This document shows positions 1 to 56,064 of a stretch of 56,064 nucleotides of DNA, one piece after another. Made by a program: the position numbers and the translations under genes. The DNA is taken from contig CANRPB010000002.1 in assembly GCA_947632415.1 (NCBI GenBank), positions 1 to 56,064 of the forward strand, read 5' to 3'. Under the pieces are notes generated by a model that worked only from the letters and a program-made list of their open reading frames with translations, did not search any database and was not told the origin of the DNA. Position 1 is the first letter of the stretch, and the number at the start of each line of letters is the position of its first letter. This stretch comes from an uncultured Bacilli bacterium (GTDB lineage: Bacteria > Bacillota_I > Bacilli_A > RF39 > UBA660).

Positions 1-77
1 GAATAAAAATACATATGTTATTTTTCCCATCCAACCATAACACATATTACATAACATGCATTATTATAACACATGAT
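1..77. repeat. Terminal overlap, copy 1 (identical to 55988..56064)
   Basis: First 77 nt equal last 77 nt base for base; unique sequence is therefore 55,987 bp. Confidence 0.95.
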
Positions 78-98
78 ATAATAACATATATTATATAA

Positions 99-116
99 CA
101 CGTGTGTATGTGTGTG
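99..116. repeat. 18-nt strictly alternating pyrimidine-purine tract CACGTGTGTATGTGTGTG
   Basis: Read directly; abuts the first CACGTG palindrome; unusual in an AT-rich genome. Confidence 0.7.
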
Positions 117-130
117 TTTCACGTGAAACA
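115..130. promoter_or_regulatory. 16-bp perfect palindrome TGTTTCACGTGAAACA (operator-like), copy 1
   Basis: Self-complementary; core GTTTCACGTGAAAC recurs at 687..700 and 769..784. Confidence 0.5.
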
Positions 131-163
131 TTCCACCAATTAAATAACGCCCGTTATTTTTTT

Positions 164-187
164 TGCGCGTGTGCGTGTGCGCGTACG
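164..187. repeat. 24-nt strictly alternating pyrimidine-purine GC-rich tract TGCGCGTGTGCGTGTGCGCGTACG
   Basis: Read directly; Z-DNA-prone composition; preceded by AAATAACG-CC-CGTTATTT inverted repeat and a T run. Confidence 0.7.
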
Positions 188-211
188 GGATAAAAGAAAA
201 CCAAAAAAATC

Positions 212-253
212 CTGCTAATCTGCTAAACTGCTAATTTTGCTCAAACTGCTATT
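212..253 (+). repeat. Short tandem repeat CTGCTAA(N) x3 at 8-bp period plus two degenerate copies
   Basis: CTGCTAA at 212, 220, 228; GCTCAA at 239; CTGCTAT at 247. Confidence 0.7.
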
Positions 254-572
254 TTTTGAATTTTAAAATTTTGGGAAAATTCTTTTTTCTACACACTGGG
301 AAAACCAAAAATTCTTAATATATAATTACAGAAGATATTTTTTCTGGGACGTTGACAGCACAGAATTATATATAGTGTTATCCCATATATTTATATATCC
401 ATGTATGTATTGATATATGTATTTATGGATATATCTACATAGTGTTATTTTATATATTTTATTTATATATTTATTTATATAATTTTTATACGCCAAGATT
501 ACAAAAGAAAAAAGCGGCTAATTGGTTTTTATCGCCCCTGATTTCCATTTTTTTATCATATTTATACATCAT

Positions 573-640
573 GTAGTAGGAGGAGTTGTAGAGAGAGAGT
601 TTTGTAGCAGGAGGAGGAGTAGGAGTCGGGTAGAATGAGA
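573..640 (+). other. Purine/T-only tract rich in GGAGG (only two C in ~68 nt)
   Basis: GTAGTAGGAGGAGTTGTAGAGAGAGAGTTTTGTAGCAGGAGGAGGAGTAGGAGTCGGGTAG; reads as CCUCC-rich on minus-strand transcripts. Confidence 0.6.
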
Positions 641-686
641 TTTTTTCATTACCCACGATTTTTTTATTTTTTTATAATATATAAAA

Positions 687-700
687 GTTTCACGTGAAAC
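687..700. promoter_or_regulatory. 14-bp perfect palindrome GTTTCACGTGAAAC, copy 2
   Basis: Identical core to 116..129; a minus-strand TTGACA (709..714) sits 8 nt upstream of it. Confidence 0.5.
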
Positions 701-768
701 ATTATTTTTGTCAACCACAAAATATTTTGATATGCGAGGAATCAAGATTTATAGTTACATAATATTTT

Positions 769-784
769 TGTTTCACGTGAAACA
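769..784. promoter_or_regulatory. 16-bp perfect palindrome TGTTTCACGTGAAACA, copy 3
   Basis: Identical to 115..130; 30 nt downstream of the stop of gene 814..1068. Confidence 0.5.
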
Positions 785-813
785 TATTTTTATTATTTTA
801 TTGTTCTCCTATT

Positions 814-1068
814 TTATTTTTCTCCCATAATGTCATTATATATTTTTTCATATTCACCGTTTGTGATTACATTAAACATATAACACATCTGAATTATTGT
901 ATAACATGTTGCAACTGAGGATGTTTTTGAAACACCATATTCTTCTGGATATTTTATATGATTATAACAATCCTGAAACCTGTTAATCAACCAAGATTTA
1001 TTAAAATCATTTTCCGTATTTTCCGCATTTTTAACCTTTTCGATTAATTCCTGGAAATTTTCCAACAT
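814..1068 (-). CDS. Hypothetical protein (84 aa)
   Basis: ORF with GGAGG 8 nt before ATG; last gene before the gene-free junction; no motif recognised. Confidence 0.55.
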   Translation of the reverse strand: MLENFQELIEKVKNAENTENDFNKSWLINRFQDCYNHIKYPEEYGVSKTSSVATCYTIIQMCYMFNVITNGEYEKIYNDIMGEK

Positions 1069-1080
1069 TTGTTTTTCCTC

Positions 1081-1335
1081 CTATTTTACAAAATCCTGAC
1101 GAAATATTATATCATCTGGTTCGTCATTTAACGGATTATATATAAATACCGTTTTTATCTCATCGCCTGGTTCACAATCCACATATTTATATGATATGTA
1201 ATTGTATTCCGATGTTGTATCAATTTTACCATTACCAAACTCATCTACACATGTACCATTTACAACCTCGATGTTGTGGGCGAACAAGTCCATCACCATA
1301 ATACCCATTAAAGTAAATCTTTTGAATTTTACCAT
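1081..1335 (-). CDS. Hypothetical protein (84 aa)
   Basis: AGGAGG RBS; immediately downstream of consensus promoter 1374..1402. Confidence 0.6.
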   Translation of the reverse strand: MVKFKRFTLMGIMVMDLFAHNIEVVNGTCVDEFGNGKIDTTSEYNYISYKYVDCEPGDEIKTVFIYNPLNDEPDDIIFRQDFVK

Positions 1336-1373
1336 TTTGTTTTCCTCCTGATTCGGTTTTTGTTTATATATAA

Positions 1374-1402
1374 ATTATAATACCATAAATTCATTTTGTC
1401 AA
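1374..1402 (-). promoter_or_regulatory. Sigma-70-type promoter TTGACA-N17-TATAAT
   Basis: Minus strand reads TTGACAaaatgaatttatggtatTATAAT; -35 at 1397..1402, -10 at 1374..1379. Confidence 0.7.
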
Positions 1403-1429
1403 CATATTTTTTTAATGGGAGGGAGGTTT

Positions 1430-1900
1430 TTATGCCTCCCGTTCCCTCTCAATCCATGCGGACTTCCTGCATTCATTTTTCTGTGCGTCATAAATCCGTA
1501 AATATTCCATCTGCTTCTTCGAAATGGTTTTCAACCAATTTTTAACCTCCGCACATGTTGTCATATTATCTACGATGGTTTCATTTTTATCATCAAATTT
1601 CTTGAATTTAATAATATAAGAATCACCTTTGACTTTATGACCGTTTCCCCCCGTGGATTTTTCCTTCTTGGTTGATGTTTTTTTAACAATTTCAATTAAC
1701 GCATATCGTGTTTTCCCATCACGAGACGAGACACAATATAAATTTTCTTCCTTTTTCGATTTTACCATTTTGAGTTCATCTGGAAAATCATTTTCAATCA
1801 AATTATCAAATGACTTCCTTGACATTTCATAACGTTTTGTTTCCTCATTTACCTTTGCGTTGTTGTTTGTTAATACCTCGATAACATTTGCTTTTGTCAT
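1430..1900 (-). CDS. Hypothetical Lys-rich protein (156 aa)
   Basis: AAGGAGG RBS, downstream of promoter 1943..1970; no family recognised. Confidence 0.6.
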   Translation of the reverse strand: MTKANVIEVLTNNNAKVNEETKRYEMSRKSFDNLIENDFPDELKMVKSKKEENLYCVSSRDGKTRYALIEIVKKTSTKKEKSTGGNGHKVKGDSYIIKFKKFDDKNETIVDNMTTCAEVKNWLKTISKKQMEYLRIYDAQKNECRKSAWIEREREA

Positions 1901-1942
1901 AACTTTTTCCTCCTTAATCGGTGTTTGTTTGTTTGTGATTTT

Positions 1943-1970
1943 ATTATATCAAATACAAGACAAATGTCAA
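1943..1970 (-). promoter_or_regulatory. Sigma-70-type promoter TTGACA-N16-TGaTATAAT (extended -10)
   Basis: Minus strand reads TTGACAtttgtcttgtatttgaTATAAT. Confidence 0.7.
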
Positions 1971-2146
1971 TAGGATTTTTAAAAAAAATCAAAAAAAATA
2001 TTTGTGAGGCAGTTTGTACATATTATATAGAGTTTTTAACATGCCTGTGTGACATCGTACAAGCCCCATACACGGACGATATTTATATTATGGTATATTT
2101 GACCATTGATTCCGTTATCGTGGCTATATGGGGCAAATAACGATAT

Positions 2147-2362
2147 CTGCTGTTATTTTAACTTTGATTAAAATACACAATAAATACAATTACTTCTGTT
2201 ATAGTATAACTTCTGTTATGAATGAATTTTTGAAATTTGGCAGAAAATAAAAAATCTGCTGTTATTAAACTCAAATTTTAGAATAAAAACTTCTGTTATT
2301 TAATTCTTGATTTTATATAACTTCTGTTATTTAATTCTCGTGTAATAAATATCTTCTGTTAT
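2147..2362 (+). repeat. Iteron-like array: 7 direct copies of CT(T/G)CTGTTAT
   Basis: Copies start at 2147, 2193, 2210, 2256, 2290, 2321, 2353, all in one orientation. The last three extend to CTTCTGTTATTTAATT with 31-32 bp spacing. Confidence 0.75.
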
Positions 2363-2471
2363 TTAATTTCTTTGTAAGATTTCAAATCCCCGAAAATCCG
2401 AAGAAATGAAATCAAACAAAGAAATATAAACAATAGTAAATAATAGAAATTAAACAATAAGATAATAACAG

Positions 2472-2941
2472 TTAATAGAATTTATGATTTTTATAAACAA
2501 AGATTATTGATAAGTTATTATCTAACCATGTATTATTTTGGGAAACCATATTGAAATATAAAGCCCCACGGTTTTCCAGGACGTCCAGCAGTTCAATTGC
2601 CTTTTGACTATTTTCTGTAATTTGAGCTTTTTGGAACTCCCCATTTTGGTAGGTTGTAAATTGACCTTTTTGCTCAATCACTTCTTTTACCGTGTTCGGG
2701 AAGTTTGGTGATTCAACCCGATTCAAAACTACTTGCATTACGAACGTCATACCCCAATACCCTCGTCACCTGCTTCTGCCAACGCCACGCGCTGTAGGAG
2801 GAGCTTTTCTTCCCCAGTAAGCGCGTAGGTTGAGGATTTCGGCACTCGTGTAGTTTGAGTAATTTCTTCAGCTTTTACATTTGTTTTAAAACACATGAAA
2901 CATACCATGAGTAATATTAACGTTTTGATTATTTTATTCAT
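2472..2941 (-). pseudogene. SleB-type (Hydrolase_2) secreted cell-wall hydrolase split by a 1-nt frameshift
   Basis: N part 2747..2941 has signal peptide MNKIIKTLILLMVCFMCFKTNVKA and LLLQRVALAEAGDEG. C part 2472..2750 has VVLNRVESPNFPNTVKEVIEQKGQF...GALYFN. The frames meet at the C4 run 2752..2755, and one extra base would fuse them. Confidence 0.6.
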
Positions 2942-2943
2942 TA

Positions 2944-3066
2944 TTATTTTCTCCACAAATCTTTTAAAAAATTTACAATTAAACCTATTACCATTGTTCC
3001 AACTGCAACACAACAACAACATAAAAATCCTAATAAAAAATTTATAACTATATCAATAACATCCAT
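2944..3066 (-). CDS. Small single-pass membrane protein (40 aa)
   Basis: MDVIDIVINFLLGFLCCCCVAVGTMVIGLIVNFLKDLWRK; AGGTGG RBS; stop abuts the SleB-like start. Confidence 0.4.
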   Translation of the reverse strand: MDVIDIVINFLLGFLCCCCVAVGTMVIGLIVNFLKDLWRK

Positions 3067-3171
3067 TTTGTTCCACCTTACATAAGTTTCATTTCTATAA
3101 ATTTTAATATTCCAGTTAAAGCATCCAGAATTATATAAAAATAAGTAAACCACAAAATGAATCTTTCATAT

Positions 3172-3546
3172 TTAGTCATATTTTCCATAATTCCTTTCCC
3201 TATAGTCTTCAATCATACTTAAATATATCATTGCTTGTTGTAATTCACTCTTTTTAACAGTTATTTCTGTTCCATACTTTTTAGTAAATCTTTTTTTCAT
3301 CATTGGAAATTTATCTTTTTCATCTTCTGCATTTTTTTGTTTAACATACGTTATAAAGGATTTTGCTATTTCTAATGCAACATAAACACATGTCCAAACA
3401 ATAAACATATGATCTTGAAAACCAGAAAATTCAATGCAGAAGTATGTCATAAATATAAATAAAGCATCTATAAAAAAATTAAAATGTTCATTTATAGTAT
3501 TACCAAAATTTTCTAACCCTTCCAAAATGTAATTAACAATTTTCAT
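3172..3546 (-). CDS. Membrane protein (124 aa), unknown function
   Basis: Two hydrophobic helices (FFIDALFIFMTYFCIEF, MFIVWTCVYVALEI). Confidence 0.6.
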   Translation of the reverse strand: MKIVNYILEGLENFGNTINEHFNFFIDALFIFMTYFCIEFSGFQDHMFIVWTCVYVALEIAKSFITYVKQKNAEDEKDKFPMMKKRFTKKYGTEITVKKSELQQAMIYLSMIEDYRERNYGKYD

Positions 3547-3920
3547 GATTCAAAAACCTCCTCAAAATAGTCTTTGAGATTTTTAACATAGTTATTAAGT
3601 TGTTTCCTATAACTAGACATTTTACATTCTTCACAATTTACTTTATCAACACAATAAAACAATGTGTGTAACTGTTGGCATTTTTGACAAAAGTCATTTT
3701 TTATTTCCGATTCATTTATTGTAACATACAGTGAAACAACAAATGTTGGAATTTTTGTTTTTTTAACATCTTTCTTTTCTATTTTTACAGTTACACGTTT
3801 TGCATAATCAGATTTACCATAAACATTTTTTGCCAACCAGATACAAGCATTCAAATAAGCTTGTTTTGAAACTTTATTAGAAAATTCTTTTTGAAAAATC
3901 ATTTCTGAATAAGTTGTCAT
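3543..3920 (-). CDS. Hypothetical Cys-rich protein (125 aa)
   Basis: CQKCQQ...CVDKVNCEECK; start and stop coupled to neighbours. Confidence 0.6.
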   Translation of the reverse strand: MTTYSEMIFQKEFSNKVSKQAYLNACIWLAKNVYGKSDYAKRVTVKIEKKDVKKTKIPTFVVSLYVTINESEIKNDFCQKCQQLHTLFYCVDKVNCEECKMSSYRKQLNNYVKNLKDYFEEVFES

Positions 3921-4396
3921 TACATTTCCCCCGATTCTATTGCTGTTCTTGCTAATTTGTCTGCTTCTTCATTAAAATAATTTCCATTATGTCCTTTTAC
4001 CTTTGTAAACTTTATAATAACATTTCTACTTTTAAGTTTACCAATTTCAGAAAGTAAAGGTAACCACATATCAGAGTTTTTAATTGATTCACCCCTTGCA
4101 TTGATAAATCCATTTGCAGACCAATTAGCAACCCAATTGTCATTAATTGCATTTACAACATAAGCACTATCAGAAATGATTTCAAGATTTCTTATTTTTA
4201 CTTTATCTTGGAAAACCAATTTTCTGACATGCTCCAAACCAATAAGTACACCCATGAGTTCCATTCGATTATTTGTTGTTTTGTCACAGAATCCAGAAAG
4301 TTTTTTAACTTCATCATCCATACAAATTAAACAACCATAACCACCAGGACCAGGGTTTCCAGAGCAAGCTCCGTCCGTGTACATTTTTACATTCAT
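3920..4396 (-). CDS. rnhA: Ribonuclease HI
   Basis: YTDGACSGNPGPGGYG, NNRMEL, SDSAYV, GHNGNYFNEEADKLA = RNase HI DEDD pattern. Confidence 0.85.
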   Translation of the reverse strand: MNVKMYTDGACSGNPGPGGYGCLICMDDEVKKLSGFCDKTTNNRMELMGVLIGLEHVRKLVFQDKVKIRNLEIISDSAYVVNAINDNWVANWSANGFINARGESIKNSDMWLPLLSEIGKLKSRNVIIKFTKVKGHNGNYFNEEADKLARTAIESGEM

Positions 4397-4406
4397 TGAA
4401 ACCCTC

Positions 4407-4748
4407 CTATTTCATTTTCATATATTTTGTGTAAAAGTAAATACATAATTTTGAAAACAATTCATATAAACTTACACCATAAATCTTTTTTACTTCCAAC
4501 ATGGAATTACCATCCATTATCCTTGCAGTATACAAATGATTTTTTTCAACAGGAAGTGGCATTATATAATTTACACGTAACCCTGTTTTCTTTTCTAATT
4601 TTGCAATTGCTACTTCCATTTTTAACATTGGTATATTTTCCGATAACGGAATATCTTTAAATGGTTCAATTTTTCTTAATGCTTTTTCAATTTTAACAAC
4701 ATTTACAGGTTCACGATAATCCAATTCTAACAATTCACTTGTTGTCAT
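4407..4748 (-). CDS. Hypothetical protein (113 aa from MTTSELL)
   Basis: GAGGGGG RBS before the internal ATG; no motif. Confidence 0.5.
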   Translation of the reverse strand: MTTSELLELDYREPVNVVKIEKALRKIEPFKDIPLSENIPMLKMEVAIAKLEKKTGLRVNYIMPLPVEKNHLYTARIMDGNSMLEVKKIYGVSLYELFSKLCIYFYTKYMKMK

Positions 4749-5169
4749 TATTTTCCCCCTCATCCAAAGCATTTAATTCCAAATTTGCTATATCTAATGC
4801 TTTACAAGCTGCCATTAAATAATTACCATGTTCAAAATCCAAACAGAACTTTATATACAAACCATTTAAACATCCATGTAAAGTACCCTCACATTTACCA
4901 ACAGCAGGACACATTCCATACCATCTTGAAGCACCATTAATTTCATATTCCAGTTCATGTTCATTGGAGTATTCACACAAAAAACATCCAGACTCAGGAA
5001 CTATATCATAATATCCCATACATTCCAAACAATACTCTTTTAACATCCTTGTACTACCATAAAACTTATTTTCCAATTCCCTTTTTGAATATGTTTGTAA
5101 AATATTACTCATCATTGTCCACAATTCTTTGTGTTTTTCTTTTGTTTGTTCCAGTGTTAAATTTAACAT
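4735..5169 (-). CDS. Hypothetical Cys-rich protein (144 aa)
   Basis: CLEC, CFLCE, CPAVGKCEGTLHGC clusters. Confidence 0.6.
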   Translation of the reverse strand: MLNLTLEQTKEKHKELWTMMSNILQTYSKRELENKFYGSTRMLKEYCLECMGYYDIVPESGCFLCEYSNEHELEYEINGASRWYGMCPAVGKCEGTLHGCLNGLYIKFCLDFEHGNYLMAACKALDIANLELNALDEGENNDNK

Positions 5170-5180
5170 CTTTGTCCTCC

Positions 5181-5229
5181 TTTTAATTTAAAATGGGATT
5201 GCTAAGTTTATATTCCTAACAATCCCATT
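5181..5229 (-). terminator. Rho-independent terminator after gene 5262..5972
   Basis: 10-bp perfect stem AATGGGATTG/CAATCCCATT (5192..5201 and 5220..5229), 18-nt loop, then UUUUAAAUU on the minus strand. Confidence 0.6.
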
Positions 5230-5261
5230 CAGACATTTAGTATGGGATATTCATGAAGTTA

Positions 5262-5972
5262 TTAGATATCCCATTCCCCATCATCATCGTCCTCTTCCGC
5301 ATCCTCTGCTTCAGCCTTCTCAACCTTTTTGGACGGTCTACCTCTTTTACCAGACTTAGCAGGTGCCTTTGTGGGCTTCTCCTCCTCGTCCTCCCAATCG
5401 TCATTCTCGTCCTCATCTGTGTCATCCTTTGCATCAGCAGCCTCAAGAAGCTTTACATATTCAGCAGCCTTCATCTTCGGCTGTGCCTTAATACCACGCT
5501 TCTTACACAGCTTAAACAGTTCAACAGCGTTCATGGAAGAATAATCATCACCATCGGACTCATCCTCAGAATCCTCATTATCCGCATCCTCCTCCAGTGC
5601 ATCTACTGCCTTCTTTGCTGTTGCCTTACGTGCCTCACGCCTCTTTCTAGCTCTCTCCCTTGCAGCTTCCTTCTTTGCATCGTCAGACTTGGTTGCCTTC
5701 TTTGCCTTCTTAGGTGCATCCTCCTCCTCATCGTCTGAATCATCATCACCCTCAGCAGATGTATCAACATCACCCTTCAGTACAGCCTCAACCTTACGTG
5801 CCGTTACATACTCAGGAAGTGCATTAATAATTGTCATAGCACCCTCATTGTTACCCATCTTTGCCAGTGCAACCGCAACATTAGGGAATCTCTTACCCAG
5901 GTCACAAATACCTACCTTGTCATTGTTAATCACTGCCTCTGCAGCTTCTGCCATTGTCCAATTCTTTGCCAT
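5262..5972 (-). CDS. Acidic/basic DNA-binding-type protein with HeH (Rho_N/SAP-like) motif and an AT-hook
   Basis: KKAKKATK and RERARKRREARK tracts; NAVELFKLCKKRGIKAQPKMKAAEYVKLLE; AT-hook KRGRPSKK (5325..5348); DDWEDEEE and C-terminal GEWDI; 30/60 G+C at 5641..5700. Confidence 0.65.
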   Translation of the reverse strand: MAKNWTMAEAAEAVINNDKVGICDLGKRFPNVAVALAKMGNNEGAMTIINALPEYVTARKVEAVLKGDVDTSAEGDDDSDDEEEDAPKKAKKATKSDDAKKEAARERARKRREARKATAKKAVDALEEDADNEDSEDESDGDDYSSMNAVELFKLCKKRGIKAQPKMKAAEYVKLLEAADAKDDTDEDENDDWEDEEEKPTKAPAKSGKRGRPSKKVEKAEAEDAEEDDDDGEWDI

Positions 5973-6116
5973 TTCTTTTTCTCCTTTTCATATTTTTTTA
6001 TTTTGGCTGATTGTTACATTTTCGTTTATTAAACATTTTACATTTAGGGGGTACACAACCGATAAGCAATTGGTTCTGCAGCACCGCATGTATTTATCGG
6101 TTGTGTTTATAACATT

Positions 6117-6144
6117 ATTATACCAAATAAATTTTATTTGTCAA
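6117..6144 (-). promoter_or_regulatory. Sigma-70-type promoter TTGACA-N16-TGgTATAAT
   Basis: Minus strand reads TTGACAaataaaatttatttggTATAAT; followed by the 13-bp inverted repeat 6053..6106. Confidence 0.7.
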
Positions 6145-6162
6145 CACCCAAATGAAACTTTT

Positions 6163-6408
6163 TTAATTTTTTTTGGAAATTTTTTCCATTGCCAAATTTA
6201 AAGCATCACGAAGGTTACATAATCCGTTTTCATCATCAATTTGTATTGAATTTTTTAAATACAAATTTGTTTTTTTACCACCCTCATCAACTGTCAATCG
6301 TTGTGCCAGTGTATAACCACCCTTGGAACATTTTGATATTACCAAACTCCGTGTATCTTTAATTTGTGCAACAGATAATTCCTCGTACTTAATATCCGTT
6401 GCCATCAC
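6163..6408 (-). CDS. Hypothetical protein (81 aa)
   Basis: Compact ORF coupled to the upstream gene (ATGA overlap). Confidence 0.55.
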   Translation of the reverse strand: MMATDIKYEELSVAQIKDTRSLVISKCSKGGYTLAQRLTVDEGGKKTNLYLKNSIQIDDENGLCNLRDALNLAMEKISKKN

Positions 6409-6758
6409 TCGTCCTCCCCATTTTCCAGTTCAACATCCGCTTCCATCAAAATTTTAAACTCATCAGAAATTATGATCTTGTTGATATTATCCATTTCAAT
6501 AAAATCTGTTAATGTTTCAAACTTTAATACAGATTCCCCATCCCCATCAAACAAAATGTTTTTAATTCTAAACACACCAAGTTCAACATTTTGTTTTGCA
6601 ATACGTGCTGTAATTTTAACATCATTGTTTAACATCTGCAATGTTTTAATAGAGTTTTCAATTTCACCATACATAGCAGACAGTGTTAAAAGAACCGTTC
6701 CATTTTGTTTTACATTGTGTCCCTTGTACTTCACAAAGCTTTTTACTTTAACTTTCAT
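6405..6758 (-). CDS. Hypothetical protein (117 aa), acidic C-terminus
   Basis: ORF with coupled start; no motif recognised. Confidence 0.55.
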   Translation of the reverse strand: MKVKVKSFVKYKGHNVKQNGTVLLTLSAMYGEIENSIKTLQMLNNDVKITARIAKQNVELGVFRIKNILFDGDGESVLKFETLTDFIEMDNINKIIISDEFKILMEADVELENGEDE

Positions 6759-7213
6759 TATTTTGCACTCCTTATCTTATTATATTTTTTATTTATTTCT
6801 TCATGAAAATTATTCCTTGCATTTTCTGAAGATTTTACCATTTTTGGTTTTTGTTGTTTTACATCTTCAAGTTCTATTACATCAGGTTTTTGTGTAATAC
6901 CAGTTTGTATATATTCGGACACCATGGTAATATCTTCTGGTTTTACCATTAACCAAACTTCACAAGTATTTAAGAACTGAATTGCAAACACAGGATATTT
7001 GTGAGAAACGTTGGCATTTTTTTCTAATATCCTAATATCCTTTTGATTCACCTTAATACTTTGTGCATCTGTACTTTTTAATTGACAGATAATATAATCA
7101 CTTTGCCCATCCTCTTTTTCTATCCAACCACTACCAGAATTCCTTGTTGGTTTTAAACCAAGTGATTTCATTACTTCTGCTTCATTCTTACGATAAAATT
7201 TAAAACTACGCAT
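6758..7213 (-). CDS. PD-(D/E)XK nuclease, Hjc-type resolvase-like (candidate)
   Basis: EAEVMKSLGLKPTRNSGSGWIEKEDG...YIICQLKST resembles the GSG...D...(E/Q)xK core of archaeal-type Holliday junction resolvases. Confidence 0.45.
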   Translation of the reverse strand: MRSFKFYRKNEAEVMKSLGLKPTRNSGSGWIEKEDGQSDYIICQLKSTDAQSIKVNQKDIRILEKNANVSHKYPVFAIQFLNTCEVWLMVKPEDITMVSEYIQTGITQKPDVIELEDVKQQKPKMVKSSENARNNFHEEINKKYNKIRSAK

Positions 7214-7682
7214 CAAATAAACTCCCAAAAATATTTTCTAATGCATTATGTATATTTTCAGCTACTTCACTTAATGAAGCCGTTTCATCGTCCCTTTTTT
7301 CTACCTCATCAATAGTAGAATCAATTAACTTTAAACCTATTCCAATTTTTGCATAATAAGATAATTTGTATTCAGGATTTAAATTTCGTCCATAATTCTC
7401 TAATACTCTTTTAATATAATTAAAACTTTCTATTATCTCTTTTGCATCTTTGTTGTTTTTAACACCATCAGTTAAACCATCTACTAATGATTTACCAGCA
7501 TCCTTTGCTTCACATTTACAAACATGTCTTCCCAACAACCAGTTTATAACAGAGATACAATCTTCCAGATCTTCTGATTTTAAATTTAATTTATCCAAAC
7601 ACTGTAATAAATTATTTATATTACTTTTTAATTTCAACAAGTCAATTTCTTTTCCGTCTTTTATCTGTATTTTTGTCAACAT
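7206..7682 (-). CDS. Hypothetical protein (158 aa)
   Basis: Helical, no motif recognised. Confidence 0.55.
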   Translation of the reverse strand: MLTKIQIKDGKEIDLLKLKSNINNLLQCLDKLNLKSEDLEDCISVINWLLGRHVCKCEAKDAGKSLVDGLTDGVKNNKDAKEIIESFNYIKRVLENYGRNLNPEYKLSYYAKIGIGLKLIDSTIDEVEKRDDETASLSEVAENIHNALENIFGSLFDA

Positions 7683-7926
7683 TTTCTTTCTCCTTTAATT
7701 TGCTGTTATTTGTTATCCTCTGCATGTCTTCCTTTTGTTTTATTTTACCGTTGTACATACAACTGGCCTTTAATGTTTTATTAAATAAAACATCCACACA
7801 GTCTTTACACAATGTAAATATTTCACCACATAACATTAAGTCATACATTTCAGGAGTATTTTTATACAGCGTGTTACATTCATCACACCGACTATTTTTA
7901 TTTTTATTTATTTTCATTTTCACCAT
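7642..7926 (-). CDS. Zinc-ribbon protein (94 aa)
   Basis: CDECNTLY...CKDC pair; basic C-terminus. Confidence 0.55.
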   Translation of the reverse strand: MVKMKINKNKNSRCDECNTLYKNTPEMYDLMLCGEIFTLCKDCVDVLFNKTLKASCMYNGKIKQKEDMQRITNNSKLKEKENVDKNTDKRRKRN

Positions 7927-8018
7927 TTTATTTTACCTCGTTATCCACATAATTAAAAGTAAAATAACCATTGCTAATAATACACAACCATCAAAAGCAA
8001 CAAGAAATTTTAATAAAG

Positions 8019-8183
8019 TCATGGAATAATACCTCCCAATTTTTTATCCAGAATAATAACCTGATTTTCTATTTTATTTCCATCACCAGAACTAACAATA
8101 GTTCCAATAATATCATATTTATCAAACGTTTTATCCAACAGGTTAACAAGTTCATTTTTAGTTATTCTTCTTGTACTTACCAT
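8019..8183 (-). CDS. Small hypothetical protein (54 aa, below the ORF-track cutoff)
   Basis: Hand translation MVSTRRITKNELVNLLDKTFDKYDIIGTIVSSGDGNKIENQVIILDKKLGGIIP; start 1 nt after the upstream stop. Confidence 0.4.
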   Translation of the reverse strand: MVSTRRITKNELVNLLDKTFDKYDIIGTIVSSGDGNKIENQVIILDKKLGGIIP

Positions 8184-8184
8184 T

Positions 8185-8523
8185 TTACAACCCTCCTATT
8201 AAGATATTTGCTATTTTTGTTAAATACACCTTATCTTTTTCCTTTAACCTGTCGTACAAATGGAATCCTGTACTTCCATCAAAGTCATACATACAGTAAT
8301 AGTATTGTGTTTGTTTCAGTTCCAATTTATCCATTTGCTTTTGATATTTTACCAGTTGTTTACAAACAGAGTCAAATACTTTATCTGTTATAATGGAAGT
8401 GTCTAACACATAATACAAAATGCTGTGTACAATCACAAACCTTTGTAACCATTCTACAATCATAATATCTGTCCAATAGGTATAAGGCATTTTATCAAAA
8501 TTAAAACCTTCTTTATTCTCCAT
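8185..8523 (-). CDS. Hypothetical protein (112 aa from MENKEG)
   Basis: GGTGGTAAAAAGG before the ATG; no motif. Confidence 0.55.
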   Translation of the reverse strand: MENKEGFNFDKMPYTYWTDIMIVEWLQRFVIVHSILYYVLDTSIITDKVFDSVCKQLVKYQKQMDKLELKQTQYYYCMYDFDGSTGFHLYDRLKEKDKVYLTKIANILIGGL

Positions 8524-8693
8524 CCTTTTTACCACCAAATTTGTCTAGTATTTCAAATAACACATATAAATCACAAATACCAGTTAATACCATAAAAATA
8601 ATTACACATGTTAAACCAAATATCTCCATTTTATTATACCTACCTTTCTTAAATAAGATCTTATATATTATATATAATATTTATTATATTATG

Positions 8694-8722
8694 ATTATAA
8701 CACAAAGTAAAATTGTTGTCAA
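8694..8722 (-). promoter_or_regulatory. Sigma-70-type promoter TTGACA-N17-TGtTATAAT (full consensus, extended -10)
   Basis: Minus strand reads TTGACAacaattttactttgtgtTATAAT. Confidence 0.75.
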
Positions 8723-8872
8723 CTATTTTATTAAAAATTTTTTATATTTTTTTAACCCATTCCATAAGGCCGTATTTTGCCCATATAGGGATTTTATGGT
8801 TGTTGTGGATATTTATACCACCAATGGATTTCAAGTGGCTATTTGGGGCTGCTGGTGGGTCTGGTGGGTATC

Positions 8873-9100
8873 CTATCCCTTTTTAACCCTAACCTTTTTA
8901 TGGGTGTTACTACCATTAATGGGTTGTGTTTTTAACCTTTTGTTTCTATTCTTTATCATGGTATCACTAACCATGTTATCTATCCTTTGTTCTTTTAACC
9001 TTTTGTTGTTTTTTTCTACTTCCTCTAAATATAATGGACAGTCTATATGACAAGTTATTGTTCTATTTTTACAATTATAACAAACATGGAAAGCCACCAC
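8873..9100 (-). CDS. Cys-rich basic protein (75 aa)
   Basis: CYNCKNRTITCHIDC then a Lys/Arg-rich tail; GTG start. Confidence 0.5.
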   Translation of the reverse strand: MVAFHVCYNCKNRTITCHIDCPLYLEEVEKNNKRLKEQRIDNMVSDTMIKNRNKRLKTQPINGSNTHKKVRVKKG

Positions 9101-9714
9101 TATTTTTCCTCCTTTAATAATTGTTTGGAAACAGGAATAAAACCATATAAGGAAATACAGATACTATCAGCAATGTTATCATTATAAGTATAACGTTCCC
9201 CATGTTTTTCTATTACCCCTTTTGTTTTCTTTGATGTAACTGGTTCTTTTATTTTGGATTTATAACCATTCTTGATACACCATAATATTGTTGGATATTT
9301 TTTAGAGTCAATACCATATGGGTTGTCTAATCCTTTTGAATTACCAACAATGGATGATTTCCAAGCACGTGTGTCAACAGAATATACAGGATAATCAAAG
9401 GTTGTAGCTGTATCTACAATCAAGGCATTTAAAGCACCAATGGATTTTATATAGTCAATGTTAATAAATCCTTGGGAACGTAAACGAATTCTTTCTATAA
9501 TAACAATAACATCTGCATCCTTATCCTTGGACAAAATATGGACAGTACTAAAAACATTAAACAAACGTTTTTGAAGTTCTTTCCTTTTTTCAGAATTGGA
9601 TTTATATTTTTCTAAACATAAATGGGAAGCTGTTTTTAATTTGTTATTATAGGAAACAGATATCCCTGTATCTTTATAACTTTGATCTATACCAATTACA
9701 ATTTTATTTTTCAT
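9100..9714 (-). CDS. RuvC-like Holliday junction resolvase (candidate)
   Basis: MKNKIVIGIDQSYKDTGISV N-terminus and VIVIIERIR strand as in phage RuvC-fold resolvases. Confidence 0.5.
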   Translation of the reverse strand: MKNKIVIGIDQSYKDTGISVSYNNKLKTASHLCLEKYKSNSEKRKELQKRLFNVFSTVHILSKDKDADVIVIIERIRLRSQGFINIDYIKSIGALNALIVDTATTFDYPVYSVDTRAWKSSIVGNSKGLDNPYGIDSKKYPTILWCIKNGYKSKIKEPVTSKKTKGVIEKHGERYTYNDNIADSICISLYGFIPVSKQLLKEEK

Positions 9715-9890
9715 AACCCCATATCCTCTATTTCCTTTACCCATCCTTCTTTAACCCATTTTTCAGGGCACATTCCTTTATAACATTCAAACCTGGAATA
9801 GCCTTCCTTATATTTACCATAAACATGTGGTGGAGCTGTTTCCGTTGGAATAAATACATGTCCTTGTTTTGCATAAATATATTTACACAC
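9711..9890 (-). CDS. Small Cys-containing protein (59 aa, GTG start, below the ORF-track cutoff)
   Basis: Hand translation ...GHVFIPTETAPPHVYGKYKEGYSRFECYKGMCPEKWVKEGWVKEIEDMGL; GGAGGG 10 nt upstream; ATGA coupling to the next gene. Confidence 0.35.
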   Translation of the reverse strand: MCKYIYAKQGHVFIPTETAPPHVYGKYKEGYSRFECYKGMCPEKWVKEGWVKEIEDMGL

Positions 9891-10206
9891 TTTTCTTAAC
9901 CCTCCTTAAATATTCAATACATTTTTGTTTGGAACTGAATACAGGATAACTAAAACCAAACCTTGGAGCTTTTTCACTATTTAAATATTTTTCATAAAAG
10001 AAACCAAATTCATAAAGTTTTGCATTACTTCCAAATATTTTATCCTTATCCAATTCCATTTTTACTTGATTAAAATTATACATGATACTGTCTTCAAATA
10101 TATTTATTTTATTTATAATACCAGAAAATACAACAATATGTTTCTTTGGATCTCCATACACAAAATATATTTTATCACCAATATCCAACTTGGTTTCTAT
10201 CTTCAT
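9883..10206 (-). CDS. Hypothetical protein (107 aa)
   Basis: ORF, coupled starts; no motif. Confidence 0.55.
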   Translation of the reverse strand: MKIETKLDIGDKIYFVYGDPKKHIVVFSGIINKINIFEDSIMYNFNQVKMELDKDKIFGSNAKLYEFGFFYEKYLNSEKAPRFGFSYPVFSSKQKCIEYLRRVKKSV

Positions 10207-10499
10207 AAAATTTCCTCACAAAATATTTCCTTCATTTTATTTACCGTTTCAATAAATGCATTATACCTTTTTGTAAAATCCTGTACATTATAAATATTTT
10301 CATGTTCACCAGATGTAAGAAAACCATTCATCTGTTTATTTGTATAAATAAATTCATATTGTTCATCTTGGTATACCTTAACAATAATATCTTCTTCTGT
10401 ATCAATAAACATAAATCCAGGTCTACTTTGTGAAAAATCTACATACAAATAATCGAACCCTTTAAAAGCCATAAATTCAATAATGCTTATTTTTGCCAT
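10203..10499 (-). CDS. Hypothetical protein (98 aa)
   Basis: ORF, no motif. Confidence 0.55.
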   Translation of the reverse strand: MAKISIIEFMAFKGFDYLYVDFSQSRPGFMFIDTEEDIIVKVYQDEQYEFIYTNKQMNGFLTSGEHENIYNVQDFTKRYNAFIETVNKMKEIFCEEIL

Positions 10500-10515
10500 T
10501 TTAAATTTTTCTCCT

Positions 10516-11376
10516 TTATATTTTTACCCTTCCCATACCAATGTTATAACAAGCATCACGCATTGGACATTTCTCAGCCATTTTACAAGTTGATGAATCA
10601 CATTCCTTATGTCGAGGAACCATTTTATGTTCTTCCTTAAATACATTATAATAATACTGGATTGATTCACAACGTTCTATAAATGGAGCTACCGTTTCAG
10701 GCTCATAATCATAAACAAATGTTTTAAATTCCTGAGCCCCTTTATCATCACATAAAACAAATCCCTTTTTATAGTCATTTGATTTTGTATTTAACACCCC
10801 TTTTGCTTTTTGACACAAATACATATACCATTGTAATTGTTTGTGTCCTGAGGGGTGTGAAGCCATTTTCTTAAACTGGAATGGATTTACCGATTTAATT
10901 TCAACCACCATTGCACCATCATAAAATTCAGGAATTTTACAAACAACATCAGGGGTATAGCTTATTTTGAAATCATCATCAAACCGTGTATAGTCCAATG
11001 TTTTTGCTTTTGCATATCCAGCACGGATAAATAACCTCTGCCATTTTTCATGGATTGCATTACCCTCTGCAAATATACGCATTAAACTTACAGGCAATTG
11101 TTCCCCTTGTAATTGTTTGTACAATAAACTTAAAACCTGTTGTCTTACACAAAACTGTTTATCCGATACAATAATTGCAGAAGCATGAAGTCCAATTCTT
11201 TCCGTTGTATCAGAACCACGTGTCATTACTTGTTTTACAAATTTTGTTTCTTCATCAATGTTTTTATCTAAGTAAAACATTTTATTTAATATGCCTTCAA
11301 GTTTTGCTGATTCAGATGATTGTACTTTAGAACCAGTCTTTACAGCATCGTTTTTAATATCATTTATTATTCCCAT
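10516..11376 (-). CDS. Cas4/AddB-type PD-(D/E)XK exonuclease with Cys cluster
   Basis: YTPDVV...VVEIKS nuclease core; N-terminal FCVRQ Cys plus C-terminal CDSSTCKMAEKCPMRDAC cluster. Confidence 0.65.
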   Translation of the reverse strand: MGIINDIKNDAVKTGSKVQSSESAKLEGILNKMFYLDKNIDEETKFVKQVMTRGSDTTERIGLHASAIIVSDKQFCVRQQVLSLLYKQLQGEQLPVSLMRIFAEGNAIHEKWQRLFIRAGYAKAKTLDYTRFDDDFKISYTPDVVCKIPEFYDGAMVVEIKSVNPFQFKKMASHPSGHKQLQWYMYLCQKAKGVLNTKSNDYKKGFVLCDDKGAQEFKTFVYDYEPETVAPFIERCESIQYYYNVFKEEHKMVPRHKECDSSTCKMAEKCPMRDACYNIGMGRVKI

Positions 11377-11809
11377 TATTAGCCTCCCATACAACACCTT
11401 TATGTGATATTACTTTTTGTATTCCAGAGTTAGCTAACATTCGTTTACATATCGGACAAGGTTCAACATCAATATACATATTTACCTTATCACCACTGTC
11501 CTCATATCCAGATAAATACATAACCGAACCAATCATATCCTTTCTGGAAGCAGATAACATTGCATTTTGTTCAGCATGAACGGAGCAACAATCAGAATAG
11601 TCACCAGAGTTATGTGGTTTATTCAATCTTTTACATTGACCCAAATCACAACAATTTATCCCCCCCCTTGGAGAACCATTAAATCCTGTTGCAATTATTT
11701 CATCATTCTTTACAATGATACATCCATACTTACGTTTTAAACAACTACTTCTAAGTGATACTGAAAATGCTATTCCTAAATAATAATCAGTCTTTGATAT
11801 TCTTTTCAC
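11360..11809 (-). CDS. dCMP (deoxycytidylate) deaminase
   Basis: CSVHAEQNAM and EPCPICKRM = HAE / PCxxC zinc motifs of the cytidine/dCMP deaminase family. Confidence 0.85.
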   Translation of the reverse strand: MKRISKTDYYLGIAFSVSLRSSCLKRKYGCIIVKNDEIIATGFNGSPRGGINCCDLGQCKRLNKPHNSGDYSDCCSVHAEQNAMLSASRKDMIGSVMYLSGYEDSGDKVNMYIDVEPCPICKRMLANSGIQKVISHKGVVWEANNGNNK

Positions 11810-12116
11810 AGTACTCCTTCATCCTTTCCAACATTTCCTCTTGTTCCAAGGATAAATCAAAATCCAGTTCATTTAATTCAAAAGCTTTATCAATATACCA
11901 CTTTGCTTTTTTTAAATCCTCTATTCCATTTTTACTTTTGTATCTCCAAGTATATTTAAAAGCATTACACAAACAAAAATTTATAACAGCCATAGAACCA
12001 AAAACAACTTCCATCATTTCAATACATTCTAATGAACAGTTTTCATAATGCTTAGGATGATTTACATTATCCCGTTCATCTTCATCTTTATAATCAAAAT
12101 AACCAGCACCAATCAC
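11787..12116 (-). CDS. DUF3310-like phage protein
   Basis: NHPKHY...NAFKYTWRYKSKNGIEDLKKAKWY matches the DUF3310 signature as I recall it. Confidence 0.55.
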   Translation of the reverse strand: MIGAGYFDYKDEDERDNVNHPKHYENCSLECIEMMEVVFGSMAVINFCLCNAFKYTWRYKSKNGIEDLKKAKWYIDKAFELNELDFDLSLEQEEMLERMKEYCEKNIKD

Positions 12117-13063
12117 TCTTCCTCATCCTCCATTTCAAATTCTTTTGGAACACGTTTGCCAAATTGTTCTGCACGTTGTTTCATTATCTCTTTTCTTATA
12201 CTCGGAACATCATCAAAGGAAACAAAGCCACGGTCAAATATTAAAGGAATTTCACATTCACCCATCGGGTTACATACTTTTGATTTAACAACTTTACATT
12301 TCATTATTAAACCAATCTTTTCAGTGGTTGCAGAATTATGTGGATCTTTGTTTGGTATTTCAATCCATGACTTCCTTGCAACCTGAATACGTAAAGAACA
12401 AGCATGTTTTAATTTACGTCCACCAGGAGTATCAGTTTTTTCACCAAACATCATTGCATTCATTTTATCCCTTACCTGATTGATAAATATAACCGTTGTC
12501 CCTGTTACCTCAATAATTTCCTCAATCGTTGGTAAGTATTTGTTCATCAATCGTGCAGTACCACCAATACGTTGTTCTTCAATAGAATCCTTTTCAGCAG
12601 ATTTCAAAACCTTTTCCGCATCTTCCTTAGGAACCATACTTGGAACACTATCAATACCAATTAACGGAATACCTTCATGTGCAAATTTAATTGTTTTATT
12701 GAAAGCATCCTCCCCATACTTCGCACGATAAATCAACATTTGCTTTTGTCTGTTACCAAATACCTTTGCCCTTGCTGCATCAAACGTTCCTTCAATTGGA
12801 ATATCCAAACACAAACTATGCAAACCACATAAGTGATATAACAATGTTGTTTTACCAGAACTTTCAGGACCAAATATTTCAACTACCCTACCTTCAGGCA
12901 TTCCACCACCAATGATTGCATCAAGGTCTTCTATTCCAGTACTCCAACGATTAATTTTTAAATTTGCATTTTCTGAACCAATTGTATAAATACTACCTTT
13001 TCCTTCCTTTTTATTTATCTGATTGCACAATTGGATTATTGCTTCCTTGTTCGTCTTTGCCAT
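12113..13063 (-). CDS. recA: RecA-family recombinase
   Basis: VVEIFGPESSGKTTLL Walker A, LIGIDSV, GGTARLMNKYL; RecA-like length. Confidence 0.8.
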   Translation of the reverse strand: MAKTNKEAIIQLCNQINKKEGKGSIYTIGSENANLKINRWSTGIEDLDAIIGGGMPEGRVVEIFGPESSGKTTLLYHLCGLHSLCLDIPIEGTFDAARAKVFGNRQKQMLIYRAKYGEDAFNKTIKFAHEGIPLIGIDSVPSMVPKEDAEKVLKSAEKDSIEEQRIGGTARLMNKYLPTIEEIIEVTGTTVIFINQVRDKMNAMMFGEKTDTPGGRKLKHACSLRIQVARKSWIEIPNKDPHNSATTEKIGLIMKCKVVKSKVCNPMGECEIPLIFDRGFVSFDDVPSIRKEIMKQRAEQFGKRVPKEFEMEDEEE

Positions 13064-13331
13064 TTTCACCACACCACTTTCTTTTTAAATATACTTCATG
13101 ATTCAAAACAAAACATCTAACAGAATTATTAAATCCATGAAATTTTATAGTGTTCATAATACACCTTGCCATTGAATCACCATTATCATAATGGCACTCC
13201 GTATCTTTAACTTTTACACAATCATTATCTGACTGAATAAAATTATCCAAGATACGTAACACTTCACCTTTTTTCTTTTTCATCTTTCTACCAGCATTCA
13301 AATCCAGCTCATCATAATTAACTTTTTCCAT
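13011..13331 (-). CDS. Hypothetical protein (106 aa)
   Basis: ORF overlapping the recA start by ~50 nt; no motif. Confidence 0.5.
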   Translation of the reverse strand: MEKVNYDELDLNAGRKMKKKKGEVLRILDNFIQSDNDCVKVKDTECHYDNGDSMARCIMNTIKFHGFNNSVRCFVLNHEVYLKRKWCGENGKDEQGSNNPIVQSDK

Positions 13332-13339
13332 TACTAACA

Positions 13340-13780
13340 TTATTTAATTACCTCCCCAATAACATCCTGTACTTTATCTCTTACCTTAACCCATTCATTA
13401 AATGTAATACCATCACAATCATATTTTTCCTGCAGATTATAAAAACACTGTAACAAATATCGTTCCGTGTGCCAACCAGCAAATAACTCATCATGTGTTA
13501 TTGCAGAACCAACCTGCATTTCCTCAGGATTAACATAATCATAAATCTTTTTCCTTGATTCATCGGATATATTAAAACCACGATTAAACATTTCATTTAC
13601 AACCATACAGCAATAGTTATAAAAGTGGGATTTATTATAATCCATTACTTTATTTACAAGGATATGATTAGGCGTTCCATGTTTCATAATGTTTACAGCA
13701 ATTGCACAACATTCACGCCACTGTGCTAATAACTGTTTATCTGGAAGTACATCAATTAAATCTTTATGCCACATTCTCAT
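13340..13780 (-). CDS. T4 endonuclease V (DenV)-like pyrimidine-dimer DNA glycosylase family protein
   Basis: LIDVLPDKQLLAQWRE and EMFNRGFNISD parallel T4 DenV L..EL.DQHLMAEYRE and ECLKRGFNIKD. Confidence 0.55.
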   Translation of the reverse strand: MRMWHKDLIDVLPDKQLLAQWRECCAIAVNIMKHGTPNHILVNKVMDYNKSHFYNYCCMVVNEMFNRGFNISDESRKKIYDYVNPEEMQVGSAITHDELFAGWHTERYLLQCFYNLQEKYDCDGITFNEWVKVRDKVQDVIGEVIK

Positions 13781-13968
13781 TATACATCCCTCCCCATTGA
13801 ATGATACATCTCAGAAACCTTCAAATACATTTCCGCAAAATCATCAAGACGTGCATTCAATTCATTAAGAATCAAATCATGTGGCATAAGTGACAATATC
13901 AATGCTTTATCATCGTCACTCGCATCATTTACAAAATTTACTATTGCTTCGTTTTCCATTTTACCCAT
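13780..13968 (-). CDS. Hypothetical acidic protein (62 aa)
   Basis: GGAGGGTGACAAA RBS context, downstream of promoter 14013..14041. Confidence 0.5.
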   Translation of the reverse strand: MGKMENEAIVNFVNDASDDDKALILSLMPHDLILNELNARLDDFAEMYLKVSEMYHSMGRDV

Positions 13969-14012
13969 TTTGTCACCCTCCTAGGTTTTTACATTTTTTT
14001 ATTTACAAACAT

Positions 14013-14041
14013 ATTATACCACACAATATCAAATTTGTAAA
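14013..14041 (-). promoter_or_regulatory. Sigma-70-type promoter TTTACA-N17-TGgTATAAT
   Basis: Minus strand reads TTTACAaatttgatattgtgtggTATAAT. Confidence 0.65.
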
Positions 14042-14172
14042 CCATTTAATTTTTCTTTTTTAATTTCATTCAATGTTTCAGTTAATTCATTTAAATCACA
14101 ACTACAACAAAACTCACCATTTAATTCAATTTCGTAATGATCTTTTACTCTTTTAACATTTAACTCTTCCAT
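14029..14172 (-). CDS. Small hypothetical protein (47 aa, below the ORF-track cutoff)
   Basis: Hand translation MEELNVKRVKDHYEIELNGEFCCSCDLNELTETLNEIKKEKLNGLQI; TAATG coupling to the upstream gene. Confidence 0.35.
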   Translation of the reverse strand: MEELNVKRVKDHYEIELNGEFCCSCDLNELTETLNEIKKEKLNGLQI

Positions 14173-14399
14173 TACACTACCCTATTTACAAAAGCATTTT
14201 TATCATGTTGAAGTATTTGTTTATAATAATCATTTCCTTCATCTTTTGATACAATTTTATCAACATTTTCTGTTTCATTTATTATCTTATAATATTTTTC
14301 ATGTTTTACATCATCTTCAAATGTATAAAACTTTGCTTTTGCTATCCTGCTATTTTCTAATCTGTATGTTACAACAACTAATTTAATCAAGCTTTTCAT
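14172..14399 (-). CDS. Hypothetical protein (75 aa from MKSLIK)
   Basis: GGTGGTG RBS after the polymerase stop. Confidence 0.5.
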   Translation of the reverse strand: MKSLIKLVVVTYRLENSRIAKAKFYTFEDDVKHEKYYKIINETENVDKIVSKDEGNDYYKQILQHDKNAFVNRVV

Positions 14400-14406
14400 A
14401 CACCAC

Positions 14407-17160
14407 CTATTTAAATGTTCTTGCCAACAGTGCACTGTTATATTTTGTTACCCTACTGATAAAAGTCTTTTTATTAAATTCAGCTGCACCATATTCTTTT
14501 ATAATTCTTATTACACGTTCATTCACAACTCTTGATTTACAACGATCATAAAAATTATCAAAAGAAGTAAATATACCATTGGCAATTCTTTCGGCAACAA
14601 TTTCCGTTGCAGCTTTTTCACCAACACCTTTTAATTCAGCCAAACCACGTTGCAAACACTCTTCCCCATCCACTTTTCTTATTTTCATTTTAATATCAGA
14701 ATAATTTATATGCGGCAAGAATACAACCAAGTTATCTTGTACAGCTAAACTACAAAACTTATCATAATCATCTTCGTTTGGTGCATATTTAATTTTACAG
14801 AACCAGAATTTTGTTGGGTGATACACTTTATAATAACACTCTTCAACACCAATCAATGAATAACCAACAGCGTGTCCTTTATTAAATGAATATACCAACA
14901 TAGTATCAAATACTTCCTGTGCTTGTTGTTTTGACAAACCATTCTTTAAAGCACCTTTTACAAATTTTTCATTCAATTCCTTTTTGTTCCGTTCAAATTC
15001 AGCTTTTGCATCTTCACTTTGTGATTGTCCACCAATCATCTTCATTACCTTATCAGCATCCCCCCATGTCATATTACCAATGTTTACACATATCTGTTGA
15101 ATTTGTTCCTGATATATAACAGCCCCATATGATTCCTGTGTATAATTATAATAAACACTTTGTTTTGCTTCTTCCAAATTAAATTTATTTTCTGCATATG
15201 TTTCAGGCATTTTCATTTTCAAAGGGCCTGGCCTATTCATTGCATTAGCAGCCACAATATCATCAAAGGAACTACAATTTATTTTTACCAAAATATCACG
15301 TACTGCTTTTTTATCAAACTGGAATATTCCAATGGTATCCCCATTTTCAAACCTGCTTAATATTTTATCATCTTTTACAATATCATCATAATTAACTTTA
15401 ACACCAGTCTCTTCCCTTAATTCACCAAGTTCTTCCATTGTATTAAGACCCAGCATATCAAATTTAATTACATGTATATTTTCCATATCGTTCAAATCGT
15501 AATTGGTATATATATCGCCCGACTTATCAATACGCAACGCCGTATAATCCAATATATCCCCACCAGTAACGGCAACACCTGCAGCGTGTGTACCAATGAA
15601 ACGCATTTTCTTATACAGCTTTGTAAAATGTGTCATGATATTATCATATTGTGAATTATACATCCTGGATTCACGGTTCTTTAACAATCCCTCTGCATTT
15701 AAATTTCCATCTTCATCAATATACTCATTACACAACGATTTTATTTTTGCAATTTCTTTTTTGTTATCCGCAACTTCACTCGGGTCAACTTCTTTATCCG
15801 TTGGCAAACCACAAACCTTTGACAAATCATTTATTAAATTATCAACTTTATACAAACCATAACTAGCAATCCTTGCCGTTTTCCCTTTATATTTATTTAT
15901 TACATACTCAATTACTTCATGCCTCCTTGATGTTTCAAAATCCATATCAATATCAGGCATTTTCTTTTTATCCTCACGCAAGAATCGTCTAAAATCCAAA
16001 CCAAACAACAGACTATCAACTTCCGTGATTCCTAACGCATATGCAATCAAACAGTTACAAGCAGAACCACGCCCAGGACCTACATTGATTCCCTGTTTCT
16101 TTGCCCAGTTTACATAGTCCGCAACGATCAAAAAATAATCATGGAAACCTAATGAATTAATTACTTTATATTCATCTTGTACACGAGATATATAATCAAG
16201 TCCTGTTTCTGGATGTTTATGTGTCCACTTCCCACGTTTTGACAATCCCTGTTTTATTTTCTTTTTTATCAATGCATCAGAATCATCACTGAACTTTGGA
16301 AGTAACTGTTGTAAATCTTTAAATATATCATCATCAACTTTATCTTCAATTTCTTTTAAGTTATTTATCATTTGTTTTCCAACACGTTCTACATTTACAA
16401 AATCATCACCATGCATTTTTACAAAACGATTATACAAGTCCTTATCTGACGGCATATAACGTTCCTTATACGTTGCGGCAATATGTTCAATGTCATGTTT
16501 GGATATTTCATGCATTTTCAAATATGTATCAAAATCTTCCTTCCTACCCCTGTGTGAATCGGAAGTCAATATGCATTTCACATTTAATTTTCTACCAATA
16601 TTTATTGCCATTACATTTACTTTTTGTTGCAAACCTAATTCAGATATTTTATATGGTTGTACCTCAATATAAAAATCATCTCCAAAAATATCAACCATCT
16701 TTTTTACAAATTTTTCCGCTTGTTTAATTTTATCATCTTTTAAACATTGTCCTAAATATCCAGCAATACAAGCTGATGTACATATAATTCCTTCATGGTA
16801 TTTTTCCAACATTTCAAATGTCCATATTGGATTATAATATTTTATCTTTTCCCCTTCATATTGTAATTCATTCAAGTTATGATAACCAACATGGTTCTTT
16901 GCAAACAAACATAAATGATAACCCCTGTTTTGTTCTTTATACACAGGTAGGAAATATCCTTCCACCCCAAGTACTGGTTTTATACCAACATCCTTACAAG
17001 CCATATAATGTTGTACCAGTCCATTTGTATTACCATGATTAGAAATGCCTAATGCCGTGTGTCCAAGTTCCTTTGCCAATTTAGCTAACTCTGTTGCTTT
17101 TCCAAAACCATCAAATGTAGAATATTCATCATGTCTATGTAAATCCATACCATCCTCCAT
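14407..17160 (-). CDS. dnaE: DNA polymerase III alpha-type (DnaE-like) replicative polymerase, 917 aa
   Basis: PHP domain DLHRHDEYSTFDGFG and SNHGN; core motifs GPGRGSACNCLIAYALGIT and MPDIDMDF. Confidence 0.9.
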   Translation of the reverse strand: MEDGMDLHRHDEYSTFDGFGKATELAKLAKELGHTALGISNHGNTNGLVQHYMACKDVGIKPVLGVEGYFLPVYKEQNRGYHLCLFAKNHVGYHNLNELQYEGEKIKYYNPIWTFEMLEKYHEGIICTSACIAGYLGQCLKDDKIKQAEKFVKKMVDIFGDDFYIEVQPYKISELGLQQKVNVMAINIGRKLNVKCILTSDSHRGRKEDFDTYLKMHEISKHDIEHIAATYKERYMPSDKDLYNRFVKMHGDDFVNVERVGKQMINNLKEIEDKVDDDIFKDLQQLLPKFSDDSDALIKKKIKQGLSKRGKWTHKHPETGLDYISRVQDEYKVINSLGFHDYFLIVADYVNWAKKQGINVGPGRGSACNCLIAYALGITEVDSLLFGLDFRRFLREDKKKMPDIDMDFETSRRHEVIEYVINKYKGKTARIASYGLYKVDNLINDLSKVCGLPTDKEVDPSEVADNKKEIAKIKSLCNEYIDEDGNLNAEGLLKNRESRMYNSQYDNIMTHFTKLYKKMRFIGTHAAGVAVTGGDILDYTALRIDKSGDIYTNYDLNDMENIHVIKFDMLGLNTMEELGELREETGVKVNYDDIVKDDKILSRFENGDTIGIFQFDKKAVRDILVKINCSSFDDIVAANAMNRPGPLKMKMPETYAENKFNLEEAKQSVYYNYTQESYGAVIYQEQIQQICVNIGNMTWGDADKVMKMIGGQSQSEDAKAEFERNKKELNEKFVKGALKNGLSKQQAQEVFDTMLVYSFNKGHAVGYSLIGVEECYYKVYHPTKFWFCKIKYAPNEDDYDKFCSLAVQDNLVVFLPHINYSDIKMKIRKVDGEECLQRGLAELKGVGEKAATEIVAERIANGIFTSFDNFYDRCKSRVVNERVIRIIKEYGAAEFNKKTFISRVTKYNSALLARTFK

Positions 17161-17216
17161 TTAACAAACAAAGGGCAGCTTTTCAACCGCCCTATTAAAT
17201 TTGTTTTCATAATCAT

Positions 17217-17245
17217 ATTATATCACATAAAAACAAATTTTGCAA
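17217..17245 (-). promoter_or_regulatory. Sigma-70-type promoter TTGCAA-N17-TGaTATAAT upstream of dnaE
   Basis: Minus strand reads TTGCAAaatttgtttttatgtgaTATAAT; a short GC hairpin plus T run lies between it and the dnaE start. Confidence 0.65.
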
Positions 17246-17247
17246 TA

Positions 17248-17949
17248 TTAAAATACATCTTTTACATCTTTTTTATAAACGTGCAACGAGAACATTGTAT
17301 GTGTAAAATTACCAACTTTCATGTTACATGCACCAGCAACATATTCAAGAAGTCTAATTGCCAAATATACATCATTTGTAAAGTGTGTGTTAAAATCACA
17401 ACTCCGCATTACATAATGCATATTTAATTTTCCTTCCCTATACTGGAAATTATACCCAAGTGAACAAGGTACTCTTGAAATACCACCAAGTCTATCAGGG
17501 TCAATTGCAGGATTCCAAATCGACAACCACAACTGCCTTGAATCATGGTCCTCACTTAACCTATTTACAATTTTACTTATCTGGTCGTTAAACCAAATTC
17601 TTTCGTTATATGTATATGCCATTTTACCATCATGCAAATACTCATTCCATACATCCTCACGAAGTTTATATGCTTCCCCAGGATTTATAAATTCCGTACC
17701 ATTTCTAAATGGGTCAAACATTCTTTCATCAAATTCTGCATCAGCCCATGGTTGTGTTACACCAGTTATATCACTTGACTTTGCATTCAAAATTGTATAA
17801 CAATAATTCTGAAGTTCCTTTGTTTCATAATCTTCATTTCCTTCAATCTTTTTATCCTGCATTGTTTTAGGTTTTACAAGTATACCCATTTCAGCAAGAT
17901 CCCTTTTTACCTCTTCATATGCTTCTTCCCAATTCATATAAATTCTCAT
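17248..17949 (-). CDS. ThyA-fold deoxypyrimidylate C5-(hydroxy)methylase, dCMP hydroxymethylase-like
   Basis: DSRQLWLSIWNP, VPCSLGYNFQYREGKLNMHYVMRSCDFNTHFTNDVY and SLHVYKKD parallel ThyA/T4 gp42 motifs. Asp lies 11 residues after the RS Arg, where ThyA has Asn177 and T4 gp42 has Asp179. Confidence 0.7.
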   Translation of the reverse strand: MRIYMNWEEAYEEVKRDLAEMGILVKPKTMQDKKIEGNEDYETKELQNYCYTILNAKSSDITGVTQPWADAEFDERMFDPFRNGTEFINPGEAYKLREDVWNEYLHDGKMAYTYNERIWFNDQISKIVNRLSEDHDSRQLWLSIWNPAIDPDRLGGISRVPCSLGYNFQYREGKLNMHYVMRSCDFNTHFTNDVYLAIRLLEYVAGACNMKVGNFTHTMFSLHVYKKDVKDVF

Positions 17950-17950
17950 T

Positions 17951-18631
17951 TTACTTTTCCTCCAGTTCAATATCATCAAACACAACAGGAATTCTATTTT
18001 TTAACTCTTTTAACAACGGTACTGTTACTTCCCTCATTTGTGGATGGGCTGTTTTTGCAACTCTTAATTTAAAGAAATTTCTCCATTCACGATAATTTGC
18101 TGTAATTGTAATTTCAGTCTTTGTACTGTTTGGTAATACAGAACGTGCAATTTGAGAGGTTGCTCCCAGCTCAATCATTTTTAAATAGTGACGTTCAGCA
18201 TCCATCATTGCCTCATTCCACTCTTTTAAAACATTTGCAATATCATAAGAACTCATAGTGGACATTTTACCATCTAACTTCATTCCATTTGTAACATCAA
18301 TCACTGAAATTTCATTACCAAATTTATCATTACTGTAATTACAATACCTTGTACTTTCCTGTGCAAAAGAAGCAATCCTATGTCTTACTAACTCATGTGA
18401 TACACCACGATCAACAATAAATTTAACCGTCAAAGAACTATGTTCAATCATTGCTTCATGTCCACGGTCAATTAACATTTTAACAAACCTTTTTGCACTT
18501 TCCCCATCCTCTGAAATTTTATCTTCGGATTTATAACAAACCCTACCAATTTTTTCAATGTGTTTTAATTCATCAATACCACCATCAGAAATGTTTGATA
18601 AAATTTCATAACCAGCTTTTAAAACTTTCAA
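17951..18631 (-). CDS. thyX: Flavin-dependent thymidylate synthase ThyX
   Basis: RHRIASFAQESTR = ThyX motif RHRxxSxxxxSxR; TTG start 10 nt after AGGAGG. Confidence 0.85.
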   Translation of the reverse strand: MKVLKAGYEILSNISDGGIDELKHIEKIGRVCYKSEDKISEDGESAKRFVKMLIDRGHEAMIEHSSLTVKFIVDRGVSHELVRHRIASFAQESTRYCNYSNDKFGNEISVIDVTNGMKLDGKMSTMSSYDIANVLKEWNEAMMDAERHYLKMIELGATSQIARSVLPNSTKTEITITANYREWRNFFKLRVAKTAHPQMREVTVPLLKELKNRIPVVFDDIELEEK

Positions 18632-18632
18632 T

Positions 18633-19391
18633 TTACCTTTTCCTCCTTTTTGGATTTTCAAAATGTTCCTTTATTGATAATGATTGTATATCAACAGGTT
18701 CATATTTGTCAATACCAAAATATAATCTTTGCATCGTTGCCAATGTCATAAAGGAACTTATTTCACATTTTGTTTTAAAATACCGTGTATAGTCTGCATT
18801 TAATTGTCTTATCCATTGGTGCTCATAATTAAGTTCTTTACGATCAACACCAAAATAATCAAAGAATCCATTTATAAATTTACCACCACAATAGCATTGA
18901 GCCATGAAGAAAATTACATTGCCAATTTCACAACAATCTGGAAGTTCATTCACAAACCGATTTAACATAACCAAATCTGCAGCCATACGCCTTTGTGTTT
19001 CCGTAACACGATAATAAACTTTCATACCAGTCCATGTATCATGTCTACGTTTTCTTGTTAATACAATAGAAATTAAACACGAACCATTATTTCTTTTTTT
19101 ATGTTTAAAATAAAATGTATAAGATAACCCTGATACCTTTTCTAATCCTTTATAGAAATTTTGTAATTCATCATAGTCAATATAAGTGTTTAACAAATGT
19201 CCCCATTTTGATTTCTTATAACCAAAATTAGCAAGGTCCAATGTACACTTTGGAGTTTTACAACCAATCACAACATTTTCTACATAACCAGAATCACCTA
19301 ATACTGTTTGGATTATTTCAGGATGTAATAAAAATTTACGATTTAATTCCAAAAACATTTCATCAAAGTCTTTATATTTTTCTACTAACAT
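18633..19391 (-). CDS. Diverged thymidylate-synthase-fold-like protein, paralog 1 (252 aa), function unknown
   Basis: About half its residues match neighbour 19385..20143 by eye. NNGSCLISIVL and YYRVTETQRRMAADLV align in order and spacing with the ThyA PCH strand and the RSxD...N segment. Confidence 0.5.
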   Translation of the reverse strand: MLVEKYKDFDEMFLELNRKFLLHPEIIQTVLGDSGYVENVVIGCKTPKCTLDLANFGYKKSKWGHLLNTYIDYDELQNFYKGLEKVSGLSYTFYFKHKKRNNGSCLISIVLTRKRRHDTWTGMKVYYRVTETQRRMAADLVMLNRFVNELPDCCEIGNVIFFMAQCYCGGKFINGFFDYFGVDRKELNYEHQWIRQLNADYTRYFKTKCEISSFMTLATMQRLYFGIDKYEPVDIQSLSIKEHFENPKRRKR

Positions 19392-20143
19392 TTCGTTTTC
19401 CTATCCTTGAAATACTCATCAATACTTAACGTATTTGCAGGTAAAGGTGGATATGTTTCCATACCCAACCTCATTCTCTGCATTCTAGCCATTGATTGAT
19501 ATGTTGTGATTCTTGCGCCATCAACAAAACTCCTATTATACGCATCTACCAATGATTTAATCCATGGGTGTGTATAATCCAATGTATCAAATGGAACTTT
19601 GAAATAATCATAGAATCCATTTATAACCATTGCAGAAGTATATGTTTGTGCCATGTAAAATGTTACACGTTCAATTTCACAACATTCAGGAAGTTCTTTT
19701 ATAAAACTATGAATCAGAACCAAATCAGCAGCCATTCTACGTTGTGTTTCTGTTGTCCTGTAAATTACATTACATCTAATCCATTTCTTTTTTCTATCTT
19801 TTCTGGATAACACAATTGCTATCAAACACGAACCATTGTTTATTTTCTTTTGTTTGAAATAATAAGTTAATGATAAACCTGAAGCAGTTTTTAACCGTTC
19901 CCTGAATTTAACAAGTTCATCATAGTCAATGTAATTTCTTAACAAATGACTCCACTTATTTTTCTTATACCCAAAATTACCCAAGTCCAAATTACAGTCA
20001 TATGTTTTACAAGCAATAAATATATTATCCATATAACCAAGAATACCATTTGTATAATCCAACATTTCATATGGATTAGTAAGTATTTCCTGATTAAGTT
20101 TTAAAAACATTTCGTCAAAATTTTTATATTTTCTTACTTTCAA
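19385..20143 (-). CDS. Diverged thymidylate-synthase-fold-like protein, paralog 2 (252 aa), function unknown
   Basis: Shares NFGYKK.KW.HLL..YIDYDEL, NNGSCLI.IVL, YR.TETQRRMAADLV, ELP.CCEI and F.MAQ.Y with paralog 1. Confidence 0.5.
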   Translation of the reverse strand: MKVRKYKNFDEMFLKLNQEILTNPYEMLDYTNGILGYMDNIFIACKTYDCNLDLGNFGYKKNKWSHLLRNYIDYDELVKFRERLKTASGLSLTYYFKQKKINNGSCLIAIVLSRKDRKKKWIRCNVIYRTTETQRRMAADLVLIHSFIKELPECCEIERVTFYMAQTYTSAMVINGFYDYFKVPFDTLDYTHPWIKSLVDAYNRSFVDGARITTYQSMARMQRMRLGMETYPPLPANTLSIDEYFKDRKTKC

Positions 20144-20769
20144 TAATTTGACCTCTGCCTAAATTTATTGACTTGGGATTTCTTTAAATAAACATCAACA
20201 ATTTCATTCTCTCTAAAACATGTGGAGAGTATTGCAAAATAATCAGCCCATACACATCTAAGTTTATGATAAAATTCATTTTTATCTGTAACCATATTTG
20301 TCTGTTTCCATGGTTTATTTTTTAAACAATTACACATCATTCCTAAATCCATAACCAAATCAGGAATCAAACAAAATACTTCCTTTGTTGTTCTTGATTG
20401 TTCATACAATGTGTGAATTAAACTATTATCCATTGGAACATCCCACACAACATCATCAGGACCCGAACCAGACAAAATAGTTAACTCCGTGAGGAAATGT
20501 AAACCATCAATCAATTCTTCCTTAAAATGGGCTTCGTCCTCATAAGCATCTAATGCTTCCCCAACTTCTTCCATGATTCTCCATGAAAAATCCTTTATCC
20601 TTGCCTGACCTCTTTTATCATCCAAATTAACAGGACAGTCTTCCGTTTGTAATAATCCACTTCTTTTTTCAATATCATGGTACTTTTCCATTAACTCTTT
20701 CTGACGATTAAATATTGCAATCAAACCATCACAATCAATTTCCTCTGATACAGCATGTGTTATATTCAT
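20140..20769 (-). CDS. All-alpha NTP pyrophosphohydrolase (dimeric dUTPase / MazG-like)
   Basis: IMEEVGEALDAYEDE and ELIDGLHFLTEL acidic helices typical of the dimeric dUTPase/dCTPase family. Confidence 0.55.
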   Translation of the reverse strand: MNITHAVSEEIDCDGLIAIFNRQKELMEKYHDIEKRSGLLQTEDCPVNLDDKRGQARIKDFSWRIMEEVGEALDAYEDEAHFKEELIDGLHFLTELTILSGSGPDDVVWDVPMDNSLIHTLYEQSRTTKEVFCLIPDLVMDLGMMCNCLKNKPWKQTNMVTDKNEFYHKLRCVWADYFAILSTCFRENEIVDVYLKKSQVNKFRQRSNY

Positions 20770-20771
20770 TA

Positions 20772-21317
20772 TCACGCTTCCTCCGTTCTATTTAATTTTG
20801 ATAATTTTACAATTTGTTCAGGATAATTTCCATCACTAACATTGTTATAATTATATTCACAAATCCTAAAACCATTATCGTTTAACCAGTATGCAAATAC
20901 ATTATATCCATCTATCAAACCTAAAACATTTTCTTTTACACCTTCCATTTGTTCCCTGTCCCCCCAATTTGTAACACAAAACAAACCAGGATAACAAAAA
21001 ACAAATAAATCAACCAGTGAAAGTAAACTCCTCCCTTCAAAACCATTCATAACATCTTCAAACAAATTTTTACCACGCAAAACAGTTCCACAAACACATT
21101 CCTCTATTAAAGGAAACCTATCAAATATGATATTCTGTTTAGAGTTTAAATTTGTTTCCATAAAATCAATGTACTCTTTTGCTGTTTTGTTTGCACCAAT
21201 ACTCTTTGCAATTTCAAACTGATTATAATATCTTTTTATATCATTACACAATGTAGTTTTACCTGAGTTATCACACCCAAAAACTACAATTTTTAAACCT
21301 CTTTCAAAATTTTCCAT
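20772..21317 (-). CDS. P-loop deoxynucleoside-monophosphate kinase (thymidylate-kinase-like)
   Basis: VVFGCDNSGKTTL Walker A, FDRFPLIEE; small kinase size; sits in the nucleotide-metabolism block. Confidence 0.6.
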   Translation of the reverse strand: MENFERGLKIVVFGCDNSGKTTLCNDIKRYYNQFEIAKSIGANKTAKEYIDFMETNLNSKQNIIFDRFPLIEECVCGTVLRGKNLFEDVMNGFEGRSLLSLVDLFVFCYPGLFCVTNWGDREQMEGVKENVLGLIDGYNVFAYWLNDNGFRICEYNYNNVSDGNYPEQIVKLSKLNRTEEA

Positions 21318-21339
21318 TTTATTCTCCTTTTTAATTTTA

Positions 21340-21361
21340 AGGGAAGGACAAAGCCTTCCCT
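21340..21361 (-). terminator. 8-bp GC-rich hairpin between the SSB-like and kinase genes (weak terminator or processing site)
   Basis: AGGGAAGG-acaaag-CCTTCCCT; the flanking U tract is poor on the minus strand. Confidence 0.35.
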
Positions 21362-21368
21362 ATTTTAT

Positions 21369-22301
21369 TTAACCCCAATCATCATCAGAGTCTTCGTCTT
21401 CATCCTCTTCCCAATCATCATGGGCTTTATCATTTTCCTTCAGCAGGTTAATATAATACTTTTCATTCTTTTTCGGAAGTGCCTCAATATCCCTTTCCTG
21501 ACACAGCTTATATAATTCCTTTGCTGTCATATCGGAATAATCCTGCTCTTCCTCCTCATCATCACCATCCCAATCATCCGAAGAATTTTCCTCATCATAC
21601 TCTTCCAACAGATCAATATAATACTTCGGCTTCATCTTAGGTTCTGCTTCTATATCACGTTCCTCACAAAGGTTATACAATTCCCTTGCAGACATTTCAG
21701 AATAATCAAGTTCCTCTTTCTCTTCCTTTGCCTTCTTACTCTTTGTCTTCGGAACATCTTCATCATCATCATTACCGTACTGTCCAGCATGTTCATCAGG
21801 ATATGCCTTATCCAGAATTTTCAAAAATGCTGATTTACTATACGGCTTTGCTTTTTCATTCCTAAATTTATTCTTATCCATTGGAACAACACTGAATGTT
21901 TTATTCTGCTGTTTACCAGTTACACTAATAACAAAATCACGATCAAGCAACGTTCCATAATTTTCATACATTGCTGCAATTGCTCCCAATGGTGAACAGT
22001 TATTCATGGGGTACATCAGAATCTTAACTTCCTTGGATTCATAATCCCATACAGACCATGCATATTGCGAACGTGTTCTAATTCCATCTTCCTCACAATA
22101 AATACAATTCCTACCAAAAATTTCCTGACACGGTACGTTAATATTTGCTTCAAAATTATCATGGAAGGTTACCTCAAATCCATCTTCCATATCACTTAAA
22201 AATCTTACCCTTTTCTTATCTCCATCCTTGAAGAAAATAAACTTCCCTTTGTTTTGCCCAGACCTCTGAGCATCCTGTTTAATTTTGTCCAATAATCCCA
22301 T
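21369..22301 (-). CDS. ssDNA-binding-type protein (gp32-like Zn-ribbon/OB candidate) with two HeH repeats and acidic tail
   Basis: PCQEIFGRNCIYC Cys cluster; duplicated SEMSARELYNLCEERDIEAEPKMKPKYYIDLLEE and SDMTAKELYKLCQERDIEALPKKNEKYYINLLKE; ends DSDDDWG. Confidence 0.45.
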   Translation of the reverse strand: MGLLDKIKQDAQRSGQNKGKFIFFKDGDKKRVRFLSDMEDGFEVTFHDNFEANINVPCQEIFGRNCIYCEEDGIRTRSQYAWSVWDYESKEVKILMYPMNNCSPLGAIAAMYENYGTLLDRDFVISVTGKQQNKTFSVVPMDKNKFRNEKAKPYSKSAFLKILDKAYPDEHAGQYGNDDDEDVPKTKSKKAKEEKEELDYSEMSARELYNLCEERDIEAEPKMKPKYYIDLLEEYDEENSSDDWDGDDEEEEQDYSDMTAKELYKLCQERDIEALPKKNEKYYINLLKENDKAHDDWEEDEDEDSDDDWG

Positions 22302-22458
22302 TTTAATTCTTCCTTTCTTAAAACAACTCCTGTATTATAGCGACTGTCGATAGACGCGCATACCATCTCACCTCTGTTCCTGAAACCTTACTCCCTTTGC
22401 AAATGTAAGTTCTAGGGTGATACTCTTTGCTTTGCGTAAGTGTTGACCAATTAAGCTG

Positions 22459-23448
22459 TTACATTTGTTGTTTTACTTTATTCATTGTTTTTTTGTGCAT
22501 CATTTTAAATTGTTCTTCAGACATTTCGCCTGGGTCTTTAATTCCTTTCAAATAACAAAACCGAACAACTTTTCTAAATATAGTTCTCAAATATTTTGTA
22601 CCTTTTTTACCACATGTGTCATTATCCAGTGCACTCACGATTATTTTTACATTAGATTTTTTTAATTTCATTTCTTGTTCATATGACATTTTCCAACCTA
22701 ATATAGCAACAACGTTTTCTACACCATTCTGGATAAATTTTAACCTATCCATATAACCTTCCACAACAAACACAATGTCCTGATTTTCATAATCACCAAC
22801 CAATGTTGTGGCACGACTGAATCCTTCGTTATACAGATATTTACGTTTCTTTTCAATGTCTGGTAATGTTGTTCTACATACCCAACCTTTAAACATACCA
22901 TTGTCTAACATTGGAAATATAATTGCATATGATTTATTATATGTTACTTTTGCATGACATTTATTTAATGTGTATGGTGTGAAACCACGTTGTAACATAT
23001 ATTGTCTACACAATGTAACTTCATCTGATTCATCCTTCATCCAGTCCACTTTTGACAAACCATAATAATAGTCATATGCAATGTTATATAACTCTTTGTT
23101 ATCATACCTCCTTTTTCTAATTCTTGTATGATTATGTTCACTAACCTTCCTTACTTTATTTGATTTTAAAATTTTAAAATATTTTTGTAAGGTTTGTAAG
23201 TCATTTAATTTTGGATTCATTAAATGTACAAATTGATAAGCATCACCAAATGTATTACAACCAAAACAAAAGAACTTACCATCCTGCAAATCCACAATCA
23301 TACTCGGATTAACATCTTTGTGAAATGGACAAACAATTTTTAATTCACTAGAAGGATTATTTTCAATGTGTCCATAATACAACAATACTTTTTGTAAGTC
23401 CATTCCACTACACTTGAAAACATATGGATTTCCTTCTTTTATTTGCAT
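22459..23448 (-). CDS. DnaG-type DNA primase (CHC2 zinc finger + TOPRIM)
   Basis: CPFHKDVNPSMIVD..FFCFGCNTFGDAYQF; VVEGYMD and ALDNDTCGKKG. Confidence 0.8.
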   Translation of the reverse strand: MQIKEGNPYVFKCSGMDLQKVLLYYGHIENNPSSELKIVCPFHKDVNPSMIVDLQDGKFFCFGCNTFGDAYQFVHLMNPKLNDLQTLQKYFKILKSNKVRKVSEHNHTRIRKRRYDNKELYNIAYDYYYGLSKVDWMKDESDEVTLCRQYMLQRGFTPYTLNKCHAKVTYNKSYAIIFPMLDNGMFKGWVCRTTLPDIEKKRKYLYNEGFSRATTLVGDYENQDIVFVVEGYMDRLKFIQNGVENVVAILGWKMSYEQEMKLKKSNVKIIVSALDNDTCGKKGTKYLRTIFRKVVRFCYLKGIKDPGEMSEEQFKMMHKKTMNKVKQQM

Positions 23449-23990
23449 TACTCTGTTTCCTTTACTTCGGATATTTTTAAATACCCTTCACTTTCTTTTA
23501 CTGTATAACAGCCTTTTAAATCGTCCAATGTAATTTCCCCAAGTTCACTTAATTCATCAAGCTTCTGTTTGTTCACTGTTTTTTCAACATTCACAAATGA
23601 TTTAAACTTTTTGGGGTTTACACCACAACTTTTTAAATAACGGATTAAACCATCCATATTTGTGATTACATACTTTTTATCCAGAAATTCATTCAACAAC
23701 TCTTTATCCACTTTTTCTTCCAATGCTGAAACATCAAATTCAATACGTTTCGGTCGTACATCAATTACCTTTAATGGTGTCTCTGCATCTTTAAACCTAC
23801 CATACTTTGCAATAAAGTTTAACTGATTAAACCCTTTTGCATTCATAAAGTTTCTAATCGTTGTCTGCAGTTCTTTCCGTTTTTCGTCATATTGTTTCTG
23901 AATGTATTTTACCTTTTCCTGGTAGTCATACAACTCCACAATGACTTGTTTAATGTGTTCATTTTCATCACTTTTTTTCTGCTTCGACAT
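23448..23990 (-). CDS. Hypothetical coiled-coil protein (180 aa)
   Basis: ATGA coupling to the primase; no motif. Confidence 0.55.
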   Translation of the reverse strand: MSKQKKSDENEHIKQVIVELYDYQEKVKYIQKQYDEKRKELQTTIRNFMNAKGFNQLNFIAKYGRFKDAETPLKVIDVRPKRIEFDVSALEEKVDKELLNEFLDKKYVITNMDGLIRYLKSCGVNPKKFKSFVNVEKTVNKQKLDELSELGEITLDDLKGCYTVKESEGYLKISEVKETE

Positions 23991-24519
23991 TTTTATGGTA
24001 TCCTTTCAGAATATTCAGAATTACCCTAGGCCAACGTTCCCCAACTCTTACCCACAAAACATTCTCATAAGGAACAACAAATTCCCAGTTAAATTCTGTC
24101 ACCAGCTTTACCATCCTACGCTTGGAACTACGATTTACCAATGCTGCTGTTCTCGGTTTTCCTTTGTTGTCAACAAAACACATTAACGTTCCAGGTTCAG
24201 CTTCCTCGATGTATTTTGTACGATCAATAAATTTAATTTCAACAGGATTCTGTTCTACAACCTTTTCCTCTGTTACATCCACTGTGTTTTCAACCACAAG
24301 GTTTTCGACAACAAAATCATCCGCTGTAATTACATCTGATATAGGTTCCTCTGTGAAATGTCCAATTATGATATTTTCATCCACACCATTTAACAAACCA
24401 GTTATCAGTTCATCCTTTGACAATTTTGTTTTTCCCTTGTACCTCGGAACATTAAACCTTTTTGCCAATGCCTCCAATTCAGTTTTTGTTTTTCCTTCCA
24501 ACATTTCCCTTGTTGACAT
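23968..24519 (-). CDS. HeH-motif protein (183 aa), first gene of the replication module
   Basis: N-terminal KTELEALAKRFNVPRYKGKTKLSKDELITGLL; AGGAGG RBS. Confidence 0.55.
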   Translation of the reverse strand: MSTREMLEGKTKTELEALAKRFNVPRYKGKTKLSKDELITGLLNGVDENIIIGHFTEEPISDVITADDFVVENLVVENTVDVTEEKVVEQNPVEIKFIDRTKYIEEAEPGTLMCFVDNKGKPRTAALVNRSSKRRMVKLVTEFNWEFVVPYENVLWVRVGERWPRVILNILKGYHKNVEAEKK

Positions 24520-24563
24520 ATTAGTCCTCCTTTTTAATTAAAAAAATTTTTTTAAAACTACAA

Positions 24564-24635
24564 TGTGCATGACAGGGATCGAACCTGCACCTTTTAAACC
24601 ATTAAGGTATATGCTACCAATTACACCACATACAC
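24564..24635 (-). tRNA. tRNA-like gene with canonical acceptor, D and T arms but a non-canonical anticodon arm (possible pseudo-tRNA)
   Basis: Minus strand reads GTGTATG TG GTGT AATTGGTA GCAT A T ACCTT AATGGTTTAA AAGGT GCAGG TTCGATC CCTGT CATGCAC A. No 5-bp stem with a 7-nt loop can be drawn. Confidence 0.5.
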
Positions 24636-24694
24636 ACCTTACTATGACAAAAACGAAAGAAAGGATATGTACCCATGCTCGGCAAACATGGGAG

Positions 24695-24765
24695 TGGGGG
24701 TAGTTGGAATTGAACCAACGATACAGGAGTCAAAGTCCCGTGCCTTACCTCTTGGCGATACCCCT
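24695..24765 (-). tRNA. tRNA-Gln (anticodon UUG)
   Basis: AGGGGTA TC GCCAAGAGGTAAGGC A CGGGA CTTTGAC TCCTG TATC GTTGG TTCAATT CCAAC TACCCCC A. Close to E. coli tRNA-Gln; A1-C72 mismatch; no encoded CCA. Confidence 0.85.
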
Positions 24766-24770
24766 AAATA

Positions 24771-24832
24771 AAACAAGGAAATTCTTTATTATTACATCCT
24801 GCACAAAACATAACAATAAAGTTTCCTTGTTT
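24771..24832 (-). terminator. 11-bp perfect hairpin plus U tract immediately 5' of tRNA-Gln (terminator or processing structure)
   Basis: AAACAAGGAAA (24771..24781) pairs with TTTCCTTGTTT (24822..24832); 40-nt loop; minus-strand RNA continues UAUUU into the tRNA. Confidence 0.45.
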
Positions 24833-24971
24833 GTTTCAAATATACATTGATGTAAATTATTTGTTATTTAACTGTTTTGTACATCACATTTTTGTACTTT
24901 ACTGTTTTTGTTATTAAACAATTACCTCCTTCAGTTTTTATAACCAATGTTATATTTGTTATGTTATTTGT

Positions 24972-25000
24972 ATTATAACACAACCGCTATGGAATGTCAA
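24972..25000 (-). promoter_or_regulatory. Sigma-70-type promoter TTGACA-N17-TGtTATAAT
   Basis: Minus strand reads TTGACAttccatagcggttgtgtTATAAT. Confidence 0.75.
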
Positions 25001-25065
25001 TACCCAAATTAAACTTTTTTAAAAAATTTTAACCGTGTATTTGCCCCATTTACGGGGTTGTTTTC

Positions 25066-25094
25066 ATTATACATATAAATGGTGGGGTTGTCAA
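25066..25094 (-). promoter_or_regulatory. Sigma-70-type promoter TTGACA-N17-TATAAT (tandem with 24972..25000)
   Basis: Minus strand reads TTGACAaccccaccatttatatgTATAAT. Confidence 0.7.
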
Positions 25095-25124
25095 TAAAAG
25101 TTTGTGTATGGGCTTCCAGCGTGG

Positions 25125-25448
25125 TTACAGGGCTATGTTACAATACCCTGAGCATAATAAATAATCAGCAGTGTTGATTATATCCAATCCATAGGAATCA
25201 ATAAAGCTACACATGAACTCTTCCCATTCTAATGGAACAATAATACCATAAGAAAATATCCAAGCATGAACAAGTTCATGGATTAACACTTTACGTTTGA
25301 GATCACCAACAAGTTTATCATACAGAAATATGGACATAACATTTAAGTCTGTTACACCAAGGGTTAAGGAACCATCACTCCTGCTGAGGTCTTTTTTATT
25401 ATGCGTATAGATTATTTTCCATTCATAACCATTTACATTAACAGTCAT
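25125..25448 (-). CDS. Minimal HExxH metallopeptidase (ImmA/IrrE- or SprT-like)
   Basis: VLIHELVHAW in a 107-aa protein. Confidence 0.55.
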   Translation of the reverse strand: MTVNVNGYEWKIIYTHNKKDLSRSDGSLTLGVTDLNVMSIFLYDKLVGDLKRKVLIHELVHAWIFSYGIIVPLEWEEFMCSFIDSYGLDIINTADYLLCSGYCNIAL

Positions 25449-25492
25449 AATAAGTAAGGGAGCGGATTATTCCACTCCCCATACCTCCTATC

Positions 25493-26185
25493 TTACATAT
25501 TCACTAATTTGTTAAGCTTTGCTTTCCAAGCCTGCTTTTCCGTGGGTGACATATCAGATATAACATTCCTTGCCATATCCTCTAAGTCTTCCATAAATTC
25601 ATCAAGCTCTTCCATACGTTTTCTATTTCCTTCAGGTTCATCCTTTTTATAGTTACGTCTATTATTCATGTATTTATCATAAGAGTAACCATAACGAGAA
25701 TTGCTATTGGAACTCGAGTTGCTTCTTGAACCAGAACTCCTACCACTATTGGAACTATATGGAGCATACATACGTCCTTCATTCAAATCCATATCACGCA
25801 TATCCTCACTCATATGCATGTAAGGTTCATTCATCATGATAGGGGATTCATAATATCTTTTGGAAGTATACCTTCCACGACTATCCCTACGTTGTCCACG
25901 ATAATATCTTTTTTCCATAGGACCATCTTCATCATAGTCTTCCCCATATTCTGATTCTTCCATTGCTTCCATAATCTGCTTATAATAACAAGCTTTAATT
26001 ATTTTTTCTTTTCCTTCACAAACATCTTTCCACATGTCAATCACTTCACCCATTTCCTCTGTATCAACATGTTCTGTACCATTTGCAAATTCAGATTTAA
26101 TAACCTCTTGTAATTTTTCACAGATTTCTTTTGCAAACTTTGTTTCCTCTTCCAGTTTCATTTTAACAACACTCTCTTCGTGCAT
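25493..26185 (-). CDS. Low-complexity protein: acidic helical N-domain, Arg/Ser/Tyr/Asn-rich centre, helical C-domain (230 aa)
   Basis: YYRGQRRDSRGRYTSKRYY...SSNSGRSSGSRSNSSSNSNSRYGYSYDKYMNNRRNY; GGAGG 8 nt before the ATG. Confidence 0.6.
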   Translation of the reverse strand: MHEESVVKMKLEEETKFAKEICEKLQEVIKSEFANGTEHVDTEEMGEVIDMWKDVCEGKEKIIKACYYKQIMEAMEESEYGEDYDEDGPMEKRYYRGQRRDSRGRYTSKRYYESPIMMNEPYMHMSEDMRDMDLNEGRMYAPYSSNSGRSSGSRSNSSSNSNSRYGYSYDKYMNNRRNYKKDEPEGNRKRMEELDEFMEDLEDMARNVISDMSPTEKQAWKAKLNKLVNM

Positions 26186-26198
26186 ATTTAACACCTCC

Positions 26199-26618
26199 TT
26201 ATGCTGTTCTTACAACTGTTAAGTTTGCATTTTGAACCAATACACTTTGTGTGGAAGTGTTTTCCAATGCAACCGTTACACAACATCCCTTAGGTACTTT
26301 AATATATGCCTGTGAGGAAACATTGAAATATTCACCCACAGCTGCAGGAGTTGCAATACCAGTTGTAGATTGTAATGATTCACCATCAATAGAAAGTGCT
26401 AAAGAAATAGGACCAGTACCACCTTCGGGCAAAGCAATATTTGCACTATAATCTACAAGAAATGTTGCAAAGCATTGGTTGCCTGTGTTTCTTAATGTTA
26501 TAATACCACTACCTTCCCTGTGCAGTATGGAACAATTACCACATACAGGAGTATCTGTAAATAAAACATTTTGATTTTGTAAAACTGTTTGAACCGCATT
26601 AGCAACAAATTCAGCCAT
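26199..26618 (-). CDS. BclA C-terminal domain / ExsF-like (TNF/C1q-like jelly-roll) protein (candidate)
   Basis: 139 aa; ISLALSIDGESLQST...VALENTSTQSVLVQNANLTVVRTA resembles the stand-alone exosporium BclA-CTD/BxpB pattern as I recall it. Confidence 0.45.
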   Translation of the reverse strand: MAEFVANAVQTVLQNQNVLFTDTPVCGNCSILHREGSGIITLRNTGNQCFATFLVDYSANIALPEGGTGPISLALSIDGESLQSTTGIATPAAVGEYFNVSSQAYIKVPKGCCVTVALENTSTQSVLVQNANLTVVRTA

Positions 26619-26838
26619 TGTTAAATCCCTCCCCTAACATACCAAACATTTTAGCTCTCCATTCTTTATTATCCAAATCGGACTTTCTTTTTGCTTCATC
26701 TAATTTTTCCTGATTCTCTTTCATTTCAATTCTGTTAAGCAGATAAACCAAAAAGTTAACTTCTTCCAATGTAGGGTTTTCTTTTTGCATAATAGATTCA
26801 GCAAACTCTTCAAATTTCTTTTCAATCTTCTCTTTCAT
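26611..26838 (-). CDS. Hypothetical coiled-coil protein (75 aa from MKEKIEKK)
   Basis: GAAAGGAG RBS; no motif. Confidence 0.5.
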   Translation of the reverse strand: MKEKIEKKFEEFAESIMQKENPTLEEVNFLVYLLNRIEMKENQEKLDEAKRKSDLDNKEWRAKMFGMLGEGFNNG

Positions 26839-26926
26839 ATTAGCTCCTTTCATAAAACAAGGACAAACCAATTATAAAAATCAGCCTGCCCTTGTAACGA
26901 GTAAAACTGTTTATTAAACAGACAAC

Positions 26927-27121
26927 CTAATCTTTATTAGATAAATACCCCAATATTTTCTTATTCTGTTCTATAATTGTTTCCAGATATTCTTTGTTTT
27001 GTTTTTGCAATTCCTGCATTATTTCATTATTGGTTGAATCACTTGAAGCCCAAGCTAAGGTTAAAATCTGTAAAACAAATTCTGTTATCTGTAACCAATT
27101 ACAGAAATTTTGGTCATTCAT
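26927..27121 (-). CDS. Small protein with a hydrophobic segment then coiled coil (64 aa)
   Basis: WLQITEFVLQILTLAWA; start shares nucleotide 27121 with the upstream stop. Confidence 0.5.
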   Translation of the reverse strand: MNDQNFCNWLQITEFVLQILTLAWASSDSTNNEIMQELQKQNKEYLETIIEQNKKILGYLSNKD

Positions 27122-28014
27122 CAGAATTGATAACCATTACCATTGCAACCACAACCGCAACAACCATTGTTATAGTTTGCAAGAACCTGATTAGACCAGT
27201 TACCAAGGCCACACGGCGAAGGACCAGGATAACAAGGTACAGACCTCGGGTTAATCATGTTGTCAACCTGGTTCACAATATACTGAGCCGTTTTTTCATC
27301 ACCACATGCGGACAATCTAGAACGAAGGTCAGCAATTGTTTCATCCTTTGCATCAATCTTACTTTGTACAAGGAAGTCATACAGCATTCTGGTATTTGCA
27401 TTATTGTTGTCAATAATATCTCTTACCTGATTCTGCATATTGTTATTGATTGCACAAGTATCAGCAACCATCTGATTCTGAATAGCTAACTGACCAGCTT
27501 GTGTTTTGCAGCAACAATCATTCACTGCAGCTTGCAATGCATTTGCATTCTGTAATGCCGTAATATTCTGTGCATTAGCAGTTTGCAGATTAGAAATGTT
27601 CATTGCATTTAAGGACTGCTGAATTGCATTTGTGTTCGCATTACCCTGAGCGGCAACTTCCGCAAATCCCTGACAAAGAATATTCTGAATACCAGAGAAT
27701 CCATTCAGAAGACTTGTGTTCATTGCATAGAATCCATCACACAGACCTTGCTGTACACCACGAACAGCACCTTCAAGGTCATTGAAGTTCATATCCATGC
27801 AAAGGTCCCCACGAGTAAGAGCAGCACTGGTTGCACCGTTTCCACCTTGGTTTCCACCCCAGCCACCATTACCCCAGCCAAAGATGAGAGCGAAAAGGAT
27901 TATAACAATCCACCAGCCACCGTCCATCCCCCAGCCATTACCATTTCCAGAATTACCATTACCAGAAACAGGAGCTACAGCCAAGGAGTACGGAATGTTA
28001 CATGAGTTAAACAT
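27121..28014 (-). CDS. Gly/Asn/Gln/Cys-rich single-pass membrane protein (297 aa), unknown family
   Basis: GNGNSGNGNGWG, TM GGWWIVIILFALIFGWGNGGWGG, Q/N repeats NAQNITALQNANALQ, CCC, C-terminal NNGCCGCGCNGNGYQF; 29/60 G+C at 27781..27840. Confidence 0.7.
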   Translation of the reverse strand: MFNSCNIPYSLAVAPVSGNGNSGNGNGWGMDGGWWIVIILFALIFGWGNGGWGGNQGGNGATSAALTRGDLCMDMNFNDLEGAVRGVQQGLCDGFYAMNTSLLNGFSGIQNILCQGFAEVAAQGNANTNAIQQSLNAMNISNLQTANAQNITALQNANALQAAVNDCCCKTQAGQLAIQNQMVADTCAINNNMQNQVRDIIDNNNANTRMLYDFLVQSKIDAKDETIADLRSRLSACGDEKTAQYIVNQVDNMINPRSVPCYPGPSPCGLGNWSNQVLANYNNGCCGCGCNGNGYQF

Positions 28015-28088
28015 ATTGGTTTCCTCCTTTATTTATTTTACACAAAGAGGATAAATATTTTTATGTGCGCACAATCCTCTATTATGTA

Positions 28089-28319
28089 CTACATAAATCC
28101 AAAATGTCTTTTTATATCATTACTAACTTGTTCTACCGTTGTTCCTTTTTCTTTGCTAATATTTTCAGCCATTTGTTGTAAACCTTGTACATCACCATTT
28201 CTATACATATTCAAAACATTTTGTGCCAATGGATTGTTAGCTATTTTGGGATTTCTCATAAACTGGTCAATCATAGCAGGTGGATTAAACATTGCTTGTA
28301 ATAATTGCATAGGATTCAT
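28089..28319 (-). CDS. Hypothetical protein (76 aa)
   Basis: MNPMQLLQAMFNPPAMIDQF...; no motif. Confidence 0.5.
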   Translation of the reverse strand: MNPMQLLQAMFNPPAMIDQFMRNPKIANNPLAQNVLNMYRNGDVQGLQQMAENISKEKGTTVEQVSNDIKRHFGFM

Positions 28320-28321
28320 TA

Positions 28322-28813
28322 TTACTCACCTTCCTTTTTATTTCTATTGTTAGACGGTTTATTAAATCCAGAAATTGTTGTACTAAGTTCTTCCAATTTA
28401 GAAGTTATATCATCAAAACGTTTTGTAAACATTTCAGAAATTTCATTCTTTATTTTATCTTCAACAGACATCGGTTTTTCATCTTCCGAAGGTTTATATA
28501 TAACTGTTTTTATTGTTCCTTCTTTGTTCCATGATTTTACATATATTTCAGTTAAATCATTTCTTGGGAATAATGCAACCCCACCATTCATAGGTATTTC
28601 ATTCGGAACAATATTTTCAGCACTTGGAACAAACCTACCACTTATTTCTTGTACAGCTGGTTGTACTACTGGTTGCTGTACACTTGCATAATTATATTGT
28701 GGTTGAACTGGCTGCTGATAAGTTTGCATTGCAGTTTGTACAGGAAATTGTACAGGATTCATAGTTTGTGGATTTTGATAAGGCATTACATAGTTGTTTC
28801 CATAGCCTGGCAT
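28322..28813 (-). CDS. Protein with Gln/Pro/Tyr-rich N-terminal low-complexity region (163 aa)
   Basis: PYQNPQTMNPVQFPVQTAMQTYQQPVQPQYNYASVQQPVVQPAVQ followed by a folded-looking C-domain. Confidence 0.55.
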   Translation of the reverse strand: MPGYGNNYVMPYQNPQTMNPVQFPVQTAMQTYQQPVQPQYNYASVQQPVVQPAVQEISGRFVPSAENIVPNEIPMNGGVALFPRNDLTEIYVKSWNKEGTIKTVIYKPSEDEKPMSVEDKIKNEISEMFTKRFDDITSKLEELSTTISGFNKPSNNRNKKEGE

Positions 28814-28992
28814 TTTTGTTTCCTCCTTTTAATAATTTTATTTAATATATTTTCCTTTGTTGTACTATGTGATACTTCCTCTAATGTTAATTTGTTTACA
28901 CGTAAAATGGAATCTTTTAATTCATTCCAATTCTCTAAAGGAATTTTATCCAAAGCATCAACAAAAGTGTCCATAACAATAATGCTATACAT
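28786..28992 (-). CDS. Hypothetical protein (68 aa from MYSIIVMD)
   Basis: TTGGAGG RBS; no motif. Confidence 0.5.
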   Translation of the reverse strand: MYSIIVMDTFVDALDKIPLENWNELKDSILRVNKLTLEEVSHSTTKENILNKIIKRRKQKCQAMETTM

Positions 28993-29122
28993 TCGTTTAA
29001 CCTCCAATTCATTTTATATTTTTATTATACATGATATAATTGGGAATAAATCTAAGAAAAGTTTAATAGAAAACTAAAGAAAATATACTGAAAAATTACT
29101 CAAAAAAATAGAGCCACCACAA

Positions 29123-29353
29123 TCACAGTAATGACTCTATCTTCTTTAATATTCGTTTGTGCATTTTTGAAATACCTGCCCTGGAATAACCAAGTGTATC
29201 GGCTATATAATCAAAATCTTTTCGTTCTACATAATACATTGTCATGAATTGTTTTTCTTTATCATCCAGCATTGACTCTTCTAACAACTCATTAAATGTA
29301 GATTTTTTATTTATACTTTGTACTTTATGTTTTATCTCCATGTGTTTGGACAC
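29123..29353 (-). CDS. Sigma-70 region-4-type HTH regulator (about 76 aa, GTG start)
   Basis: DKEKQFMTMYYVERKDFDYIADTLGYSRAGISKMHKRILKKIE = region 4.2-like HTH; GGGAGG 8-9 nt before the GTG. Confidence 0.6.
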   Translation of the reverse strand: MSKHMEIKHKVQSINKKSTFNELLEESMLDDKEKQFMTMYYVERKDFDYIADTLGYSRAGISKMHKRILKKIESLL

Positions 29354-29472
29354 TACATAAACCTCCCACATGTAGGACACCTATTAGGATTTCCTCTTTT
29401 CTTTCCGCTGGACTTTCTTTTTGTTTTTGTTTTAACAGAAGTTATTTTCACAATAGTTTGTTTAGCAGGCAT
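29353..29472 (-). CDS. Basic micro-ORF (39 aa), coupled to the regulator gene
   Basis: Hand translation MPAKQTIVKITSVKTKTKRKSSGKKRGNPNRCPTCGRFM; GGAGG RBS; its TAG overlaps the downstream GTG by 1 nt. Confidence 0.3.
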   Translation of the reverse strand: MPAKQTIVKITSVKTKTKRKSSGKKRGNPNRCPTCGRFM

Positions 29473-29484
29473 ACACTACCTCCA

Positions 29485-29778
29485 TTATTCATTATGTGTT
29501 GCATTATCGTTATATTGATTTCCTTCAACATTATTTATATCAGATTCTTCCCCAGAAACTTCTTGTGTTACAGTTTCAGTTGTAACTACATTAGCCATAT
29601 CAAACTGCGATTCATAAACAAAGAAACCAATAACCAAAGTCATTACCAATAAAGTACAACAAATAATATTTATGATTAAAACTTTTAATAAACTTTTATT
29701 ATTTTCTTTTTGATTTTTGGACAATTCAAGTAAAACCCTGTTTGCTAACTCCAAATCCTTTTCATTATCGTAATCCAT
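29485..29778 (-). CDS. Single-pass membrane protein (97 aa)
   Basis: TM LKVLIINIICCTLLVMTLVIGFFVY; downstream of promoter 29809..29837. Confidence 0.55.
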   Translation of the reverse strand: MDYDNEKDLELANRVLLELSKNQKENNKSLLKVLIINIICCTLLVMTLVIGFFVYESQFDMANVVTTETVTQEVSGEESDINNVEGNQYNDNATHNE

Positions 29779-29808
29779 ATGAAACCTCCAATTTAATTTG
29801 ATACGATA

Positions 29809-29837
29809 ATCATAACATATAACATTTTAATTGTCAA
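29809..29837 (-). promoter_or_regulatory. Sigma-70-type promoter TTGACA-N17-TGtTATGAT
   Basis: Minus strand reads TTGACAattaaaatgttatatgtTATGAT. Confidence 0.6.
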
Positions 29838-30126
29838 CACTTTTTTTACCTTGTAAAATACTAAGTTCTTTAAACACTGTTTTCATCTCCGTTTGCAATT
29901 TTGTTATTGCCTTTGAATGTTCATCAATAATGGAGTCCACTTCATGATTTCTTTCATTCATTGTTTTTTTAATTTCTTCAATTCCATTTACACATTGGTC
30001 TAATTTAGCAATTTGTATTCCATCTTGTTTTGCTTTTGTCACTTGTGCTGACACAAATGTTGATACACCAATTACACAACCAATAACACCAACAACACAA
30101 GTTATAATGGATATTGGACTAATCAT
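29827..30126 (-). CDS. Membrane-anchored coiled-coil protein (99 aa; XhlA/holin-accessory-like position)
   Basis: N-terminal TM ISPISIITCVVGVIGCVIGVSTFV then a coiled coil; AAGGAGG RBS. Confidence 0.5.
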   Translation of the reverse strand: MISPISIITCVVGVIGCVIGVSTFVSAQVTKAKQDGIQIAKLDQCVNGIEEIKKTMNERNHEVDSIIDEHSKAITKLQTEMKTVFKELSILQGKKSVDN

Positions 30127-30139
30127 TTTATCACCTCCT

Positions 30140-31600
30140 TTAATTTGATTTATATGGTACATATACTTCTATTACATCACCAGGTTTTCCGTCCTGATTA
30201 GCAACTCCATTAACTAAATAATTATTTGATTTTGATATTTTTGAAACTAATGGAATAAACCCAATATTTCCACCATTTACTTTAAACTCGTACAAATTCA
30301 CATAATTTACACTTACCCCTGATTTTTTTTGCAACATGAAAATTCCATAAAATTCACCAAACTTTATAATATACGCATCTTGAATTAACATACTTTCACT
30401 TATATCTACATATTCAAGAGTTATACAAGACGTTTCAGAATTTGATACAACTTCAACCTTAAGATCATAACGCATACTTTTCTTTACAATTACCAAAAAG
30501 TAATTCCCTAGATTTATAAATTTCTCTACTTCTTCATTACCAGAAAGGAAATGGTTAGTCATTGATAATGTTGTCAAATTCCCATCAAAATTTATTTTTT
30601 TATATTCCCCATTTGCATAAAAAAATACCTCATCTTCCCCATTATAAAACAAGGGATTGTTAATACTTCCAGAATAACTATACATCGTTATTTGTTTACT
30701 TCTAGTAAAAATATACTCATTTCCACTTTTTTCTACAAAATCCAAGAAACAATGAATTTCAGCATCTTTAACAACAGAATCAAAAGAGAATAAAGGATAA
30801 TAATAATAAAATGAAGCAAAAGAAGATTTTTTAAAATTATAACTCCCAAATATCTCATCTATATCCCTCCCAAAACTTGAATCCGTATATACCTTTTCGT
30901 TAGAATCATTTTTTGCAAACTTTATTGTAACTTTATTTTCTAATTTATTCACATAAACTATAACGAGTAAATGATAATTTTTGTTTGATGAATCATCCCC
31001 TTCAGAATAAAAAAGATCAAATATTACATCCCCACCATTAAATAAATAAAAATTCTTCGAAAACTTTTTATAACTTAAGCTTTTGCCATCACATTCTATC
31101 GTATAAGAAACATCACTTTCATCCACATTTTGATTATAAATACCACCCCTAACTACATTATAAGATTCCACTTTATTTACTTCAACCATTTCCATTGTAA
31201 GCCCAAATTTACCTTTAAATTTACCACTAGTATATGATAATGGAACTTGATATTGATATATAAAATAAAATTTACTTTTATCAGAAAGTTGTAAAACTTT
31301 AATTATATTTTCATCCCATCTTTTTTTTAAAATTTCAACTTTATCAATAACATTATATAAAATAACATCTGTTCCATCACTATTCCCATAGCAAACTAAA
31401 CAACAACAATCATCAACCATAGCTGAATAAAAATTAGTACACTCTAAATTACTTTCAATAATTAAATTATCCTTATACTCAGGATTTATCTTTACAAAAT
31501 CCCCATTTACAATATTTTCACCAGCCGCTACTTCATAATTTTCCAAAACACCATTCAAAGCAACACCACTATATAAATGTGTATTTGTTCTACCTCTCAT
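30140..31600 (-). CDS. Tail fibre / receptor-binding protein candidate (486 aa)
   Basis: Last large ORF of the tail block; very AT-rich; no motif recognised. Confidence 0.4.
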   Translation of the reverse strand: MRGRTNTHLYSGVALNGVLENYEVAAGENIVNGDFVKINPEYKDNLIIESNLECTNFYSAMVDDCCCLVCYGNSDGTDVILYNVIDKVEILKKRWDENIIKVLQLSDKSKFYFIYQYQVPLSYTSGKFKGKFGLTMEMVEVNKVESYNVVRGGIYNQNVDESDVSYTIECDGKSLSYKKFSKNFYLFNGGDVIFDLFYSEGDDSSNKNYHLLVIVYVNKLENKVTIKFAKNDSNEKVYTDSSFGRDIDEIFGSYNFKKSSFASFYYYYPLFSFDSVVKDAEIHCFLDFVEKSGNEYIFTRSKQITMYSYSGSINNPLFYNGEDEVFFYANGEYKKINFDGNLTTLSMTNHFLSGNEEVEKFINLGNYFLVIVKKSMRYDLKVEVVSNSETSCITLEYVDISESMLIQDAYIIKFGEFYGIFMLQKKSGVSVNYVNLYEFKVNGGNIGFIPLVSKISKSNNYLVNGVANQDGKPGDVIEVYVPYKSN

Positions 31601-32634
31601 TATTTTACCCTCACTCTTATTACAGCATGCAATGCTTTACTAGGTTTTCTACCAGCACTAAAAACAATTTTACCAGCTTCACTATCAACATATATTACAC
31701 AACGTACTGCTTCCTGAATATCTTCCTTTGTCCAATATACATCTACCAACGTTCCTTCTGTTATTTTTTCATTTGTAACTTCGCATGTATAACCAGTATT
31801 ATCAGAACCAGAAAAACTATATGAGTCTAATGGAATAACAAAATCCTTATCAACATAATTTTGTACTAATCCTTTTGCTTCATCTGTTACTTTTTGCAGT
31901 TCACCTTTGTAGGTATCAAATGAATCACTTAACTCTTTTTTATAATCAGCAATATCCTTTGTTGTATCTTTATAATATTTATCAACCTTTGTATTTAACT
32001 CTGTAAATTCTAATTGTAACCTTACAGCCAAATCCCCAGTTAACTGGTCCTTTATACTATCAAACCACTCATCAAATATTGCTTGGAATTGTTCAAATAA
32101 GTCTTTTGTATTTACAACTTCTACCAACCCTTTTACAAAACCACATACTTCCTCGTTTGGTCTTGTATCGGTTATATTAACATTTGTTAAAGCAACAGCT
32201 CTAGGAGGTGCACTAATTTCTGCTATCTTTAAATCGTAAATAGTATCACCACGATGTACTTCTGTTTCCCCTTCCAAAACAAGTGTGTTGATAGACCTAC
32301 TGGATTCATTGAAACGAACCATAATGGAATCGGTTCTTGTTATACTACCTGTATTTTCTGTTAATTCTAATTCTAAGTTCTCGTCATTATGATACCAATG
32401 TCCATTGATAAATGCCCAACCTGGTCTTACAATTACAGTCATTCCAGAACCAGCAACAACTTTTAATTGGTCTACTGGACTTGCAAATACACCATTTCCA
32501 ACGAACAATTTAAAATAATTCATAAAGTCTTTCCAGAGATATGCTGTGTCCCACCAACCAGTATATGCTTCTGTTACAGGATTCAAACCATGTTCATCCC
32601 ATATCGCTTCAAAGAATCCATAATGCTCAGCCAT
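31600..32634 (-). CDS. Tail/baseplate fibre-type structural protein (344 aa)
   Basis: N-terminus MAEHYGFF...VVAGSGMTVIVRPGWAFINGHWY is common in Firmicute prophage tail proteins; coiled-coil centre. Confidence 0.45.
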   Translation of the reverse strand: MAEHYGFFEAIWDEHGLNPVTEAYTGWWDTAYLWKDFMNYFKLFVGNGVFASPVDQLKVVAGSGMTVIVRPGWAFINGHWYHNDENLELELTENTGSITRTDSIMVRFNESSRSINTLVLEGETEVHRGDTIYDLKIAEISAPPRAVALTNVNITDTRPNEEVCGFVKGLVEVVNTKDLFEQFQAIFDEWFDSIKDQLTGDLAVRLQLEFTELNTKVDKYYKDTTKDIADYKKELSDSFDTYKGELQKVTDEAKGLVQNYVDKDFVIPLDSYSFSGSDNTGYTCEVTNEKITEGTLVDVYWTKEDIQEAVRCVIYVDSEAGKIVFSAGRKPSKALHAVIRVRVK

Positions 32635-32938
32635 TTCTTTCTCCCTTCATTTTATGTATTGTTAATCTATCATAACCAAAACCTATATCAAAATATTCTA
32701 CACCATCAGATATTGTTTTCTTTACACTAATTATTTGTAAGTCAACAGATAACCCCAATGTTTTATCCTGTACAGTTACATAATCACCAAGGAAAAAATC
32801 TTCCCCATATTTATATGACATTCCACCAGTTATTATTGTACCATCAAATGAAACAAATTTCAAGTGTTCGGATAAACTTTCTAAACCACGTTGTTCCATC
32901 AATGATTTAAGTTCTTTGTCTGTTAATGTATCAGCCAT
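32627..32938 (-). CDS. Small tail-module protein (103 aa)
   Basis: Position and coupling within the tail block. Confidence 0.45.
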   Translation of the reverse strand: MADTLTDKELKSLMEQRGLESLSEHLKFVSFDGTIITGGMSYKYGEDFFLGDYVTVQDKTLGLSVDLQIISVKKTISDGVEYFDIGFGYDRLTIHKMKGERNG

Positions 32939-32948
32939 TATAATCACC

Positions 32949-33590
32949 TTAAAAATATAAATCTATTGTTAAGTCTATACTATAAGTAAATGAATAAGAT
33001 GTACCAGAAGTTCCATTATTACAATATATATAAAAATATTGCAAATCTTTTCCACTTAAATCAACTTCTACATTTTCTATCTTTTTTGTTTGGAGTGTTG
33101 TTACATTACTACCTGCTGAAACTTTTCCAATTACATCGTTATCAAAATTACACCCAACATTAAGTGATATATATTTTCCTGTACTACTTGATCTTTGCAA
33201 CGATATTGTACCATTTGCAACAAACTTAGTATAATTCAAATCAGTTGGGATATAAAATTGTAAATTAACATTTCTAGTTTCACTACCACCATTACTAGTA
33301 TCTGTTTTAATCTTATATTGTATTGGTGAACTTAATCCACCTCCACCACCAGAACTTCCCCCAGATTTAAAAGGGGTAAATGTATCAGCACCTCGTTCTG
33401 GACTTGTGTTAAAACCATATTGACCGTCTTGTTCGTCCAAATAAACTTGACCGCCTTTTAATGTTAAACTATCTTTTACATTATCAACTTCATTGCTTAC
33501 ATCAGTTATATTTTTACCAAGTGTTTTGTTTAACGTGTCTACTTTATTATTTACCCAATCCCTAATAGCACGTAAGTTTGGAGCAGCCAT
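32949..33590 (-). CDS. Tail fibre-like protein (213 aa)
   Basis: Coiled-coil N-terminus, Gly run SGGSSGGGGG, beta-rich C-domain. Confidence 0.45.
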   Translation of the reverse strand: MAAPNLRAIRDWVNNKVDTLNKTLGKNITDVSNEVDNVKDSLTLKGGQVYLDEQDGQYGFNTSPERGADTFTPFKSGGSSGGGGGLSSPIQYKIKTDTSNGGSETRNVNLQFYIPTDLNYTKFVANGTISLQRSSSTGKYISLNVGCNFDNDVIGKVSAGSNVTTLQTKKIENVEVDLSGKDLQYFYIYCNNGTSGTSYSFTYSIDLTIDLYF

Positions 33591-33601
33591 TTTATACCTC
33601 C

Positions 33602-34699
33602 TTAAACATCTGTGTTTATATCACTTTCCAAATATGTTTTTGTTGTATCATAATCCAATGTATTTTCATCAGAATATGTATCTTGTTGTGATTCACCATT
33701 CAAATAATTTAATGTATCATCGTATGGAACAGTAGTTTCAGCAGGTTGTACATCAGTTTGGCCAGAACCATTTAAGAATCTTAATGTTTCTTGATACGTC
33801 ATATCCGTATCAGTTCCACCGCCACCATCATCTCCACCCCCACCTGAATCACCACCACCAGATGAAGAACTACCTGATTGAATATCCCTTGCATCGACAT
33901 ATAATTCTATTCTATCAATACCTGTTTTGTCAACATCCCCAACTTCTAATACTTTTCTTTGTTGTCCAGTACCTTCAGCAGCAACAATTGCCACACTTGC
34001 ATAATCCCTTCCGTCTTCCTCGTATGTTAAATCAGATAAGTTGTTTAATTCAAATGAAAATACAACAGGGTTTACACCTTCTTCATTTCCAATTGTTCTA
34101 TGTACTGGTTTTCTAATTCTAAATTCCAATGACTCCAAATTAACTGGTCTATCCATACTTTCATCATAGTCAATCATGTTTGGAAACAACCAGAATAACA
34201 AATCATAATCCAGGAATTTATCATTCAACACATTTAACAAATTATCACCAGTATTTTGTACCGTTATTTCACCTTCAACTTCTGGATTATATTCAGGTAT
34301 ATCGGATAATTTTATAAAATCAATTTTTCTTTTTGCATCTTCTGGACTTATATACAAATCCGTAACCATTTGTCTTGCTATTTGTGGAACAGTCCCTGTA
34401 TATTTTGTTGTTTTTAAAAATGACCTATATGTTAAAATGTGGTTACACATGAAACCATAAACTTCAATTTGTAGAATATCTTGTTCATAATTTTTTAATC
34501 CTTTGATAATCCCCAAAGCACCATCTTCAAACAAGATGTAATTTCCAAACTTTAAATATTGTATCACTTCTTCATCAGGATACATAATCACAGAAAAATT
34601 ACCATAGGAATTTGCTTCATCTTTATATTCTACATATGAAAAAGTTTTTATTACATCAAGTCTATTTCTTGTTGCTTTGTCAAATATCTCTAATTTCAT
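33602..34699 (-). CDS. Tail-associated protein (Tal position; siphovirus Gp37-like N-terminus)
   Basis: MKLEIFDKATRNRLDVIKTFSYVEY...; Gly/Ser/Asp linker SSSSGGGDSGGGGDDGGGG. Confidence 0.5.
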   Translation of the reverse strand: MKLEIFDKATRNRLDVIKTFSYVEYKDEANSYGNFSVIMYPDEEVIQYLKFGNYILFEDGALGIIKGLKNYEQDILQIEVYGFMCNHILTYRSFLKTTKYTGTVPQIARQMVTDLYISPEDAKRKIDFIKLSDIPEYNPEVEGEITVQNTGDNLLNVLNDKFLDYDLLFWLFPNMIDYDESMDRPVNLESLEFRIRKPVHRTIGNEEGVNPVVFSFELNNLSDLTYEEDGRDYASVAIVAAEGTGQQRKVLEVGDVDKTGIDRIELYVDARDIQSGSSSSGGGDSGGGGDDGGGGTDTDMTYQETLRFLNGSGQTDVQPAETTVPYDDTLNYLNGESQQDTYSDENTLDYDTTKTYLESDINTDV

Positions 34700-34700
34700 T

Positions 34701-35648
34701 TTACATCTCCATTAAAGCATATTTTTCGGGATTTATTTCAATTACAACATCTAATGAATCTTCCGCACCATTTTCTGTTGAATAACCAATTAGTGTTGTT
34801 CCAACCTGACATTTAAACCAAGAATTATCAAAACTCCAATATTTAAAATAATTATATTCCACCCCATCAATTATTCCAATAACACCTTTTTCAGGACCAT
34901 CTGAAGTGTTTATAATTATCTTCTCCCCTTGTTGCATCGTTTTCTTAATGGTTATTGTTTCACCAGTACCAATATTTTCAATTTGTGGATTAACTACTTC
35001 ATCTTTTGCTGTTAATATAATTCTACAACCTATTTGAACATCACCTTCATTTTCAACAGATAACATCAAATAGTTAACTCTTCTACCACCAACAATTCCA
35101 AAGGGAGGAATTATAAACGGGGAGTGTAGCATTGGAATATCCCCGTTTATAATTGTTTTCATAATTGTGTTCTTTTTAAACATTGGATTAGCACAATACA
35201 ATGTAAACATAAATTCACAAAAGTATGTGTTATTTGTTTGTTCTGTGTTTCCGTATGCGATAGAAGCCGCTGGTTTTCCTTCAATAAAATAATCGTTAAT
35301 ACTTAATACCAAATAATCCAATGGATTTATAATACTATTAAGATCTTCTTTTTTATTTTTTATTATTTCATATCCATAAGAATTCCATTGACTTCTATCC
35401 AATGCCATCATATCATCTTTTGTCAACCAATAATAAACATATCCAGTTATTGTTATATCCCTTTCTTTTATCATAGTGCTGGATATTGTTACACCAATTT
35501 GGTTCAGGTAGTTATATGTGTTATGCTGGGCTGGAGCTGTTCCCCAGTCCAACCCATCTGACTTATAAACATAATCACAGTCTATATCCTGACCGAAAAT
35601 AACTTCCCTTGATGTAGTTTTATTTTTTACCTTAAACCTTTCAATCAT
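34701..35648 (-). CDS. Distal tail protein (Dit position)
   Basis: 315-aa ORF immediately after the tape measure gene. Confidence 0.55.
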   Translation of the reverse strand: MIERFKVKNKTTSREVIFGQDIDCDYVYKSDGLDWGTAPAQHNTYNYLNQIGVTISSTMIKERDITITGYVYYWLTKDDMMALDRSQWNSYGYEIIKNKKEDLNSIINPLDYLVLSINDYFIEGKPAASIAYGNTEQTNNTYFCEFMFTLYCANPMFKKNTIMKTIINGDIPMLHSPFIIPPFGIVGGRRVNYLMLSVENEGDVQIGCRIILTAKDEVVNPQIENIGTGETITIKKTMQQGEKIIINTSDGPEKGVIGIIDGVEYNYFKYWSFDNSWFKCQVGTTLIGYSTENGAEDSLDVVIEINPEKYALMEM

Positions 35649-35659
35649 ATAGACACCAC

Positions 35660-38600
35660 CTAGTTACCAAACAACAATTCTTTCTTGACACGTTTAATTT
35701 GCCGAGCGTATTCATATGGATTAGGTGTAACATCATAGAAGTTAAATGTATCACCACCATTTGAACCTCCACCATTATTATATTCCTTTGCCTCCTGCTT
35801 TGTCAATACCCTTTCCCCTTGGTGTAATTTTGCAATATAACCATTGTAGGGAACATAATCCAAACCAGCAGCATGGGAATTAAATATACCACCAACCGCG
35901 TCACCAATCCAACTAATACCACTCTTTATTTTATCAATGAAATCTGTTATCCAACCAAACTTTTCACTAAACCAACCAGAAACAGATTCCCAAACAGATT
36001 TCATTCCTTCCCATATTGCATTGATAATATCTTTACCAGCTTGCAATACCTTTGGAATAATTTCTGTTATTGTTGAAACAATGGAGTTTATCTTTTCTTT
36101 TATATCATTTGTTATCTTTTCCCATCCTTCTTTTACAGCCCCAACTATTTTATCCCATAATGCCTGAATGTTTTCCAAGAAACTTGATATAATTGTTTTA
36201 ACACCATCAATAATAGATGTAACCAACCCCTTTACTGTTTCAACTATTGTTTCAACAAATTGTCTGACATTATCAATAACATTTCTTATCATTTCTATAA
36301 AGTTTGTTATAAGTTCTGTTATAATTGTCATCAAATTTGTAACAACATTTTTCAAGGTTTCAAATAAATTCTTAATCAAATTTATAAAACCTTCAAACAA
36401 ATTCTTTAACGTTTCGCTGATGGTTGAGAAAAATTCCATAACAGTGTTTTTTATTGTTTCAAATGCCTCTTTTATAATATCCCAAATTTTACCAAAAAAG
36501 TCTGTTAAATTATCCCACAAGTTTTGGAAAAATTCTGTTATCTTATTCCAGGTATCTTCAAAAAACCCAACCAATTTATCCCAGACATTTTTGAAAAACT
36601 CTACAATATTATTCCAAGCATCAATAAAGAATGTAACAATTTTATCCCATGTATCAGCAAAGAAAGTTGAAACAGAGTTCCAAACATTACTGAAAAATTC
36701 TGTCACACCATTCCACAACGTTGATAAAAATTCACTAATCTTACTCCATACATTTGAAACAAACTCACTTAAGTTATCCCATAAACCAGTGAAGAAATCA
36801 AATACCATTTGTGCAAACTGTTTCAATACATCTAAGAATGCACCAAACATATTCTTGAAACCTTCCAATATACCAAGTAATATGTTTTCGCCTATTGGCT
36901 TCATTGCTTCCGCAGGGGAATGAATACCAAATATATCACAAATGAATCCCCATATTGTATCAAATAACATTTTTATTGGTGCAAATAACAAACTCAAAGC
37001 AGTTTTGAATCCCTCAATAATTCCCTCGATTATTAGTCTTCCTACTTGAGCCCAATCACCTTGCTTTATTGCATCAATAATATCCCCAAGCCAATCAAAG
37101 AAACCAGCAATAGCATCAACCAGTGTACCAAGTAAATCAATAGCATTTTCAACAACTTCAACAAATATCGTTGCCAGGAATCTTGCTATAGCATCCACTA
37201 TTGGTTTTAACGTTTGCCAAATTTGTTTTAATTTTTCAAATAACTTACTTACCTTTTCCCTGAACTCTTCACTATTTTTCCATAAGTCTACTAATCCTTT
37301 TACCACCAATGCAATCACACCAACAATTGCTAATAATACTGGATTAAAACCACCTATCAAAGGACCTAACAATTTTACAATATTCATAATACTGCCAATT
37401 GCAGTTGTTAATTTACCAAATATTGTAAGCAAAGGTCCTAATGCTGCAACCACTTCCAATATTTTAACAATGTGTGCTTTCTCTGCATCGGATAAATTAT
37501 TCCACCAACCAATAATTTTTTCAAGAATATCCATTAACTTTTCCAATATTGGAATAAGTAATTCAGCAATATCCCTTTTCATTGCTTTCCAACGTTCATT
37601 TAATTGGCTTATTTTACTATCCAATGTTCCATAACGTTTTTCAGCCTCTGTTGTTAATGCTGTATTTTCTTTCCAAGCATTGTTAGCCAAATCAATTGCA
37701 TCTGTTAATTCCCCACCAGCCAATGACAATGCACGTAACATATTACTTTGTCTAATACCAGACATTCCTAATTCGTCCAGTACTAATACAGCACTACCAC
37801 CTTTTTCTTCCACACCAGCCAAACCTAACAAGAAATTCTTCAATGCTGTTATCGGGTCATTTTCCCAAGCATTTGAAAATTCTTTTGCAGTCATGCCAGA
37901 AACTTCAGCCAAGGTGTTTAATTGAGTTATTGCACCCTCATCACCTTGTAGTGCTTTTTTAACAGCCGTTTCGATATTTGCTAACGTGGTTGACATGGAA
38001 GAACCACCTGCCTCTGCACGAATACCAACAGAAGTCATTGCAGTTGCCAAACCAAGAATTTCAGTTTCAGTCAACCCAGCCATTGTACCAGCAGAAGCAA
38101 GTCTTAAACTCATGTTTACAATTTCATCTTCCTGTGCCGCAAAGTTATTACCCAAGTCAACAACTGTTGCACCAAGTTTATCAACATCAGAAGTTGCAGT
38201 ACCAGTAATGTTCATGAATCTGGCTAATGCTGTTGCTGCTTCTTCTGCAGTTAAGTTTGTAGAGTCACCTAACTCAACCATTATTTTTGTGAACTTTGTA
38301 ATTTCTTCCCCACCTTTACCAAGCTCAATACCCAACTGACCAGCAACTTCCATTACACCAGCAATTTCTTCTGCAGATGAAGCAGTTGAACCAGCCATGT
38401 CTTCGATTGCTTTTGATAATAACGCATACTCTTCTTCAGTTGCATCAACTGTTTTCTTAACACCAGTAAAAGCACTTTCAAAATCTCTATAACTATCAAT
38501 TGCACTTTTACCCAAACCAACCAAAGGTACTGTTAAGTTTCTTGTTAAATTAGAACCAACATTTGAAGCAACACTACCAACTGCTGTTAATTTATCACCA

Positions 38601-38719
38601 AGGGAAGCAGATGTATCACGGAATTTACTAAGTGCACTTTCTGCTGTACTTAATCCCTCATTGAAAGCAGTCATATTCAAATCAAGATAGGCAACCGCAG
38701 TACCAACATCAATAGCCAT
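35660..38719 (-). CDS. Tail tape measure protein (1019 aa)
   Basis: Length, helical/TM-rich centre, ten Trp at an exact 11-residue period (W647..W746); follows the chaperone pair. Confidence 0.85.
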   Translation of the reverse strand: MAIDVGTAVAYLDLNMTAFNEGLSTAESALSKFRDTSASLGDKLTAVGSVASNVGSNLTRNLTVPLVGLGKSAIDSYRDFESAFTGVKKTVDATEEEYALLSKAIEDMAGSTASSAEEIAGVMEVAGQLGIELGKGGEEITKFTKIMVELGDSTNLTAEEAATALARFMNITGTATSDVDKLGATVVDLGNNFAAQEDEIVNMSLRLASAGTMAGLTETEILGLATAMTSVGIRAEAGGSSMSTTLANIETAVKKALQGDEGAITQLNTLAEVSGMTAKEFSNAWENDPITALKNFLLGLAGVEEKGGSAVLVLDELGMSGIRQSNMLRALSLAGGELTDAIDLANNAWKENTALTTEAEKRYGTLDSKISQLNERWKAMKRDIAELLIPILEKLMDILEKIIGWWNNLSDAEKAHIVKILEVVAALGPLLTIFGKLTTAIGSIMNIVKLLGPLIGGFNPVLLAIVGVIALVVKGLVDLWKNSEEFREKVSKLFEKLKQIWQTLKPIVDAIARFLATIFVEVVENAIDLLGTLVDAIAGFFDWLGDIIDAIKQGDWAQVGRLIIEGIIEGFKTALSLLFAPIKMLFDTIWGFICDIFGIHSPAEAMKPIGENILLGILEGFKNMFGAFLDVLKQFAQMVFDFFTGLWDNLSEFVSNVWSKISEFLSTLWNGVTEFFSNVWNSVSTFFADTWDKIVTFFIDAWNNIVEFFKNVWDKLVGFFEDTWNKITEFFQNLWDNLTDFFGKIWDIIKEAFETIKNTVMEFFSTISETLKNLFEGFINLIKNLFETLKNVVTNLMTIITELITNFIEMIRNVIDNVRQFVETIVETVKGLVTSIIDGVKTIISSFLENIQALWDKIVGAVKEGWEKITNDIKEKINSIVSTITEIIPKVLQAGKDIINAIWEGMKSVWESVSGWFSEKFGWITDFIDKIKSGISWIGDAVGGIFNSHAAGLDYVPYNGYIAKLHQGERVLTKQEAKEYNNGGGSNGGDTFNFYDVTPNPYEYARQIKRVKKELLFGN

Positions 38720-38732
38720 TTCTTATCTCCCT

Positions 38733-38972
38733 CTAACTATCATACTTTCTATACAAATCCGAAGGTCTATTATAAGTAGTGGGGGAAGATTTACCAGTGT
38801 TACTTACAATCGGTTCTTTTCCATCCTTTATTTGTTGAATAATAAACGCACATGCTTCATCAAAACAAAAGGCTGTATATTCATCACTTATCCCCATTAT
38901 CTCAGAAGGTCTCGTGTGCATACCCAGCCCTTTGTAAACGCCTAATATTCTTAAAACTTCACCACTACTCAC
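38733..38972 (-). CDS. Tail assembly chaperone, second frame (T-like part)
   Basis: No RBS, GTG start; +1 frame relative to 38965..39381, overlapping its last 8 nt. Confidence 0.5.
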   Translation of the reverse strand: MSSGEVLRILGVYKGLGMHTRPSEIMGISDEYTAFCFDEACAFIIQQIKDGKEPIVSNTGKSSPTTYNRPSDLYRKYDS

Positions 38973-39381
38973 GAAAGGATTTTAATGTATCAATACCTCT
39001 CTGTGTATAACTGAAAACAAACAACTGTTGCTCATCCGTCAATTCAATTCCATTTTGTACCAGTTGTTCATAAGTAGGTTCTACAAATGATTCTCTACAA
39101 ATAGTTTCCAAAATACTGAACAGGTTGTTCATCATATCTTTATCAATACTATTTGCAACCACGGCAGAAGCACCACCAGCAAACAACTTATTTGCCTCAA
39201 CCAGCAATTCGTTAGGAATCTTACCAGTCTTAACCATAGCCATCATGGAAGGTCTTTTCAAACGAGCAACAAACGGAACATCATCAGAAAACGGAGGTAA
39301 TTCAACAATCTCCCCTTGTTTGCTTTTCAACAGTTCTTCGATACTTGTAACATTTAAAATCTTTTCATTATTTTCAGGCAT
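38965..39381 (-). CDS. Tail assembly chaperone (G-like)
   Basis: 138-aa acidic ORF between the tail tube and tape measure genes. Confidence 0.6.
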   Translation of the reverse strand: MPENNEKILNVTSIEELLKSKQGEIVELPPFSDDVPFVARLKRPSMMAMVKTGKIPNELLVEANKLFAGGASAVVANSIDKDMMNNLFSILETICRESFVEPTYEQLVQNGIELTDEQQLFVFSYTQRGIDTLKSFRE

Positions 39382-39404
39382 TTTTATTTTCTCCTTTTTA
39401 TTTT

Positions 39405-39989
39405 TTACTCCGCACTAACTTCAGGTAGGGAATCAACAATCTCGATTGTGTACGGTGCTTCCCCTTCTGCAGGTGCAGAATTGATTGTGTACTCAGGTGC
39501 TCTAAATGCACCATCCTCGGAACTAAATGCAACAGGAACACCTTGGCAGTTAGGATAAGTAATCTTCTCATAACCAGTCAATACACCAGCTGCATTATAA
39601 ATTGCAGAATATGCAGACAACATGAAAATCTTACCCTTTTCCTTTGAACCAACAACAGGCGGTGTGTACTTCTTGAATGTTTTACCATCCTCATTCGTTT
39701 CAATCTTACCACCTTGTAACATCATAACCAGTTGATCGTTAAATACGTTATCCGTAAGAACAATCGTGTTACCAGTTACAGTTGTTTGTTGTGGCTTCTG
39801 AGCAATCAGTCTACCCTTTACAATCAATGCGATTCTATCAACCGTTTCCGTACCAACCGTTACAGCAATTTGGTTAGCGGTATCAAGAATAATTTCATCA
39901 GCACTCTCTTCATAAGTTTTTACAGTAACAAGCACCACATCAATGGTAGCAATTTCATTACCCTTTAAAACTTTATTCTCTCCAGGCAT
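39405..39989 (-). CDS. Major tail (tube) protein
   Basis: 194 aa, phi13-type major tail pattern, elevated G+C, position before the chaperones. Confidence 0.7.
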   Translation of the reverse strand: MPGENKVLKGNEIATIDVVLVTVKTYEESADEIILDTANQIAVTVGTETVDRIALIVKGRLIAQKPQQTTVTGNTIVLTDNVFNDQLVMMLQGGKIETNEDGKTFKKYTPPVVGSKEKGKIFMLSAYSAIYNAAGVLTGYEKITYPNCQGVPVAFSSEDGAFRAPEYTINSAPAEGEAPYTIEIVDSLPEVSAE

Positions 39990-40003
39990 CTTGTTTCTCC
40001 TTT

Positions 40004-40366
40004 CTACAAATGTTTATTTCTAACATTGTTATGATACATAAAACTTCTCATGTGTGCATGGTAATTATCATCATAGTAGTCTGCCTCTTTTGAACCAGAA
40101 GGCATTAACATCGGATATAATTCACCATCCAAAACAGCTTTTACTTTGTTTTCAAAATCCTCCAACATAGAATATTGATTTCTTGGAACATACAATAAAA
40201 ACAAATAATAAACTCGTTCAGAAGAGAAATTAACTATTTGTGTACTTCCATATTGTTTTACTACAACATATGGTGATAAACATTCACCTTCATGTGTAGC
40301 TGGTGGATATGCATCTATCCCATTTTCAATAAGTTTATCACAAATCATTTCCCATACACTTGCCAT
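40004..40366 (-). CDS. Tail completion / tail-terminator-type protein
   Basis: Position between the gp10-like and tail tube genes; TAATG coupling. Confidence 0.45.
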   Translation of the reverse strand: MASVWEMICDKLIENGIDAYPPATHEGECLSPYVVVKQYGSTQIVNFSSERVYYLFLLYVPRNQYSMLEDFENKVKAVLDGELYPMLMPSGSKEADYYDDNYHAHMRSFMYHNNVRNKHL

Positions 40367-40722
40367 TAAAACCACCCTCTATTCAAAATTCCTTGCATAC
40401 CTCGTACTACATCAGGACCTTTCAATCTAGCAGTTGGTTCTAGAATAGCAAATCTTAATTCCATAGCGTACTCAAGGTAAACACCATATTCAACCGTATG
40501 TTGCAAAGAAATACCAATTACATTATCGTTAGAATCCATAACTTCTGCTTTCAAACCCCTCCTTGCATTACCTGTTCTATCATTCCAAGGAGCAGTTCTT
40601 TTCATGTAATTCACTAACTCTTCTGATTGTTCCTGTAAATAAGCTTGCATTCTTTGTTTGGTTTTAAAACGGAAATTATACAGTCCTGTAACAACTTCAC
40701 TAATTTCAACGCTTATCCCCAT
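40366..40722 (-). CDS. HK97 gp10-family head-tail protein
   Basis: RTAPWNDRTGNARRGLKAEV and size typical of the gp10 family. Confidence 0.55.
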   Translation of the reverse strand: MGISVEISEVVTGLYNFRFKTKQRMQAYLQEQSEELVNYMKRTAPWNDRTGNARRGLKAEVMDSNDNVIGISLQHTVEYGVYLEYAMELRFAILEPTARLKGPDVVRGMQGILNRGWF

Positions 40723-41095
40723 CAATAACCTCCAATGAAATTTCAAAAGCTATATTCATATTTTTTAAATCAACCTTTTCAACAACCTTATAGGTATTAT
40801 CCCCAATATGAACAACATCATCTAACAACACCCTGTTTGTTTCATTATACAAACAAATTATCATGGGCTTCATTTTGGAAACGGTTCTACTTCCATCACG
40901 TGAATATATTTCTATATTCAACATACCACCATATCCACCACCATCATGATAAACACCTTTTATTGGTATCTCCAATTCAACCTCATCAGTTATTTGCCCA
41001 TATTTGTCCTTTTTGTAACGTGTGAATATAAACTCTTGTCCATTCCATTCAATTTGTCTTTTTATTTTATTTTTTAAATATAATTTTGTTTGCAT
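40706..41095 (-). CDS. Head-tail joining (head closure) protein
   Basis: 129 aa, position; SPP1 gp16-like size. Confidence 0.45.
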   Translation of the reverse strand: MQTKLYLKNKIKRQIEWNGQEFIFTRYKKDKYGQITDEVELEIPIKGVYHDGGGYGGMLNIEIYSRDGSRTVSKMKPMIICLYNETNRVLLDDVVHIGDNTYKVVEKVDLKNMNIAFEISLEVIDGDKR

Positions 41096-41097
41096 AG

Positions 41098-41364
41098 CTA
41101 TTCCCCCAAAACTCTAGAATTATTTTCACGATATTTCTGAGCAATCCTACGAAAATATTTTGAGGTATCTGCAGTTTCCAATCCACTTAAAACCAAGTTA
41201 GTGCTTTCGGATTTCAAGATCAAACATTGATATGCTGTTTTTTTGAAGTCCTGTCCGTTTTCCGACAGGTAGAACTCTAATTCCTCATCTGTGAAAAACG
41301 GACAATCTTCTTCCCTAAGTACAATTTTTAATTTTGAAACATTATCAACAGTACTTAAAGACAT
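41098..41364 (-). CDS. Head-tail connector/adaptor protein
   Basis: 88 aa, position after the capsid genes. Confidence 0.45.
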   Translation of the reverse strand: MSLSTVDNVSKLKIVLREEDCPFFTDEELEFYLSENGQDFKKTAYQCLILKSESTNLVLSGLETADTSKYFRRIAQKYRENNSRVLGE

Positions 41365-41374
41365 TTAAAACCTC

Positions 41375-41725
41375 CTAGCTATTAGCCCTAATAGCCTCTC
41401 TTAACTCCTTGTTGGATTTCAAACCACTTACATCAATACCCATAGATTCTGCCTTGTTTCTAAGCTCATGGTTATTCATTTCACTAAGCGGCTTTTCAAC
41501 TTCATCCTCCTGCATTGCAGCTTCCCAATCCTCATCAGACTCATCTTCATCTTCTATGGCTGATTCCTCTTTTCTTACTTCCTTTATCTTTTCAACCCTT
41601 TTGTTTGAATAATCAACACTAACTGAATCAGATTCCATTTCTACCCAGCCTGCACCTTTATAGAAATTTTCAAATGCAGATCTAGACACTTTGGTTGTTT
41701 TTCCATTTTTAGTTATTGTTATCAT
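41375..41725 (-). CDS. HeH-motif acidic protein (116 aa) downstream of the capsid gene
   Basis: C-terminal SEMNNHELRNKAESMGIDVSGLKSNKELREAIRAN; ESDEDWEAAMQEDE. Confidence 0.55.
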   Translation of the reverse strand: MITITKNGKTTKVSRSAFENFYKGAGWVEMESDSVSVDYSNKRVEKIKEVRKEESAIEDEDESDEDWEAAMQEDEVEKPLSEMNNHELRNKAESMGIDVSGLKSNKELREAIRANS

Positions 41726-41745
41726 ATCAGCCTCCATTATCAAAC

Positions 41746-42792
41746 TTACTCTTTTTTAACATCAGCAATAATAACACCCTCGATAGCTTCAAAGGAAGGA
41801 AGATAAATCATGGAAACCTTAGTATCAACATTAACAGGGTCAATCTTCTTTGAAGTCGTTACAGCAACACCAGTATCAATAATTGATACATTAGCTGCAG
41901 ACCCAGACATAAGATCAGACTGTTCAGGGGTTGTACCAAACCAACCAGTACCAAGTTTTCCCGGAGGAATAAGAACAAATATATCATCAGGAACAAACTT
42001 GTGTGCCGCTTTATTCTCATCCCGATAACGTGCATCATACACACCAAGTGAAATCTTAGCCTCATCCTGTACATAGCTAATAATCTTAGACTTGGATACA
42101 GCAGCAGTAGAATCATTACCCCAGATTGCATTCTTAATATTAGTATTCTTAACCATATAGTTAAGAGTTACAGTATTAAGAATAGCTCTATCAGGTGCAA
42201 CACCATATCTATCCGTTGCTTCCTCAATCCACTTATAAATATCCCCCATGATATCAGCGGACGGGTCAGACCAAGAAGTTTCTACTTCTACCTTTTGTCC
42301 GTCATCCATGCCATAATCATAATCATAATTTTGACCATTTGCAGAAATGGAGATACCACCAGTAGTAAGAAGCATCATTCTCATTCTCTCACGCTGTGCT
42401 CTTGCACCACGAAGCAGCTGCAACTCATCATCAAAAATCATACGATTAACAGTATCAATATAAGCACGATTGCCAGTCTCGAGAACCTGATTCAGTTGCT
42501 GTCTCAGCTCCTCGTCAATCATCATAGACTCCTTGAAAAACGGCATATTAACTCTCATCGTGTTAAAACCAATTCTGTCTCTCTTCAATGCCGCAACATC
42601 ATATGCGGAAGGCTTCAATACAACAGGAAGTCCCTTTGCACCATAAATCATTTCCATGGTAAGACCAAGCTTTTGCTGCTCATTGAAAAGTTCCTCACCC
42701 ATGTAATTTTGCTCAATCGGTCTTGTATTCCAATAAGCTGTAATATTACTTGCAGTTACATAATCAAAAATACTCTTCGGCTTAGTAGGCAT
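41746..42792 (-). CDS. Major capsid protein (lambda gpE-like family)
   Basis: 348 aa, elevated G+C, follows the gpD-like and scaffold genes; N-terminal pattern resembles Phage_cap_E. Confidence 0.7.
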   Translation of the reverse strand: MPTKPKSIFDYVTASNITAYWNTRPIEQNYMGEELFNEQQKLGLTMEMIYGAKGLPVVLKPSAYDVAALKRDRIGFNTMRVNMPFFKESMMIDEELRQQLNQVLETGNRAYIDTVNRMIFDDELQLLRGARAQRERMRMMLLTTGGISISANGQNYDYDYGMDDGQKVEVETSWSDPSADIMGDIYKWIEEATDRYGVAPDRAILNTVTLNYMVKNTNIKNAIWGNDSTAAVSKSKIISYVQDEAKISLGVYDARYRDENKAAHKFVPDDIFVLIPPGKLGTGWFGTTPEQSDLMSGSAANVSIIDTGVAVTTSKKIDPVNVDTKVSMIYLPSFEAIEGVIIADVKKE

Positions 42793-42809
42793 TTTATTAT
42801 TCCCTCCTA

Positions 42810-43202
42810 TTATTTAATATACTTGATACCATTCAGTTCCTTTACAGTCGACATAAGGGTTGCAACAGATTCATCAACCTTCGTTGCATCAATTGTACCA
42901 AAGATAACAACCTGTGCATTTGCAGTACCAGCAGTTACATCTACATCATGCAAAAGGTTACCAACAATACCAGTGGTATCACTGACGTCTGATACAACCT
43001 CAAATGCCTTCTCTGTACCATTTCTGTCCATAAGATCACCCTTCAGAAAACTACCAGCAAGTGCAATCTTTTTACCATCATCACCAGCCTCAATGCCAGT
43101 ATCTTTTACCATACAAGAAACAGCAGTACTATTCATTTCATCAACCAGAATAGTAGTTCTTGTACCATAAGACTCCTTAACAACACTAGGATTGTTTAAC
43201 AT
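42810..43202 (-). CDS. Head decoration protein (lambda gpD position)
   Basis: 130 aa between the scaffold and capsid genes. Confidence 0.45.
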   Translation of the reverse strand: MLNNPSVVKESYGTRTTILVDEMNSTAVSCMVKDTGIEAGDDGKKIALAGSFLKGDLMDRNGTEKAFEVVSDVSDTTGIVGNLLHDVDVTAGTANAQVVIFGTIDATKVDESVATLMSTVKELNGIKYIK

Positions 43203-43214
43203 TTTCTCTCCTCC

Positions 43215-43901
43215 TTAATTAAAAAAGTTACTCTTTCCAGATTTTGTAGTTGTCGGATTAGACTTCGCCAACATCTCACCATAATTAAGTTCCTTACCTT
43301 GCTTAGATGATTTTGAATGACTAAGAATTGAACCAGTACCCTCGTCCTCATCATCCTCGTCAGAATTATTACCAAAGAACAAGGAATACCTCTTATCCTT
43401 TTTCATATCCTTCAAAACATCATCAAGATCATTATCATCATCTATCTTGGTTATTGCAATTGCAATCACATCATCAATTGAATCCTTGTTTACACCAGCA
43501 TAGAAACATGATAATTTAGCTTCGGCAATTTCAGCACGTCTATCCGATTTATCTTTTCCTTCTTTTGCATCTTTTGCTTTTTCTTCATCAGACTTTGTGG
43601 AATCCGTTAAAGTTTTAAGAAGGTTAACTGCCTTAACGGCTTCGTCTTCAGATTTAAACCCAAGTGCTTTCAGAACCGAAGCTTTACCTTGCCTCTTTTC
43701 CCTCTTGCACATTTTATTTACTTCCTCTTGGGTAAAAGTCTTTCCATGTTTATCATCTGCATGGTCATCATCTTCATCTTCCCCATCACCCTCATCGTTG
43801 TTTACATCAGTATTATCCGTGTTCTCTGATGTATCAGTAGAACCAGAATCACCCTCCGCAAAGAACTGAAGATTTAAAGGTAACAATGTTTTTACTTTCA
43901 T
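43215..43901 (-). CDS. Scaffolding protein (GP20-type)
   Basis: MKVKTLLPLNLQFFAEG N-terminus, acidic coiled-coil body; AAAGGAG RBS. Confidence 0.65.
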   Translation of the reverse strand: MKVKTLLPLNLQFFAEGDSGSTDTSENTDNTDVNNDEGDGEDEDDDHADDKHGKTFTQEEVNKMCKREKRQGKASVLKALGFKSEDEAVKAVNLLKTLTDSTKSDEEKAKDAKEGKDKSDRRAEIAEAKLSCFYAGVNKDSIDDVIAIAITKIDDDNDLDDVLKDMKKDKRYSLFFGNNSDEDDEDEGTGSILSHSKSSKQGKELNYGEMLAKSNPTTTKSGKSNFFN

Positions 43902-43977
43902 TTTATTTTTCTCCTTTTCAATTTTAATCCATTTATAGTTTGGTAACTTCCGCAATGCGGTGTATTTAATTATTTCA

Positions 43978-44006
43978 ATTATAACACATGTTATGAAATT
44001 TGTAAA
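43978..44006 (-). promoter_or_regulatory. Sigma-70-type promoter TTTACA-N17-TGtTATAAT inside the head module
   Basis: Minus strand reads TTTACAaatttcataacatgtgtTATAAT. Confidence 0.6.
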
Positions 44007-44015
44007 TAGGAAATT

Positions 44016-44960
44016 TTAAAATTTTTTCAAATCTTTTACATATTTGTCAATTTTTTTATTCATGGATTTATCCCCAACCCCCAAATACCAATCGGCAACC
44101 GCATCCGCAATTTCATCATTCGACATTGTTATAACAACATCAAACGTACACATACCGTTGGGATGGTCAAGTGGTAACTTATCCTTCGGATATATCCCAG
44201 GTCCTAAACCATAATGGTCTACGGATTCTCTGTCCATACACAAAGCACATACCCTACTTCCACCAGATGTTATCCATTGATACGCTTCAATGAATGGATT
44301 ATTTTTTGTTACCGCAACAAAGGATTCTTCATAAGCATGTTGTACCATTGTCCTTGCTAACCGTTGTGCATTATAATCAATCTTTCTACGTGAACCAGGA
44401 AACATGTTACTCCAATTATAATTTTTCCTTGCCCTTGGATTAACATACCGTTCCAAATCCTTTGCTATGTTATAAACACCTTTGTTTTTCATAATTCCTT
44501 TTGCAACAATTTTGTTTATTTCATTTAACTTTTGTTTATTATCTCCCCATATTGCGGAACTCAAACTCCATTTCCCTTTGTAAAGGTTTCCAGAAGCAAC
44601 TCTTTCAACAATATCCCTCATTGCTTTCCCATTGGACATATAATCATGAAAACCCATTCCTTTTAAAAATGTTTGATTATCTTTTAATATAGCAGTAACC
44701 ATGTTATCCATATTACCACGTATAGTCTTTTCCATTTTTTTATCTGCATATCGCATATTTTCTTCCAATTCTTTTTTCATGGATTTTAAATATTTTATTT
44801 TTAAATTTTCAGACATATCATCTTTATATGATAATGTTGTTATTTCATCTTGTAACTCTTTTAAAACTTCAAGGTAAATACCTTTTATTTCTTTTCTTTG
44901 TTTTTCAACAATTTTATTTCTCATGCCCTGAGCATACTCAAATGGTTTAGGCATCTTCAT
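44016..44960 (-). CDS. Head morphogenesis protein (SPP1 gp7 / Mu F-like)
   Basis: C-terminal CALCMD...LPLDHPNGMCTF typical of the Mu F family; follows the portal gene. Confidence 0.7.
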   Translation of the reverse strand: MKMPKPFEYAQGMRNKIVEKQRKEIKGIYLEVLKELQDEITTLSYKDDMSENLKIKYLKSMKKELEENMRYADKKMEKTIRGNMDNMVTAILKDNQTFLKGMGFHDYMSNGKAMRDIVERVASGNLYKGKWSLSSAIWGDNKQKLNEINKIVAKGIMKNKGVYNIAKDLERYVNPRARKNYNWSNMFPGSRRKIDYNAQRLARTMVQHAYEESFVAVTKNNPFIEAYQWITSGGSRVCALCMDRESVDHYGLGPGIYPKDKLPLDHPNGMCTFDVVITMSNDEIADAVADWYLGVGDKSMNKKIDKYVKDLKKF

Positions 44961-46527
44961 TTACCTCATCATCTTGGTTATTTTGCTGAACATCTTGTTC
45001 CCCTTCCTCTTCGTCCGTTGGTATTACATCCTCACTTGTGTACGGCATGGAAGCATGTTCTAACATTTCCTGTTCCAATTTAATTTGTTCAAGTTCTGCA
45101 TCTGCTTCACTATCATTTAACTTACGCCACTTCTTTAAATATGCCTTTCTTGACATCATCATAGATTCAACCTCTGCCATATCCAACTCTTTTTCCTCTT
45201 TTACATCCTCGGGAATTGGGTAATTATTTTCTACAACAATATCAACTTCAACATCTGGTATTTTTTTATCTGTATATCCCTTTACACACTTAGGATATAA
45301 TACAGCACTTCTTAATACACACATTGCAATAAAACGAAGGGAAGGACCCCATGCAAGCATTTTTTCATCACAACGAACAGTCAAACCCCAATACAACGCC
45401 TGAATGGTTTTACCTGATGTAATTACACCTGCCAATTGTTCACTGGTAATGTTTGGAACATCAACCTCATTATACATTTCATTTTCTATTCTATCCAATG
45501 TTACTTTTAATGGACTTGAATAATTCATTTGTGCTTCCAATGTTCCAACTCTGGCTGTTACATTCTCGTTTGGTTTATCATCGTCCGTTTGTAAATCCCA
45601 ATAAGAACCAGGACTTGTTGATAATTTATTTGTACTTGCCTGACTTGCATCAATGGTGTATCTTATTGGATTCATACTCTTTCTTAATGCATCCATATCA
45701 GTATTAGCAAGTTTGCTGTAATACTTTTCATATTGTACCAACAAATCTAATTCTGATTCACCATCAAGATCACCACTTAAACCATCATTCAATACAATTG
45801 TTGCAGGAATAAACGGAAATAATATTTTTCTTTTCTTTTCAATCACTTCAATAGGTTCACCATTACCAGAATATAATTCCTCTTTATAATATACACCATC
45901 ATTCTCTTTTGTATAAACCTTTTTAAACCACCTCTGGTTATCAACATTATCAGATTTTTTTACATTATAGAACATAACAAATTTTGTTAATTCTTCTTCA
46001 TTTCTATCTGATGTTTCATAAATGAACTCCATAGAATTTAAAAAGTTTATTGTTATTCCACTTTCCTCGTTTACATTTACAACAATTGCAATTCTCTTAC
46101 CAATAAAACAATCCTTTGCACCCTTCAAAAGTTTACTATGAAAATTATTTTCCTCTAATACCTTATCCAGAAAATCCTGCAATATAGAGTTCTCATCTTT
46201 TTTATCATCACCAACATCATCAATGTTAATATTAAATGTAGGTGGATTAGAAAACAAAAACCTTACCTCTTTATTCATTATCATTGCAGATTTCTTATAC
46301 CGTAAAGTGGAAGGAACATAATCGGAATTGGAACCTTCTGTTAAAAACCTAACACCGTGTTGGTATATCGTATACATTCTTCTGATGTATGACATTTCTT
46401 CCACATATTGTTGTTTCTCATCATCTGTTACATCTTCTTCCAACAAAAAATATGGAACATCTAAATAAGCAGAAATATAATCTTCAAATAACGCTTCTTG
46501 GTTTAACATCATTTCCTCTTCCGACAT
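44947..46527 (-). CDS. Portal protein (SPP1 gp6-like)
   Basis: 526 aa, acidic C-terminus, position before the Mu F-like gene. Confidence 0.75.
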   Translation of the reverse strand: MSEEEMMLNQEALFEDYISAYLDVPYFLLEEDVTDDEKQQYVEEMSYIRRMYTIYQHGVRFLTEGSNSDYVPSTLRYKKSAMIMNKEVRFLFSNPPTFNINIDDVGDDKKDENSILQDFLDKVLEENNFHSKLLKGAKDCFIGKRIAIVVNVNEESGITINFLNSMEFIYETSDRNEEELTKFVMFYNVKKSDNVDNQRWFKKVYTKENDGVYYKEELYSGNGEPIEVIEKKRKILFPFIPATIVLNDGLSGDLDGESELDLLVQYEKYYSKLANTDMDALRKSMNPIRYTIDASQASTNKLSTSPGSYWDLQTDDDKPNENVTARVGTLEAQMNYSSPLKVTLDRIENEMYNEVDVPNITSEQLAGVITSGKTIQALYWGLTVRCDEKMLAWGPSLRFIAMCVLRSAVLYPKCVKGYTDKKIPDVEVDIVVENNYPIPEDVKEEKELDMAEVESMMMSRKAYLKKWRKLNDSEADAELEQIKLEQEMLEHASMPYTSEDVIPTDEEEGEQDVQQNNQDDEVNEDA

Positions 46528-46539
46528 ATTAAACCTCCA

Positions 46540-47391
46540 TTAAAAATTATTAACCACTGTAACTTTACCATTGTTATTTCTAGCCCAATATTTTTTACTC
46601 CTGCTATCCAAGTGTACAAAAGTATTATATTGAATGATACCATTGATACCAAGTTGTTGTGCATATTTTGCTACTTGTGTTGGGGTCTTACCTTTTACCA
46701 CAATATCAAATGCCTGCCCTTTTACATGATAACTATTTTTTGCACCACCAACTTTTACATTATATGCAGATGTACGATATGCAGAATTTATTGTTACTGG
46801 ACTATTAAAATAATCTCTTATTTGTTGTAACTTCATTTGAACAAAAGCAGAGTCAATCAAAATTTTATCAGAACCATCCTTACATCTAAATTCCTTTATT
46901 TTAAAATTTTGACTTAAACTTTTTTCACCATCAGTTTTTAATGAATAAGTTTGTACACCCATTTTAACACCCTCTACTTTTTTCAAAAACAAATCGTGTT
47001 CATCTTGTCTTCTTTTTGTTAAACCAGATAAAACCTTACCACCTGCTTTATTGTACTGTAACATTTTTTCAGCAATCACATCTTTTGTTCTTGTACCATT
47101 TGCAGTTAATTGATTGATACTACCAATATTATAACAAAAAGAAACCAATGCATCAAATTCATTTTGACTCCAAATATACTTGGAACTAAACTTACTAACC
47201 TTTTGTTCATAAACCTTTAAATCATTTTTTAAAAATTCATCTGCTTGTGCTTGTGTTATTAAATCACCTTGTTTTACACCAGATGTATGTCCATATCCAA
47301 TTGTCCAAACACCAGCAGGACATTTGTATGCTTGTAATTTACAACCTTCATACTTCTTAATTAAATCAATACCAGTTTGACTTGTTCTCAT
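46540..47391 (-). CDS. Two-domain endolysin: GH24 muramidase + Peptidase_M15 (YcbK/VanY-like)
   Basis: YEGCKLQAYKCPAGVWTIGYGH = E-x8-(D/C)-x5-T triad; SYHVKGQAFD...FVHLDSR = M15 H-x6-D...H zinc site. Confidence 0.85.
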   Translation of the reverse strand: MRTSQTGIDLIKKYEGCKLQAYKCPAGVWTIGYGHTSGVKQGDLITQAQADEFLKNDLKVYEQKVSKFSSKYIWSQNEFDALVSFCYNIGSINQLTANGTRTKDVIAEKMLQYNKAGGKVLSGLTKRRQDEHDLFLKKVEGVKMGVQTYSLKTDGEKSLSQNFKIKEFRCKDGSDKILIDSAFVQMKLQQIRDYFNSPVTINSAYRTSAYNVKVGGAKNSYHVKGQAFDIVVKGKTPTQVAKYAQQLGINGIIQYNTFVHLDSRSKKYWARNNNGKVTVVNNF

Positions 47392-47723
47392 TGTACACTC
47401 TCCAATTGGTTAGAACCATGTTTAATCTCGTTTACAATACCCTCAACAATTACATCAAGCTCATTCTCTGTAATATTTATATTTAATTTATTATTAACAA
47501 GATCTAACAAATAATCCATCACATATTGCTTTTTCTCTTTCCATTGTTCAGGTGTGTAAATCTGTTCTGCACATCTAACAGCAATTTTTGTGTACTCAAT
47601 CAATTTATCCAAATTTTGTTGACTAATTTTACTTTTGATATACGGAATAACAAACGTAGTAATCAACGCACTAAGTATTGTTATAACTGAAATACAAACT
47701 TTAACAAAAATTTCATTACTCAT
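47388..47723 (-). CDS. Holin (LL-H/phi LC3-type, one N-terminal TM)
   Basis: FVKVCISVITILSALITTFVIPY then KIAVRCAEQIYTPEQWKEKKQYV; ATGA coupling to the endolysin. Confidence 0.65.
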   Translation of the reverse strand: MSNEIFVKVCISVITILSALITTFVIPYIKSKISQQNLDKLIEYTKIAVRCAEQIYTPEQWKEKKQYVMDYLLDLVNNKLNINITENELDVIVEGIVNEIKHGSNQLESVQ

Positions 47724-47994
47724 CTATAATTTCCTCCATATTTTCATTTTGCACCATTTCCATAAGCTTTTGTTGCTTTGTTTCAAAATATGATTTACAA
47801 AAGAATGGTATAATAGCAGCAACCACACTGGTTACAAGTGTTATACACAATTCCAATAAATGTTCCGCTCTGTTAAAACAAATATCAGCAATGTTAAATA
47901 CACTTACCCAAAACATTACAAAATACTGCCACCTATCAATCCATTGTTTACTATGTTGTTTCTTTGAAGTTGGTTTCTTTTGCATCATCATCAC
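47716..47994 (-). CDS. Two-TM holin-like membrane protein (92 aa)
   Basis: YFVMFWVSVFNIADICF and LELCITLVTSVVAAIIPFF. Confidence 0.5.
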   Translation of the reverse strand: MMMMQKKPTSKKQHSKQWIDRWQYFVMFWVSVFNIADICFNRAEHLLELCITLVTSVVAAIIPFFCKSYFETKQQKLMEMVQNENMEEIIDE

Positions 47995-48229
47995 TTCCCT
48001 GCATACGATATTTCTGTGCAGTCTTTTGTGGAATTACAAGCAATCCTGTTTTTGATTTCATAACGGAGTCACCAACTTTAGCACGGTAAGAACCAGAGGC
48101 ATTATTTATAACCACATATTCAATATTACCATCATCATCTCTAACGGTTCTTGCTCTTCCCATTGCTGCTTGTTGGTTAAACCAATCAGGAAATTTATCC
48201 TTCCCTACTACAAATGTTTCAGTTTTCAT
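47951..48229 (-). CDS. Hypothetical protein (92 aa)
   Basis: ORF; no motif. Confidence 0.5.
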   Translation of the reverse strand: MKTETFVVGKDKFPDWFNQQAAMGRARTVRDDDGNIEYVVINNASGSYRAKVGDSVMKSKTGLLVIPQKTAQKYRMQGSDDDAKETNFKETT

Positions 48230-48422
48230 TATTCACCCTCCTTATTTTTGTACCATCAAAAAATTCTGGTTGTATACCAAGAAATAAAGCCCTTGCTATT
48301 TCCATTCCATTATACAAACCTGTGTTATAAGTATACTCAGATTCGTTTGGATATTTTTTTATATTTTCCATTTGCACCTCTAACAATTCATTTAAATTTT
48401 TAATATATTTTTCTTTTTCCAT
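48219..48422 (-). CDS. Hypothetical protein (67 aa)
   Basis: ORF directly after terL. Confidence 0.5.
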   Translation of the reverse strand: MEKEKYIKNLNELLEVQMENIKKYPNESEYTYNTGLYNGMEIARALFLGIQPEFFDGTKIRRVNNEN

Positions 48423-48423
48423 T

Positions 48424-49770
48424 TTACTCTCCTTTTATACTATTATTTTTTCTTTCCTTTAAATCAGCAACATTATAATCATCTAATGCATACCATATTG
48501 CGGAAAACGTATGTGCATCAATATTAAAATGTCCATAATCAATTGAACCATCGTGGTTCTTTTTGTAAGTTAACTCTTTTAATTCCCTGATCGTATTTTT
48601 ACAATCACTGGAACATATTATTCTTCTAAACCTTTTACATTTTTTTGTATTTGCAATTCTGCTACCTTCAGATTTTTTATCACATTTTTTTCTACAAGGT
48701 CTAATATTAAATCCTTGTTGTTTAAAATACCTAATTGTTTTTGGTTCTGCATTATCAGCTTTTATTTCATCTTCTTGTATTGAATCATCCCATTCTAATA
48801 AGTCTTTTGCTGTTTTATCATCAGTCATTTTATTTTTATAATATTCTTTATATATATATAACCATTTGTTCTTATCATCTATTGCAACCCTTACAACAGC
48901 ATTATAAGACGTTTCAAACCCAAAGTCAAATCCTATTTTATGGAATCTTTGTGGAATTTCTGAAATATTATGCATAACCATTTTCTTATTCATAACCTCA
49001 AACTGTGGCAATACACGCATACCAGAAGTCCCAAACCGTCCCAAACGTGCGACAACCCATAACGCTTTATCATACGTCCTTAAATCGTCCAAACGGTCAA
49101 TATAGCCCTTTGGAAGGAATGGGTTATCATCACATGTGGAATGGTGATAATACACCCCATTTTTGACCAATACTTTTCTTTCATATAATAATTCATCATT
49201 CAATATTATTTTGGTTGTTCCATCTTCTTTTAATGTTTCAAAGAATTGTTGATATACCCAATTAAATTTACCAACAGGGTTACAACTCAATATAAAGTGC
49301 ATTGATTTATTGGGTGTTCTAATACGTCCAAGTATTTCAAGGTATGCATCATAGGAAACCTCAGAACACTCCTCTATCCACACAATAGATACACCATTCA
49401 ATGATTTTAGTTTTTCTGTACTATCCATACCTTTGAATATTATTCTTGAACCATTCGGAAATTTAAATTCCAAGGGACTATTCTTAAAGCATACCTTTGT
49501 TGCATGTTTTCTTACACCATTTCCAGCAAGCAAACCCATATCATCTAATACTTGTTTTATCAAGTCAAATGTTGATTCCTTATGTGTATCATATACATCA
49601 CGGAATACACATATCTTCCTTTTTTCTTCATAAGCTTTTATTATTATTTTTTGAACTATTGCATGACTCTTACCACTACCATAAGAGCCTATTATTAAAT
49701 ATTTTTCATAATCCCAGTCAAAAATAAAATTATCAAAAGCAGGACTTATATTCATTGTTGCTTTTGCCAT
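48424..49770 (-). CDS. terL: Terminase large subunit (PBSX-type)
   Basis: IIGSYGSGKSHAI Walker A, SIVWIEECSE Walker B, C-terminal nuclease-size domain. Confidence 0.85.
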   Translation of the reverse strand: MAKATMNISPAFDNFIFDWDYEKYLIIGSYGSGKSHAIVQKIIIKAYEEKRKICVFRDVYDTHKESTFDLIKQVLDDMGLLAGNGVRKHATKVCFKNSPLEFKFPNGSRIIFKGMDSTEKLKSLNGVSIVWIEECSEVSYDAYLEILGRIRTPNKSMHFILSCNPVGKFNWVYQQFFETLKEDGTTKIILNDELLYERKVLVKNGVYYHHSTCDDNPFLPKGYIDRLDDLRTYDKALWVVARLGRFGTSGMRVLPQFEVMNKKMVMHNISEIPQRFHKIGFDFGFETSYNAVVRVAIDDKNKWLYIYKEYYKNKMTDDKTAKDLLEWDDSIQEDEIKADNAEPKTIRYFKQQGFNIRPCRKKCDKKSEGSRIANTKKCKRFRRIICSSDCKNTIRELKELTYKKNHDGSIDYGHFNIDAHTFSAIWYALDDYNVADLKERKNNSIKGE

Positions 49771-49784
49771 TTTATATCACCTTT

Positions 49785-49919
49785 TTAATCAAAATTTTCC
49801 CCAGTTATTAATTCATATTCATATTTATTAATTATATTATTAATAACTAGATTTTTTAACCTTTCTTTATCCCACAATCCACGTTCATAATAACTTTTAG
49901 CCATTTCAAATGGATTCAT
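49785..49919 (-). CDS. XkdX-family small protein (44 aa, below the ORF-track cutoff)
   Basis: Hand translation MNPFEMAKSYYERGLWDKERLKNLVINNIINKYEYELITGENFD fits the XkdX pattern YY..G.W......V....I....YE.ITGE. Confidence 0.65.
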   Translation of the reverse strand: MNPFEMAKSYYERGLWDKERLKNLVINNIINKYEYELITGENFD

Positions 49920-49924
49920 TTTTA

Positions 49925-50206
49925 TTACCTCCATAAATTTATACCAGATAATAAAGCTATATAATCAATATCAGCTCTTTGTTGTTGTATATCCATAATA
50001 GATAATTCTTCAAGATATTGTTTATATTGTTCTTTTGTTAATTTTGCTTCATCATATTCGTACATTGTATATGAATCACCAGATAATTCATCTATAATTT
50101 GTTTTTCAACAATATTCTTTCTTAAATATGTCACATATTTTGATGAACTATCATCTATCAACTCTGGTTTTACTGTTGACTGAGATTTATAATATTGTAT
50201 AATCAT
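49925..50206 (-). CDS. Fibre-associated small protein (XkdW position, 93 aa)
   Basis: Follows the fibre gene and precedes the XkdX-like ORF, as in PBSX xkdV-W-X. Confidence 0.45.
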   Translation of the reverse strand: MIIQYYKSQSTVKPELIDDSSSKYVTYLRKNIVEKQIIDELSGDSYTMYEYDEAKLTKEQYKQYLEELSIMDIQQQRADIDYIALLSGINLWR

Positions 50207-50209
50207 ACA

Positions 50210-52465
50210 TTAAACCTCCCATGTTGAAGCAAGTGGTTTACAAGAAATAGATGCACCAATTGTCCAATAAGAAACATTGGGATTATTATGCAACCCTGAA
50301 GCAAAAGCCCCGCATTTAGCACCAATATTTGACTCACCGCCAAACAAAACATAATTAGATTGATTATTATTAACCCAGAAACCATCTGTGTAATAAGTAG
50401 AATCAGATCCAGCTGCATAAAGTGGTAAAAGACCATATTCACAAAACAGCATTTTAGTAATAAATGATCCATCATTAACATCTGGGGGGTTATAACCTGG
50501 AACTACAATATAACCTTGACCATTTTCATTATAACCTCCTTCTTCAGACCCATCCAATGTACTGTATGTCATTTTAATTTTTTGTTCACCACTATCATTA
50601 ATCCATCCAGCAGTTCTTCTACATAAATTTCCCCAATAATGCTCCATTCCAAATACTTTTACTCCATTCTTATCGCTTTTTTTTGTTCCATAAAACATAC
50701 CATTTTTAGACAACAATCCTGTTTTCGCAAGAGTATTTGCAGAATTTCCTCCACTTGCATAACCATATCCAAATATTTTTTGAGTATCCGTAGATTTCCC
50801 AATTAAAAGAAGTAATAAGTTTATTAAAACTCTATCACAATACACTTCAGTATACCAAATATTTGAACTAACGTTATTGGCAAGTGCTCCATCAATTTCT
50901 ACACTTGTGGCATATGAATTTGCCGGGGTTTTATCAGACAATGATCTTAACACACCATCTATATAAGATCCATTGTAAGCAGGCATGTAACAATACGGTA
51001 TTTCATTTCCTCCCTCATCTATATGACTCCAACATGCAAAATTACCATCCCCATTGTTTTTAAAAACTCCATTTTCATATTTTATATTTTTATCAGAAAA
51101 ATATATTTCAGCAGATTCACCATCTTCACTTGGTACAATCTTCCAATATACTTTCGGAACTTCAATCATGACATTTACATCTTCCGTTCCATTAATGATA
51201 TAATCAGTTACATCATTTCCTTCTATATCCAAATAATAATTATCAGGATTTATGTATTTTAAAACAGTTCCATCTCGTTTTAATAAGCAAGGTTTAACAT
51301 TCATAAACCAAGCAGAAGTAGTAGTCCAATCACCATAATCAAACTTACCTTTATCATAATCCATATACGCTGGTTTAAAATTAATATTATCACAATTTGA
51401 CAAATAATTAATCATATATAAAGGGTCAGATTCTGTTTGATCAATTTTAAAACCAAATAAAACATAATCTTTAACCAACACTTTTGTTTGGTTTTTTTCT
51501 GATTCATTTACAAAACCACTGGTACTTACAGGAAATGCTTTATAATACCAAACCTCATCCATTTTTGGTTGTACATTATCAATAAAATATGTATCTTTAT
51601 GCAAACCAAATTGGGATCTACTTACAGTTATAACATCATCCCCATCAGAAATACTTTTAGGGACACTCCCTTGTTTTCTTCTTATAACAACTTTTTCTAC
51701 AACTACTGCTGTTTGCTCTTCTATAATCGTGTCCCTAGCTTCAGACCATTTTAATTTTATTTTATTTTTATCTCTATCATAAATTGCACTAATACTTTGC
51801 ATTTCTTGTGGTATCATTTGTAAAATGTAAGGATTTTGTGGGTCTACAGTTGCGTCTACCCATTCATTAGCATCTTTGTTAAAAACTTGGAATCTACTTT
51901 GATAATACCTTATATTACCAAAACCACCATCAGTTAAAAAATCTGCAGAAATATCAAACTTAATTTGCCCAATACTTTGTTTTGTACTATCGGAAAATGT
52001 TACAATCACATTATTGTTACCATCTGTTTCTATACCAGTGATAGAACGTCCATCTTTTCCTTTGGGTAACACAAAATTATAAGCAGCAGTTAATGCTTGT
52101 TCATCAAGTGTTATACTTACGCTAGGTGGATTTCCTTGTGATTCTACTGTTACTGTTCCAATTTTAGGAGTATATGCAGTTCCAGTTCCACCACCTCCAC
52201 CAGAACCACCAATTACTTTTATTGTACCATCAGCATCTATATCAATTGTTGTTCCATCGGGTTTTACAATACCAGCTTGTTGTAATGTTGCAATTGCTAC
52301 TTCCTTAATATACCCTTCATCATTCTCCAACTCACTCAACTTAGTAGGAATATGTGGTACTGGAGGTACTACTGGTATTTCAGACTTCTTTGCAAACACT
52401 TCATTACATTTTGATAAAAACGCTTTAAACTGATTCGTTAAATATTCTTTATCAACAAATGCCAT
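50210..52465 (-). CDS. Tail (or head) fibre protein, 751 aa
   Basis: TKLSELENDEGYI fibre N-terminal motif, Gly run GGSGGGGGTG, PKGKDGRSITGIE, large beta-rich C-domain. Confidence 0.7.
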   Translation of the reverse strand: MAFVDKEYLTNQFKAFLSKCNEVFAKKSEIPVVPPVPHIPTKLSELENDEGYIKEVAIATLQQAGIVKPDGTTIDIDADGTIKVIGGSGGGGGTGTAYTPKIGTVTVESQGNPPSVSITLDEQALTAAYNFVLPKGKDGRSITGIETDGNNNVIVTFSDSTKQSIGQIKFDISADFLTDGGFGNIRYYQSRFQVFNKDANEWVDATVDPQNPYILQMIPQEMQSISAIYDRDKNKIKLKWSEARDTIIEEQTAVVVEKVVIRRKQGSVPKSISDGDDVITVSRSQFGLHKDTYFIDNVQPKMDEVWYYKAFPVSTSGFVNESEKNQTKVLVKDYVLFGFKIDQTESDPLYMINYLSNCDNINFKPAYMDYDKGKFDYGDWTTTSAWFMNVKPCLLKRDGTVLKYINPDNYYLDIEGNDVTDYIINGTEDVNVMIEVPKVYWKIVPSEDGESAEIYFSDKNIKYENGVFKNNGDGNFACWSHIDEGGNEIPYCYMPAYNGSYIDGVLRSLSDKTPANSYATSVEIDGALANNVSSNIWYTEVYCDRVLINLLLLLIGKSTDTQKIFGYGYASGGNSANTLAKTGLLSKNGMFYGTKKSDKNGVKVFGMEHYWGNLCRRTAGWINDSGEQKIKMTYSTLDGSEEGGYNENGQGYIVVPGYNPPDVNDGSFITKMLFCEYGLLPLYAAGSDSTYYTDGFWVNNNQSNYVLFGGESNIGAKCGAFASGLHNNPNVSYWTIGASISCKPLASTWEV

Positions 52466-52474
52466 TTTTACCAC

Positions 52475-52816
52475 CTACCAATCAAAATCATCAAAGTTAA
52501 TATCATCACTTTCTGTATCTGTTGCTTTTACATAATCACTGGCATCAGGAAAATCACTAATATTTTCATTTACACCAAGTGTTTGTTTTAAATCATCTTC
52601 TGAAATATCACCAGTTAATGGAAGTCCTGCAATTGTTAAATCATTACTTACAACACCAAGCTCTTCCAATGTTGTGTTACCAATCAAGGTTACATCATTT
52701 ATCATAGGTTTATCCTCTAAGTCTTCATAACTCTTTGGATAAACCACTTCTATTTTTTCATCAAAATCAGCTTGTAATTCTTCATCACTGGTTTCAAACC
52801 CAATTGTACCTTCCAT
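52475..52816 (-). CDS. Acidic fibre-module protein (113 aa)
   Basis: YEDLEDKPMINDVTLIGNTTLEELGV matches the Y..L.NKP.ING..L.GN motif of prophage fibre proteins. Confidence 0.5.
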   Translation of the reverse strand: MEGTIGFETSDEELQADFDEKIEVVYPKSYEDLEDKPMINDVTLIGNTTLEELGVVSNDLTIAGLPLTGDISEDDLKQTLGVNENISDFPDASDYVKATDTESDDINFDDFDW

Positions 52817-52828
52817 GTATACCTCCTA

Positions 52829-53137
52829 TTATAAAATTACACCATCCCTCAAAATACCAGACAAATCGGTGGACATTATTTTACTTGCCATTGCTTTATC
52901 ATTCTTTGTTAAAACTCTTATTTGCATCCTTATAGGACCACCACGGAATGACAAGGTATCTTCCTGTGTCATATGGATTGTAATGGTATTATTCTCACTA
53001 TTTAAAATTAAATCATCAATATCAAAAGTCATTTCTGTCTGGCTTGATTTTAATGTTACCCATATTTGTTTCATCTCTAATACTTTAACTTCTTCTTGTA
53101 CATGGAACACGAGTGTGGGGGTAGTACCTCTAATCAT
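52829..53137 (-). CDS. Small beta-sandwich-type structural protein (102 aa from MIRGTTPTLVF)
   Basis: MIRGTTPTLVFHV...LTQ-like pattern common upstream of Firmicute phage fibres; start overlaps the terS stop (ATGATTAG). Confidence 0.45.
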   Translation of the reverse strand: MIRGTTPTLVFHVQEEVKVLEMKQIWVTLKSSQTEMTFDIDDLILNSENNTITIHMTQEDTLSFRGGPIRMQIRVLTKNDKAMASKIMSTDLSGILRDGVIL

Positions 53138-53726
53138 CGTCCTCATCCTCCCAGTCTTCAGGCCAATAGTCTTTATCCTGTGTCTTATCAACCTGTTCCT
53201 CTTTATCCTTACCATTCGGGGTAAACTTTACTTCTTGGTTTACATTATCTTCCCCATTTTTAGGACCTCGTACAATGGTAATACTTACGTTGCTGTCTTC
53301 CTCATTCAGGTCAATTACCTTATCCCTGTTACGTTTCCATTTATCAAACTTCCTGTTATTCAACCATATAGCACATGCAGTAACATTCGGAGCAACTTCC
53401 TTTGTGGTTGTTTCTTTTAATACCTCAAATACTTCACCATTTACTATTTTCTTACCTAAGGTAACTTTAATTTCCTTTGTAGTATACCCCAATGCTGCTT
53501 TTAATAATGCATTCTCTACTTTATAGTCAACTAACTCCTTTGATGTATTTATCGCTTCTGCAATTTCAGGATATTTTTTTCTCCATTTACTTAATGTATA
53601 TCGGGCAACTCCAATTCGTTGGGCTATTTCTTCCATAAAACAACCATCCCTTGCCCAGGCTTTTATTAAGGTTAGACCATCCTCAGTTAACCAATAGTCT
53701 ACCTTTGATTCATTTTCCATTCCCAT
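53130..53726 (-). CDS. terS: Terminase small subunit
   Basis: N-terminal HTH WLTEDGLTLIKAWARDGCFMEEIAQRIGVARYTLSKWRKKYPE, oligomerisation-size core, acidic tail DWEDEDDD. Confidence 0.7.
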   Translation of the reverse strand: MGMENESKVDYWLTEDGLTLIKAWARDGCFMEEIAQRIGVARYTLSKWRKKYPEIAEAINTSKELVDYKVENALLKAALGYTTKEIKVTLGKKIVNGEVFEVLKETTTKEVAPNVTACAIWLNNRKFDKWKRNRDKVIDLNEEDSNVSITIVRGPKNGEDNVNQEVKFTPNGKDKEEQVDKTQDKDYWPEDWEDEDDD

Positions 53727-54146
53727 ATGTAAAACCTCCAGTCTAATAGTAGTTCAAAAGTGTGCAGTAAAATATTTTTTCCAAACTTTTTCAAATTTTA
53801 ACCTTTTTAGTTTATTTTTAATGATTTTCATGTAACCTTTTTGACAACGTATTTGCCCCATACACGTCCTCAAATTCTCGATATGAACAAACATACCACC
53901 AATTCCATTCAGGGGGCTATTTGGGGCTACTACGCATTCACACGCATATCCTGCGCACATACATCAAGCGAGAGGGCCTAATATATATTGGGGAGTAGGA
54001 TTTCTAGGAGTTATATAGTCTAAAAATTAAATAACGCGTGTTACCAAACTCATGTTATGTAACACATGTTATGGAATTATTTTATAACGGATGTTACGTA
54101 ACAGGTATTATATAATATTTGTTATATAACATATGTTATTTAATAA

Positions 54147-54209
54147 CCGCATAAAATGCACGATGTTATTTTATCGTGCAAATTATGTATTACATGTTAT
54201 TTTATGCGG
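54147..54209 (-). terminator. Nested hairpin terminator after the early genes
   Basis: Outer 11-bp arms CCGCATAAAAT (54147..54157) and ATTTTATGCGG (54199..54209); inner 7-bp arms GCACGAT and ATCGTGC; U-rich tail on the minus strand; starts 9 nt after the stop of 54218..54556. Confidence 0.5.
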
Positions 54210-54217
54210 ATTAAATA

Positions 54218-54556
54218 TCACATGTTATTAATAATATTTTCCACAAATTTCGGTAATTCAAATTGTACATCCAATATATCAAATATTCCCAATTGGATTG
54301 TATAACATGTGTTACATTCAATATTGATTAACAAATACACATCATTATCAACATCCGTATTAATTAATATTGTGTTATAATCGGTACAAAAACAATTATT
54401 AAATAATTTCCGTACGTGTTCCCGTATTTCATTTTTGTCATCATAATCATCGTCATACAACGAACATATCAACCGTCCGATATAATCGGTGTATGTTATT
54501 GTGTTTTCCGATTCCATAATTTTATTAATTACATTTCGCATATTTTTTTTGGTCAT
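54218..54556 (-). CDS. Early acidic protein (112 aa)
   Basis: GGGGGTAAAAAATC before the ATG; no motif. Confidence 0.55.
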   Translation of the reverse strand: MTKKNMRNVINKIMESENTITYTDYIGRLICSLYDDDYDDKNEIREHVRKLFNNCFCTDYNTILINTDVDNDVYLLINIECNTCYTIQLGIFDILDVQFELPKFVENIINNM

Positions 54557-54577
54557 GATTTTTTACCCCCATTTATT

Positions 54578-54835
54578 TTATTTTGACGCAATACAATGAT
54601 ACATATTTGATACATATTGTTTATTTGATTTATATTCCCGATACCATCCATGGTTTGCAATCAATCCATCATATATTTGTTTGTTTGCGATTGTATTTAT
54701 ATTGACGTTTTTCACACCATTATAAACACATTCCATCACATCATACATTTGATTTTTTTTCCGCAATGATTGCACATACGCAACGATATATTTTTTGGAA
54801 TATTGTATTTGTATTTCATAAAAATTCATTTTCAT
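54578..54835 (-). CDS. Early protein (85 aa from MKMNFYE)
   Basis: GGGGGTAAAAAA before the ATG. Confidence 0.5.
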   Translation of the reverse strand: MKMNFYEIQIQYSKKYIVAYVQSLRKKNQMYDVMECVYNGVKNVNINTIANKQIYDGLIANHGWYREYKSNKQYVSNMYHCIASK

Positions 54836-54851
54836 TTTTTTACCCCCGTTT

Positions 54852-55274
54852 TCATATTTCATTTATTTTTTTTATCAAATTTACAAACGTTGCAAAATTT
54901 TGAAACGGTACATCAACCATATCATCAATGTCCCATATTCGCATATCAATTTTTTCATCATCCCCGATAAAAAACGCAATACATTCCATGTATTCGACAT
55001 TATATATATATACCGTATCACATTCCATATTCCCCATGATAACCATGTTATCATTGGTATATCCCAATTCATCCAAAACGCATGACAATTCGTATTCATT
55101 ATATATTGCATTACCATTCGGCATTTTGACATAACAATCGTCCATACCGTCCGACGTCCACAATTCAAATGTTTCCGTGGATGTATTGTAAAAATCCCCA
55201 AAAAAATTCACATCCACCAATTCATCCAATATTTTGTTCAATTTTTCCATTTTTTCGAAATTTGTTTTTTCCAT
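54852..55274 (-). CDS. Early acidic protein (140 aa from MEKTNFEK)
   Basis: GGGGGGAAAATGAT before the ATG; highly acidic. Confidence 0.55.
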   Translation of the reverse strand: MEKTNFEKMEKLNKILDELVDVNFFGDFYNTSTETFELWTSDGMDDCYVKMPNGNAIYNEYELSCVLDELGYTNDNMVIMGNMECDTVYIYNVEYMECIAFFIGDDEKIDMRIWDIDDMVDVPFQNFATFVNLIKKINEI

Positions 55275-55294
55275 ATCATTTTCCCCCCGTATTT

Positions 55295-55795
55295 TTATTT
55301 TGTAAATTTTTGATACATGCCGTTTTGGGACACATATTCGTCCCATTTATATTGGGACATCGGGATAATATCAATCGATTTGGTTACGATCGTTCCACGA
55401 TTGTACAAACCATTATATTTACCAAAAACAACCGCATCATCCCGTACCGTTTCATCCATGTAAATTTCAATCGCGTTTTTTGTTTCCACAATGATTTTAA
55501 AATGATTAACAACCATACCCCCCGATAAATTTATTTTTTTCACATGATTTTCACCATTAATTTTTTCGTTAAATTCGTCCATGTTGTTATATTCGGAATA
55601 TACCCCGATAATTCCAACCATGATATCAAATTCCGATTCCGTCATTTCGACCACGTTTACAATGGCATCATCCCCGACGGAATTTGCAAACCGATTTTCC
55701 ATGGCCATTGTGGTTGACCAATCCAAATCGGATATATCCATGGTTACGGTCACGCATCCACACGTTTTCACGATGATTTGGTAAAAATGTTTCAT
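55295..55795 (-). CDS. Early acidic protein (166 aa), first gene after the junction region
   Basis: GGGGGAATGAAAA before the ATG; downstream of promoter 55854..55881. Confidence 0.6.
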   Translation of the reverse strand: MKHFYQIIVKTCGCVTVTMDISDLDWSTTMAMENRFANSVGDDAIVNVVEMTESEFDIMVGIIGVYSEYNNMDEFNEKINGENHVKKINLSGGMVVNHFKIIVETKNAIEIYMDETVRDDAVVFGKYNGLYNRGTIVTKSIDIIPMSQYKWDEYVSQNGMYQKFTK

Positions 55796-55853
55796 TTTTC
55801 ATTCCCCCATTCGGTTTTTGTTTTTAACGTTTTTTTTTTGATGGTACAATACC

Positions 55854-55881
55854 ATTATACCAAAATTCAACAATTCGTCAA
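55854..55881 (-). promoter_or_regulatory. Sigma-70-type early promoter TTGACG-N16-TGgTATAAT
   Basis: Minus strand reads TTGACGaattgttgaattttggTATAAT. Confidence 0.7.
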
Positions 55882-55987
55882 CAAAAATTGCAAAAATTTT
55901 TTGATTTTTTGCATTTTGGGCAAAATACATAAATATAACAAATGTTGTTTATGCATTTTTGTGTTTGTACCATATAATACAAAATGG

Positions 55988-56064
55988 GAATAAAAATACA
56001 TATGTTATTTTTCCCATCCAACCATAACACATATTACATAACATGCATTATTATAACACATGAT
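55988..56064. repeat. Terminal overlap, copy 2 (identical to 1..77)
   Basis: Same 77-mer as window start; assembler-style circular closure or terminal redundancy. Confidence 0.95.

Follow-up and report, generated by a model that had tools for sequence, protein, structure and literature searches.

The dC-to-hydroxymethyl-dC pathway of phage T4 comprises a nucleotide kinase (gp1), a dCMP deaminase (Cd), a separate thymidylate synthase (Td), the dCTPase gp56 and the dCMP hydroxymethylase gp42, a ThyA homolog that lacks the tail and has Asp where ThyA has Asn177. In T4 dCMP hydroxymethylase (dCH), an Asp or Glu three residues before the catalytic Cys activates the substrate water, and a D145N mutant is inactive. 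In ThyA itself, N177D switches specificity from dUMP to dCMP (PMC13326640), and the C-terminal tail is needed to close off the site for hydride transfer, that is, for reductive methylation (PMC6400193). The flavin-dependent dCMP 5-hydroxylases (RB69 gp48, DLP3 gp80 and HY126 AfhB) are ThyA homologs from phages, small and without the tail, that carry Asp177 and for which D169N is diagnostic, being present in all tested 5-hydroxy-dCMP synthases (PMC13326640). Xanthomonas phage XP12, a siphovirus whose DNA contains 5-methyl-dC, has an Asp177-containing ThyA homolog beside a dCMP deaminase. Thymidine hypermodification systems combine a ThyA homolog (dUMP hydroxymethylase), a P-loop kinase (5-HMUDK) and enzymes that rework the C5 substituent (aGPT-Pplase); they act on uracil (Asn177), and the base is reworked in DNA after replication.

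Here we analyse a window of 56,064 nucleotides (the whole stretch of DNA under study) from a gut phage whose gene set, in silico, reproduces the gp42/gp56/gp1/Cd/Td logic that an earlier note had proposed for it. As in T4, there is an NTP pyrophosphatase (in the Pfam family of gp56), a ThyA homolog that lacks the C-terminal tail and has Asp where ThyA has Asn177, and, besides these, a nucleotide kinase, a dCMP deaminase and a thymidylate synthase distinct from the ThyA homolog. The window differs from T4 in that its thymidylate synthase is ThyX rather than ThyA, glucosyltransferases are absent, and its genes are packed into one compact operon, in a siphovirus that has a DnaE polymerase. A further difference is the obligate presence in the cassette of one or two additional ThyA-fold proteins (X), which have diverged strongly. 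Our reading, to which we give a probability of roughly 55%, is that this cassette diverts the deoxycytidine pool ahead of replication and that phage DNA is thereby made with C5-modified dC.

Gene content and composition of the locus

Six ORFs (K, P, XA, XB, ThyX and H) lie close-packed and in the same direction on the minus strand, with a dCMP deaminase gene 6 kb downstream of them:

20772..21317, minus strand: K, P-loop (deoxy)nucleotide kinase, 181 aa; predicted kinase of the modified dNMP
20140..20775, minus strand: P, dUTPase_2/MazG-type all-alpha NTP pyrophosphatase, 211 aa; predicted dCTP (and dUTP) pyrophosphatase
19385..20143, minus strand: XA, X-family protein with a predicted, divergent ThyA fold, 252 aa
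18633..19391, minus strand: XB, second X-family paralog, 252 aa
17951..18661, minus strand: ThyX, flavin-dependent thymidylate synthase; probable start TTG 18631
17248..17985, minus strand: H, tail-less ThyA homolog, predicted dCMP C5-modifying enzyme; probable start ATG 17949, 233 aa
14407..17160, minus strand: DnaE-type DNA polymerase, immediately after H
11787..12116, minus strand: small DUF3310/T7 gp1.7-like protein; possible second nucleotide kinase
11360..11809, minus strand: dCMP deaminase with zinc motifs HAE and PCxxC

Neighbouring ends of the cassette genes share 4-7 bases, which suggests translational coupling. The start proposed for H has GGAGG 8 nt upstream, and homologs begin at the same point; a ribosome-binding site likewise stands in front of the ThyX start. 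ORFs and family matches bear out the earlier description of one operon encoding a kinase, an NTP pyrophosphatase, two paralogs, ThyX and a ThyA-fold enzyme.

K carries the Walker A motif GCDNSGKTT and is recognised in Pfam as a P-loop protein only, but it matches PHROG 761 'thymidylate kinase' (E = 3.9e-9). Its AlphaFold model (pLDDT 91.9) matches thymidylate kinases and deoxynucleoside kinases in Foldseek searches, with a top TM-score of 0.72 to SPbeta YorR (3kb2), and this nucleotide/nucleoside-kinase fold is a difference from thymidine hypermodification. P matches PF08761 dUTPase_2 (E = 1.3e-9; 39 bits against a gathering cut-off of 22.9), as does T4 gp56, and PHROG 12184 'nucleotide pyrophosphohydrolase' (E = 4.7e-36). 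ThyX, in which we see the RHRxxS motif (RHRIASFAQESTR), matches PF02511 (E = 1.5e-46) and passes the NCBIfam equivalog TIGR02170 (137 bits, cut-off 87.9). The deaminase, identified as such in the earlier note, matches PF00383 (E = 2e-16) and PHROG 174 (E = 4e-39), and we predict that it is a source of dUMP for ThyX. Membership of the pathway is uncertain for the DUF3310/T7 gp1.7-like protein, which matches PHROG 236 and 1689 'nucleotide kinase' (E = 2e-27 and 5e-25). With the polymerase ORF, tblastn returns DnaE-like polymerases; in the majority of related loci, too, a DnaE-type polymerase gene adjoins that of H.

Genes for the tail tube, the tape measure and Dit, with no sheath gene found, fit a siphovirus, as had been proposed. 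Neither a glycosyltransferase nor a DNA methyltransferase was detected among about 57 ORFs scanned, in agreement with the earlier statement that glucosyltransferase-like genes are lacking. The phage genome is AT-rich (about 31% G+C), and two sites are strongly avoided: GATC (38 observed, 123 expected) and CCGG (2 observed, 33 expected). Pseudomonas phage PMBT14 avoids GC-rich palindromes as well. The avoidance of GATC and CCGG argues against blanket restriction protection and suggests that the phage DNA is still open to type II restriction; it would not be expected if each C bore a bulky protective group.

H, a tail-less ThyA homolog

H matches PF00303 (E = 2.5e-19) and contains the motifs VPCS, MRSCDFNTHFTND and SLHVY. 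It falls far under every NCBIfam thymidylate-synthase equivalog cut-off, scoring 79 bits against the 174 bits of the best model. A phmmer comparison with E. coli ThyA structures places Asp at the Asn177 position, as the earlier note had counted, and the same placement recurs in two MAFFT alignments with E. coli ThyA and T4 gp42 among their sequences. By the same methods H retains Cys146, Tyr94, Trp80, Arg126, Arg166, Ser167 and Asp169 (E. coli numbering), and besides Asp169 it carries Arg143, Ser147 and Asp177. It has no C-terminal tail. All 120 of its closest homologs have D169, N176 and D177 and stop 8 residues past SLH(V/I)Y, and 108 of them have SRVPCS. Asp177, the sub-cut-off scores and the missing tail together support the earlier suggestion that H is unlikely to be a plain thymidylate synthase.

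The hydroxymethylase part of the earlier reading was not supported. H departs from the published T4-type signature at two places: the residue at Cys-3, counted from the catalytic Cys, is Arg where the signature has Asp/Glu, and the residue at Tyr-2, counted from the catalytic Tyr, is Tyr where it has Ser/Thr. The signature therefore does not predict hydroxymethylation, and 5-hydroxymethyl-C as the product is a guess rather than an inference.

It seems unlikely that the product is instead plain 5-methyl-dC as in XP12, in which case H would methylate dCMP and X would be a paralog of the fold in an accessory or redundant role. The XP12 ThyA homolog, labelled 'thymidylate synthase', shares with H not only Asp177 but a polar residue at 143, H is without the water-activating Asp of hydroxymethylases, and so small a modification is compatible with the persisting avoidance of GATC and CCGG. 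However, H and its 120 homologs have no tail of the kind that reductive methylation requires (PMC6400193), whereas the XP12 protein is long-tailed (289 aa) and lies beside a DHFR gene; no DHFR was found for H. No X-family gene is annotated in XP12, and this reading leaves an obligatory, catalytically intact X unexplained.

Ordinary nucleotide supply without base replacement is, in our judgement, rather improbable. On that view P would serve as a house-cleaning dUTPase and K would phosphorylate dTMP; H and X would be either a back-up thymidylate synthase or relatives with a regulatory, non-catalytic role. Database labels point this way ('thymidylate synthase' for H, 'thymidylate kinase' for K), as does restriction-site avoidance, the pattern of an unmodified genome, and high dTTP demand is plausible in an AT-rich genome. 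Yet the change known to turn ThyA from dUMP to dCMP is universal among the 120 homologs, ThyX is already encoded in the window, H scores less than half the thymidylate-synthase cut-off, and the Cys/Arg/Glu/Asp set of X is 87-99% kept over a deep family, a degree of conservation that points to catalysis.

The X family

XA and XB are 53% identical over 251 residues. XA has no match in Pfam and falls in PHROG 34294 (function unknown); for the X family as a whole, neither Pfam nor the PDB gives a match by sequence. Having no Pfam match, X matches none of the aGPT-Pplase families, which we take to be present in that database. When the AlphaFold model of XA (pLDDT 93.9) was compared with the PDB by Foldseek, 49 of the top 50 matches belonged to the thymidylate-synthase superfamily, led by HY126 dCMP hydroxylase, T4 dCH and MilA, and the remaining one was a designed hydrolase. 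A viral structure library again gave essentially only structures of this superfamily. The best solved structure is HY126 dCMP hydroxylase (9iqu/9iqc, E = 2e-6). TM-scores against solved structures lie near 0.45.

Profile alignment of XA with ThyA (hhalign, two runs) gave a probability of 65–67% and an E-value of about 5e-5, so that sequence similarity is marginal and the claim of kinship draws mainly on predicted structure. In this alignment Tyr59, Cys106, Arg129, Glu132 and Asp140 of X correspond to Tyr94, Cys146, Arg166, Asp169 and Asn177 of ThyA, and both runs put Q166/Y168 in register with H207/Y209; equivalents of the phosphate-clamping Arg126/Arg127 are absent. Y59, K63, Y71, C106, R129, E132 and D140 are 87–100% conserved across 134 diverse members, and XB retains Tyr59, Lys63, Cys106, Arg129, Glu132 and Asp140. 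Judged by the XA model and the alignments, XA and XB are ThyA-fold proteins with a cytosine-type active-site constellation, and the operon therefore appears to hold three ThyA-fold proteins plus ThyX. The paralogs, which the earlier note had offered as unknowns and candidates for a further step, are the right place to look for one but are not fold-less. On these predictions the thymidylate-synthase fold includes a hidden branch, the uncharacterised X family. This family is large, with 363 clusters at 50% identity, and uncurated; XB forms its own orthologous group, with 22 clusters nearer XB and 60 nearer XA. The family is essentially phage-only: the single match in 185,579 species genomes is on a phage-sized MAG contig.

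We are doubtful that one of the ThyA-fold proteins, most likely X, is a flavin-dependent dCMP 5-hydroxylase like RB69 gp48 or HY126 AfhB, with 5-hydroxy-C or a derivative as the base. The HY126 entries 9iqu/9iqc come nearest to the X model among solved structures and are also the PDB sequences that H matches best, and hhalign finds no evident folate-stacking Trp80/Trp83 in X. The related phage MT121964 has added transferase genes, whose products need a hydroxyl acceptor. But the diagnostic D169N (PMC13326640) is missing, position 169 being Asp in H and Glu in X, and TM-scores to 9iqu are just 0.44–0.51. The window also differs from the known 5-hydroxylase systems in having no arabinosyl- or glycosyltransferase cluster.

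Spread of the cassette and a proposed pathway

The cassette is not peculiar to the window phage but is widespread, cultured phages included (C. perfringens phage Clo-PEP-1 is one such carrier). Of 24 other loci that we compared, 23 share its K-P-X-(X)-H order, among them Clostridium perfringens phages CPD4 and P21, PMBT14 and 13 IMG/VR contigs, and this arrangement is far above chance. The exception (L010) retains P-X-X-H, with K not detected; K is first in 24 of 25 loci when the window is counted. One carrier is an abundant human-gut phage, found in >250 data blocks. In phage MT121964, IspD-like and LicD-like genes come after the cassette, which is compatible with a hydroxyl-bearing product open to further decoration. 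We found no report of modified bases in cassette-bearing phages in the literature searched. It is very unlikely that the final base is a thymine analogue, made by H as 5-hydroxymethyl-dCMP, deaminated to 5-hydroxymethyl-dUMP and perhaps processed further by X: the cassette is constantly accompanied by a dCMP deaminase gene, which is the next one after H in PMBT14 and lies nearby in gut phages and the window, but X has the cytosine-type Asp, not Asn, ThyX is kept in the window phage so that dTMP is still made, and P resembles the T4 dCTPase family.

The gene set, folds, active-site residues and synteny give good support to pre-replicative C5 modification of dC, with the product left unspecified. 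Gene identities and the phage-restricted distribution, like these features, are observations. For the pathway we infer all substrates and products, the order H then X, and the extent of replacement. P would convert dCTP (and dUTP) to the monophosphate. H, with its cytosine-specifying Asp and intact Cys/Tyr/Arg/Asp169 catalytic set, would attack C6 of dCMP and move the methylene of methylene-tetrahydrofolate to C5. X, a second and highly divergent ThyA-fold enzyme, would work on the same nucleotide pool, most plausibly taking the product of H, adding its Cys at C6 and exchanging or processing the C5 substituent. K would phosphorylate the modified dNMP and host NDP kinase would complete the triphosphate, while the deaminase and ThyX would keep up the dTTP supply. 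If this reading of the cassette is true, the phage DnaE-type polymerase, which would incorporate the product, would need to accept a modified dNTP.

Composition and setting of the cassette

The window is an entire siphovirus-like contig of ~56 kb and ~31% G+C, and nearly every gene in it is on the minus strand. The cassette comprises six co-oriented ORFs, running from 21317 to 17248, with neighbors overlapping at their ends by a few bases.

Genes of the cassette, in cassette order
K, first in 21317-17248, minus strand: predicted nucleotide kinase, 181 aa, P-loop GCDNSGKTT
P, second, minus strand: dUTPase_2/MazG-type NTP pyrophosphatase, 211 aa
XA and XB, third and fourth, minus strand: paralogs forming the X family, 252 aa each
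ThyX, fifth, minus strand: 236 aa
H, sixth, minus strand: ThyA-fold protein, 245 aa as an ORF

The true start of H is more likely the ATG at 17949, which would give a protein of 233 aa, because a GGAGG lies 8 nt upstream of this ATG and the homologs of H begin at the same site.

Every gene listed in the earlier note is present in the window, as judged from its ORFs and from Pfam, PHROGs and NCBIfam, and these databases confirm four assignments: ThyX, H, P and a dCMP deaminase at 11360-11809 (PF00383, 2e-16). ThyX matches PF02511 (1.5e-46) and TIGR02170 (137 bits, against a cut-off of 87.9), and its RHRIAS fits the RHRxxS motif. P matches dUTPase_2 (PF08761, 1.3e-9; 39 bits against a gathering score of 22.9), the same Pfam family as the T4 dCTPase gp56, which scores 25.4 bits on this model. 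By family, P is an all-alpha NTP pyrophosphatase of the dUTPase_2 type, and its predicted activity is that of a dCTP pyrophosphatase. For K, Pfam gave P-loop matches only and PHROGs a match to 'thymidylate kinase'; Foldseek searches with its AlphaFold model (pLDDT 91.9) found thymidylate kinases and deoxynucleoside kinases at E ~1e-5, with a best TM-score of 0.72 to SPbeta YorR. As modeled, K has the fold of a P-loop nucleotide or nucleoside monophosphate kinase, and it is the predicted kinase of the modified dNMP. Sequence searches of the PDB with K and P returned only P-loop or coiled-coil noise.

A scan of ~57 ORFs of the window turned up neither a glycosyltransferase nor a DNA methyltransferase, nor any other transferase. 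At the DNA level, Megablast matched the region to none of 50,697 phage records; its relatives are visible at the protein level only.

Several other genes in the window also caught our attention. A 109-aa protein (11787-12116, minus strand), whose gene overlaps the start of the dCMP deaminase gene, has strong PHROG matches to DUF3310/T7 gp1.7-like 'nucleotide kinase' families and could be a second nucleotide kinase. The protein at 21369-22301 (minus strand) has an SSB-like N-terminal half followed by two tandem repeats of ~40 residues in very acidic linkers (…DYSEMSARELYNLCEERDIEAEPK…YYIDLLEE and …DYSDMTAKELYKLCQERDIEALPK…YYINLLKE), and this stretch has PHROG matches to endonuclease VII and Arc-like repressor families (phrog_3281, phrog_390). 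At 13340-13780 (minus strand) there is a weak match to T4 endonuclease V/pyrimidine-dimer glycosylase-like proteins (PHROG 1183, 2e-4). It has a counterpart at ~12665-13078 in three of the other cassette-bearing loci (L007-L009), where the related gut phage gives a Pfam Pyr_excise match, and the gene has the polymerase on one side and RecA on the other. A DNA glycosylase beside a base-modification cassette may merit a look.

H, a ThyA homolog lacking the C-terminal tail

H matches PF00303 (2.5e-19), but its score falls well short of the equivalog cut-offs of all NCBIfam thymidylate-synthase models, the best of which gives 79 bits where 174.6 are required. Its residues were placed in register by phmmer against PDB sequences and by MAFFT alignment with E. 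coli ThyA, T4 gp42 and the XP12 ThyA homolog, all of which agree. In E. coli numbering, H keeps Trp80, Tyr94, Arg126, Cys146, Arg166, Ser167, Asp169, His207 and Tyr209, and differs from ThyA by Asn177->Asp, Leu143->Arg, His147->Ser and Arg127->Gln. The catalytic Cys lies in VPCS, Asp169 in RSCD and Asp177 in TND, and the protein ends 8 residues past SLHVY, with no C-terminal tail. The Asp that the earlier note had counted 11 residues past the conserved Arg is indeed at position 177, and all 120 of the closest database homologs of H share it, together with Asp169, Asn176 and the same truncated end; SRVPCS is present in 108 of the 120.

Published work gives rules for reading these positions. The change N177D turns the enzyme from dUMP to dCMP (PMC13326640, PMC8670742), and D169N is the mark of 5-hydroxy-dCMP (5hodCMP) synthases (PMC13326640). 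For hydride transfer, ThyA closes the site with its tail, which T4 dCMP hydroxymethylase (dCH) lacks (PMC6400193). Enzymes of the T4 type are marked by an Asp or Glu at Cys-3 (three positions ahead of the catalytic Cys), which activates the substrate water and whose mutant D145N is inactive, and by a Ser or Thr two residues before the catalytic Tyr (Tyr-2) (PMC6400193).

H has the general features of T4 dCH (ThyA fold, catalytic Cys, Asp177 and no tail) but neither part of its published signature, with Arg in SRVPC at Cys-3 and Tyr in AYTYN at Tyr-2 in place of Asp/Glu and Ser/Thr. H does not fit a dCMP methyltransferase of the XP12 type either: Asp177 is present, but the ThyA-like tail for hydride transfer is absent. 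The XP12 homolog (289 aa) keeps its tail and has a DHFR gene adjacent. Nor is H a 5hodCMP synthase of the RB69 gp48/AfhB type, since Asp169 is kept in 120 of 120 homologs and D169N does not occur. It is not a canonical ThyA, having Asp rather than Asn at 177 (the residue for uracil specificity), a score under the equivalog cut-off and no sealing tail. H therefore carries the cytosine determinant and a tail-less architecture but fails the dCH, 5hodCMP and tail tests, and it represents a distinct clade whose product is not readable from the published rules.

XA and XB, paralogs with a predicted thymidylate-synthase fold

XA and XB are 53% identical and both retain the entire conserved residue set of their family. 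They have no Pfam or NCBIfam match; their PHROG match is 34294, a group with no function assigned. The AlphaFold model of XA, built from a 40-sequence alignment, has pLDDT 93.9 and pTM 0.91. When it was searched against the PDB with Foldseek, 49 of the top 50 matches were members of the thymidylate-synthase superfamily, the remaining one being a designed hydrolase (probability at least 0.93 and TM-scores of 0.33-0.48, normalised to the query, across the 50). The leaders were the HY126 dCMP hydroxylase (9iqu/9iqc), T4 dCH and MilA, with probability ~1.0 and TM-scores of ~0.45, followed by many ThyAs. In a viral library the best matches were uncharacterised proteins (TM 0.64-0.74), among them one from Pseudomonas phage PMBT14, and then thymidylate synthases.

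An exhaustive profile search for the X family found 363 clusters at 50% identity (E<=1e-3), 119 of them at E<=1e-10. The family has no Pfam model and no solved structure: a Pfam scan of 148 members, including 147 distant relatives, gave zero matches to any family; the X profile hit nothing among PDB sequences even at E<=10; and the narrow family, searched with HMMER, did not match H, ThyX or T4 gp42. XA and XB fall into separate orthologous groups, with 60 clusters nearer to XA and 22 nearer to XB, and the duplication is therefore old and maintained. Members are labeled 'hypothetical', except that in Clostridium phage CPAS-15 (MN417334.1, 13259-13999) the X gene is annotated in GenBank as 'colanic acid biosynthesis glycosyltransferase'. 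The label is probably an error, given that sister phages carry identical genes named 'hypothetical' and that the fold resembles ThyA.

A comparison of 134 diverse members shows conservation of Tyr59, Lys63, Leu67, Tyr71, Phe96, Cys106, Arg129, Glu132 and Asp140, and the residues of the catalytic set (C106, Y59, R129, E132, D140) are 87-99% conserved. A wide alignment of the family gave a weak profile match to ThyA alignments with hhalign (probability 65-67%, E ~5e-5, in two runs); the narrow alignment gave a probability of 0.4%, so the usable match comes from the wide alignment only.

Residues of X and the E. coli ThyA residues to which hhalign aligns them
Tyr59: Tyr94
Cys106: Cys146
Arg129: Arg166
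Glu132: Asp169
Asp140: Asn177
Gln166: His207
Tyr168: Tyr209

The spacing from Arg to Asp in X is 11 residues, equal to the one that the earlier note applied to H. Opposite the DSRR phosphate clamp (Arg126'/Arg127'), X has a gap or Ser-Gly, and no counterpart of the folate-stacking Trp80/Trp83 is evident, with no conserved Trp at the Trp80 position; the alignment is low-confidence in both places. By this weak profile match, the catalytic residues of X and its counterpart of the base-specifying residue 177 appear to be in the ThyA register. XA, and with it XB, is assigned to the thymidylate-synthase superfamily by fold only, on the basis of the predicted structure together with the profile match.

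Other identities for X fared less well. A 5hodCMP synthase of the RB69 gp48/AfhB type would also be a ThyA-fold enzyme, but X has Glu132, not Asn, at the aligned Asp169 position. Pairing of H and X in a heterodimer with shared arginines is countered by X contributing no Arg126/127. Pfam contains the aGPT-Pplase families of thymidine hypermodification transferases, and X matched no Pfam family of any kind. An inactive pseudo-enzyme is hard to reconcile with the conservation of the catalytic set.

Distribution of the cassette and a predicted deoxycytidine-modification pathway

The order K-P-X-(X)-H was found again in 23 of the 24 other loci that we compared; in the 24th (L010), P-X-X-H is kept and no K was detected nearby. 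The loci include Clostridium perfringens phages CPD4 and P21, 13 IMG/VR contigs, metagenome contigs with identity down to 37%, and a gut phage found in >250 data blocks. PMBT14, also one of these loci, has the order thymidylate kinase, NTP pyrophosphohydrolase, X-like protein (HMM E 2e-32), ThyA-like protein, dCMP deaminase and DNA polymerase I, and its ThyA-like gene has the H signature Arg143/Asp177/Ser205. Several lineages have a second copy of X, which adjoins the first or follows H, and ThyX lies within the cassette only in the window. Among 185,579 species genomes, X was found in just one, a Lachnospiraceae MAG, where it sits on a contig of phage size (54 kb). A search of IMG/VR for distant X relatives, with the wide alignment and two distant members as queries, either lacked a conserved stretch to work from or gave matches that tblastn did not confirm.

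Some loci depart from this arrangement. In two IMG/VR contigs (L018 and L020), a second X copy of 232 aa follows H and lies immediately before the DnaE polymerase; this duplication is rearranged or of independent origin. In the most distant variant (L003-L005), two ORFs with no Pfam or X-family match replace the XB and ThyX of the window–for example, in L003 they encode 111 and 226 aa and lie between X (8001-8765) and H (9808-10482).

In L010 (MT121964.1, Phage DP SC_6_H4_2017), whose cassette has two X-like genes, P/X/X/H is followed directly, at 11428-13048, by an IspD-family cytidylyltransferase gene (PF01128, 1e-26) and then a LicD-family phosphotransferase gene (PF04991, 8e-39), after which comes the DNA polymerase. 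This pair looks like a CDP-alcohol-dependent system that would decorate a DNA base bearing a hydroxyl with ribitol-, glycerol- or choline-phosphate, and its position after the cassette suggests that the cassette product carries a decoratable hydroxyl. No DNA modification of the CDP-alcohol type was described in the papers searched.

Palindrome counts offer an indirect test of protection. The window holds far fewer copies than expected of GATC (38 observed, 123 expected, z = -9.1) and CCGG (2 observed, 33 expected, z = -6.9), its counts of ATTAAT and GAATTC are low as well, and PMBT14 likewise avoids GC-rich palindromes; such statistics do not distinguish small from partial or no modification. 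That restriction sites are avoided despite the predicted modification of C speaks against a bulky, fully protective base modification.

The best-supported reading of the observed folds, residues, synteny and distribution, with all substrates and products inferred, is a pathway laid out like that of T4 that modifies dC before replication. P would remove dCTP, and H would modify dCMP at C5 via methylene-tetrahydrofolate, without reduction. X, a second Cys-dependent, cytosine-type ThyA-fold enzyme, would work on the same pool, most plausibly on the product of H. K would phosphorylate the resulting nucleotide, the phage DnaE polymerase would incorporate it, and the deaminase and ThyX would supply dTTP. 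The cassette would thus work like the T4 system, but with an H that lies outside the T4 dCH family by the published signature. The earlier note's interpretation is partly supported: its cytosine-type modification on the T4 plan agrees with this reading, and its likening of H to a hydroxymethylase does so only as far as the general features go. More tentatively, with a probability of roughly 0.3, X may be a new catalytic lineage within the thymidylate-synthase fold that carries out an undescribed C5 reaction on a deoxycytidine nucleotide and yields an unreported base. Candidate chemistries include, for example, a Cys-driven reaction in which another nucleophile takes the place of the hydroxyl in 5-hydroxymethyl-dCMP, or use of a type of cofactor that is neither folate nor flavin.

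Our literature searches covered CPD4, Clo-PEP-1, CPAS-15, P21, MT121960/MT121964, PMBT14, AfhB/HY126 and combinations of hydroxymethylase, MazG and kinase. In the searchable literature we found no report of the cassette itself or of base analysis of any carrier, and the papers searched do not describe ThyA-fold proteins as dissimilar as H and X in an obligate pair. To our knowledge, every known pre-replicative phage pyrimidine modification begins with a single enzyme of the thymidylate-synthase superfamily. The cassette invariably has two members of this fold that differ greatly, neither of which matches a published product signature. It offers a concrete lead, open to testing, toward new nucleotide chemistry and possibly a new DNA base. 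Follow-up at the bench is worthwhile since some carriers are in culture, namely PMBT14 and C. perfringens phages, which are studied for poultry biocontrol and include CPD4, P21, Clo-PEP-1 and CPAS-15; the very common human-gut lineage is a further carrier. If this reading of X is true, an unreported cytosine derivative, made by X together with the Arg143/Asp177 tail-less ThyA clade, would be present in the DNA of C. perfringens phages, PMBT14 and abundant human-gut phages. The outcome bears on restriction and CRISPR resistance, sequencing quality and annotation of the phages that carry the cassette.

Follow-up and report, generated by a model that had tools for sequence, protein, structure and literature searches.

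A diverged phage clade of the thymidylate synthase superfamily with a candidate role in cytosine C5 modification

What do two similar proteins of 252 amino acids do that are encoded side by side among nucleotide-metabolism genes in the window, i.e., the whole 56,064-nt stretch of DNA analysed here? We refer to their family as X and to the two copies as X_A and X_B; the genes on which the answer depends are the following:

11360..11809, minus strand: dCMP deaminase (PF00383, E 2e-16; also by synteny)
17248..17949, minus strand: TS*, a Pfam-recognisable, dCMP-type thymidylate synthase (TS) homolog and the usual downstream partner of X (PF00303, E 2.5e-19)
17951..18631, minus strand: ThyX, flavin-dependent thymidylate synthase (PF02511, E 1.5e-46; TIGR02170; RHR...S motif)
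18633..19391, minus strand: X_A, downstream paralog, 252 aa, from the ORF list (53% identical to X_B)
19385..20143, minus strand: X_B, upstream paralog, 252 aa, from the ORF list (diverged TS-superfamily protein)
20140..20775, minus strand: all-alpha NTP pyrophosphohydrolase, dUTPase_2 / MazG-like (PF08761, E 1.3e-9; phrog_12184)
20772..21317, minus strand: P-loop nucleoside-monophosphate kinase, TMK-like (weak Thymidylate_kin match; phrog_761)

The original prediction had described two 252-aa ORFs that overlap by 7 nt and share long identical blocks, and its coordinates and overlap are exact: the overlap reads ATGTTAG, with the ATG of X_A lying over the TAG of X_B. BLASTP aligns the paralogs with 132/251 identities (53%, E 2e-96), and all blocks that had been quoted (NFGYKK.KW.HLL..YIDYDEL, NNGSCLI.IVL, YR.TETQRRMAADLV, ELP.CCEI and F.MAQ.Y) are common to both in this alignment. 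X_B starts with a TTG and shares the letters TTGA with the TGA of the pyrophosphatase gene upstream; TS* starts with the ATG at 17949, preceded by GGAGG, and ThyX probably with the TTG at 18631 that follows AGGAGG. Both X_A and X_B are real genes, as seen from 88 homologous protein clusters and high-confidence AF2 models, and X_B matches phrog_34294 (function unknown) with an E-value of 2e-84. We took plus-strand ORFs across the region (e.g., 18493-18792) as spurious because all supported genes lie on the minus strand.

Neither paralog is matched by Pfam, NCBIfam or single-sequence or close-family PDB sequence searches, and none of 133 X members matches PF00303 at the Pfam gathering threshold or even at E-values up to 1, with Pfam returning noise only. 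The AF2 models (pLDDT 95.2 for X_B and 93.2 for X_A) nevertheless find exclusively TS-superfamily structures among their top 50 Foldseek matches in the PDB (AfhB, MilA, T4 dCMP hydroxymethylase and ThyA), with TM-scores of only 0.44-0.62 against solved TS structures. The TS alpha/beta fold is built on a central sheet that contains the Cys-bearing strand, with a hairpin and the long, buried J helix coming after it. AfhB is the best match of both paralogs (E 5e-7 and 1.3e-7; for X_A it is entry 9iqu, E 1.3e-7, TM 0.55/0.62) and, across all PDB sequences, also the only one that the X family HMM matches (E 1.4e-5). With hhalign, X aligns to a diverse TS/AfhB profile at a probability of 95.5% (E 1.6e-8, 215 columns), compared with at most 0.4% for unrelated, shuffled or reversed control profiles. 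This remote homology needed the diverse profile and not the narrow profile of TS* orthologs, which is matched weakly (6-11%); by branch, AfhB-like proteins are closest (93.7%, vs 25% for TS*), and E. coli ThyA alone yields 1.5%. Four independent computations therefore agree in confirming a predicted thymidylate-synthase fold reached by extreme divergence. The earlier guess of such a fold is borne out by Foldseek, the family HMM and hhalign with its clean controls, and the profile-profile and AlphaFold/Foldseek check that had been proposed returns a TS fold and no non-TS fold. X is an uncharacterised clade of the TS superfamily, with the AfhB/RB69 gp48-type dCMP 5-hydroxylases as its nearest characterised relatives.

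TS enzymes work as obligate dimers whose active sites are composite; the DSRR arginines are given across the dimer for phosphate binding and R166 and Y209 contact the phosphate and the 3'-OH. We scored conservation of the corresponding positions over 133 diverse X representatives, mostly below 50% mutual identity. A ThyA-like order of blocks had been proposed (a Cys-bearing strand, YR.TE, an Asp 11 residues further on and a late aromatic motif), and hhalign arrives at the same register, pairing GSC with PCH, YR.TE with QRSCD, the Asp that follows the Arg by 11 residues with N177, and MAQ.Y with DTHLY. In this register, C106 (kept in 129/133) pairs with the catalytic C146 of ThyA that opens the central strand, R129 with R166 (130/133), position 132 with D169 (E in 116/133 and D in 9/133, i.e., E/D in 125/133 or 94%) and D140, 11 residues past R129, with N177 (Asp in 131/133 or 98%), so that the R-x2-E-x7-D spacing of X equals the R166-x2-D169-x7-N177 spacing of ThyA. 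The equivalents of R166 and Y209 are retained and that of H207 is variable; the residue three positions before C106, which corresponds to L143, is N103 in the window and N, G, K, S or M across the family, hence not acidic. The conserved residues of X_B comprise Y59, K63, Y71, C106, R129, E132 and D140, of which K63 is present in 133/133 members, and position 136 is a conserved basic position (R/K) of the family. Y94, the general base of TS, falls into an 11-residue deletion between the near-invariant Y59 and Y71, either of which could be its equivalent, in a local alignment of low confidence. The family can be summarised by the signature Y-x3-K-W...C...R-x2-E-x3-[RK]-x3-D-L.

The claim that DSRR is missing holds as well: hhalign places the X_B segment T-A-S-G-L at this site (R126', R127'), and no conserved Arg pair occurs there family-wide. 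Since R21 is apparently lost too, three of the four phosphate-binding TS arginines are gone from X, and binding of a dNMP is therefore not assured. Asp at position 177 is an established determinant of dCMP over dUMP (PMC13326640, PMC8670742), and by this residue criterion D140 would place X with the cytosine-specific TS homologs.

The X family comprises about 350 clusters at 50% identity. The two paralogs of the window belong to a clade B-like group (60 clusters and X_B) and a clade A-like group (22 clusters, X_A and the second copy of locus L006), with mean identities of 62-69% within and 51% between clades. Clade B is mostly single-copy in related PolIII-alpha phage loci; clade A is found in a sub-lineage only and has the specific changes T130V, Y177F and Y215F. 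The pair had been called rapidly diverging, which it is not because both clades are old and separately conserved. As to the proposed duplication, the two genes are indeed paralogous, but the duplication is lineage-specific and most relatives carry a single copy, and we therefore reject an obligatory X_A/X_B heterodimer as the ancestral state; second copies recur in at least three lineages. Extra copies in related loci keep the core residues with the exception of Gordonia Cozz gp46 (K63R, E132Y), and X_A retains all putative catalytic residues; this lineage-specific duplicate may have a second specificity or serve as a heterodimer partner.

X is found almost only on phage contigs: a search of 185,579 species genomes gave one match, on a 54-kb contig that was binned into a Lachnospiraceae MAG and is probably phage-derived. 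The module around X is carried by phages of Clostridia, Gammaproteobacteria and Gordonia, i.e., with hosts in three phyla, and cultured carriers include Clostridium perfringens phages P21, CPD4 and CP3, Serratia phages Serbin, Tlacuache and Opt-155, Pseudomonas phage PMBT14, Yersinia phage P744 and Gordonia phage Cozz. The locus has no megablast match among GenBank phages, and an IMG/VR locus search with single distant proteins (P0120, P0154 and P0170) found nothing. Likewise, we found nothing in the literature on X or on DNA modification in the X-bearing phages of C. perfringens, Serratia, Yersinia and Pseudomonas.

The gene order of this module is conserved and runs from a TMK-like kinase over an NTP pyrophosphatase to X and usually TS*, joined by a dCMP deaminase; its kinase-pyrophosphatase-X part is conserved across phages with three different replication modules. 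A profile of 13 kinase orthologs gives full-length matches to YorR and vaccinia TMK, and synteny keeps the kinase upstream of the pyrophosphatase. The pyrophosphatase, with PDB profile matches to MazG-like SSO3215, dimeric dUTPase and HisE and an invariant EExxE...D motif, directly precedes X both in the window and in 21/26 related loci inspected, and a different gene of the pyrophosphatase family takes this position in PMBT14 and Cozz. In the window and 23/26 related loci inspected, X has TS* as its direct neighbour or with only a second X, ThyX or one short ORF in between. TS* scores far below the NCBIfam equivalog cut-offs and, aligned to E. coli ThyA and AfhB, shows R143, S147, D169 and D177 (E. 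coli numbering), with R143/D169/D177 in every TS* inspected (20 loci and three cultured phages of Gammaproteobacteria). The dCMP deaminase gene adjoins or lies near TS* in Gammaproteobacteria phages and two metagenomic loci (L021 and L022). Loci L019 and L020 have X as their sole TS-like gene beside kinase and pyrophosphatase, with no TS* in 10-13 kb. Most X-bearing phages also carry TS*, so either of the two could be the primary modifier and X perhaps a secondary one.

The original prediction had placed the pair between an NTPase and ThyX. These neighbours are confirmed, with pyrophosphatase and P-loop kinase upstream and ThyX downstream, but ThyX is a lineage-specific, incidental insertion into the module of the window. 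It is missing from 13 related IMG/VR loci and a Clostridium perfringens phage and otherwise appears in one distant phage (L015) at another position; in Gordonia phages, it is ThyX and not TS* that is paired with X, in the slot held elsewhere by TS*. Outside Gordonia phages, ThyX is thus limited to the window and L015, and we reject it as a functional partner of X. What is informative is the conserved context of kinase, pyrophosphatase, X and TS*. The original prediction had suggested that the substrate may not be a simple dNMP; the context argues for a dNMP. The same set of genes (a dUTPase-like enzyme, TMK, deaminase and TS or ThyX) would also look usual for dTTP supply. Among the 36 window ORFs scanned, we found neither a glycosyltransferase nor another tailoring gene.

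We give about an even chance to the reading that X is an active enzyme which modifies C5 of cytosine deoxynucleotides before their incorporation into phage DNA. Fold, homology, conservation at the catalytic-core positions and synteny are shown by the analysis; for substrate, chemistry, cofactor and incorporation, we infer the following route. The upstream pyrophosphatase would turn a canonical dNTP, most likely dCTP, into the dNMP, which X would bind by holding its phosphate with Arg129 and reading the N3/N4 face of cytosine with Asp140. Addition of Cys106 to C6 would then activate C5, with Glu132 at the D169 position, and a C5 group would be installed from a cofactor bound where TS holds folate and AfhB its flavin. 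The TMK-like kinase would re-phosphorylate the modified dNMP, and the phage polymerase would incorporate the modified nucleotide. To our knowledge, three C5 chemistries are known in the TS superfamily: methylation, hydroxymethylation and hydroxylation. More tentatively, and as a possibility that we would not bet on, X might perform a C5 chemistry beyond these three, either on dCMP or as a Cys-mediated exchange on 5-substituted dCMP made by TS*, yielding a not-yet-described modified cytosine in the DNA of Clostridia, Serratia, Pseudomonas, Yersinia and Gordonia phages.

The close association of X and TS* across the loci and the uniform, unusual R143/D169/D177 signature of TS* also fit a different division of labour, in which TS* makes 5-hydroxymethyl- or 5-methyl-dCMP and X, as a second-step enzyme, eliminates or exchanges the C5 substituent to give a hypermodified dCMP. 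X would do so at the nucleotide level by Cys addition to C6 and via an exocyclic methylene intermediate; the cytosine-type Asp is found in both proteins, and loss of DSRR together with gain of basic K63 and R/K136 would suit a bulkier or differently charged substrate. We nevertheless consider this rather unlikely given that L019 and L020 have kinase, pyrophosphatase and X without TS*, that Gordonia phages pair X with ThyX instead and that genes for donor synthesis were not seen in the window.

Improbable, too, is a non-catalytic or regulatory role of X as a TS-fold subunit, be it as a partner of TS* or of another X, as a nucleotide binder in a dNTP complex or as an inhibitor that dimerises with host ThyA. 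The obligate dimers and composite active sites of TS enzymes would allow for such a role, X lacks the DSRR arginines that one subunit donates to its partner, second X copies recur in at least three lineages, and three hydroxyls are gone from clade A, among them that of T130, which aligns with phosphate-binding S167. However, the near-invariance of Cys, Arg, Glu, Asp and Lys over about 350 clusters is hard to explain without catalysis and, Gordonia Cozz gp46 aside, extends to paired copies, and single-copy X without TS* exists in L019 and L020.

That X would be a divergent enzyme for uracil or thymine nucleotides or otherwise support dTTP formation, with no modification of DNA bases, appears quite improbable. 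The classic dTTP-pathway functions of the module (including the dCMP deaminase) and the ThyX in the TS* slot of Gordonia phages would fit ordinary thymidylate supply, but the N177 equivalent is Asp and not Asn in 98% of X members and the nearest relatives of X are dCMP-specific. Moreover, ThyX joined the module twice independently, an indication that dTMP does not come from X and TS*. Finally, the loss of three phosphate-clamp arginines could point to cytosine in DNA or RNA or to a non-nucleotide substrate instead of a free dNMP, but this is highly improbable given that we know of no TS-superfamily enzyme acting on polymers, that X is translationally coupled to the pyrophosphatase and linked to the NMP kinase, and that the R166 and Y209 equivalents with their phosphate and 3'-OH contacts are kept.

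If X is active, it would mark either a new base or a so far unrecognised origin of 5-modified cytosine. This would matter for enzymology, for the evasion of restriction and CRISPR and for sequencing artefacts in viromes of the gut. To the best of our knowledge, the TS superfamily was long held to do folate-dependent one-carbon transfer only, and the flavin-dependent dCMP hydroxylases of 2025-26 reportedly revealed that the TS fold can switch both cofactor and chemistry. X represents a further family-level clade that is invisible to Pfam and of "unknown function" in PHROGs yet keeps the core for covalent catalysis. Its signature can be used to find such phages, and the question is directly testable because several carriers are cultured.

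Among known systems, X resembles ThyA (PF00303) in fold and in how Cys146, R166, D169, N177 and H207/Y209 are ordered and spaced, but has Asp for N177, Glu for D169 and a variable H207, lacks DSRR and apparently R21, and has a loop before the Y94 region that is shorter by ca. 11 residues. The CMP hydroxymethylases MilA and BcmA share the TS fold, are cytosine-nucleotide-specific and rank among the top Foldseek matches (5jnh, 5b6d and 5b6e); unlike X, they belong to bacterial secondary metabolism (nucleoside-antibiotic pathways), use ribonucleotides, are recognised by Pfam and lie in another genomic context. AfhB, RB69 gp48 and DLP3 gp80 are flavin-dependent dCMP 5-hydroxylases (5hodCMP synthases) of the TS superfamily (PDB 9iqu and 9iqc; PMC13326640), for which Asn at position 169 (D169N) was proposed as diagnostic (PMC13326640). 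With AfhB, X shares an N-terminal helix-strand motif, the catalytic Cys, R166, the cytosine-type Asp177 and a phage-encoded location beside nucleotide-pool genes. Unlike these ordinary PF00303 members, X goes unseen by PF00303, has Glu and not Asn at position 169, lacks the DSRR that AfhB keeps as NSRR and has no genes for arabinose or glycosyl transfer at its side; since N169 is absent and we saw no glycosylation genes, we reject X as a 5hodCMP synthase. T4-type dCMP hydroxymethylases were matched by Foldseek as well (1b5d, 6a9a and 6l18), and X and T4 gp42 are 6-7% identical in sequence. In gp42-type enzymes, the L143 position is acidic, which admits water; X has no acidic residue there, no DSRR and no identifiable equivalent of gp42 E60. 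The T4 pathway combines dCTPase gp56, dCMP hydroxymethylase gp42 and dNMP kinase gp1, and the X module follows the same logic with its all-alpha NTP pyrophosphatase, its TS-fold enzyme that carries Asp in the N177 position and its dNMP kinase.

All supported genes of the window lie on the minus strand. Around X_B and X_A, its two paralogs of a thymidylate synthase (TS)-like phage protein family here called X, they are transcribed in the order primase, SSB-like acidic protein, kinase, pyrophosphatase, X_B, X_A, ThyX and TS* (a Pfam-recognisable TS homolog), followed by Pol III alpha, pyrimidine-dimer glycosylase, RecA and dCMP deaminase. The features concerned are as follows:

24563-24636 and 24694-24765, minus strand: two phage tRNA genes, tRNA-Leu(TAA) and tRNA-Gln(TTG)
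21369-22301, minus strand: 310-aa protein with an SSB-like N-terminus (phrog_14578)
20772-21317, minus strand: TMK-like P-loop kinase
20140-20775, minus strand: dUTPase_2/MazG-type NTP pyrophosphatase
19385-20143, minus strand: X_B, 252-codon ORF
18633-19391, minus strand: X_A, 252-codon ORF
17951-18631, minus strand: ThyX, between X_A and TS*
17248-17949, minus strand: TS*, Pfam-recognisable TS homolog
14407-17160, minus strand: replicative polymerase of this ~56 kb phage, 917 aa, Pol III alpha-type with a PHP domain
13340-13780, minus strand: T4 endoV-like pyrimidine-dimer glycosylase
10516-11397, minus strand: Cas4/RecE-like exonuclease
9100-9744, minus strand: RuvC-like resolvase
3920-4396, minus strand: RNase H

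Among the window ORFs scanned, none was recognised as a glycosyltransferase, methyltransferase or other DNA-tailoring gene. The tRNAs fit an AT-rich genome (~30% GC), and ThyX probably starts at the TTG at 18631, after AGGAGG, and not at the listed TTG at 18661. The SSB-like protein carries two acidic C-terminal repeats (DYS.M.A.ELY.LC.ERDIEA.PK...YYI.LL), and a related repeat occurs in a 236-aa ORF at 5262-5972 on the minus strand (phmmer E 1e-11).

X_B starts with TTG and shares TTGA with the TGA stop of the upstream pyrophosphatase gene, while its own TAG stop and the ATG start of X_A share 7 nt (ATGTTAG). The two proteins are 53% identical across their full length (E 2e-96), and the overlapping ORFs of the original prediction, as well as every identical block that it quoted, are recovered in the coordinates and the A/B alignment; the two ORFs are true genes. 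Searching 5.8 billion proteins yielded 88 homologous clusters; metagenomes and phage-like contigs of ~50-57 kb are their only sources, and no cluster carries a Pfam domain. A B-like clade comprises 60 clusters and X_B, and an A-like clade comprises 22 clusters, X_A and the second copy of the IMG/VR locus L006, with mean identities of 62-69% inside the clades and 51% across the two. For many A/B pairs the source contigs are identical in length, which fits tandem pairs. Because the clusters split into two conserved clades, the pair is old and under purifying selection and not, as had been supposed, rapidly diverging. Only a few conserved substitutions separate the clades (L35S, N125K, T130V, L143M, Y177F, Y215F and S217T), and neither paralog has lost any core residue. 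Members of the X_B clade are mostly single copies adjoining the pyrophosphatase in related PolIII-alpha phage loci, and a sub-lineage has gained X_A as an extra copy.

Neither paralog matched Pfam or NCBIfam, both belong to a PHROGs family of "unknown function" (phrog_34294), and neither a single sequence nor a close-family profile matched any PDB sequence. Models built by AlphaFold2 from the family alignment are of very high confidence (pLDDT 95.2, X_B; 93.2, X_A), and for both of them the top 50 Foldseek matches in the PDB all belong to the TS superfamily. The leading two are structures of AfhB, the dCMP 5-hydroxylase of phage HY126 (9iqu and 9iqc; best E 5e-7 for X_B and 1.3e-7 for X_A; TM-scores reach 0.55/0.62), followed by MilA, T4 dCMP hydroxymethylase and ThyA. 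When 1.84 billion cluster representatives were searched by profile, the family grew to ~350 clusters at E <=1e-3, and an HMM of 133 diverse full-length members found exactly two PDB sequences, both AfhB (E 1.4e-5). In hhalign, the 133-member alignment matched a diverse TS profile (RB69 gp48, four more AfhB-like proteins, an Enterococcus phage homolog, the window TS* with relatives, and E. coli ThyA) over 215 columns with a probability of 95.5% (E 1.6e-8). All controls, comprising the adjacent kinase and pyrophosphatase families, 20 column-shuffled TS profiles and one reversed profile, stayed at <=0.4%. By sub-profile, the AfhB-like branch lies nearest to X (93.7%) and the TS* branch next (25%); E. 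coli ThyA alone went undetected (1.5%). The TS fold, originally guessed from motif order alone, is therefore correct for both paralogs, with AfhB as the best match in structure and profile comparisons.

The alignments also reproduce the proposed residue register, which for X_B and E. coli ThyA reads:

C106 (in NNGSC): ThyA C146, nucleophile
R129: ThyA R166, phosphate binding
E132: ThyA D169, cofactor contact
D140: ThyA N177, base recognition
Q166 and Y168: ThyA H207 and Y209, 3'-OH contact

In addition, W64 aligns with the cofactor-stacking W80. In the set of 133 representatives, whose pairwise identities are mostly <50%, K63 is invariant, and D140 (131), R129 (130), C106 and Y71 (129 each), Y59 (125) and an acidic residue, E or D, at 132 (125) are nearly so. 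Every locus examined, apart from Gordonia phage Cozz gp46 (not tabulated), likewise retains R/K136 and an aromatic side chain at 168, and does so in both members of each duplicated pair. The DSRR motif is absent from X, as originally noted, and there is no obvious equivalent of R21; since ~11 residues are deleted around Y94, its counterpart may be either Y59 or Y71. Specificity is known to shift from dUMP to dCMP when position 177 is Asp (PMC13326640; PMC8670742). X differs both from the 5-hydroxylases, for which N169 is a proposed diagnostic (PMC13326640), and from T4-type hydroxymethylases, whose acidic residue at 143 it lacks.

The same genes recur together in phages that differ widely from one another. 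Kinase, pyrophosphatase, X and TS* are found in 13 IMG/VR loci and Clostridium perfringens phage P21, mostly with one X and always without ThyX; the B,A tandem occurs in one of the 13, L006, and two further loci (L007 and L009) carry an extra distant X downstream of TS*. Three phages from the human gut that have DNA polymerase I (L015-L017; MT121960, MT121964 and MT836181) encode pyrophosphatase, the tandem copies X1 (~330 aa) and X2 (~250 aa), and TS*; X1 and X2 are strongly diverged with core residues kept in both, and represent an older duplication independent of the window pair. Serratia phage Serbin, Yersinia phage P744 and Pseudomonas phage PMBT14 carry "thymidylate kinase", pyrophosphatase, X (HMM E 4e-35 to 7e-31), TS*, dCMP deaminase and PolA, and tblastn located X and pyrophosphatase in Opt-155 and Tlacuache and X in Pseudomonas phage Almagne. 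Other X-bearing phages have PolA fused to a UDG-like domain, in contrast to the Pol III alpha of the window. Two metagenomic lineages combine kinase, pyrophosphatase, X and PolA, with no TS homolog over 10-13 kb. In Emalynvirus phages of Gordonia the order is TMK, MazG, one small ORF (gp47 in Cozz), a distant X, ThyX, further genes, dCMP deaminase and polymerase. Cozz gp46 (L033 3965-4843; phrog_13667; E 5e-16) keeps Cys, Arg and Asp with K63R and E132Y, and the family therefore reaches actinobacteriophages. Among 185,579 species genomes there was only one close relative; its 54-kb contig, which was binned with a Lachnospiraceae MAG, is probably a phage genome. Because the module recurs across these phages, its constant core is kinase, pyrophosphatase and X, with TS* as the usual fourth member. 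Gordonia phages aside, where ThyX fills the slot held elsewhere by TS*, it lies within the module only in the window (X_A/TS* junction) and MT121960 (L015 8086-8727, X1/X2 junction). It seems to have been inserted twice independently, at different positions, and is incidental in the modules of the window type and of the gut phages.

TS* itself, aligned to ThyA and AfhB, has R143, S147, D169 and D177 in the window, and R143, S/T147, D169 and D177 in every homolog (window, L001-L017, L021, L022 and L029-L031; E. coli numbering). It has R143 where T4-type hydroxymethylases are acidic and D169 where 5hodCMP synthases have N169, and because of these four residues it is dCMP-type, neither a classical ThyA nor a 5-hydroxylase.

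The TS fold is already known, but the X clade, its signature and the module have not been described previously. We found no paper on the X family or on DNA modification in its carrier phages, and both relevant PHROGs v4 families (phrog_34294 and phrog_13667) are labelled function unknown. GenBank orthologs are "hypothetical protein" with two exceptions: "pyrimidine hmase synthase" (Yersinia phage P744, PP693299, and a spring-water contig from Manatee Spring) and an evidently wrong "colanic acid biosynthesis glycosyltransferase" (CPAS-15, MN417334).

We propose that the pyrophosphatase would break down a canonical dNTP and supply dNMP, and that X would bind a cytosine deoxynucleotide via D140 and R129. 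Cys106 would add to C6, and C5 would be functionalised by a cofactor in a folate/flavin pocket (E132, W64). The phage kinase would then restore the modified dNMP to the triphosphate pool, from which the product would enter phage DNA. Fold, homology, conservation and synteny are demonstrated here, and substrate, chemistry, cofactor and incorporation are inferred from them. We regard it as an even call whether X is catalytically active and modifies C5 of a cytosine nucleotide; new chemistry or a new DNA base is less likely than not, though a realistic prospect. The tight linkage of X and TS* supports a reading of X as a second-step enzyme using the TS* product; we consider this unlikely, and the lineages lacking TS* weaken it. 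X might instead be a non-catalytic dimer partner, a regulator or a poison of host ThyA, as the lack of DSRR, the repeated duplication of X and the three hydroxyls lost in clade A, including T130 (aligned with S167), would suggest. This is quite improbable, and near-invariant catalytic residues speak against it. A part in ordinary dTTP supply, as the module composition might suggest, is slightly less probable still, since position 177 is Asp and ThyX has been recruited more than once, and a polymer or non-nucleotide substrate would be very surprising.

We favor modification of a cytosine nucleotide by X because the trio of pyrophosphatase, X and kinase mirrors the pathway logic of phage T4, where gp56 is the dCTPase, gp42 the TS-fold dCMP hydroxymethylase and gp1 the dNMP kinase. 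The trio likewise resembles MazZ with PurZ, which operate in 2-aminoadenine phages.

Follow-up and report, generated by a model that had tools for sequence, protein, structure and literature searches.

The window analysed here, a 56,064-nt stretch of DNA, contains on its minus strand at 25125-29472 a tightly packed island of eleven ORFs, and the question that this locus raises is whether these ORFs form one functional module and, if they do, where its products act. An initial annotation, made from the sequence itself, had described eleven co-oriented ORFs with no phage-typical signatures, taken them for a single module linked to a sigma-region-4 regulator, and proposed that this module remodels the host spore or cell surface, or else builds a virion-associated or extracellular matrix. 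All eleven ORFs were recovered on the minus strand, with adjacent or overlapping stop and start codons at o73/o163, o163/o76, o297/o64, and o86/o139. The description of them as lacking phage signatures was wrong, since five ORFs match phage-only PHROG families (o139 to phrog_20016, E = 1e-55; o297 to phrog_16490, E = 8e-30; o107 to phrog_1233, E = 3e-14, and to phrog_13742, "peptidase", E = 5e-4; o85 to phrog_36, E = 6.8e-12; o163 to phrog_21718, E = 8e-8). The ORFs and neighboring signals are given below in descending coordinates; promoters and terminators among them were called by pattern matching alone.

29809-29837, minus strand: sigma-70-type promoter-like site, TTGACA-17-TATGAT with TG, 11/12 matches in a consensus scan, preceding o97-o39-o85
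29485-29778, minus strand: o97, 97-aa single-pass membrane protein leading the regulator unit
29353-29472, minus strand: o39, basic micro-ORF of 39 aa containing a CPTCG motif; doubtful as a gene
29123-29380, minus strand: o85, sigma-70 region-4 helix-turn-helix mini-protein, presumed cassette activator
29094-29146, minus strand: intrinsic terminator following o85 (hairpin 29146-29102), then T-run and TGAGTAATT, from a terminator scan
29024-29031, minus strand: TGTATAAT, read from sequence about 17 nt 5' of the o73 start codon as a second candidate -10 element
28786-29007, minus strand: o73, 73-aa ORF; lineage-specific filler or no gene
28322-28813, minus strand: o163, core protein with a Q/P-rich N-terminal tail, a conserved beta-rich domain of about 60 residues, and a C-terminal helix
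28089-28319, minus strand: o76, small N/Q/M-rich helical protein marking cassette variant B
27121-28014, minus strand: o297, core single-pass membrane protein
26927-27121, minus strand: o64, 64-aa ORF; variable slot
26611-26871, minus strand: o86, charged and helical, probably starting with the ATG at 26838, its stop overlapping the o139 start; variable slot
26199-26618, minus strand: o139, core TNF/C1q/BclA-C-terminal-type jelly-roll protein, a standalone domain with an invariant CC pair
25493-26194, minus strand: o233, core protein that probably starts with the ATG at 26185
25457-25480, minus strand: hairpin resembling a terminator, located by the scan between o233 and o107, with 10 pairs including 6 G-C
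25125-25448, minus strand: o107, minimal HExxH protein, putative metallopeptidase of cassette variant B

A conserved and portable operon

Homologues of o139 are present in all 87 related loci, which belong to phages and prophages of gut and rumen Clostridia, and homologues of o163, o297, o139, and o233 keep the same order in 69-87 of the 87 (o163 in 69, upstream of o297 every time; o297 in 83; o233 directly 3' of o139 in 84). The proposed link to the regulator is also kept: in 42 of 66 loci a member of the o85 family precedes the o163 homologue by at most 1.2 kb. Because order and sequence are conserved in 87 independent loci, the island is more than a chance arrangement, and the view of it as one functional module holds. 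The flanking genes of the window (tail, holin-like, o183, and o180) find a match in 0-1 of 83 loci. Seven of the eleven ORFs (o85, o163, o76, o297, o139, o233, and o107) form a conserved portable operon and have been inherited and moved together as a block; the island thus represents a single copy of a self-regulated gene cassette that is very widespread in phages of gut and rumen Clostridia. The family is very abundant in gut metagenomes. There are 898 representative clusters for o139, 457 clusters for o233, and at least 5918 clusters at 90% identity for o297, none of the o297 and o233 clusters being named.

The other four ORFs are far less constant across the 87 loci. Homologues of o64 occur only in loci L002 and L023 (38-60% identity), and those of o86 in L058, L077, and L080, in the same place (43-49% identity). 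The basic character first noted for o39 was confirmed (pI 11.6); this ORF has a single phmmer match in the 87 loci and no homologue in the related phage L095 or in L096, while o73 has a homologue in no locus and its slot in L095 holds an unrelated 62-aa ORF. The coupling previously ascribed to o64 stands, its start overlapping the o297 stop (TGATGA); its hydrophobicity is weak.

Two variants of the cassette occur: variant B, found in this window, carries o76 and the HExxH protein o107, and variant A carries an unrelated Cys-His-Asp protein instead. The two putative peptidases are mutually exclusive (49 loci against 24, both in 1 locus; Fisher p = 4e-11), and 18 of the 21 loci with an o76 homologue also have o107. 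The HExxH motif noticed earlier in o107, H57-E-L-V-H61, is kept in 25/25 family members.

The surroundings of the cassette vary. It follows the holin and endolysin genes at the prophage/host junction of the Vescimonas fastidiosa prophage, forms the end of the late arm in phages of 140-157 kb, and in L014 lies between the gene for a MuF-type (minor) head protein and that for the scaffold/major head protein; across the loci, 11 integrases were counted downstream and about 16 lysin domains upstream. It is always co-oriented with and adjoining virion or lysis genes, and is found also in virulent-looking phages. A block that can stand after lysis genes by an integrase or host DNA, at a late-arm end, or between head genes is cargo and not backbone. 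It resembles the morons and lysogenic-conversion cargo that temperate Firmicute phages carry where the lysin genes meet the attachment site, being variable in position between backbone genes, having its own terminator/promoter signals, and lying at prophage edges beside host DNA or an integrase. Known cargo of this kind is usually an enzyme system or no more than two proteins, secreted or membrane-bound, whereas the cassette has seven genes with mostly cytoplasmic, non-enzymatic products and occurs in virulent phages too.

The regulator unit and its signals

The o97 protein that leads the regulator unit has a strong hydrophobic segment (KD 2.73) and no PHROG match; its homologue in L095, in the same place, is 42% identical, and the o85 counterpart there is 62% identical. 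The reading of o85 as a region-4 HTH protein is borne out by a score above the Pfam Sigma70_r4 cut-off (E = 9.7e-6; 25.5 bits against 24.1). Members of the RinA/ArpU/DUF1492 superfamily, sigma-like late-gene activators of Firmicute phages, are likewise small sigma-region-4-type HTH proteins, and as with them a terminator comes after the o85 gene, together with the promoter that drives its presumed target operon. Unlike them, o85 gives matches below those families' cut-offs, and its gene is not 5' of terminase genes but travels with the cassette instead of the packaging module.

The TGAGTAATT element beside the terminator is the positional counterpart of a conserved -10-like element, TGCGAAAAT. 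The arrangement of hairpin, T-run, and TGnnAAAAT recurs in 20 of 41 distinct loci as against 1% of random windows. This conserved element has the look of an extended -10 of housekeeping type and not of a sporulation promoter. The second candidate, TGTATAAT, has no -35 match and is absent from the consensus-scan list.

Features of the cassette proteins

The description of o297 as a Gly/Asn/Gln/Cys-rich membrane protein was confirmed: its N+Q+G content of 34.7% is the highest among the 88 window proteins (median 15.4%), and it has 15 Cys and one hydrophobic segment. A Gly/Asn-rich N-tail is followed by a WW-IILF hydrophobic helix, two long helices, an invariant CCC, and a variable Cys-rich C-tail, and the AF2 model is of low confidence (pLDDT 40), to be read for secondary structure only. 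By hydropathy and sequence reading, o297 is the sole island protein taken to span the membrane (maximum 19-residue hydropathy 1.65 at the WW-IILF segment; o107 reaches 1.47 and was not so read). No signal-peptide-like N-terminus was seen on reading the island proteins. The beta-rich domain of o163 has the signature WVxGExxAKxYxV...YLKSxD, and o233 places an R/S/G/Y-rich low-complexity centre between acidic helical N- and C-terminal domains; the Gln/Pro/Tyr and Arg/Ser/Tyr biases noted earlier in these two proteins are present regionally, not protein-wide. Only the putative peptidase among the cassette products resembles an enzyme, and the set, as first suggested, looks like building blocks plus a peptidase.

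The AF2 model of o139 is confident (pLDDT 82.8) and has the BclA-C/ExsF-like jelly roll that had been predicted for it, with Foldseek matches to the F-BclA CTD 9h38 (E = 8e-7), ExsFA 7r1m, BclA 1wck, TNF ligands, and C1q. It shares this TNF/C1q-type fold with the Bacillus cereus group exosporium proteins (BclA C-terminal domain, F-BclA, and ExsFA/BxpB; E = 8e-7 to 4e-5, TM 0.6-0.72), is similar in size to the BclA domain, and like ExsFA stands alone. Unlike them, it is phage-carried, has no BclA/ExsF sequence signature (there is no match to Pfam BclA_C, and searching PDB by profile gives neither BclA nor ExsF) and no exosporium-targeting N-terminal motif, and lacks a collagen-like stalk, which is also absent from the top 150 family representatives (all 83-196 aa). 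The same fold, of viral origin and as in o139 probably trimeric, is found in the knobs of PRD1 P5, the cyanophage A-1(L) short tail fibre, and the phi812 spike. Those knobs are C-terminal domains of long fibres and vary with host range, whereas o139 is a separate 139-aa protein and 47-72% identical across phages with unrelated backbones, which makes it an unlikely receptor binder.

Where the products may act

Our preferred reading, held tentatively and at somewhat less than an even chance, is that this variant B copy of a portable, self-regulated Clostridia-phage cargo operon encodes an assembly at the inner membrane face of the vegetative infected or lysogenic cell, which acts on the envelope and belongs to neither virion nor spore. 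The cassette products probably assemble about a TNF/BclA-like trimer into a protein structure anchored in the membrane. Expressed from an upstream promoter, o85 would activate the -10-only promoter 3' of its own terminator, and the coupled operon would yield a fixed set of proteins. The o297 protein would insert so that its short Gly/Asn tail, which is uncharged, faces outward while the long helical part with the Cys residues stays cytoplasmic, and this part may recruit o139 trimers and the low-complexity linkers o163 and o233. A dedicated peptidase, o107 here and the Cys-His-Asp protein in variant A, would trim at least one component. The self-assembling product would then act on the host envelope, most plausibly to exclude other phages or to control envelope integrity or lysis.

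The spore-surface role first proposed, in which proteins made in the mother cell would coat the forespore with material like that of the coat or exosporium, is unlikely, and we give it a slim chance. The fold of o139, the lack of signal peptides, as in coat proteins, and the mostly Clostridia predicted hosts agree with it, as does a combination of parts recalling the spore coat/exosporium morphogenetic sets established in Bacillus and Clostridioides: a small HTH regulator (GerE), a Q-rich tail (GerQ/Tgl), an R/S/Y-rich region (CotG), Cys-rich parts (CotY/ExsY/CdeC), a TNF-like protein, and a maturation peptidase (YabG). This likeness is one of composition and logic, with no homology detected, and neither the hosts nor the type of promoter fits. 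The genome does carry the SleB-type hydrolase that had been pointed out (Hydrolase_2 ORF at 2472-2750), but this is a common phage lysin domain, present in phage Ceridwen as well. The two cultured hosts approach a pattern that the initial annotation had itself held to speak against its proposal, namely carriage mainly by phages of non-sporulating hosts: Butyrivibrio fibrisolvens (phage Ceridwen) is non-spore-forming, and the genus of the other, Vescimonas fastidiosa MM35 (prophage), is reported to be so through its type species (PMC11334427). The Ceridwen paper never mentions spores. Proteins of the o139 and o297 types were found in no Bacillus, Clostridium, or Clostridioides phage among 50,697 GenBank phage records, and with a host genus reported as non-spore-forming this makes a spore-surface role unlikely; the housekeeping-like promoter, the virulent-looking carriers, and the missing BclA_C match, stalk, and targeting motif also speak against it.

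A virion accessory module seems to us unlikely. Its optional parts might be a head/neck decoration or a fibre whose trimeric knob is o139, or else internal proteins that are ejected, o297 then serving as a membrane-inserting pilot. The cassette shares its strand with and adjoins structural or lysis genes, its products lack signal peptides, and many phage fibres end in TNF/C1q-type knobs (8ke9, 9eul; fibritin-like and collagen/C1q matches). Its position inside the head genes of L014 and its conservation in L095, at about the level of the tail genes, fit a virion role and the envelope assembly equally well. However, phages whose heads and tails are unrelated (temperate ones of 40 kb, others of 56 kb and of 140-157 kb) share the same cassette, and a virion part would require a matching docking site in each. 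Temperate phages carry it past their holin and endolysin genes, at the edge of the prophage; it is equipped with a regulator and a terminator/promoter junction of its own; and o139 is conserved far beyond what suits a receptor-binding tip. Release at burst, with a lectin-like TNF/C1q trimer that attaches to debris, mucus, or other cells, or a matrix embedding progeny virions, would suit cytoplasmic proteins encoded beside lysis genes at late-arm ends, a fold that frequently binds glycans or receptors, abundance in gut metagenomes, and conserved Cys that could cross-link. Such a post-lysis role is nonetheless quite improbable: a released lectin needs neither a membrane anchor nor a dedicated transcription factor, and the reducing gut lumen argues against disulfide cross-linking. 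We consider strict anti-phage defence or abortive infection, with o297 as a protease-activated membrane effector that kills the cell on superinfection, to have similarly poor prospects. Defence systems cluster at prophage edges, where the cassette can occupy a cargo position, and a membrane protein is combined with a peptidase, the types of which are mutually exclusive. On the other side, none of the ten proteins tested matched a PADLOC defence family, which like the low-confidence o297 model and a low-complexity Cys-rich composition unusual among exclusion/defence proteins also weighs against the envelope assembly. Strict defence is further disfavoured by four conserved proteins that look structural and non-enzymatic, and by carriage of the cassette in large virulent phages.

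Position of the island in the window phage

All genes of the window are encoded by the minus strand, with about 92% of the sequence taken up by long ORFs. The layout, in the direction of transcription, is as follows.

Main features of the window phage
Minus strand, first in the direction of transcription: packaging and head genes (large terminase, portal, MuF-type head protein, major head protein)
48424-49770, minus strand: large terminase
38.7-30.1 kb, minus strand: tape-measure and tail genes, after the packaging and head genes
29827-30162, minus strand: holin-like gene, after the tail genes and before the island
25125-29472, minus strand: island of eleven ORFs
24563-24765: tRNA-Gln and tRNA-Leu, after the island
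Minus strand, last in the window: replication block (primase, DNA polymerase, RecA, ThyX, exonuclease, RuvC-like resolvase, RNase H)

Because no integrase was found among the scanned window ORFs, the window phage looks virulent. Directly 3' of the island, and 5' of the tRNA pair and replication genes, stand two tandem perfect sigma-70 consensus promoters (TTGACA-17-TATAAT, 12/12) at 25094-25066 and 25000-24972 on the minus strand, which probably start the phage early genes. With these early promoters directly downstream, the island marks the boundary between the late and early arms. No flanking repeats of the kind expected at mobile-element ends were found, and Rfam matched the two tRNAs and nothing else.

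The eleven ORFs that the initial annotation placed here are all present as it described them. In its composition claims, the call of a Gly/Asn/Gln/Cys-rich o297 (ORFs are named by length, so that o297 has 297 aa) agrees with the highest N+Q+G content among window proteins (34.7% vs a median of 15.4%) and 15 Cys, and the Q/P bias of o163 and R/S/Y bias of o233 exist but are confined to regions of each protein. The 64-aa ORF, called hydrophobic, is barely so. The statement that these ORFs carry no phage-typical signatures did not survive comparison with PHROG, where o139, o297, o163, o107, and o85 match phage-only families, mostly of unknown function.

A conserved operon with a core in fixed order

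Much of the island is a conserved cassette of o85, o163, o76, o297, o139, o233, and o107, the core of which is o163, o297, o139, and o233. Searching GenBank phages with tblastn retrieved 21 records with o297 and 16 with o139; the two sets are largely made up of the same phages, uncultured ones from the gut, and also include the Butyrivibrio phage Ceridwen. When 185,579 species-representative genomes were scanned, 183 stretches were found to encode an o139 relative; 80 of these were fetched as loci, and further loci were added for the counts. Iterative searches then placed homologues of o163, o297, o139, and o233 in 69, 83, 87, and 84 of the 87 loci, respectively, in invariant order. The genes flanking the cassette in the window (tail protein, holin-like protein, o183, and o180) have a match in 0-1 of 83 loci. 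No homologues of o39 and o73 were detectable in the compared loci, and o64 and o86 recur in two or three loci only; these four are variable fillers or non-genes.

The core families are large: at 90% identity, o297 forms at least 5918 clusters, o139 at least 1654, and o233 457, none of them named, and the o297, o139, and o233 families contain no Pfam domain. When all island proteins were compared with Pfam, NCBIfam, and PADLOC, Sigma70_r4 was the only match above cut-off and no defence match appeared; the putative peptidase excepted, no enzyme-like features were found in the cassette proteins. The cassette families exist solely as PHROGs of unknown function, and our literature searches found no published account of a phage BclA-like or spore-coat module. 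No described system matches the cassette.

Genomic contexts of the cassette

The insertion point differs between phages, falling between conserved backbone genes in at least four contexts. Ceridwen, Dulem virus 33, and the Vescimonas fastidiosa MM35 prophage all have the cassette after the holin and endolysin, where it abuts the integrase or host genes; its proteins in Ceridwen fall in the accession region QHJ73766-73771. Dulem virus 39 has the cassette after the integrase. In phages of 140-157 kb with a PolC-type polymerase and NrdD it forms the end of the structural arm, and in locus L014 it is flanked by the MuF-type head protein on one side and by the scaffold and major head proteins on the other. 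Counted over all loci, about 16 lysin-type domains fall in the 4 kb upstream of the cassette and 11 integrases in the 4.5 kb downstream of it. One phage, L095, is truly related to the window phage, with tail genes 27-49% identical; its cassette block (holin-like gene, o97, o85, cassette, o107) is syntenic with the window at 31-62% identity, and its replication arm is inverted. From this variety of contexts together with the synteny in L095, the cassette reads as cargo that moves between phage backbones yet is stably inherited within a lineage.

On a 58.9-kb NCBI contig (L096, 144-4997), the window's variant of the cassette lies directly downstream of a gene for a TraG/VirD4-like coupling protein of type IV secretion, which hints that the cassette may also ride on elements beyond ordinary phages. 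Metagenome bins naming Akkermansia, Alistipes, Methanobrevibacter, and similar hosts were disregarded, since phage contigs had been binned there in error.

A lysis module was considered as an explanation and rejected, as the lysin of the window phage is encoded elsewhere and relatives have canonical lysins upstream of the cassette. The window lysin has two domains (Phage_lysozyme and Peptidase_M15_3) and is encoded at 46540-47391 on the minus strand, between the large terminase and portal genes, with the holin-like genes about 16 kb away; for an endolysin this site is unusual.

The regulator o85 and its promoter junction

In 42 of the 66 loci of sufficient extent, an o85-family member is encoded no more than 1.2 kb upstream of the o163 homologue. 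The initial call of a region 4 helix-turn-helix in o85 is borne out by a Pfam Sigma70_r4 match of 25.5 bits, above the cut-off of 24.1. At just 85 aa, the protein has no sigma-70 region 2, the part for core binding and -10 recognition, and NCBIfam sigma models align to it by their C-terminal ~60 positions alone, far below cut-offs. PHROG matched it to phrog_36, 'transcriptional regulator' (E = 7e-12), and there are sub-cut-off matches to DUF1492 (E = 8e-4), ArpU (E = 0.006), and RinA (E = 0.01). Genes for RinA/ArpU/DUF1492 activators stand immediately 5' of the small terminase gene, whereas o85 follows the tail and holin-like genes in the window and its homologue in L014 follows the portal and MuF genes.

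On the 3' side of the o85-family gene we found a G+C-rich hairpin, a T-run, and then a conserved (A)TGCGAAAAT(A/T)T-type element, an arrangement present in 20 of 41 distinct loci compared with 1% of random windows. At the window junction the hairpin spans 29146-29102 and is followed by TGAGTAATT, with an additional TGTATAAT at 29031-29024. Judging from its sequence, the element would be a housekeeping-type extended -10 promoter, the -35 region of which is taken up by the terminator. A region-4-only protein such as o85 might be able to act at an extended -10 promoter lacking a free -35.

Structures of the core proteins

The AF2 model of o139 is all-beta (pLDDT 82.8, pTM 0.77), and Foldseek matched it to 9h38, 1wck, 2z5w, and 3tyj at E = 8e-7 to 4e-5 and to 7r1m (ExsFA) at E = 2e-6. 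The best structural matches comprise the F-BclA tip domain, ExsFA, the BclA C-terminal domain, TNF-family ligands, C1q, and phage-fibre knobs; among predicted viral structures, they are standalone proteins of ~135-142 aa from uncultured gut phages. The fold proposed at the outset, a jelly roll like that of the BclA C-terminus or ExsF, is thus the correct one by structural model, but membership of the BclA or ExsF families does not follow, as neither Pfam nor PDB sequences gave a match: Pfam BclA_C showed none at E <= 1, and single-sequence and profile searches of PDB sequences retrieved neither BclA nor ExsF. BclA carries its C-terminal TNF/C1q-like jelly roll, the fold shared by the o139 model, behind a collagen-like GXX stalk, whereas o139, at 139 aa, has no GXX repeats. 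An exhaustive profile search returned 898 representative clusters, the best 150 of which are proteins of 83-196 aa filled by the domain and without a stalk, and we therefore rejected a BclA-type architecture for o139. ExsFA/BxpB is likewise a standalone TNF-like domain but belongs to an exosporium-forming host and has no sequence similarity to o139, and at the o139 N-terminus (MAEFVANAVQTV...) no proline-rich exosporium-targeting motif was seen by eye. Identity of o139 between phages of unrelated backbone is 47-72%, which argues against a receptor-binding tip and makes that role appear unlikely.

The membrane protein o297 begins with an uncharged Gly/Asn-rich tail, followed by a hydrophobic helix (WW-IILF...GWG), two long predicted helices, an invariant CCC, and a variable Cys-rich tail; its AF2 model is of low confidence (pLDDT 40). 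Since the N-terminal tail is short and without positive charges, the predicted topology is N-out, C-in. Like an Rz-type i-spanin, o297 has an N-terminal membrane helix and a Cys-bearing coiled coil, but i-spanins pair with a lipoprotein o-spanin in two-membrane hosts, whereas the cassette ORFs have no lipobox and their hosts are single-membrane Clostridia. The best PDB match in the o139 and o297 searches, coronavirus spike HR1 (E = 0.63), reflects N/Q-rich heptads only and was set aside as not significant. Of the remaining core proteins, o163 combines a Q/P-rich tail with a small conserved beta-rich domain, and o233 has an R/S/G/Y-rich centre flanked by acidic helical ends.

Two variants with alternative putative peptidases

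The HExxH motif reported for o107 is present as H57-E-L-V-H61 and conserved as HE(L/I)(T/V)HA in all 25 family members. Pfam and NCBIfam gave no match to o107, PHROG matched it to phrog_13742 'peptidase' (E = 5e-4), and its L014 homologue has a weak match to DUF4344 (E = 0.012). Missing from the window is a second protein of ~127 aa, adjoining o163 in 50 loci, with a conserved Cys (VGDCTVRA), His (GHVV), and Asp (YDTWDSG), an order typical of papain-like peptidases or transglutaminases. The two are nearly exclusive: 49 loci have the Cys-His-Asp protein alone, 24 the HExxH protein alone, one both, and 13 neither (Fisher p = 4e-11), and the HExxH variant also carries o76. The exchange of one putative peptidase for another suggests that the cassette may require a proteolytic, or cross-linking, step.

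The single locus with both proteins is L014, in which the o107 homologue (2599-2916) lies outside the cassette, between the large terminase and portal genes. Members of the Cys-His-Asp family lie at 5568-5945 in L014, 4968-5363 in L093, and 3995-4384 in L094. The family also occurs where the cassette is absent, in early or accessory regions of Tsamsa-like Bacillus phages (as 'putative peptidase'), Geobacillus phage GBK2, and Prevotella Lak megaphages.

What the cassette may do

The resemblance to spore-surface components holds for one fold and for composition, and fails on hosts, promoter type, and distribution. A small HTH regulator, Q-rich, R/S/Y-rich, and Cys-rich proteins, a TNF-like protein, and a peptidase do make up a coat- or exosporium-like set, and the cassette proteins, like such sets, are without signal peptides (no signal-peptide-like N-terminus was seen in any of them when the sequences were read by eye). 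The cassette has two cultured hosts only, Butyrivibrio fibrisolvens DSM 3071 and Vescimonas fastidiosa MM35. Butyrivibrio fibrisolvens is non-spore-forming. The paper on its phage Ceridwen nowhere mentions spores and contains no virion proteomics. The type species of Vescimonas, and through it the genus, is reported not to form spores, and genome predictions agree (PMC11334427). Among 50,697 GenBank phage records there is no Bacillus, Clostridium, or Clostridioides phage with o139 or o297, the conserved promoter element does not look like one of sporulation type, and virulent-looking phages carry the cassette too. The SleB-type hydrolase cited in favour of a spore role does exist in the genome, but as a common phage lysin domain found in Ceridwen as well, and it has been described as a likely repurposed endolysin (PMC10294663). 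A spore-surface role is thus improbable. The hydrolase itself is a 92-aa ORF of the early region (2472-2750, minus strand) consisting of the SleB/CwlJ-type Hydrolase_2 catalytic domain alone; its Ceridwen counterpart has 191 aa and adjoins an antirepressor.

The cassette would combine a peptidase as its sole enzyme, one membrane anchor, a trimer-type building block, and low-complexity linkers with translational coupling and a dedicated activator, and it appears to work in unrelated phages; this composition and breadth speak for an assembly that stands on its own, and not for a part docking on a particular virion. Over virion, extracellular, defence, and spore roles, we tentatively prefer a membrane-anchored protein structure that would form in vegetative cells, infected or lysogenic, and would act on the host envelope through exclusion or through control of the envelope or lysis. 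An accessory role in the virion, for which the constant neighbourhood of structural genes speaks, seems unlikely. Extracellular action of the proteins after lysis has little probability, and we give about as little to a strict defence system, ten proteins having matched no PADLOC family at E <= 0.1. It is also rather doubtful, though a shade less so, that the cassette is an autonomous morphogenetic module building a coat- or exosporium-like protein layer in non-sporulating Clostridia. Such a layer would be a lattice of TNF-like trimers and Q-rich, R/S/Y-rich, and Cys-rich linkers, with a membrane anchor, a maturation peptidase, and its own transcription factor, and might encase infected-cell contents or progeny virions; if true, viruses of bacteria would have their own counterpart of viral occlusion bodies, or a 'coat' that is horizontally mobile.

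The core proteins rank among the most abundant unnamed phage families of gut metagenomes and shuttle between unrelated phages as a regulated unit, with no characterised homologue for any member. Knowing the product of the cassette would allow thousands of genes now labelled 'hypothetical' in Lachnospiraceae and Oscillospiraceae phages to be assigned a role, and could expose a new mode of host alteration by phages. Experimental access is offered by Ceridwen on Butyrivibrio fibrisolvens DSM 3071 and by the prophage of Vescimonas fastidiosa MM35.

Other features of the window phage

A 754-aa ORF (50210-52474, minus strand) matches a PHROG 'tail protein' family (E = 8e-64) and lies upstream of the large terminase amid the packaging genes, distant from the tail module. 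The segment 5001-6000 has 41.5% G+C vs ~31% for the genome and holds a 236-aa ORF (5262-5972) with no Pfam or PHROG matches, overlapped by long opposite-strand ORFs. A nucleotide-metabolism cluster at 17248-20775 on the minus strand contains ThyX and an overlapping partial thymidylate-synthase-like ORF, together with a pair of 252-aa paralogues (phrog_34294) and dUTPase_2. In its relative L095, genes of the TAGT, radical SAM/SPASM, and thymidylate-synthase-like types occupy 15071-18366, and the clusters of both phages may be a sign of DNA base hypermodification.
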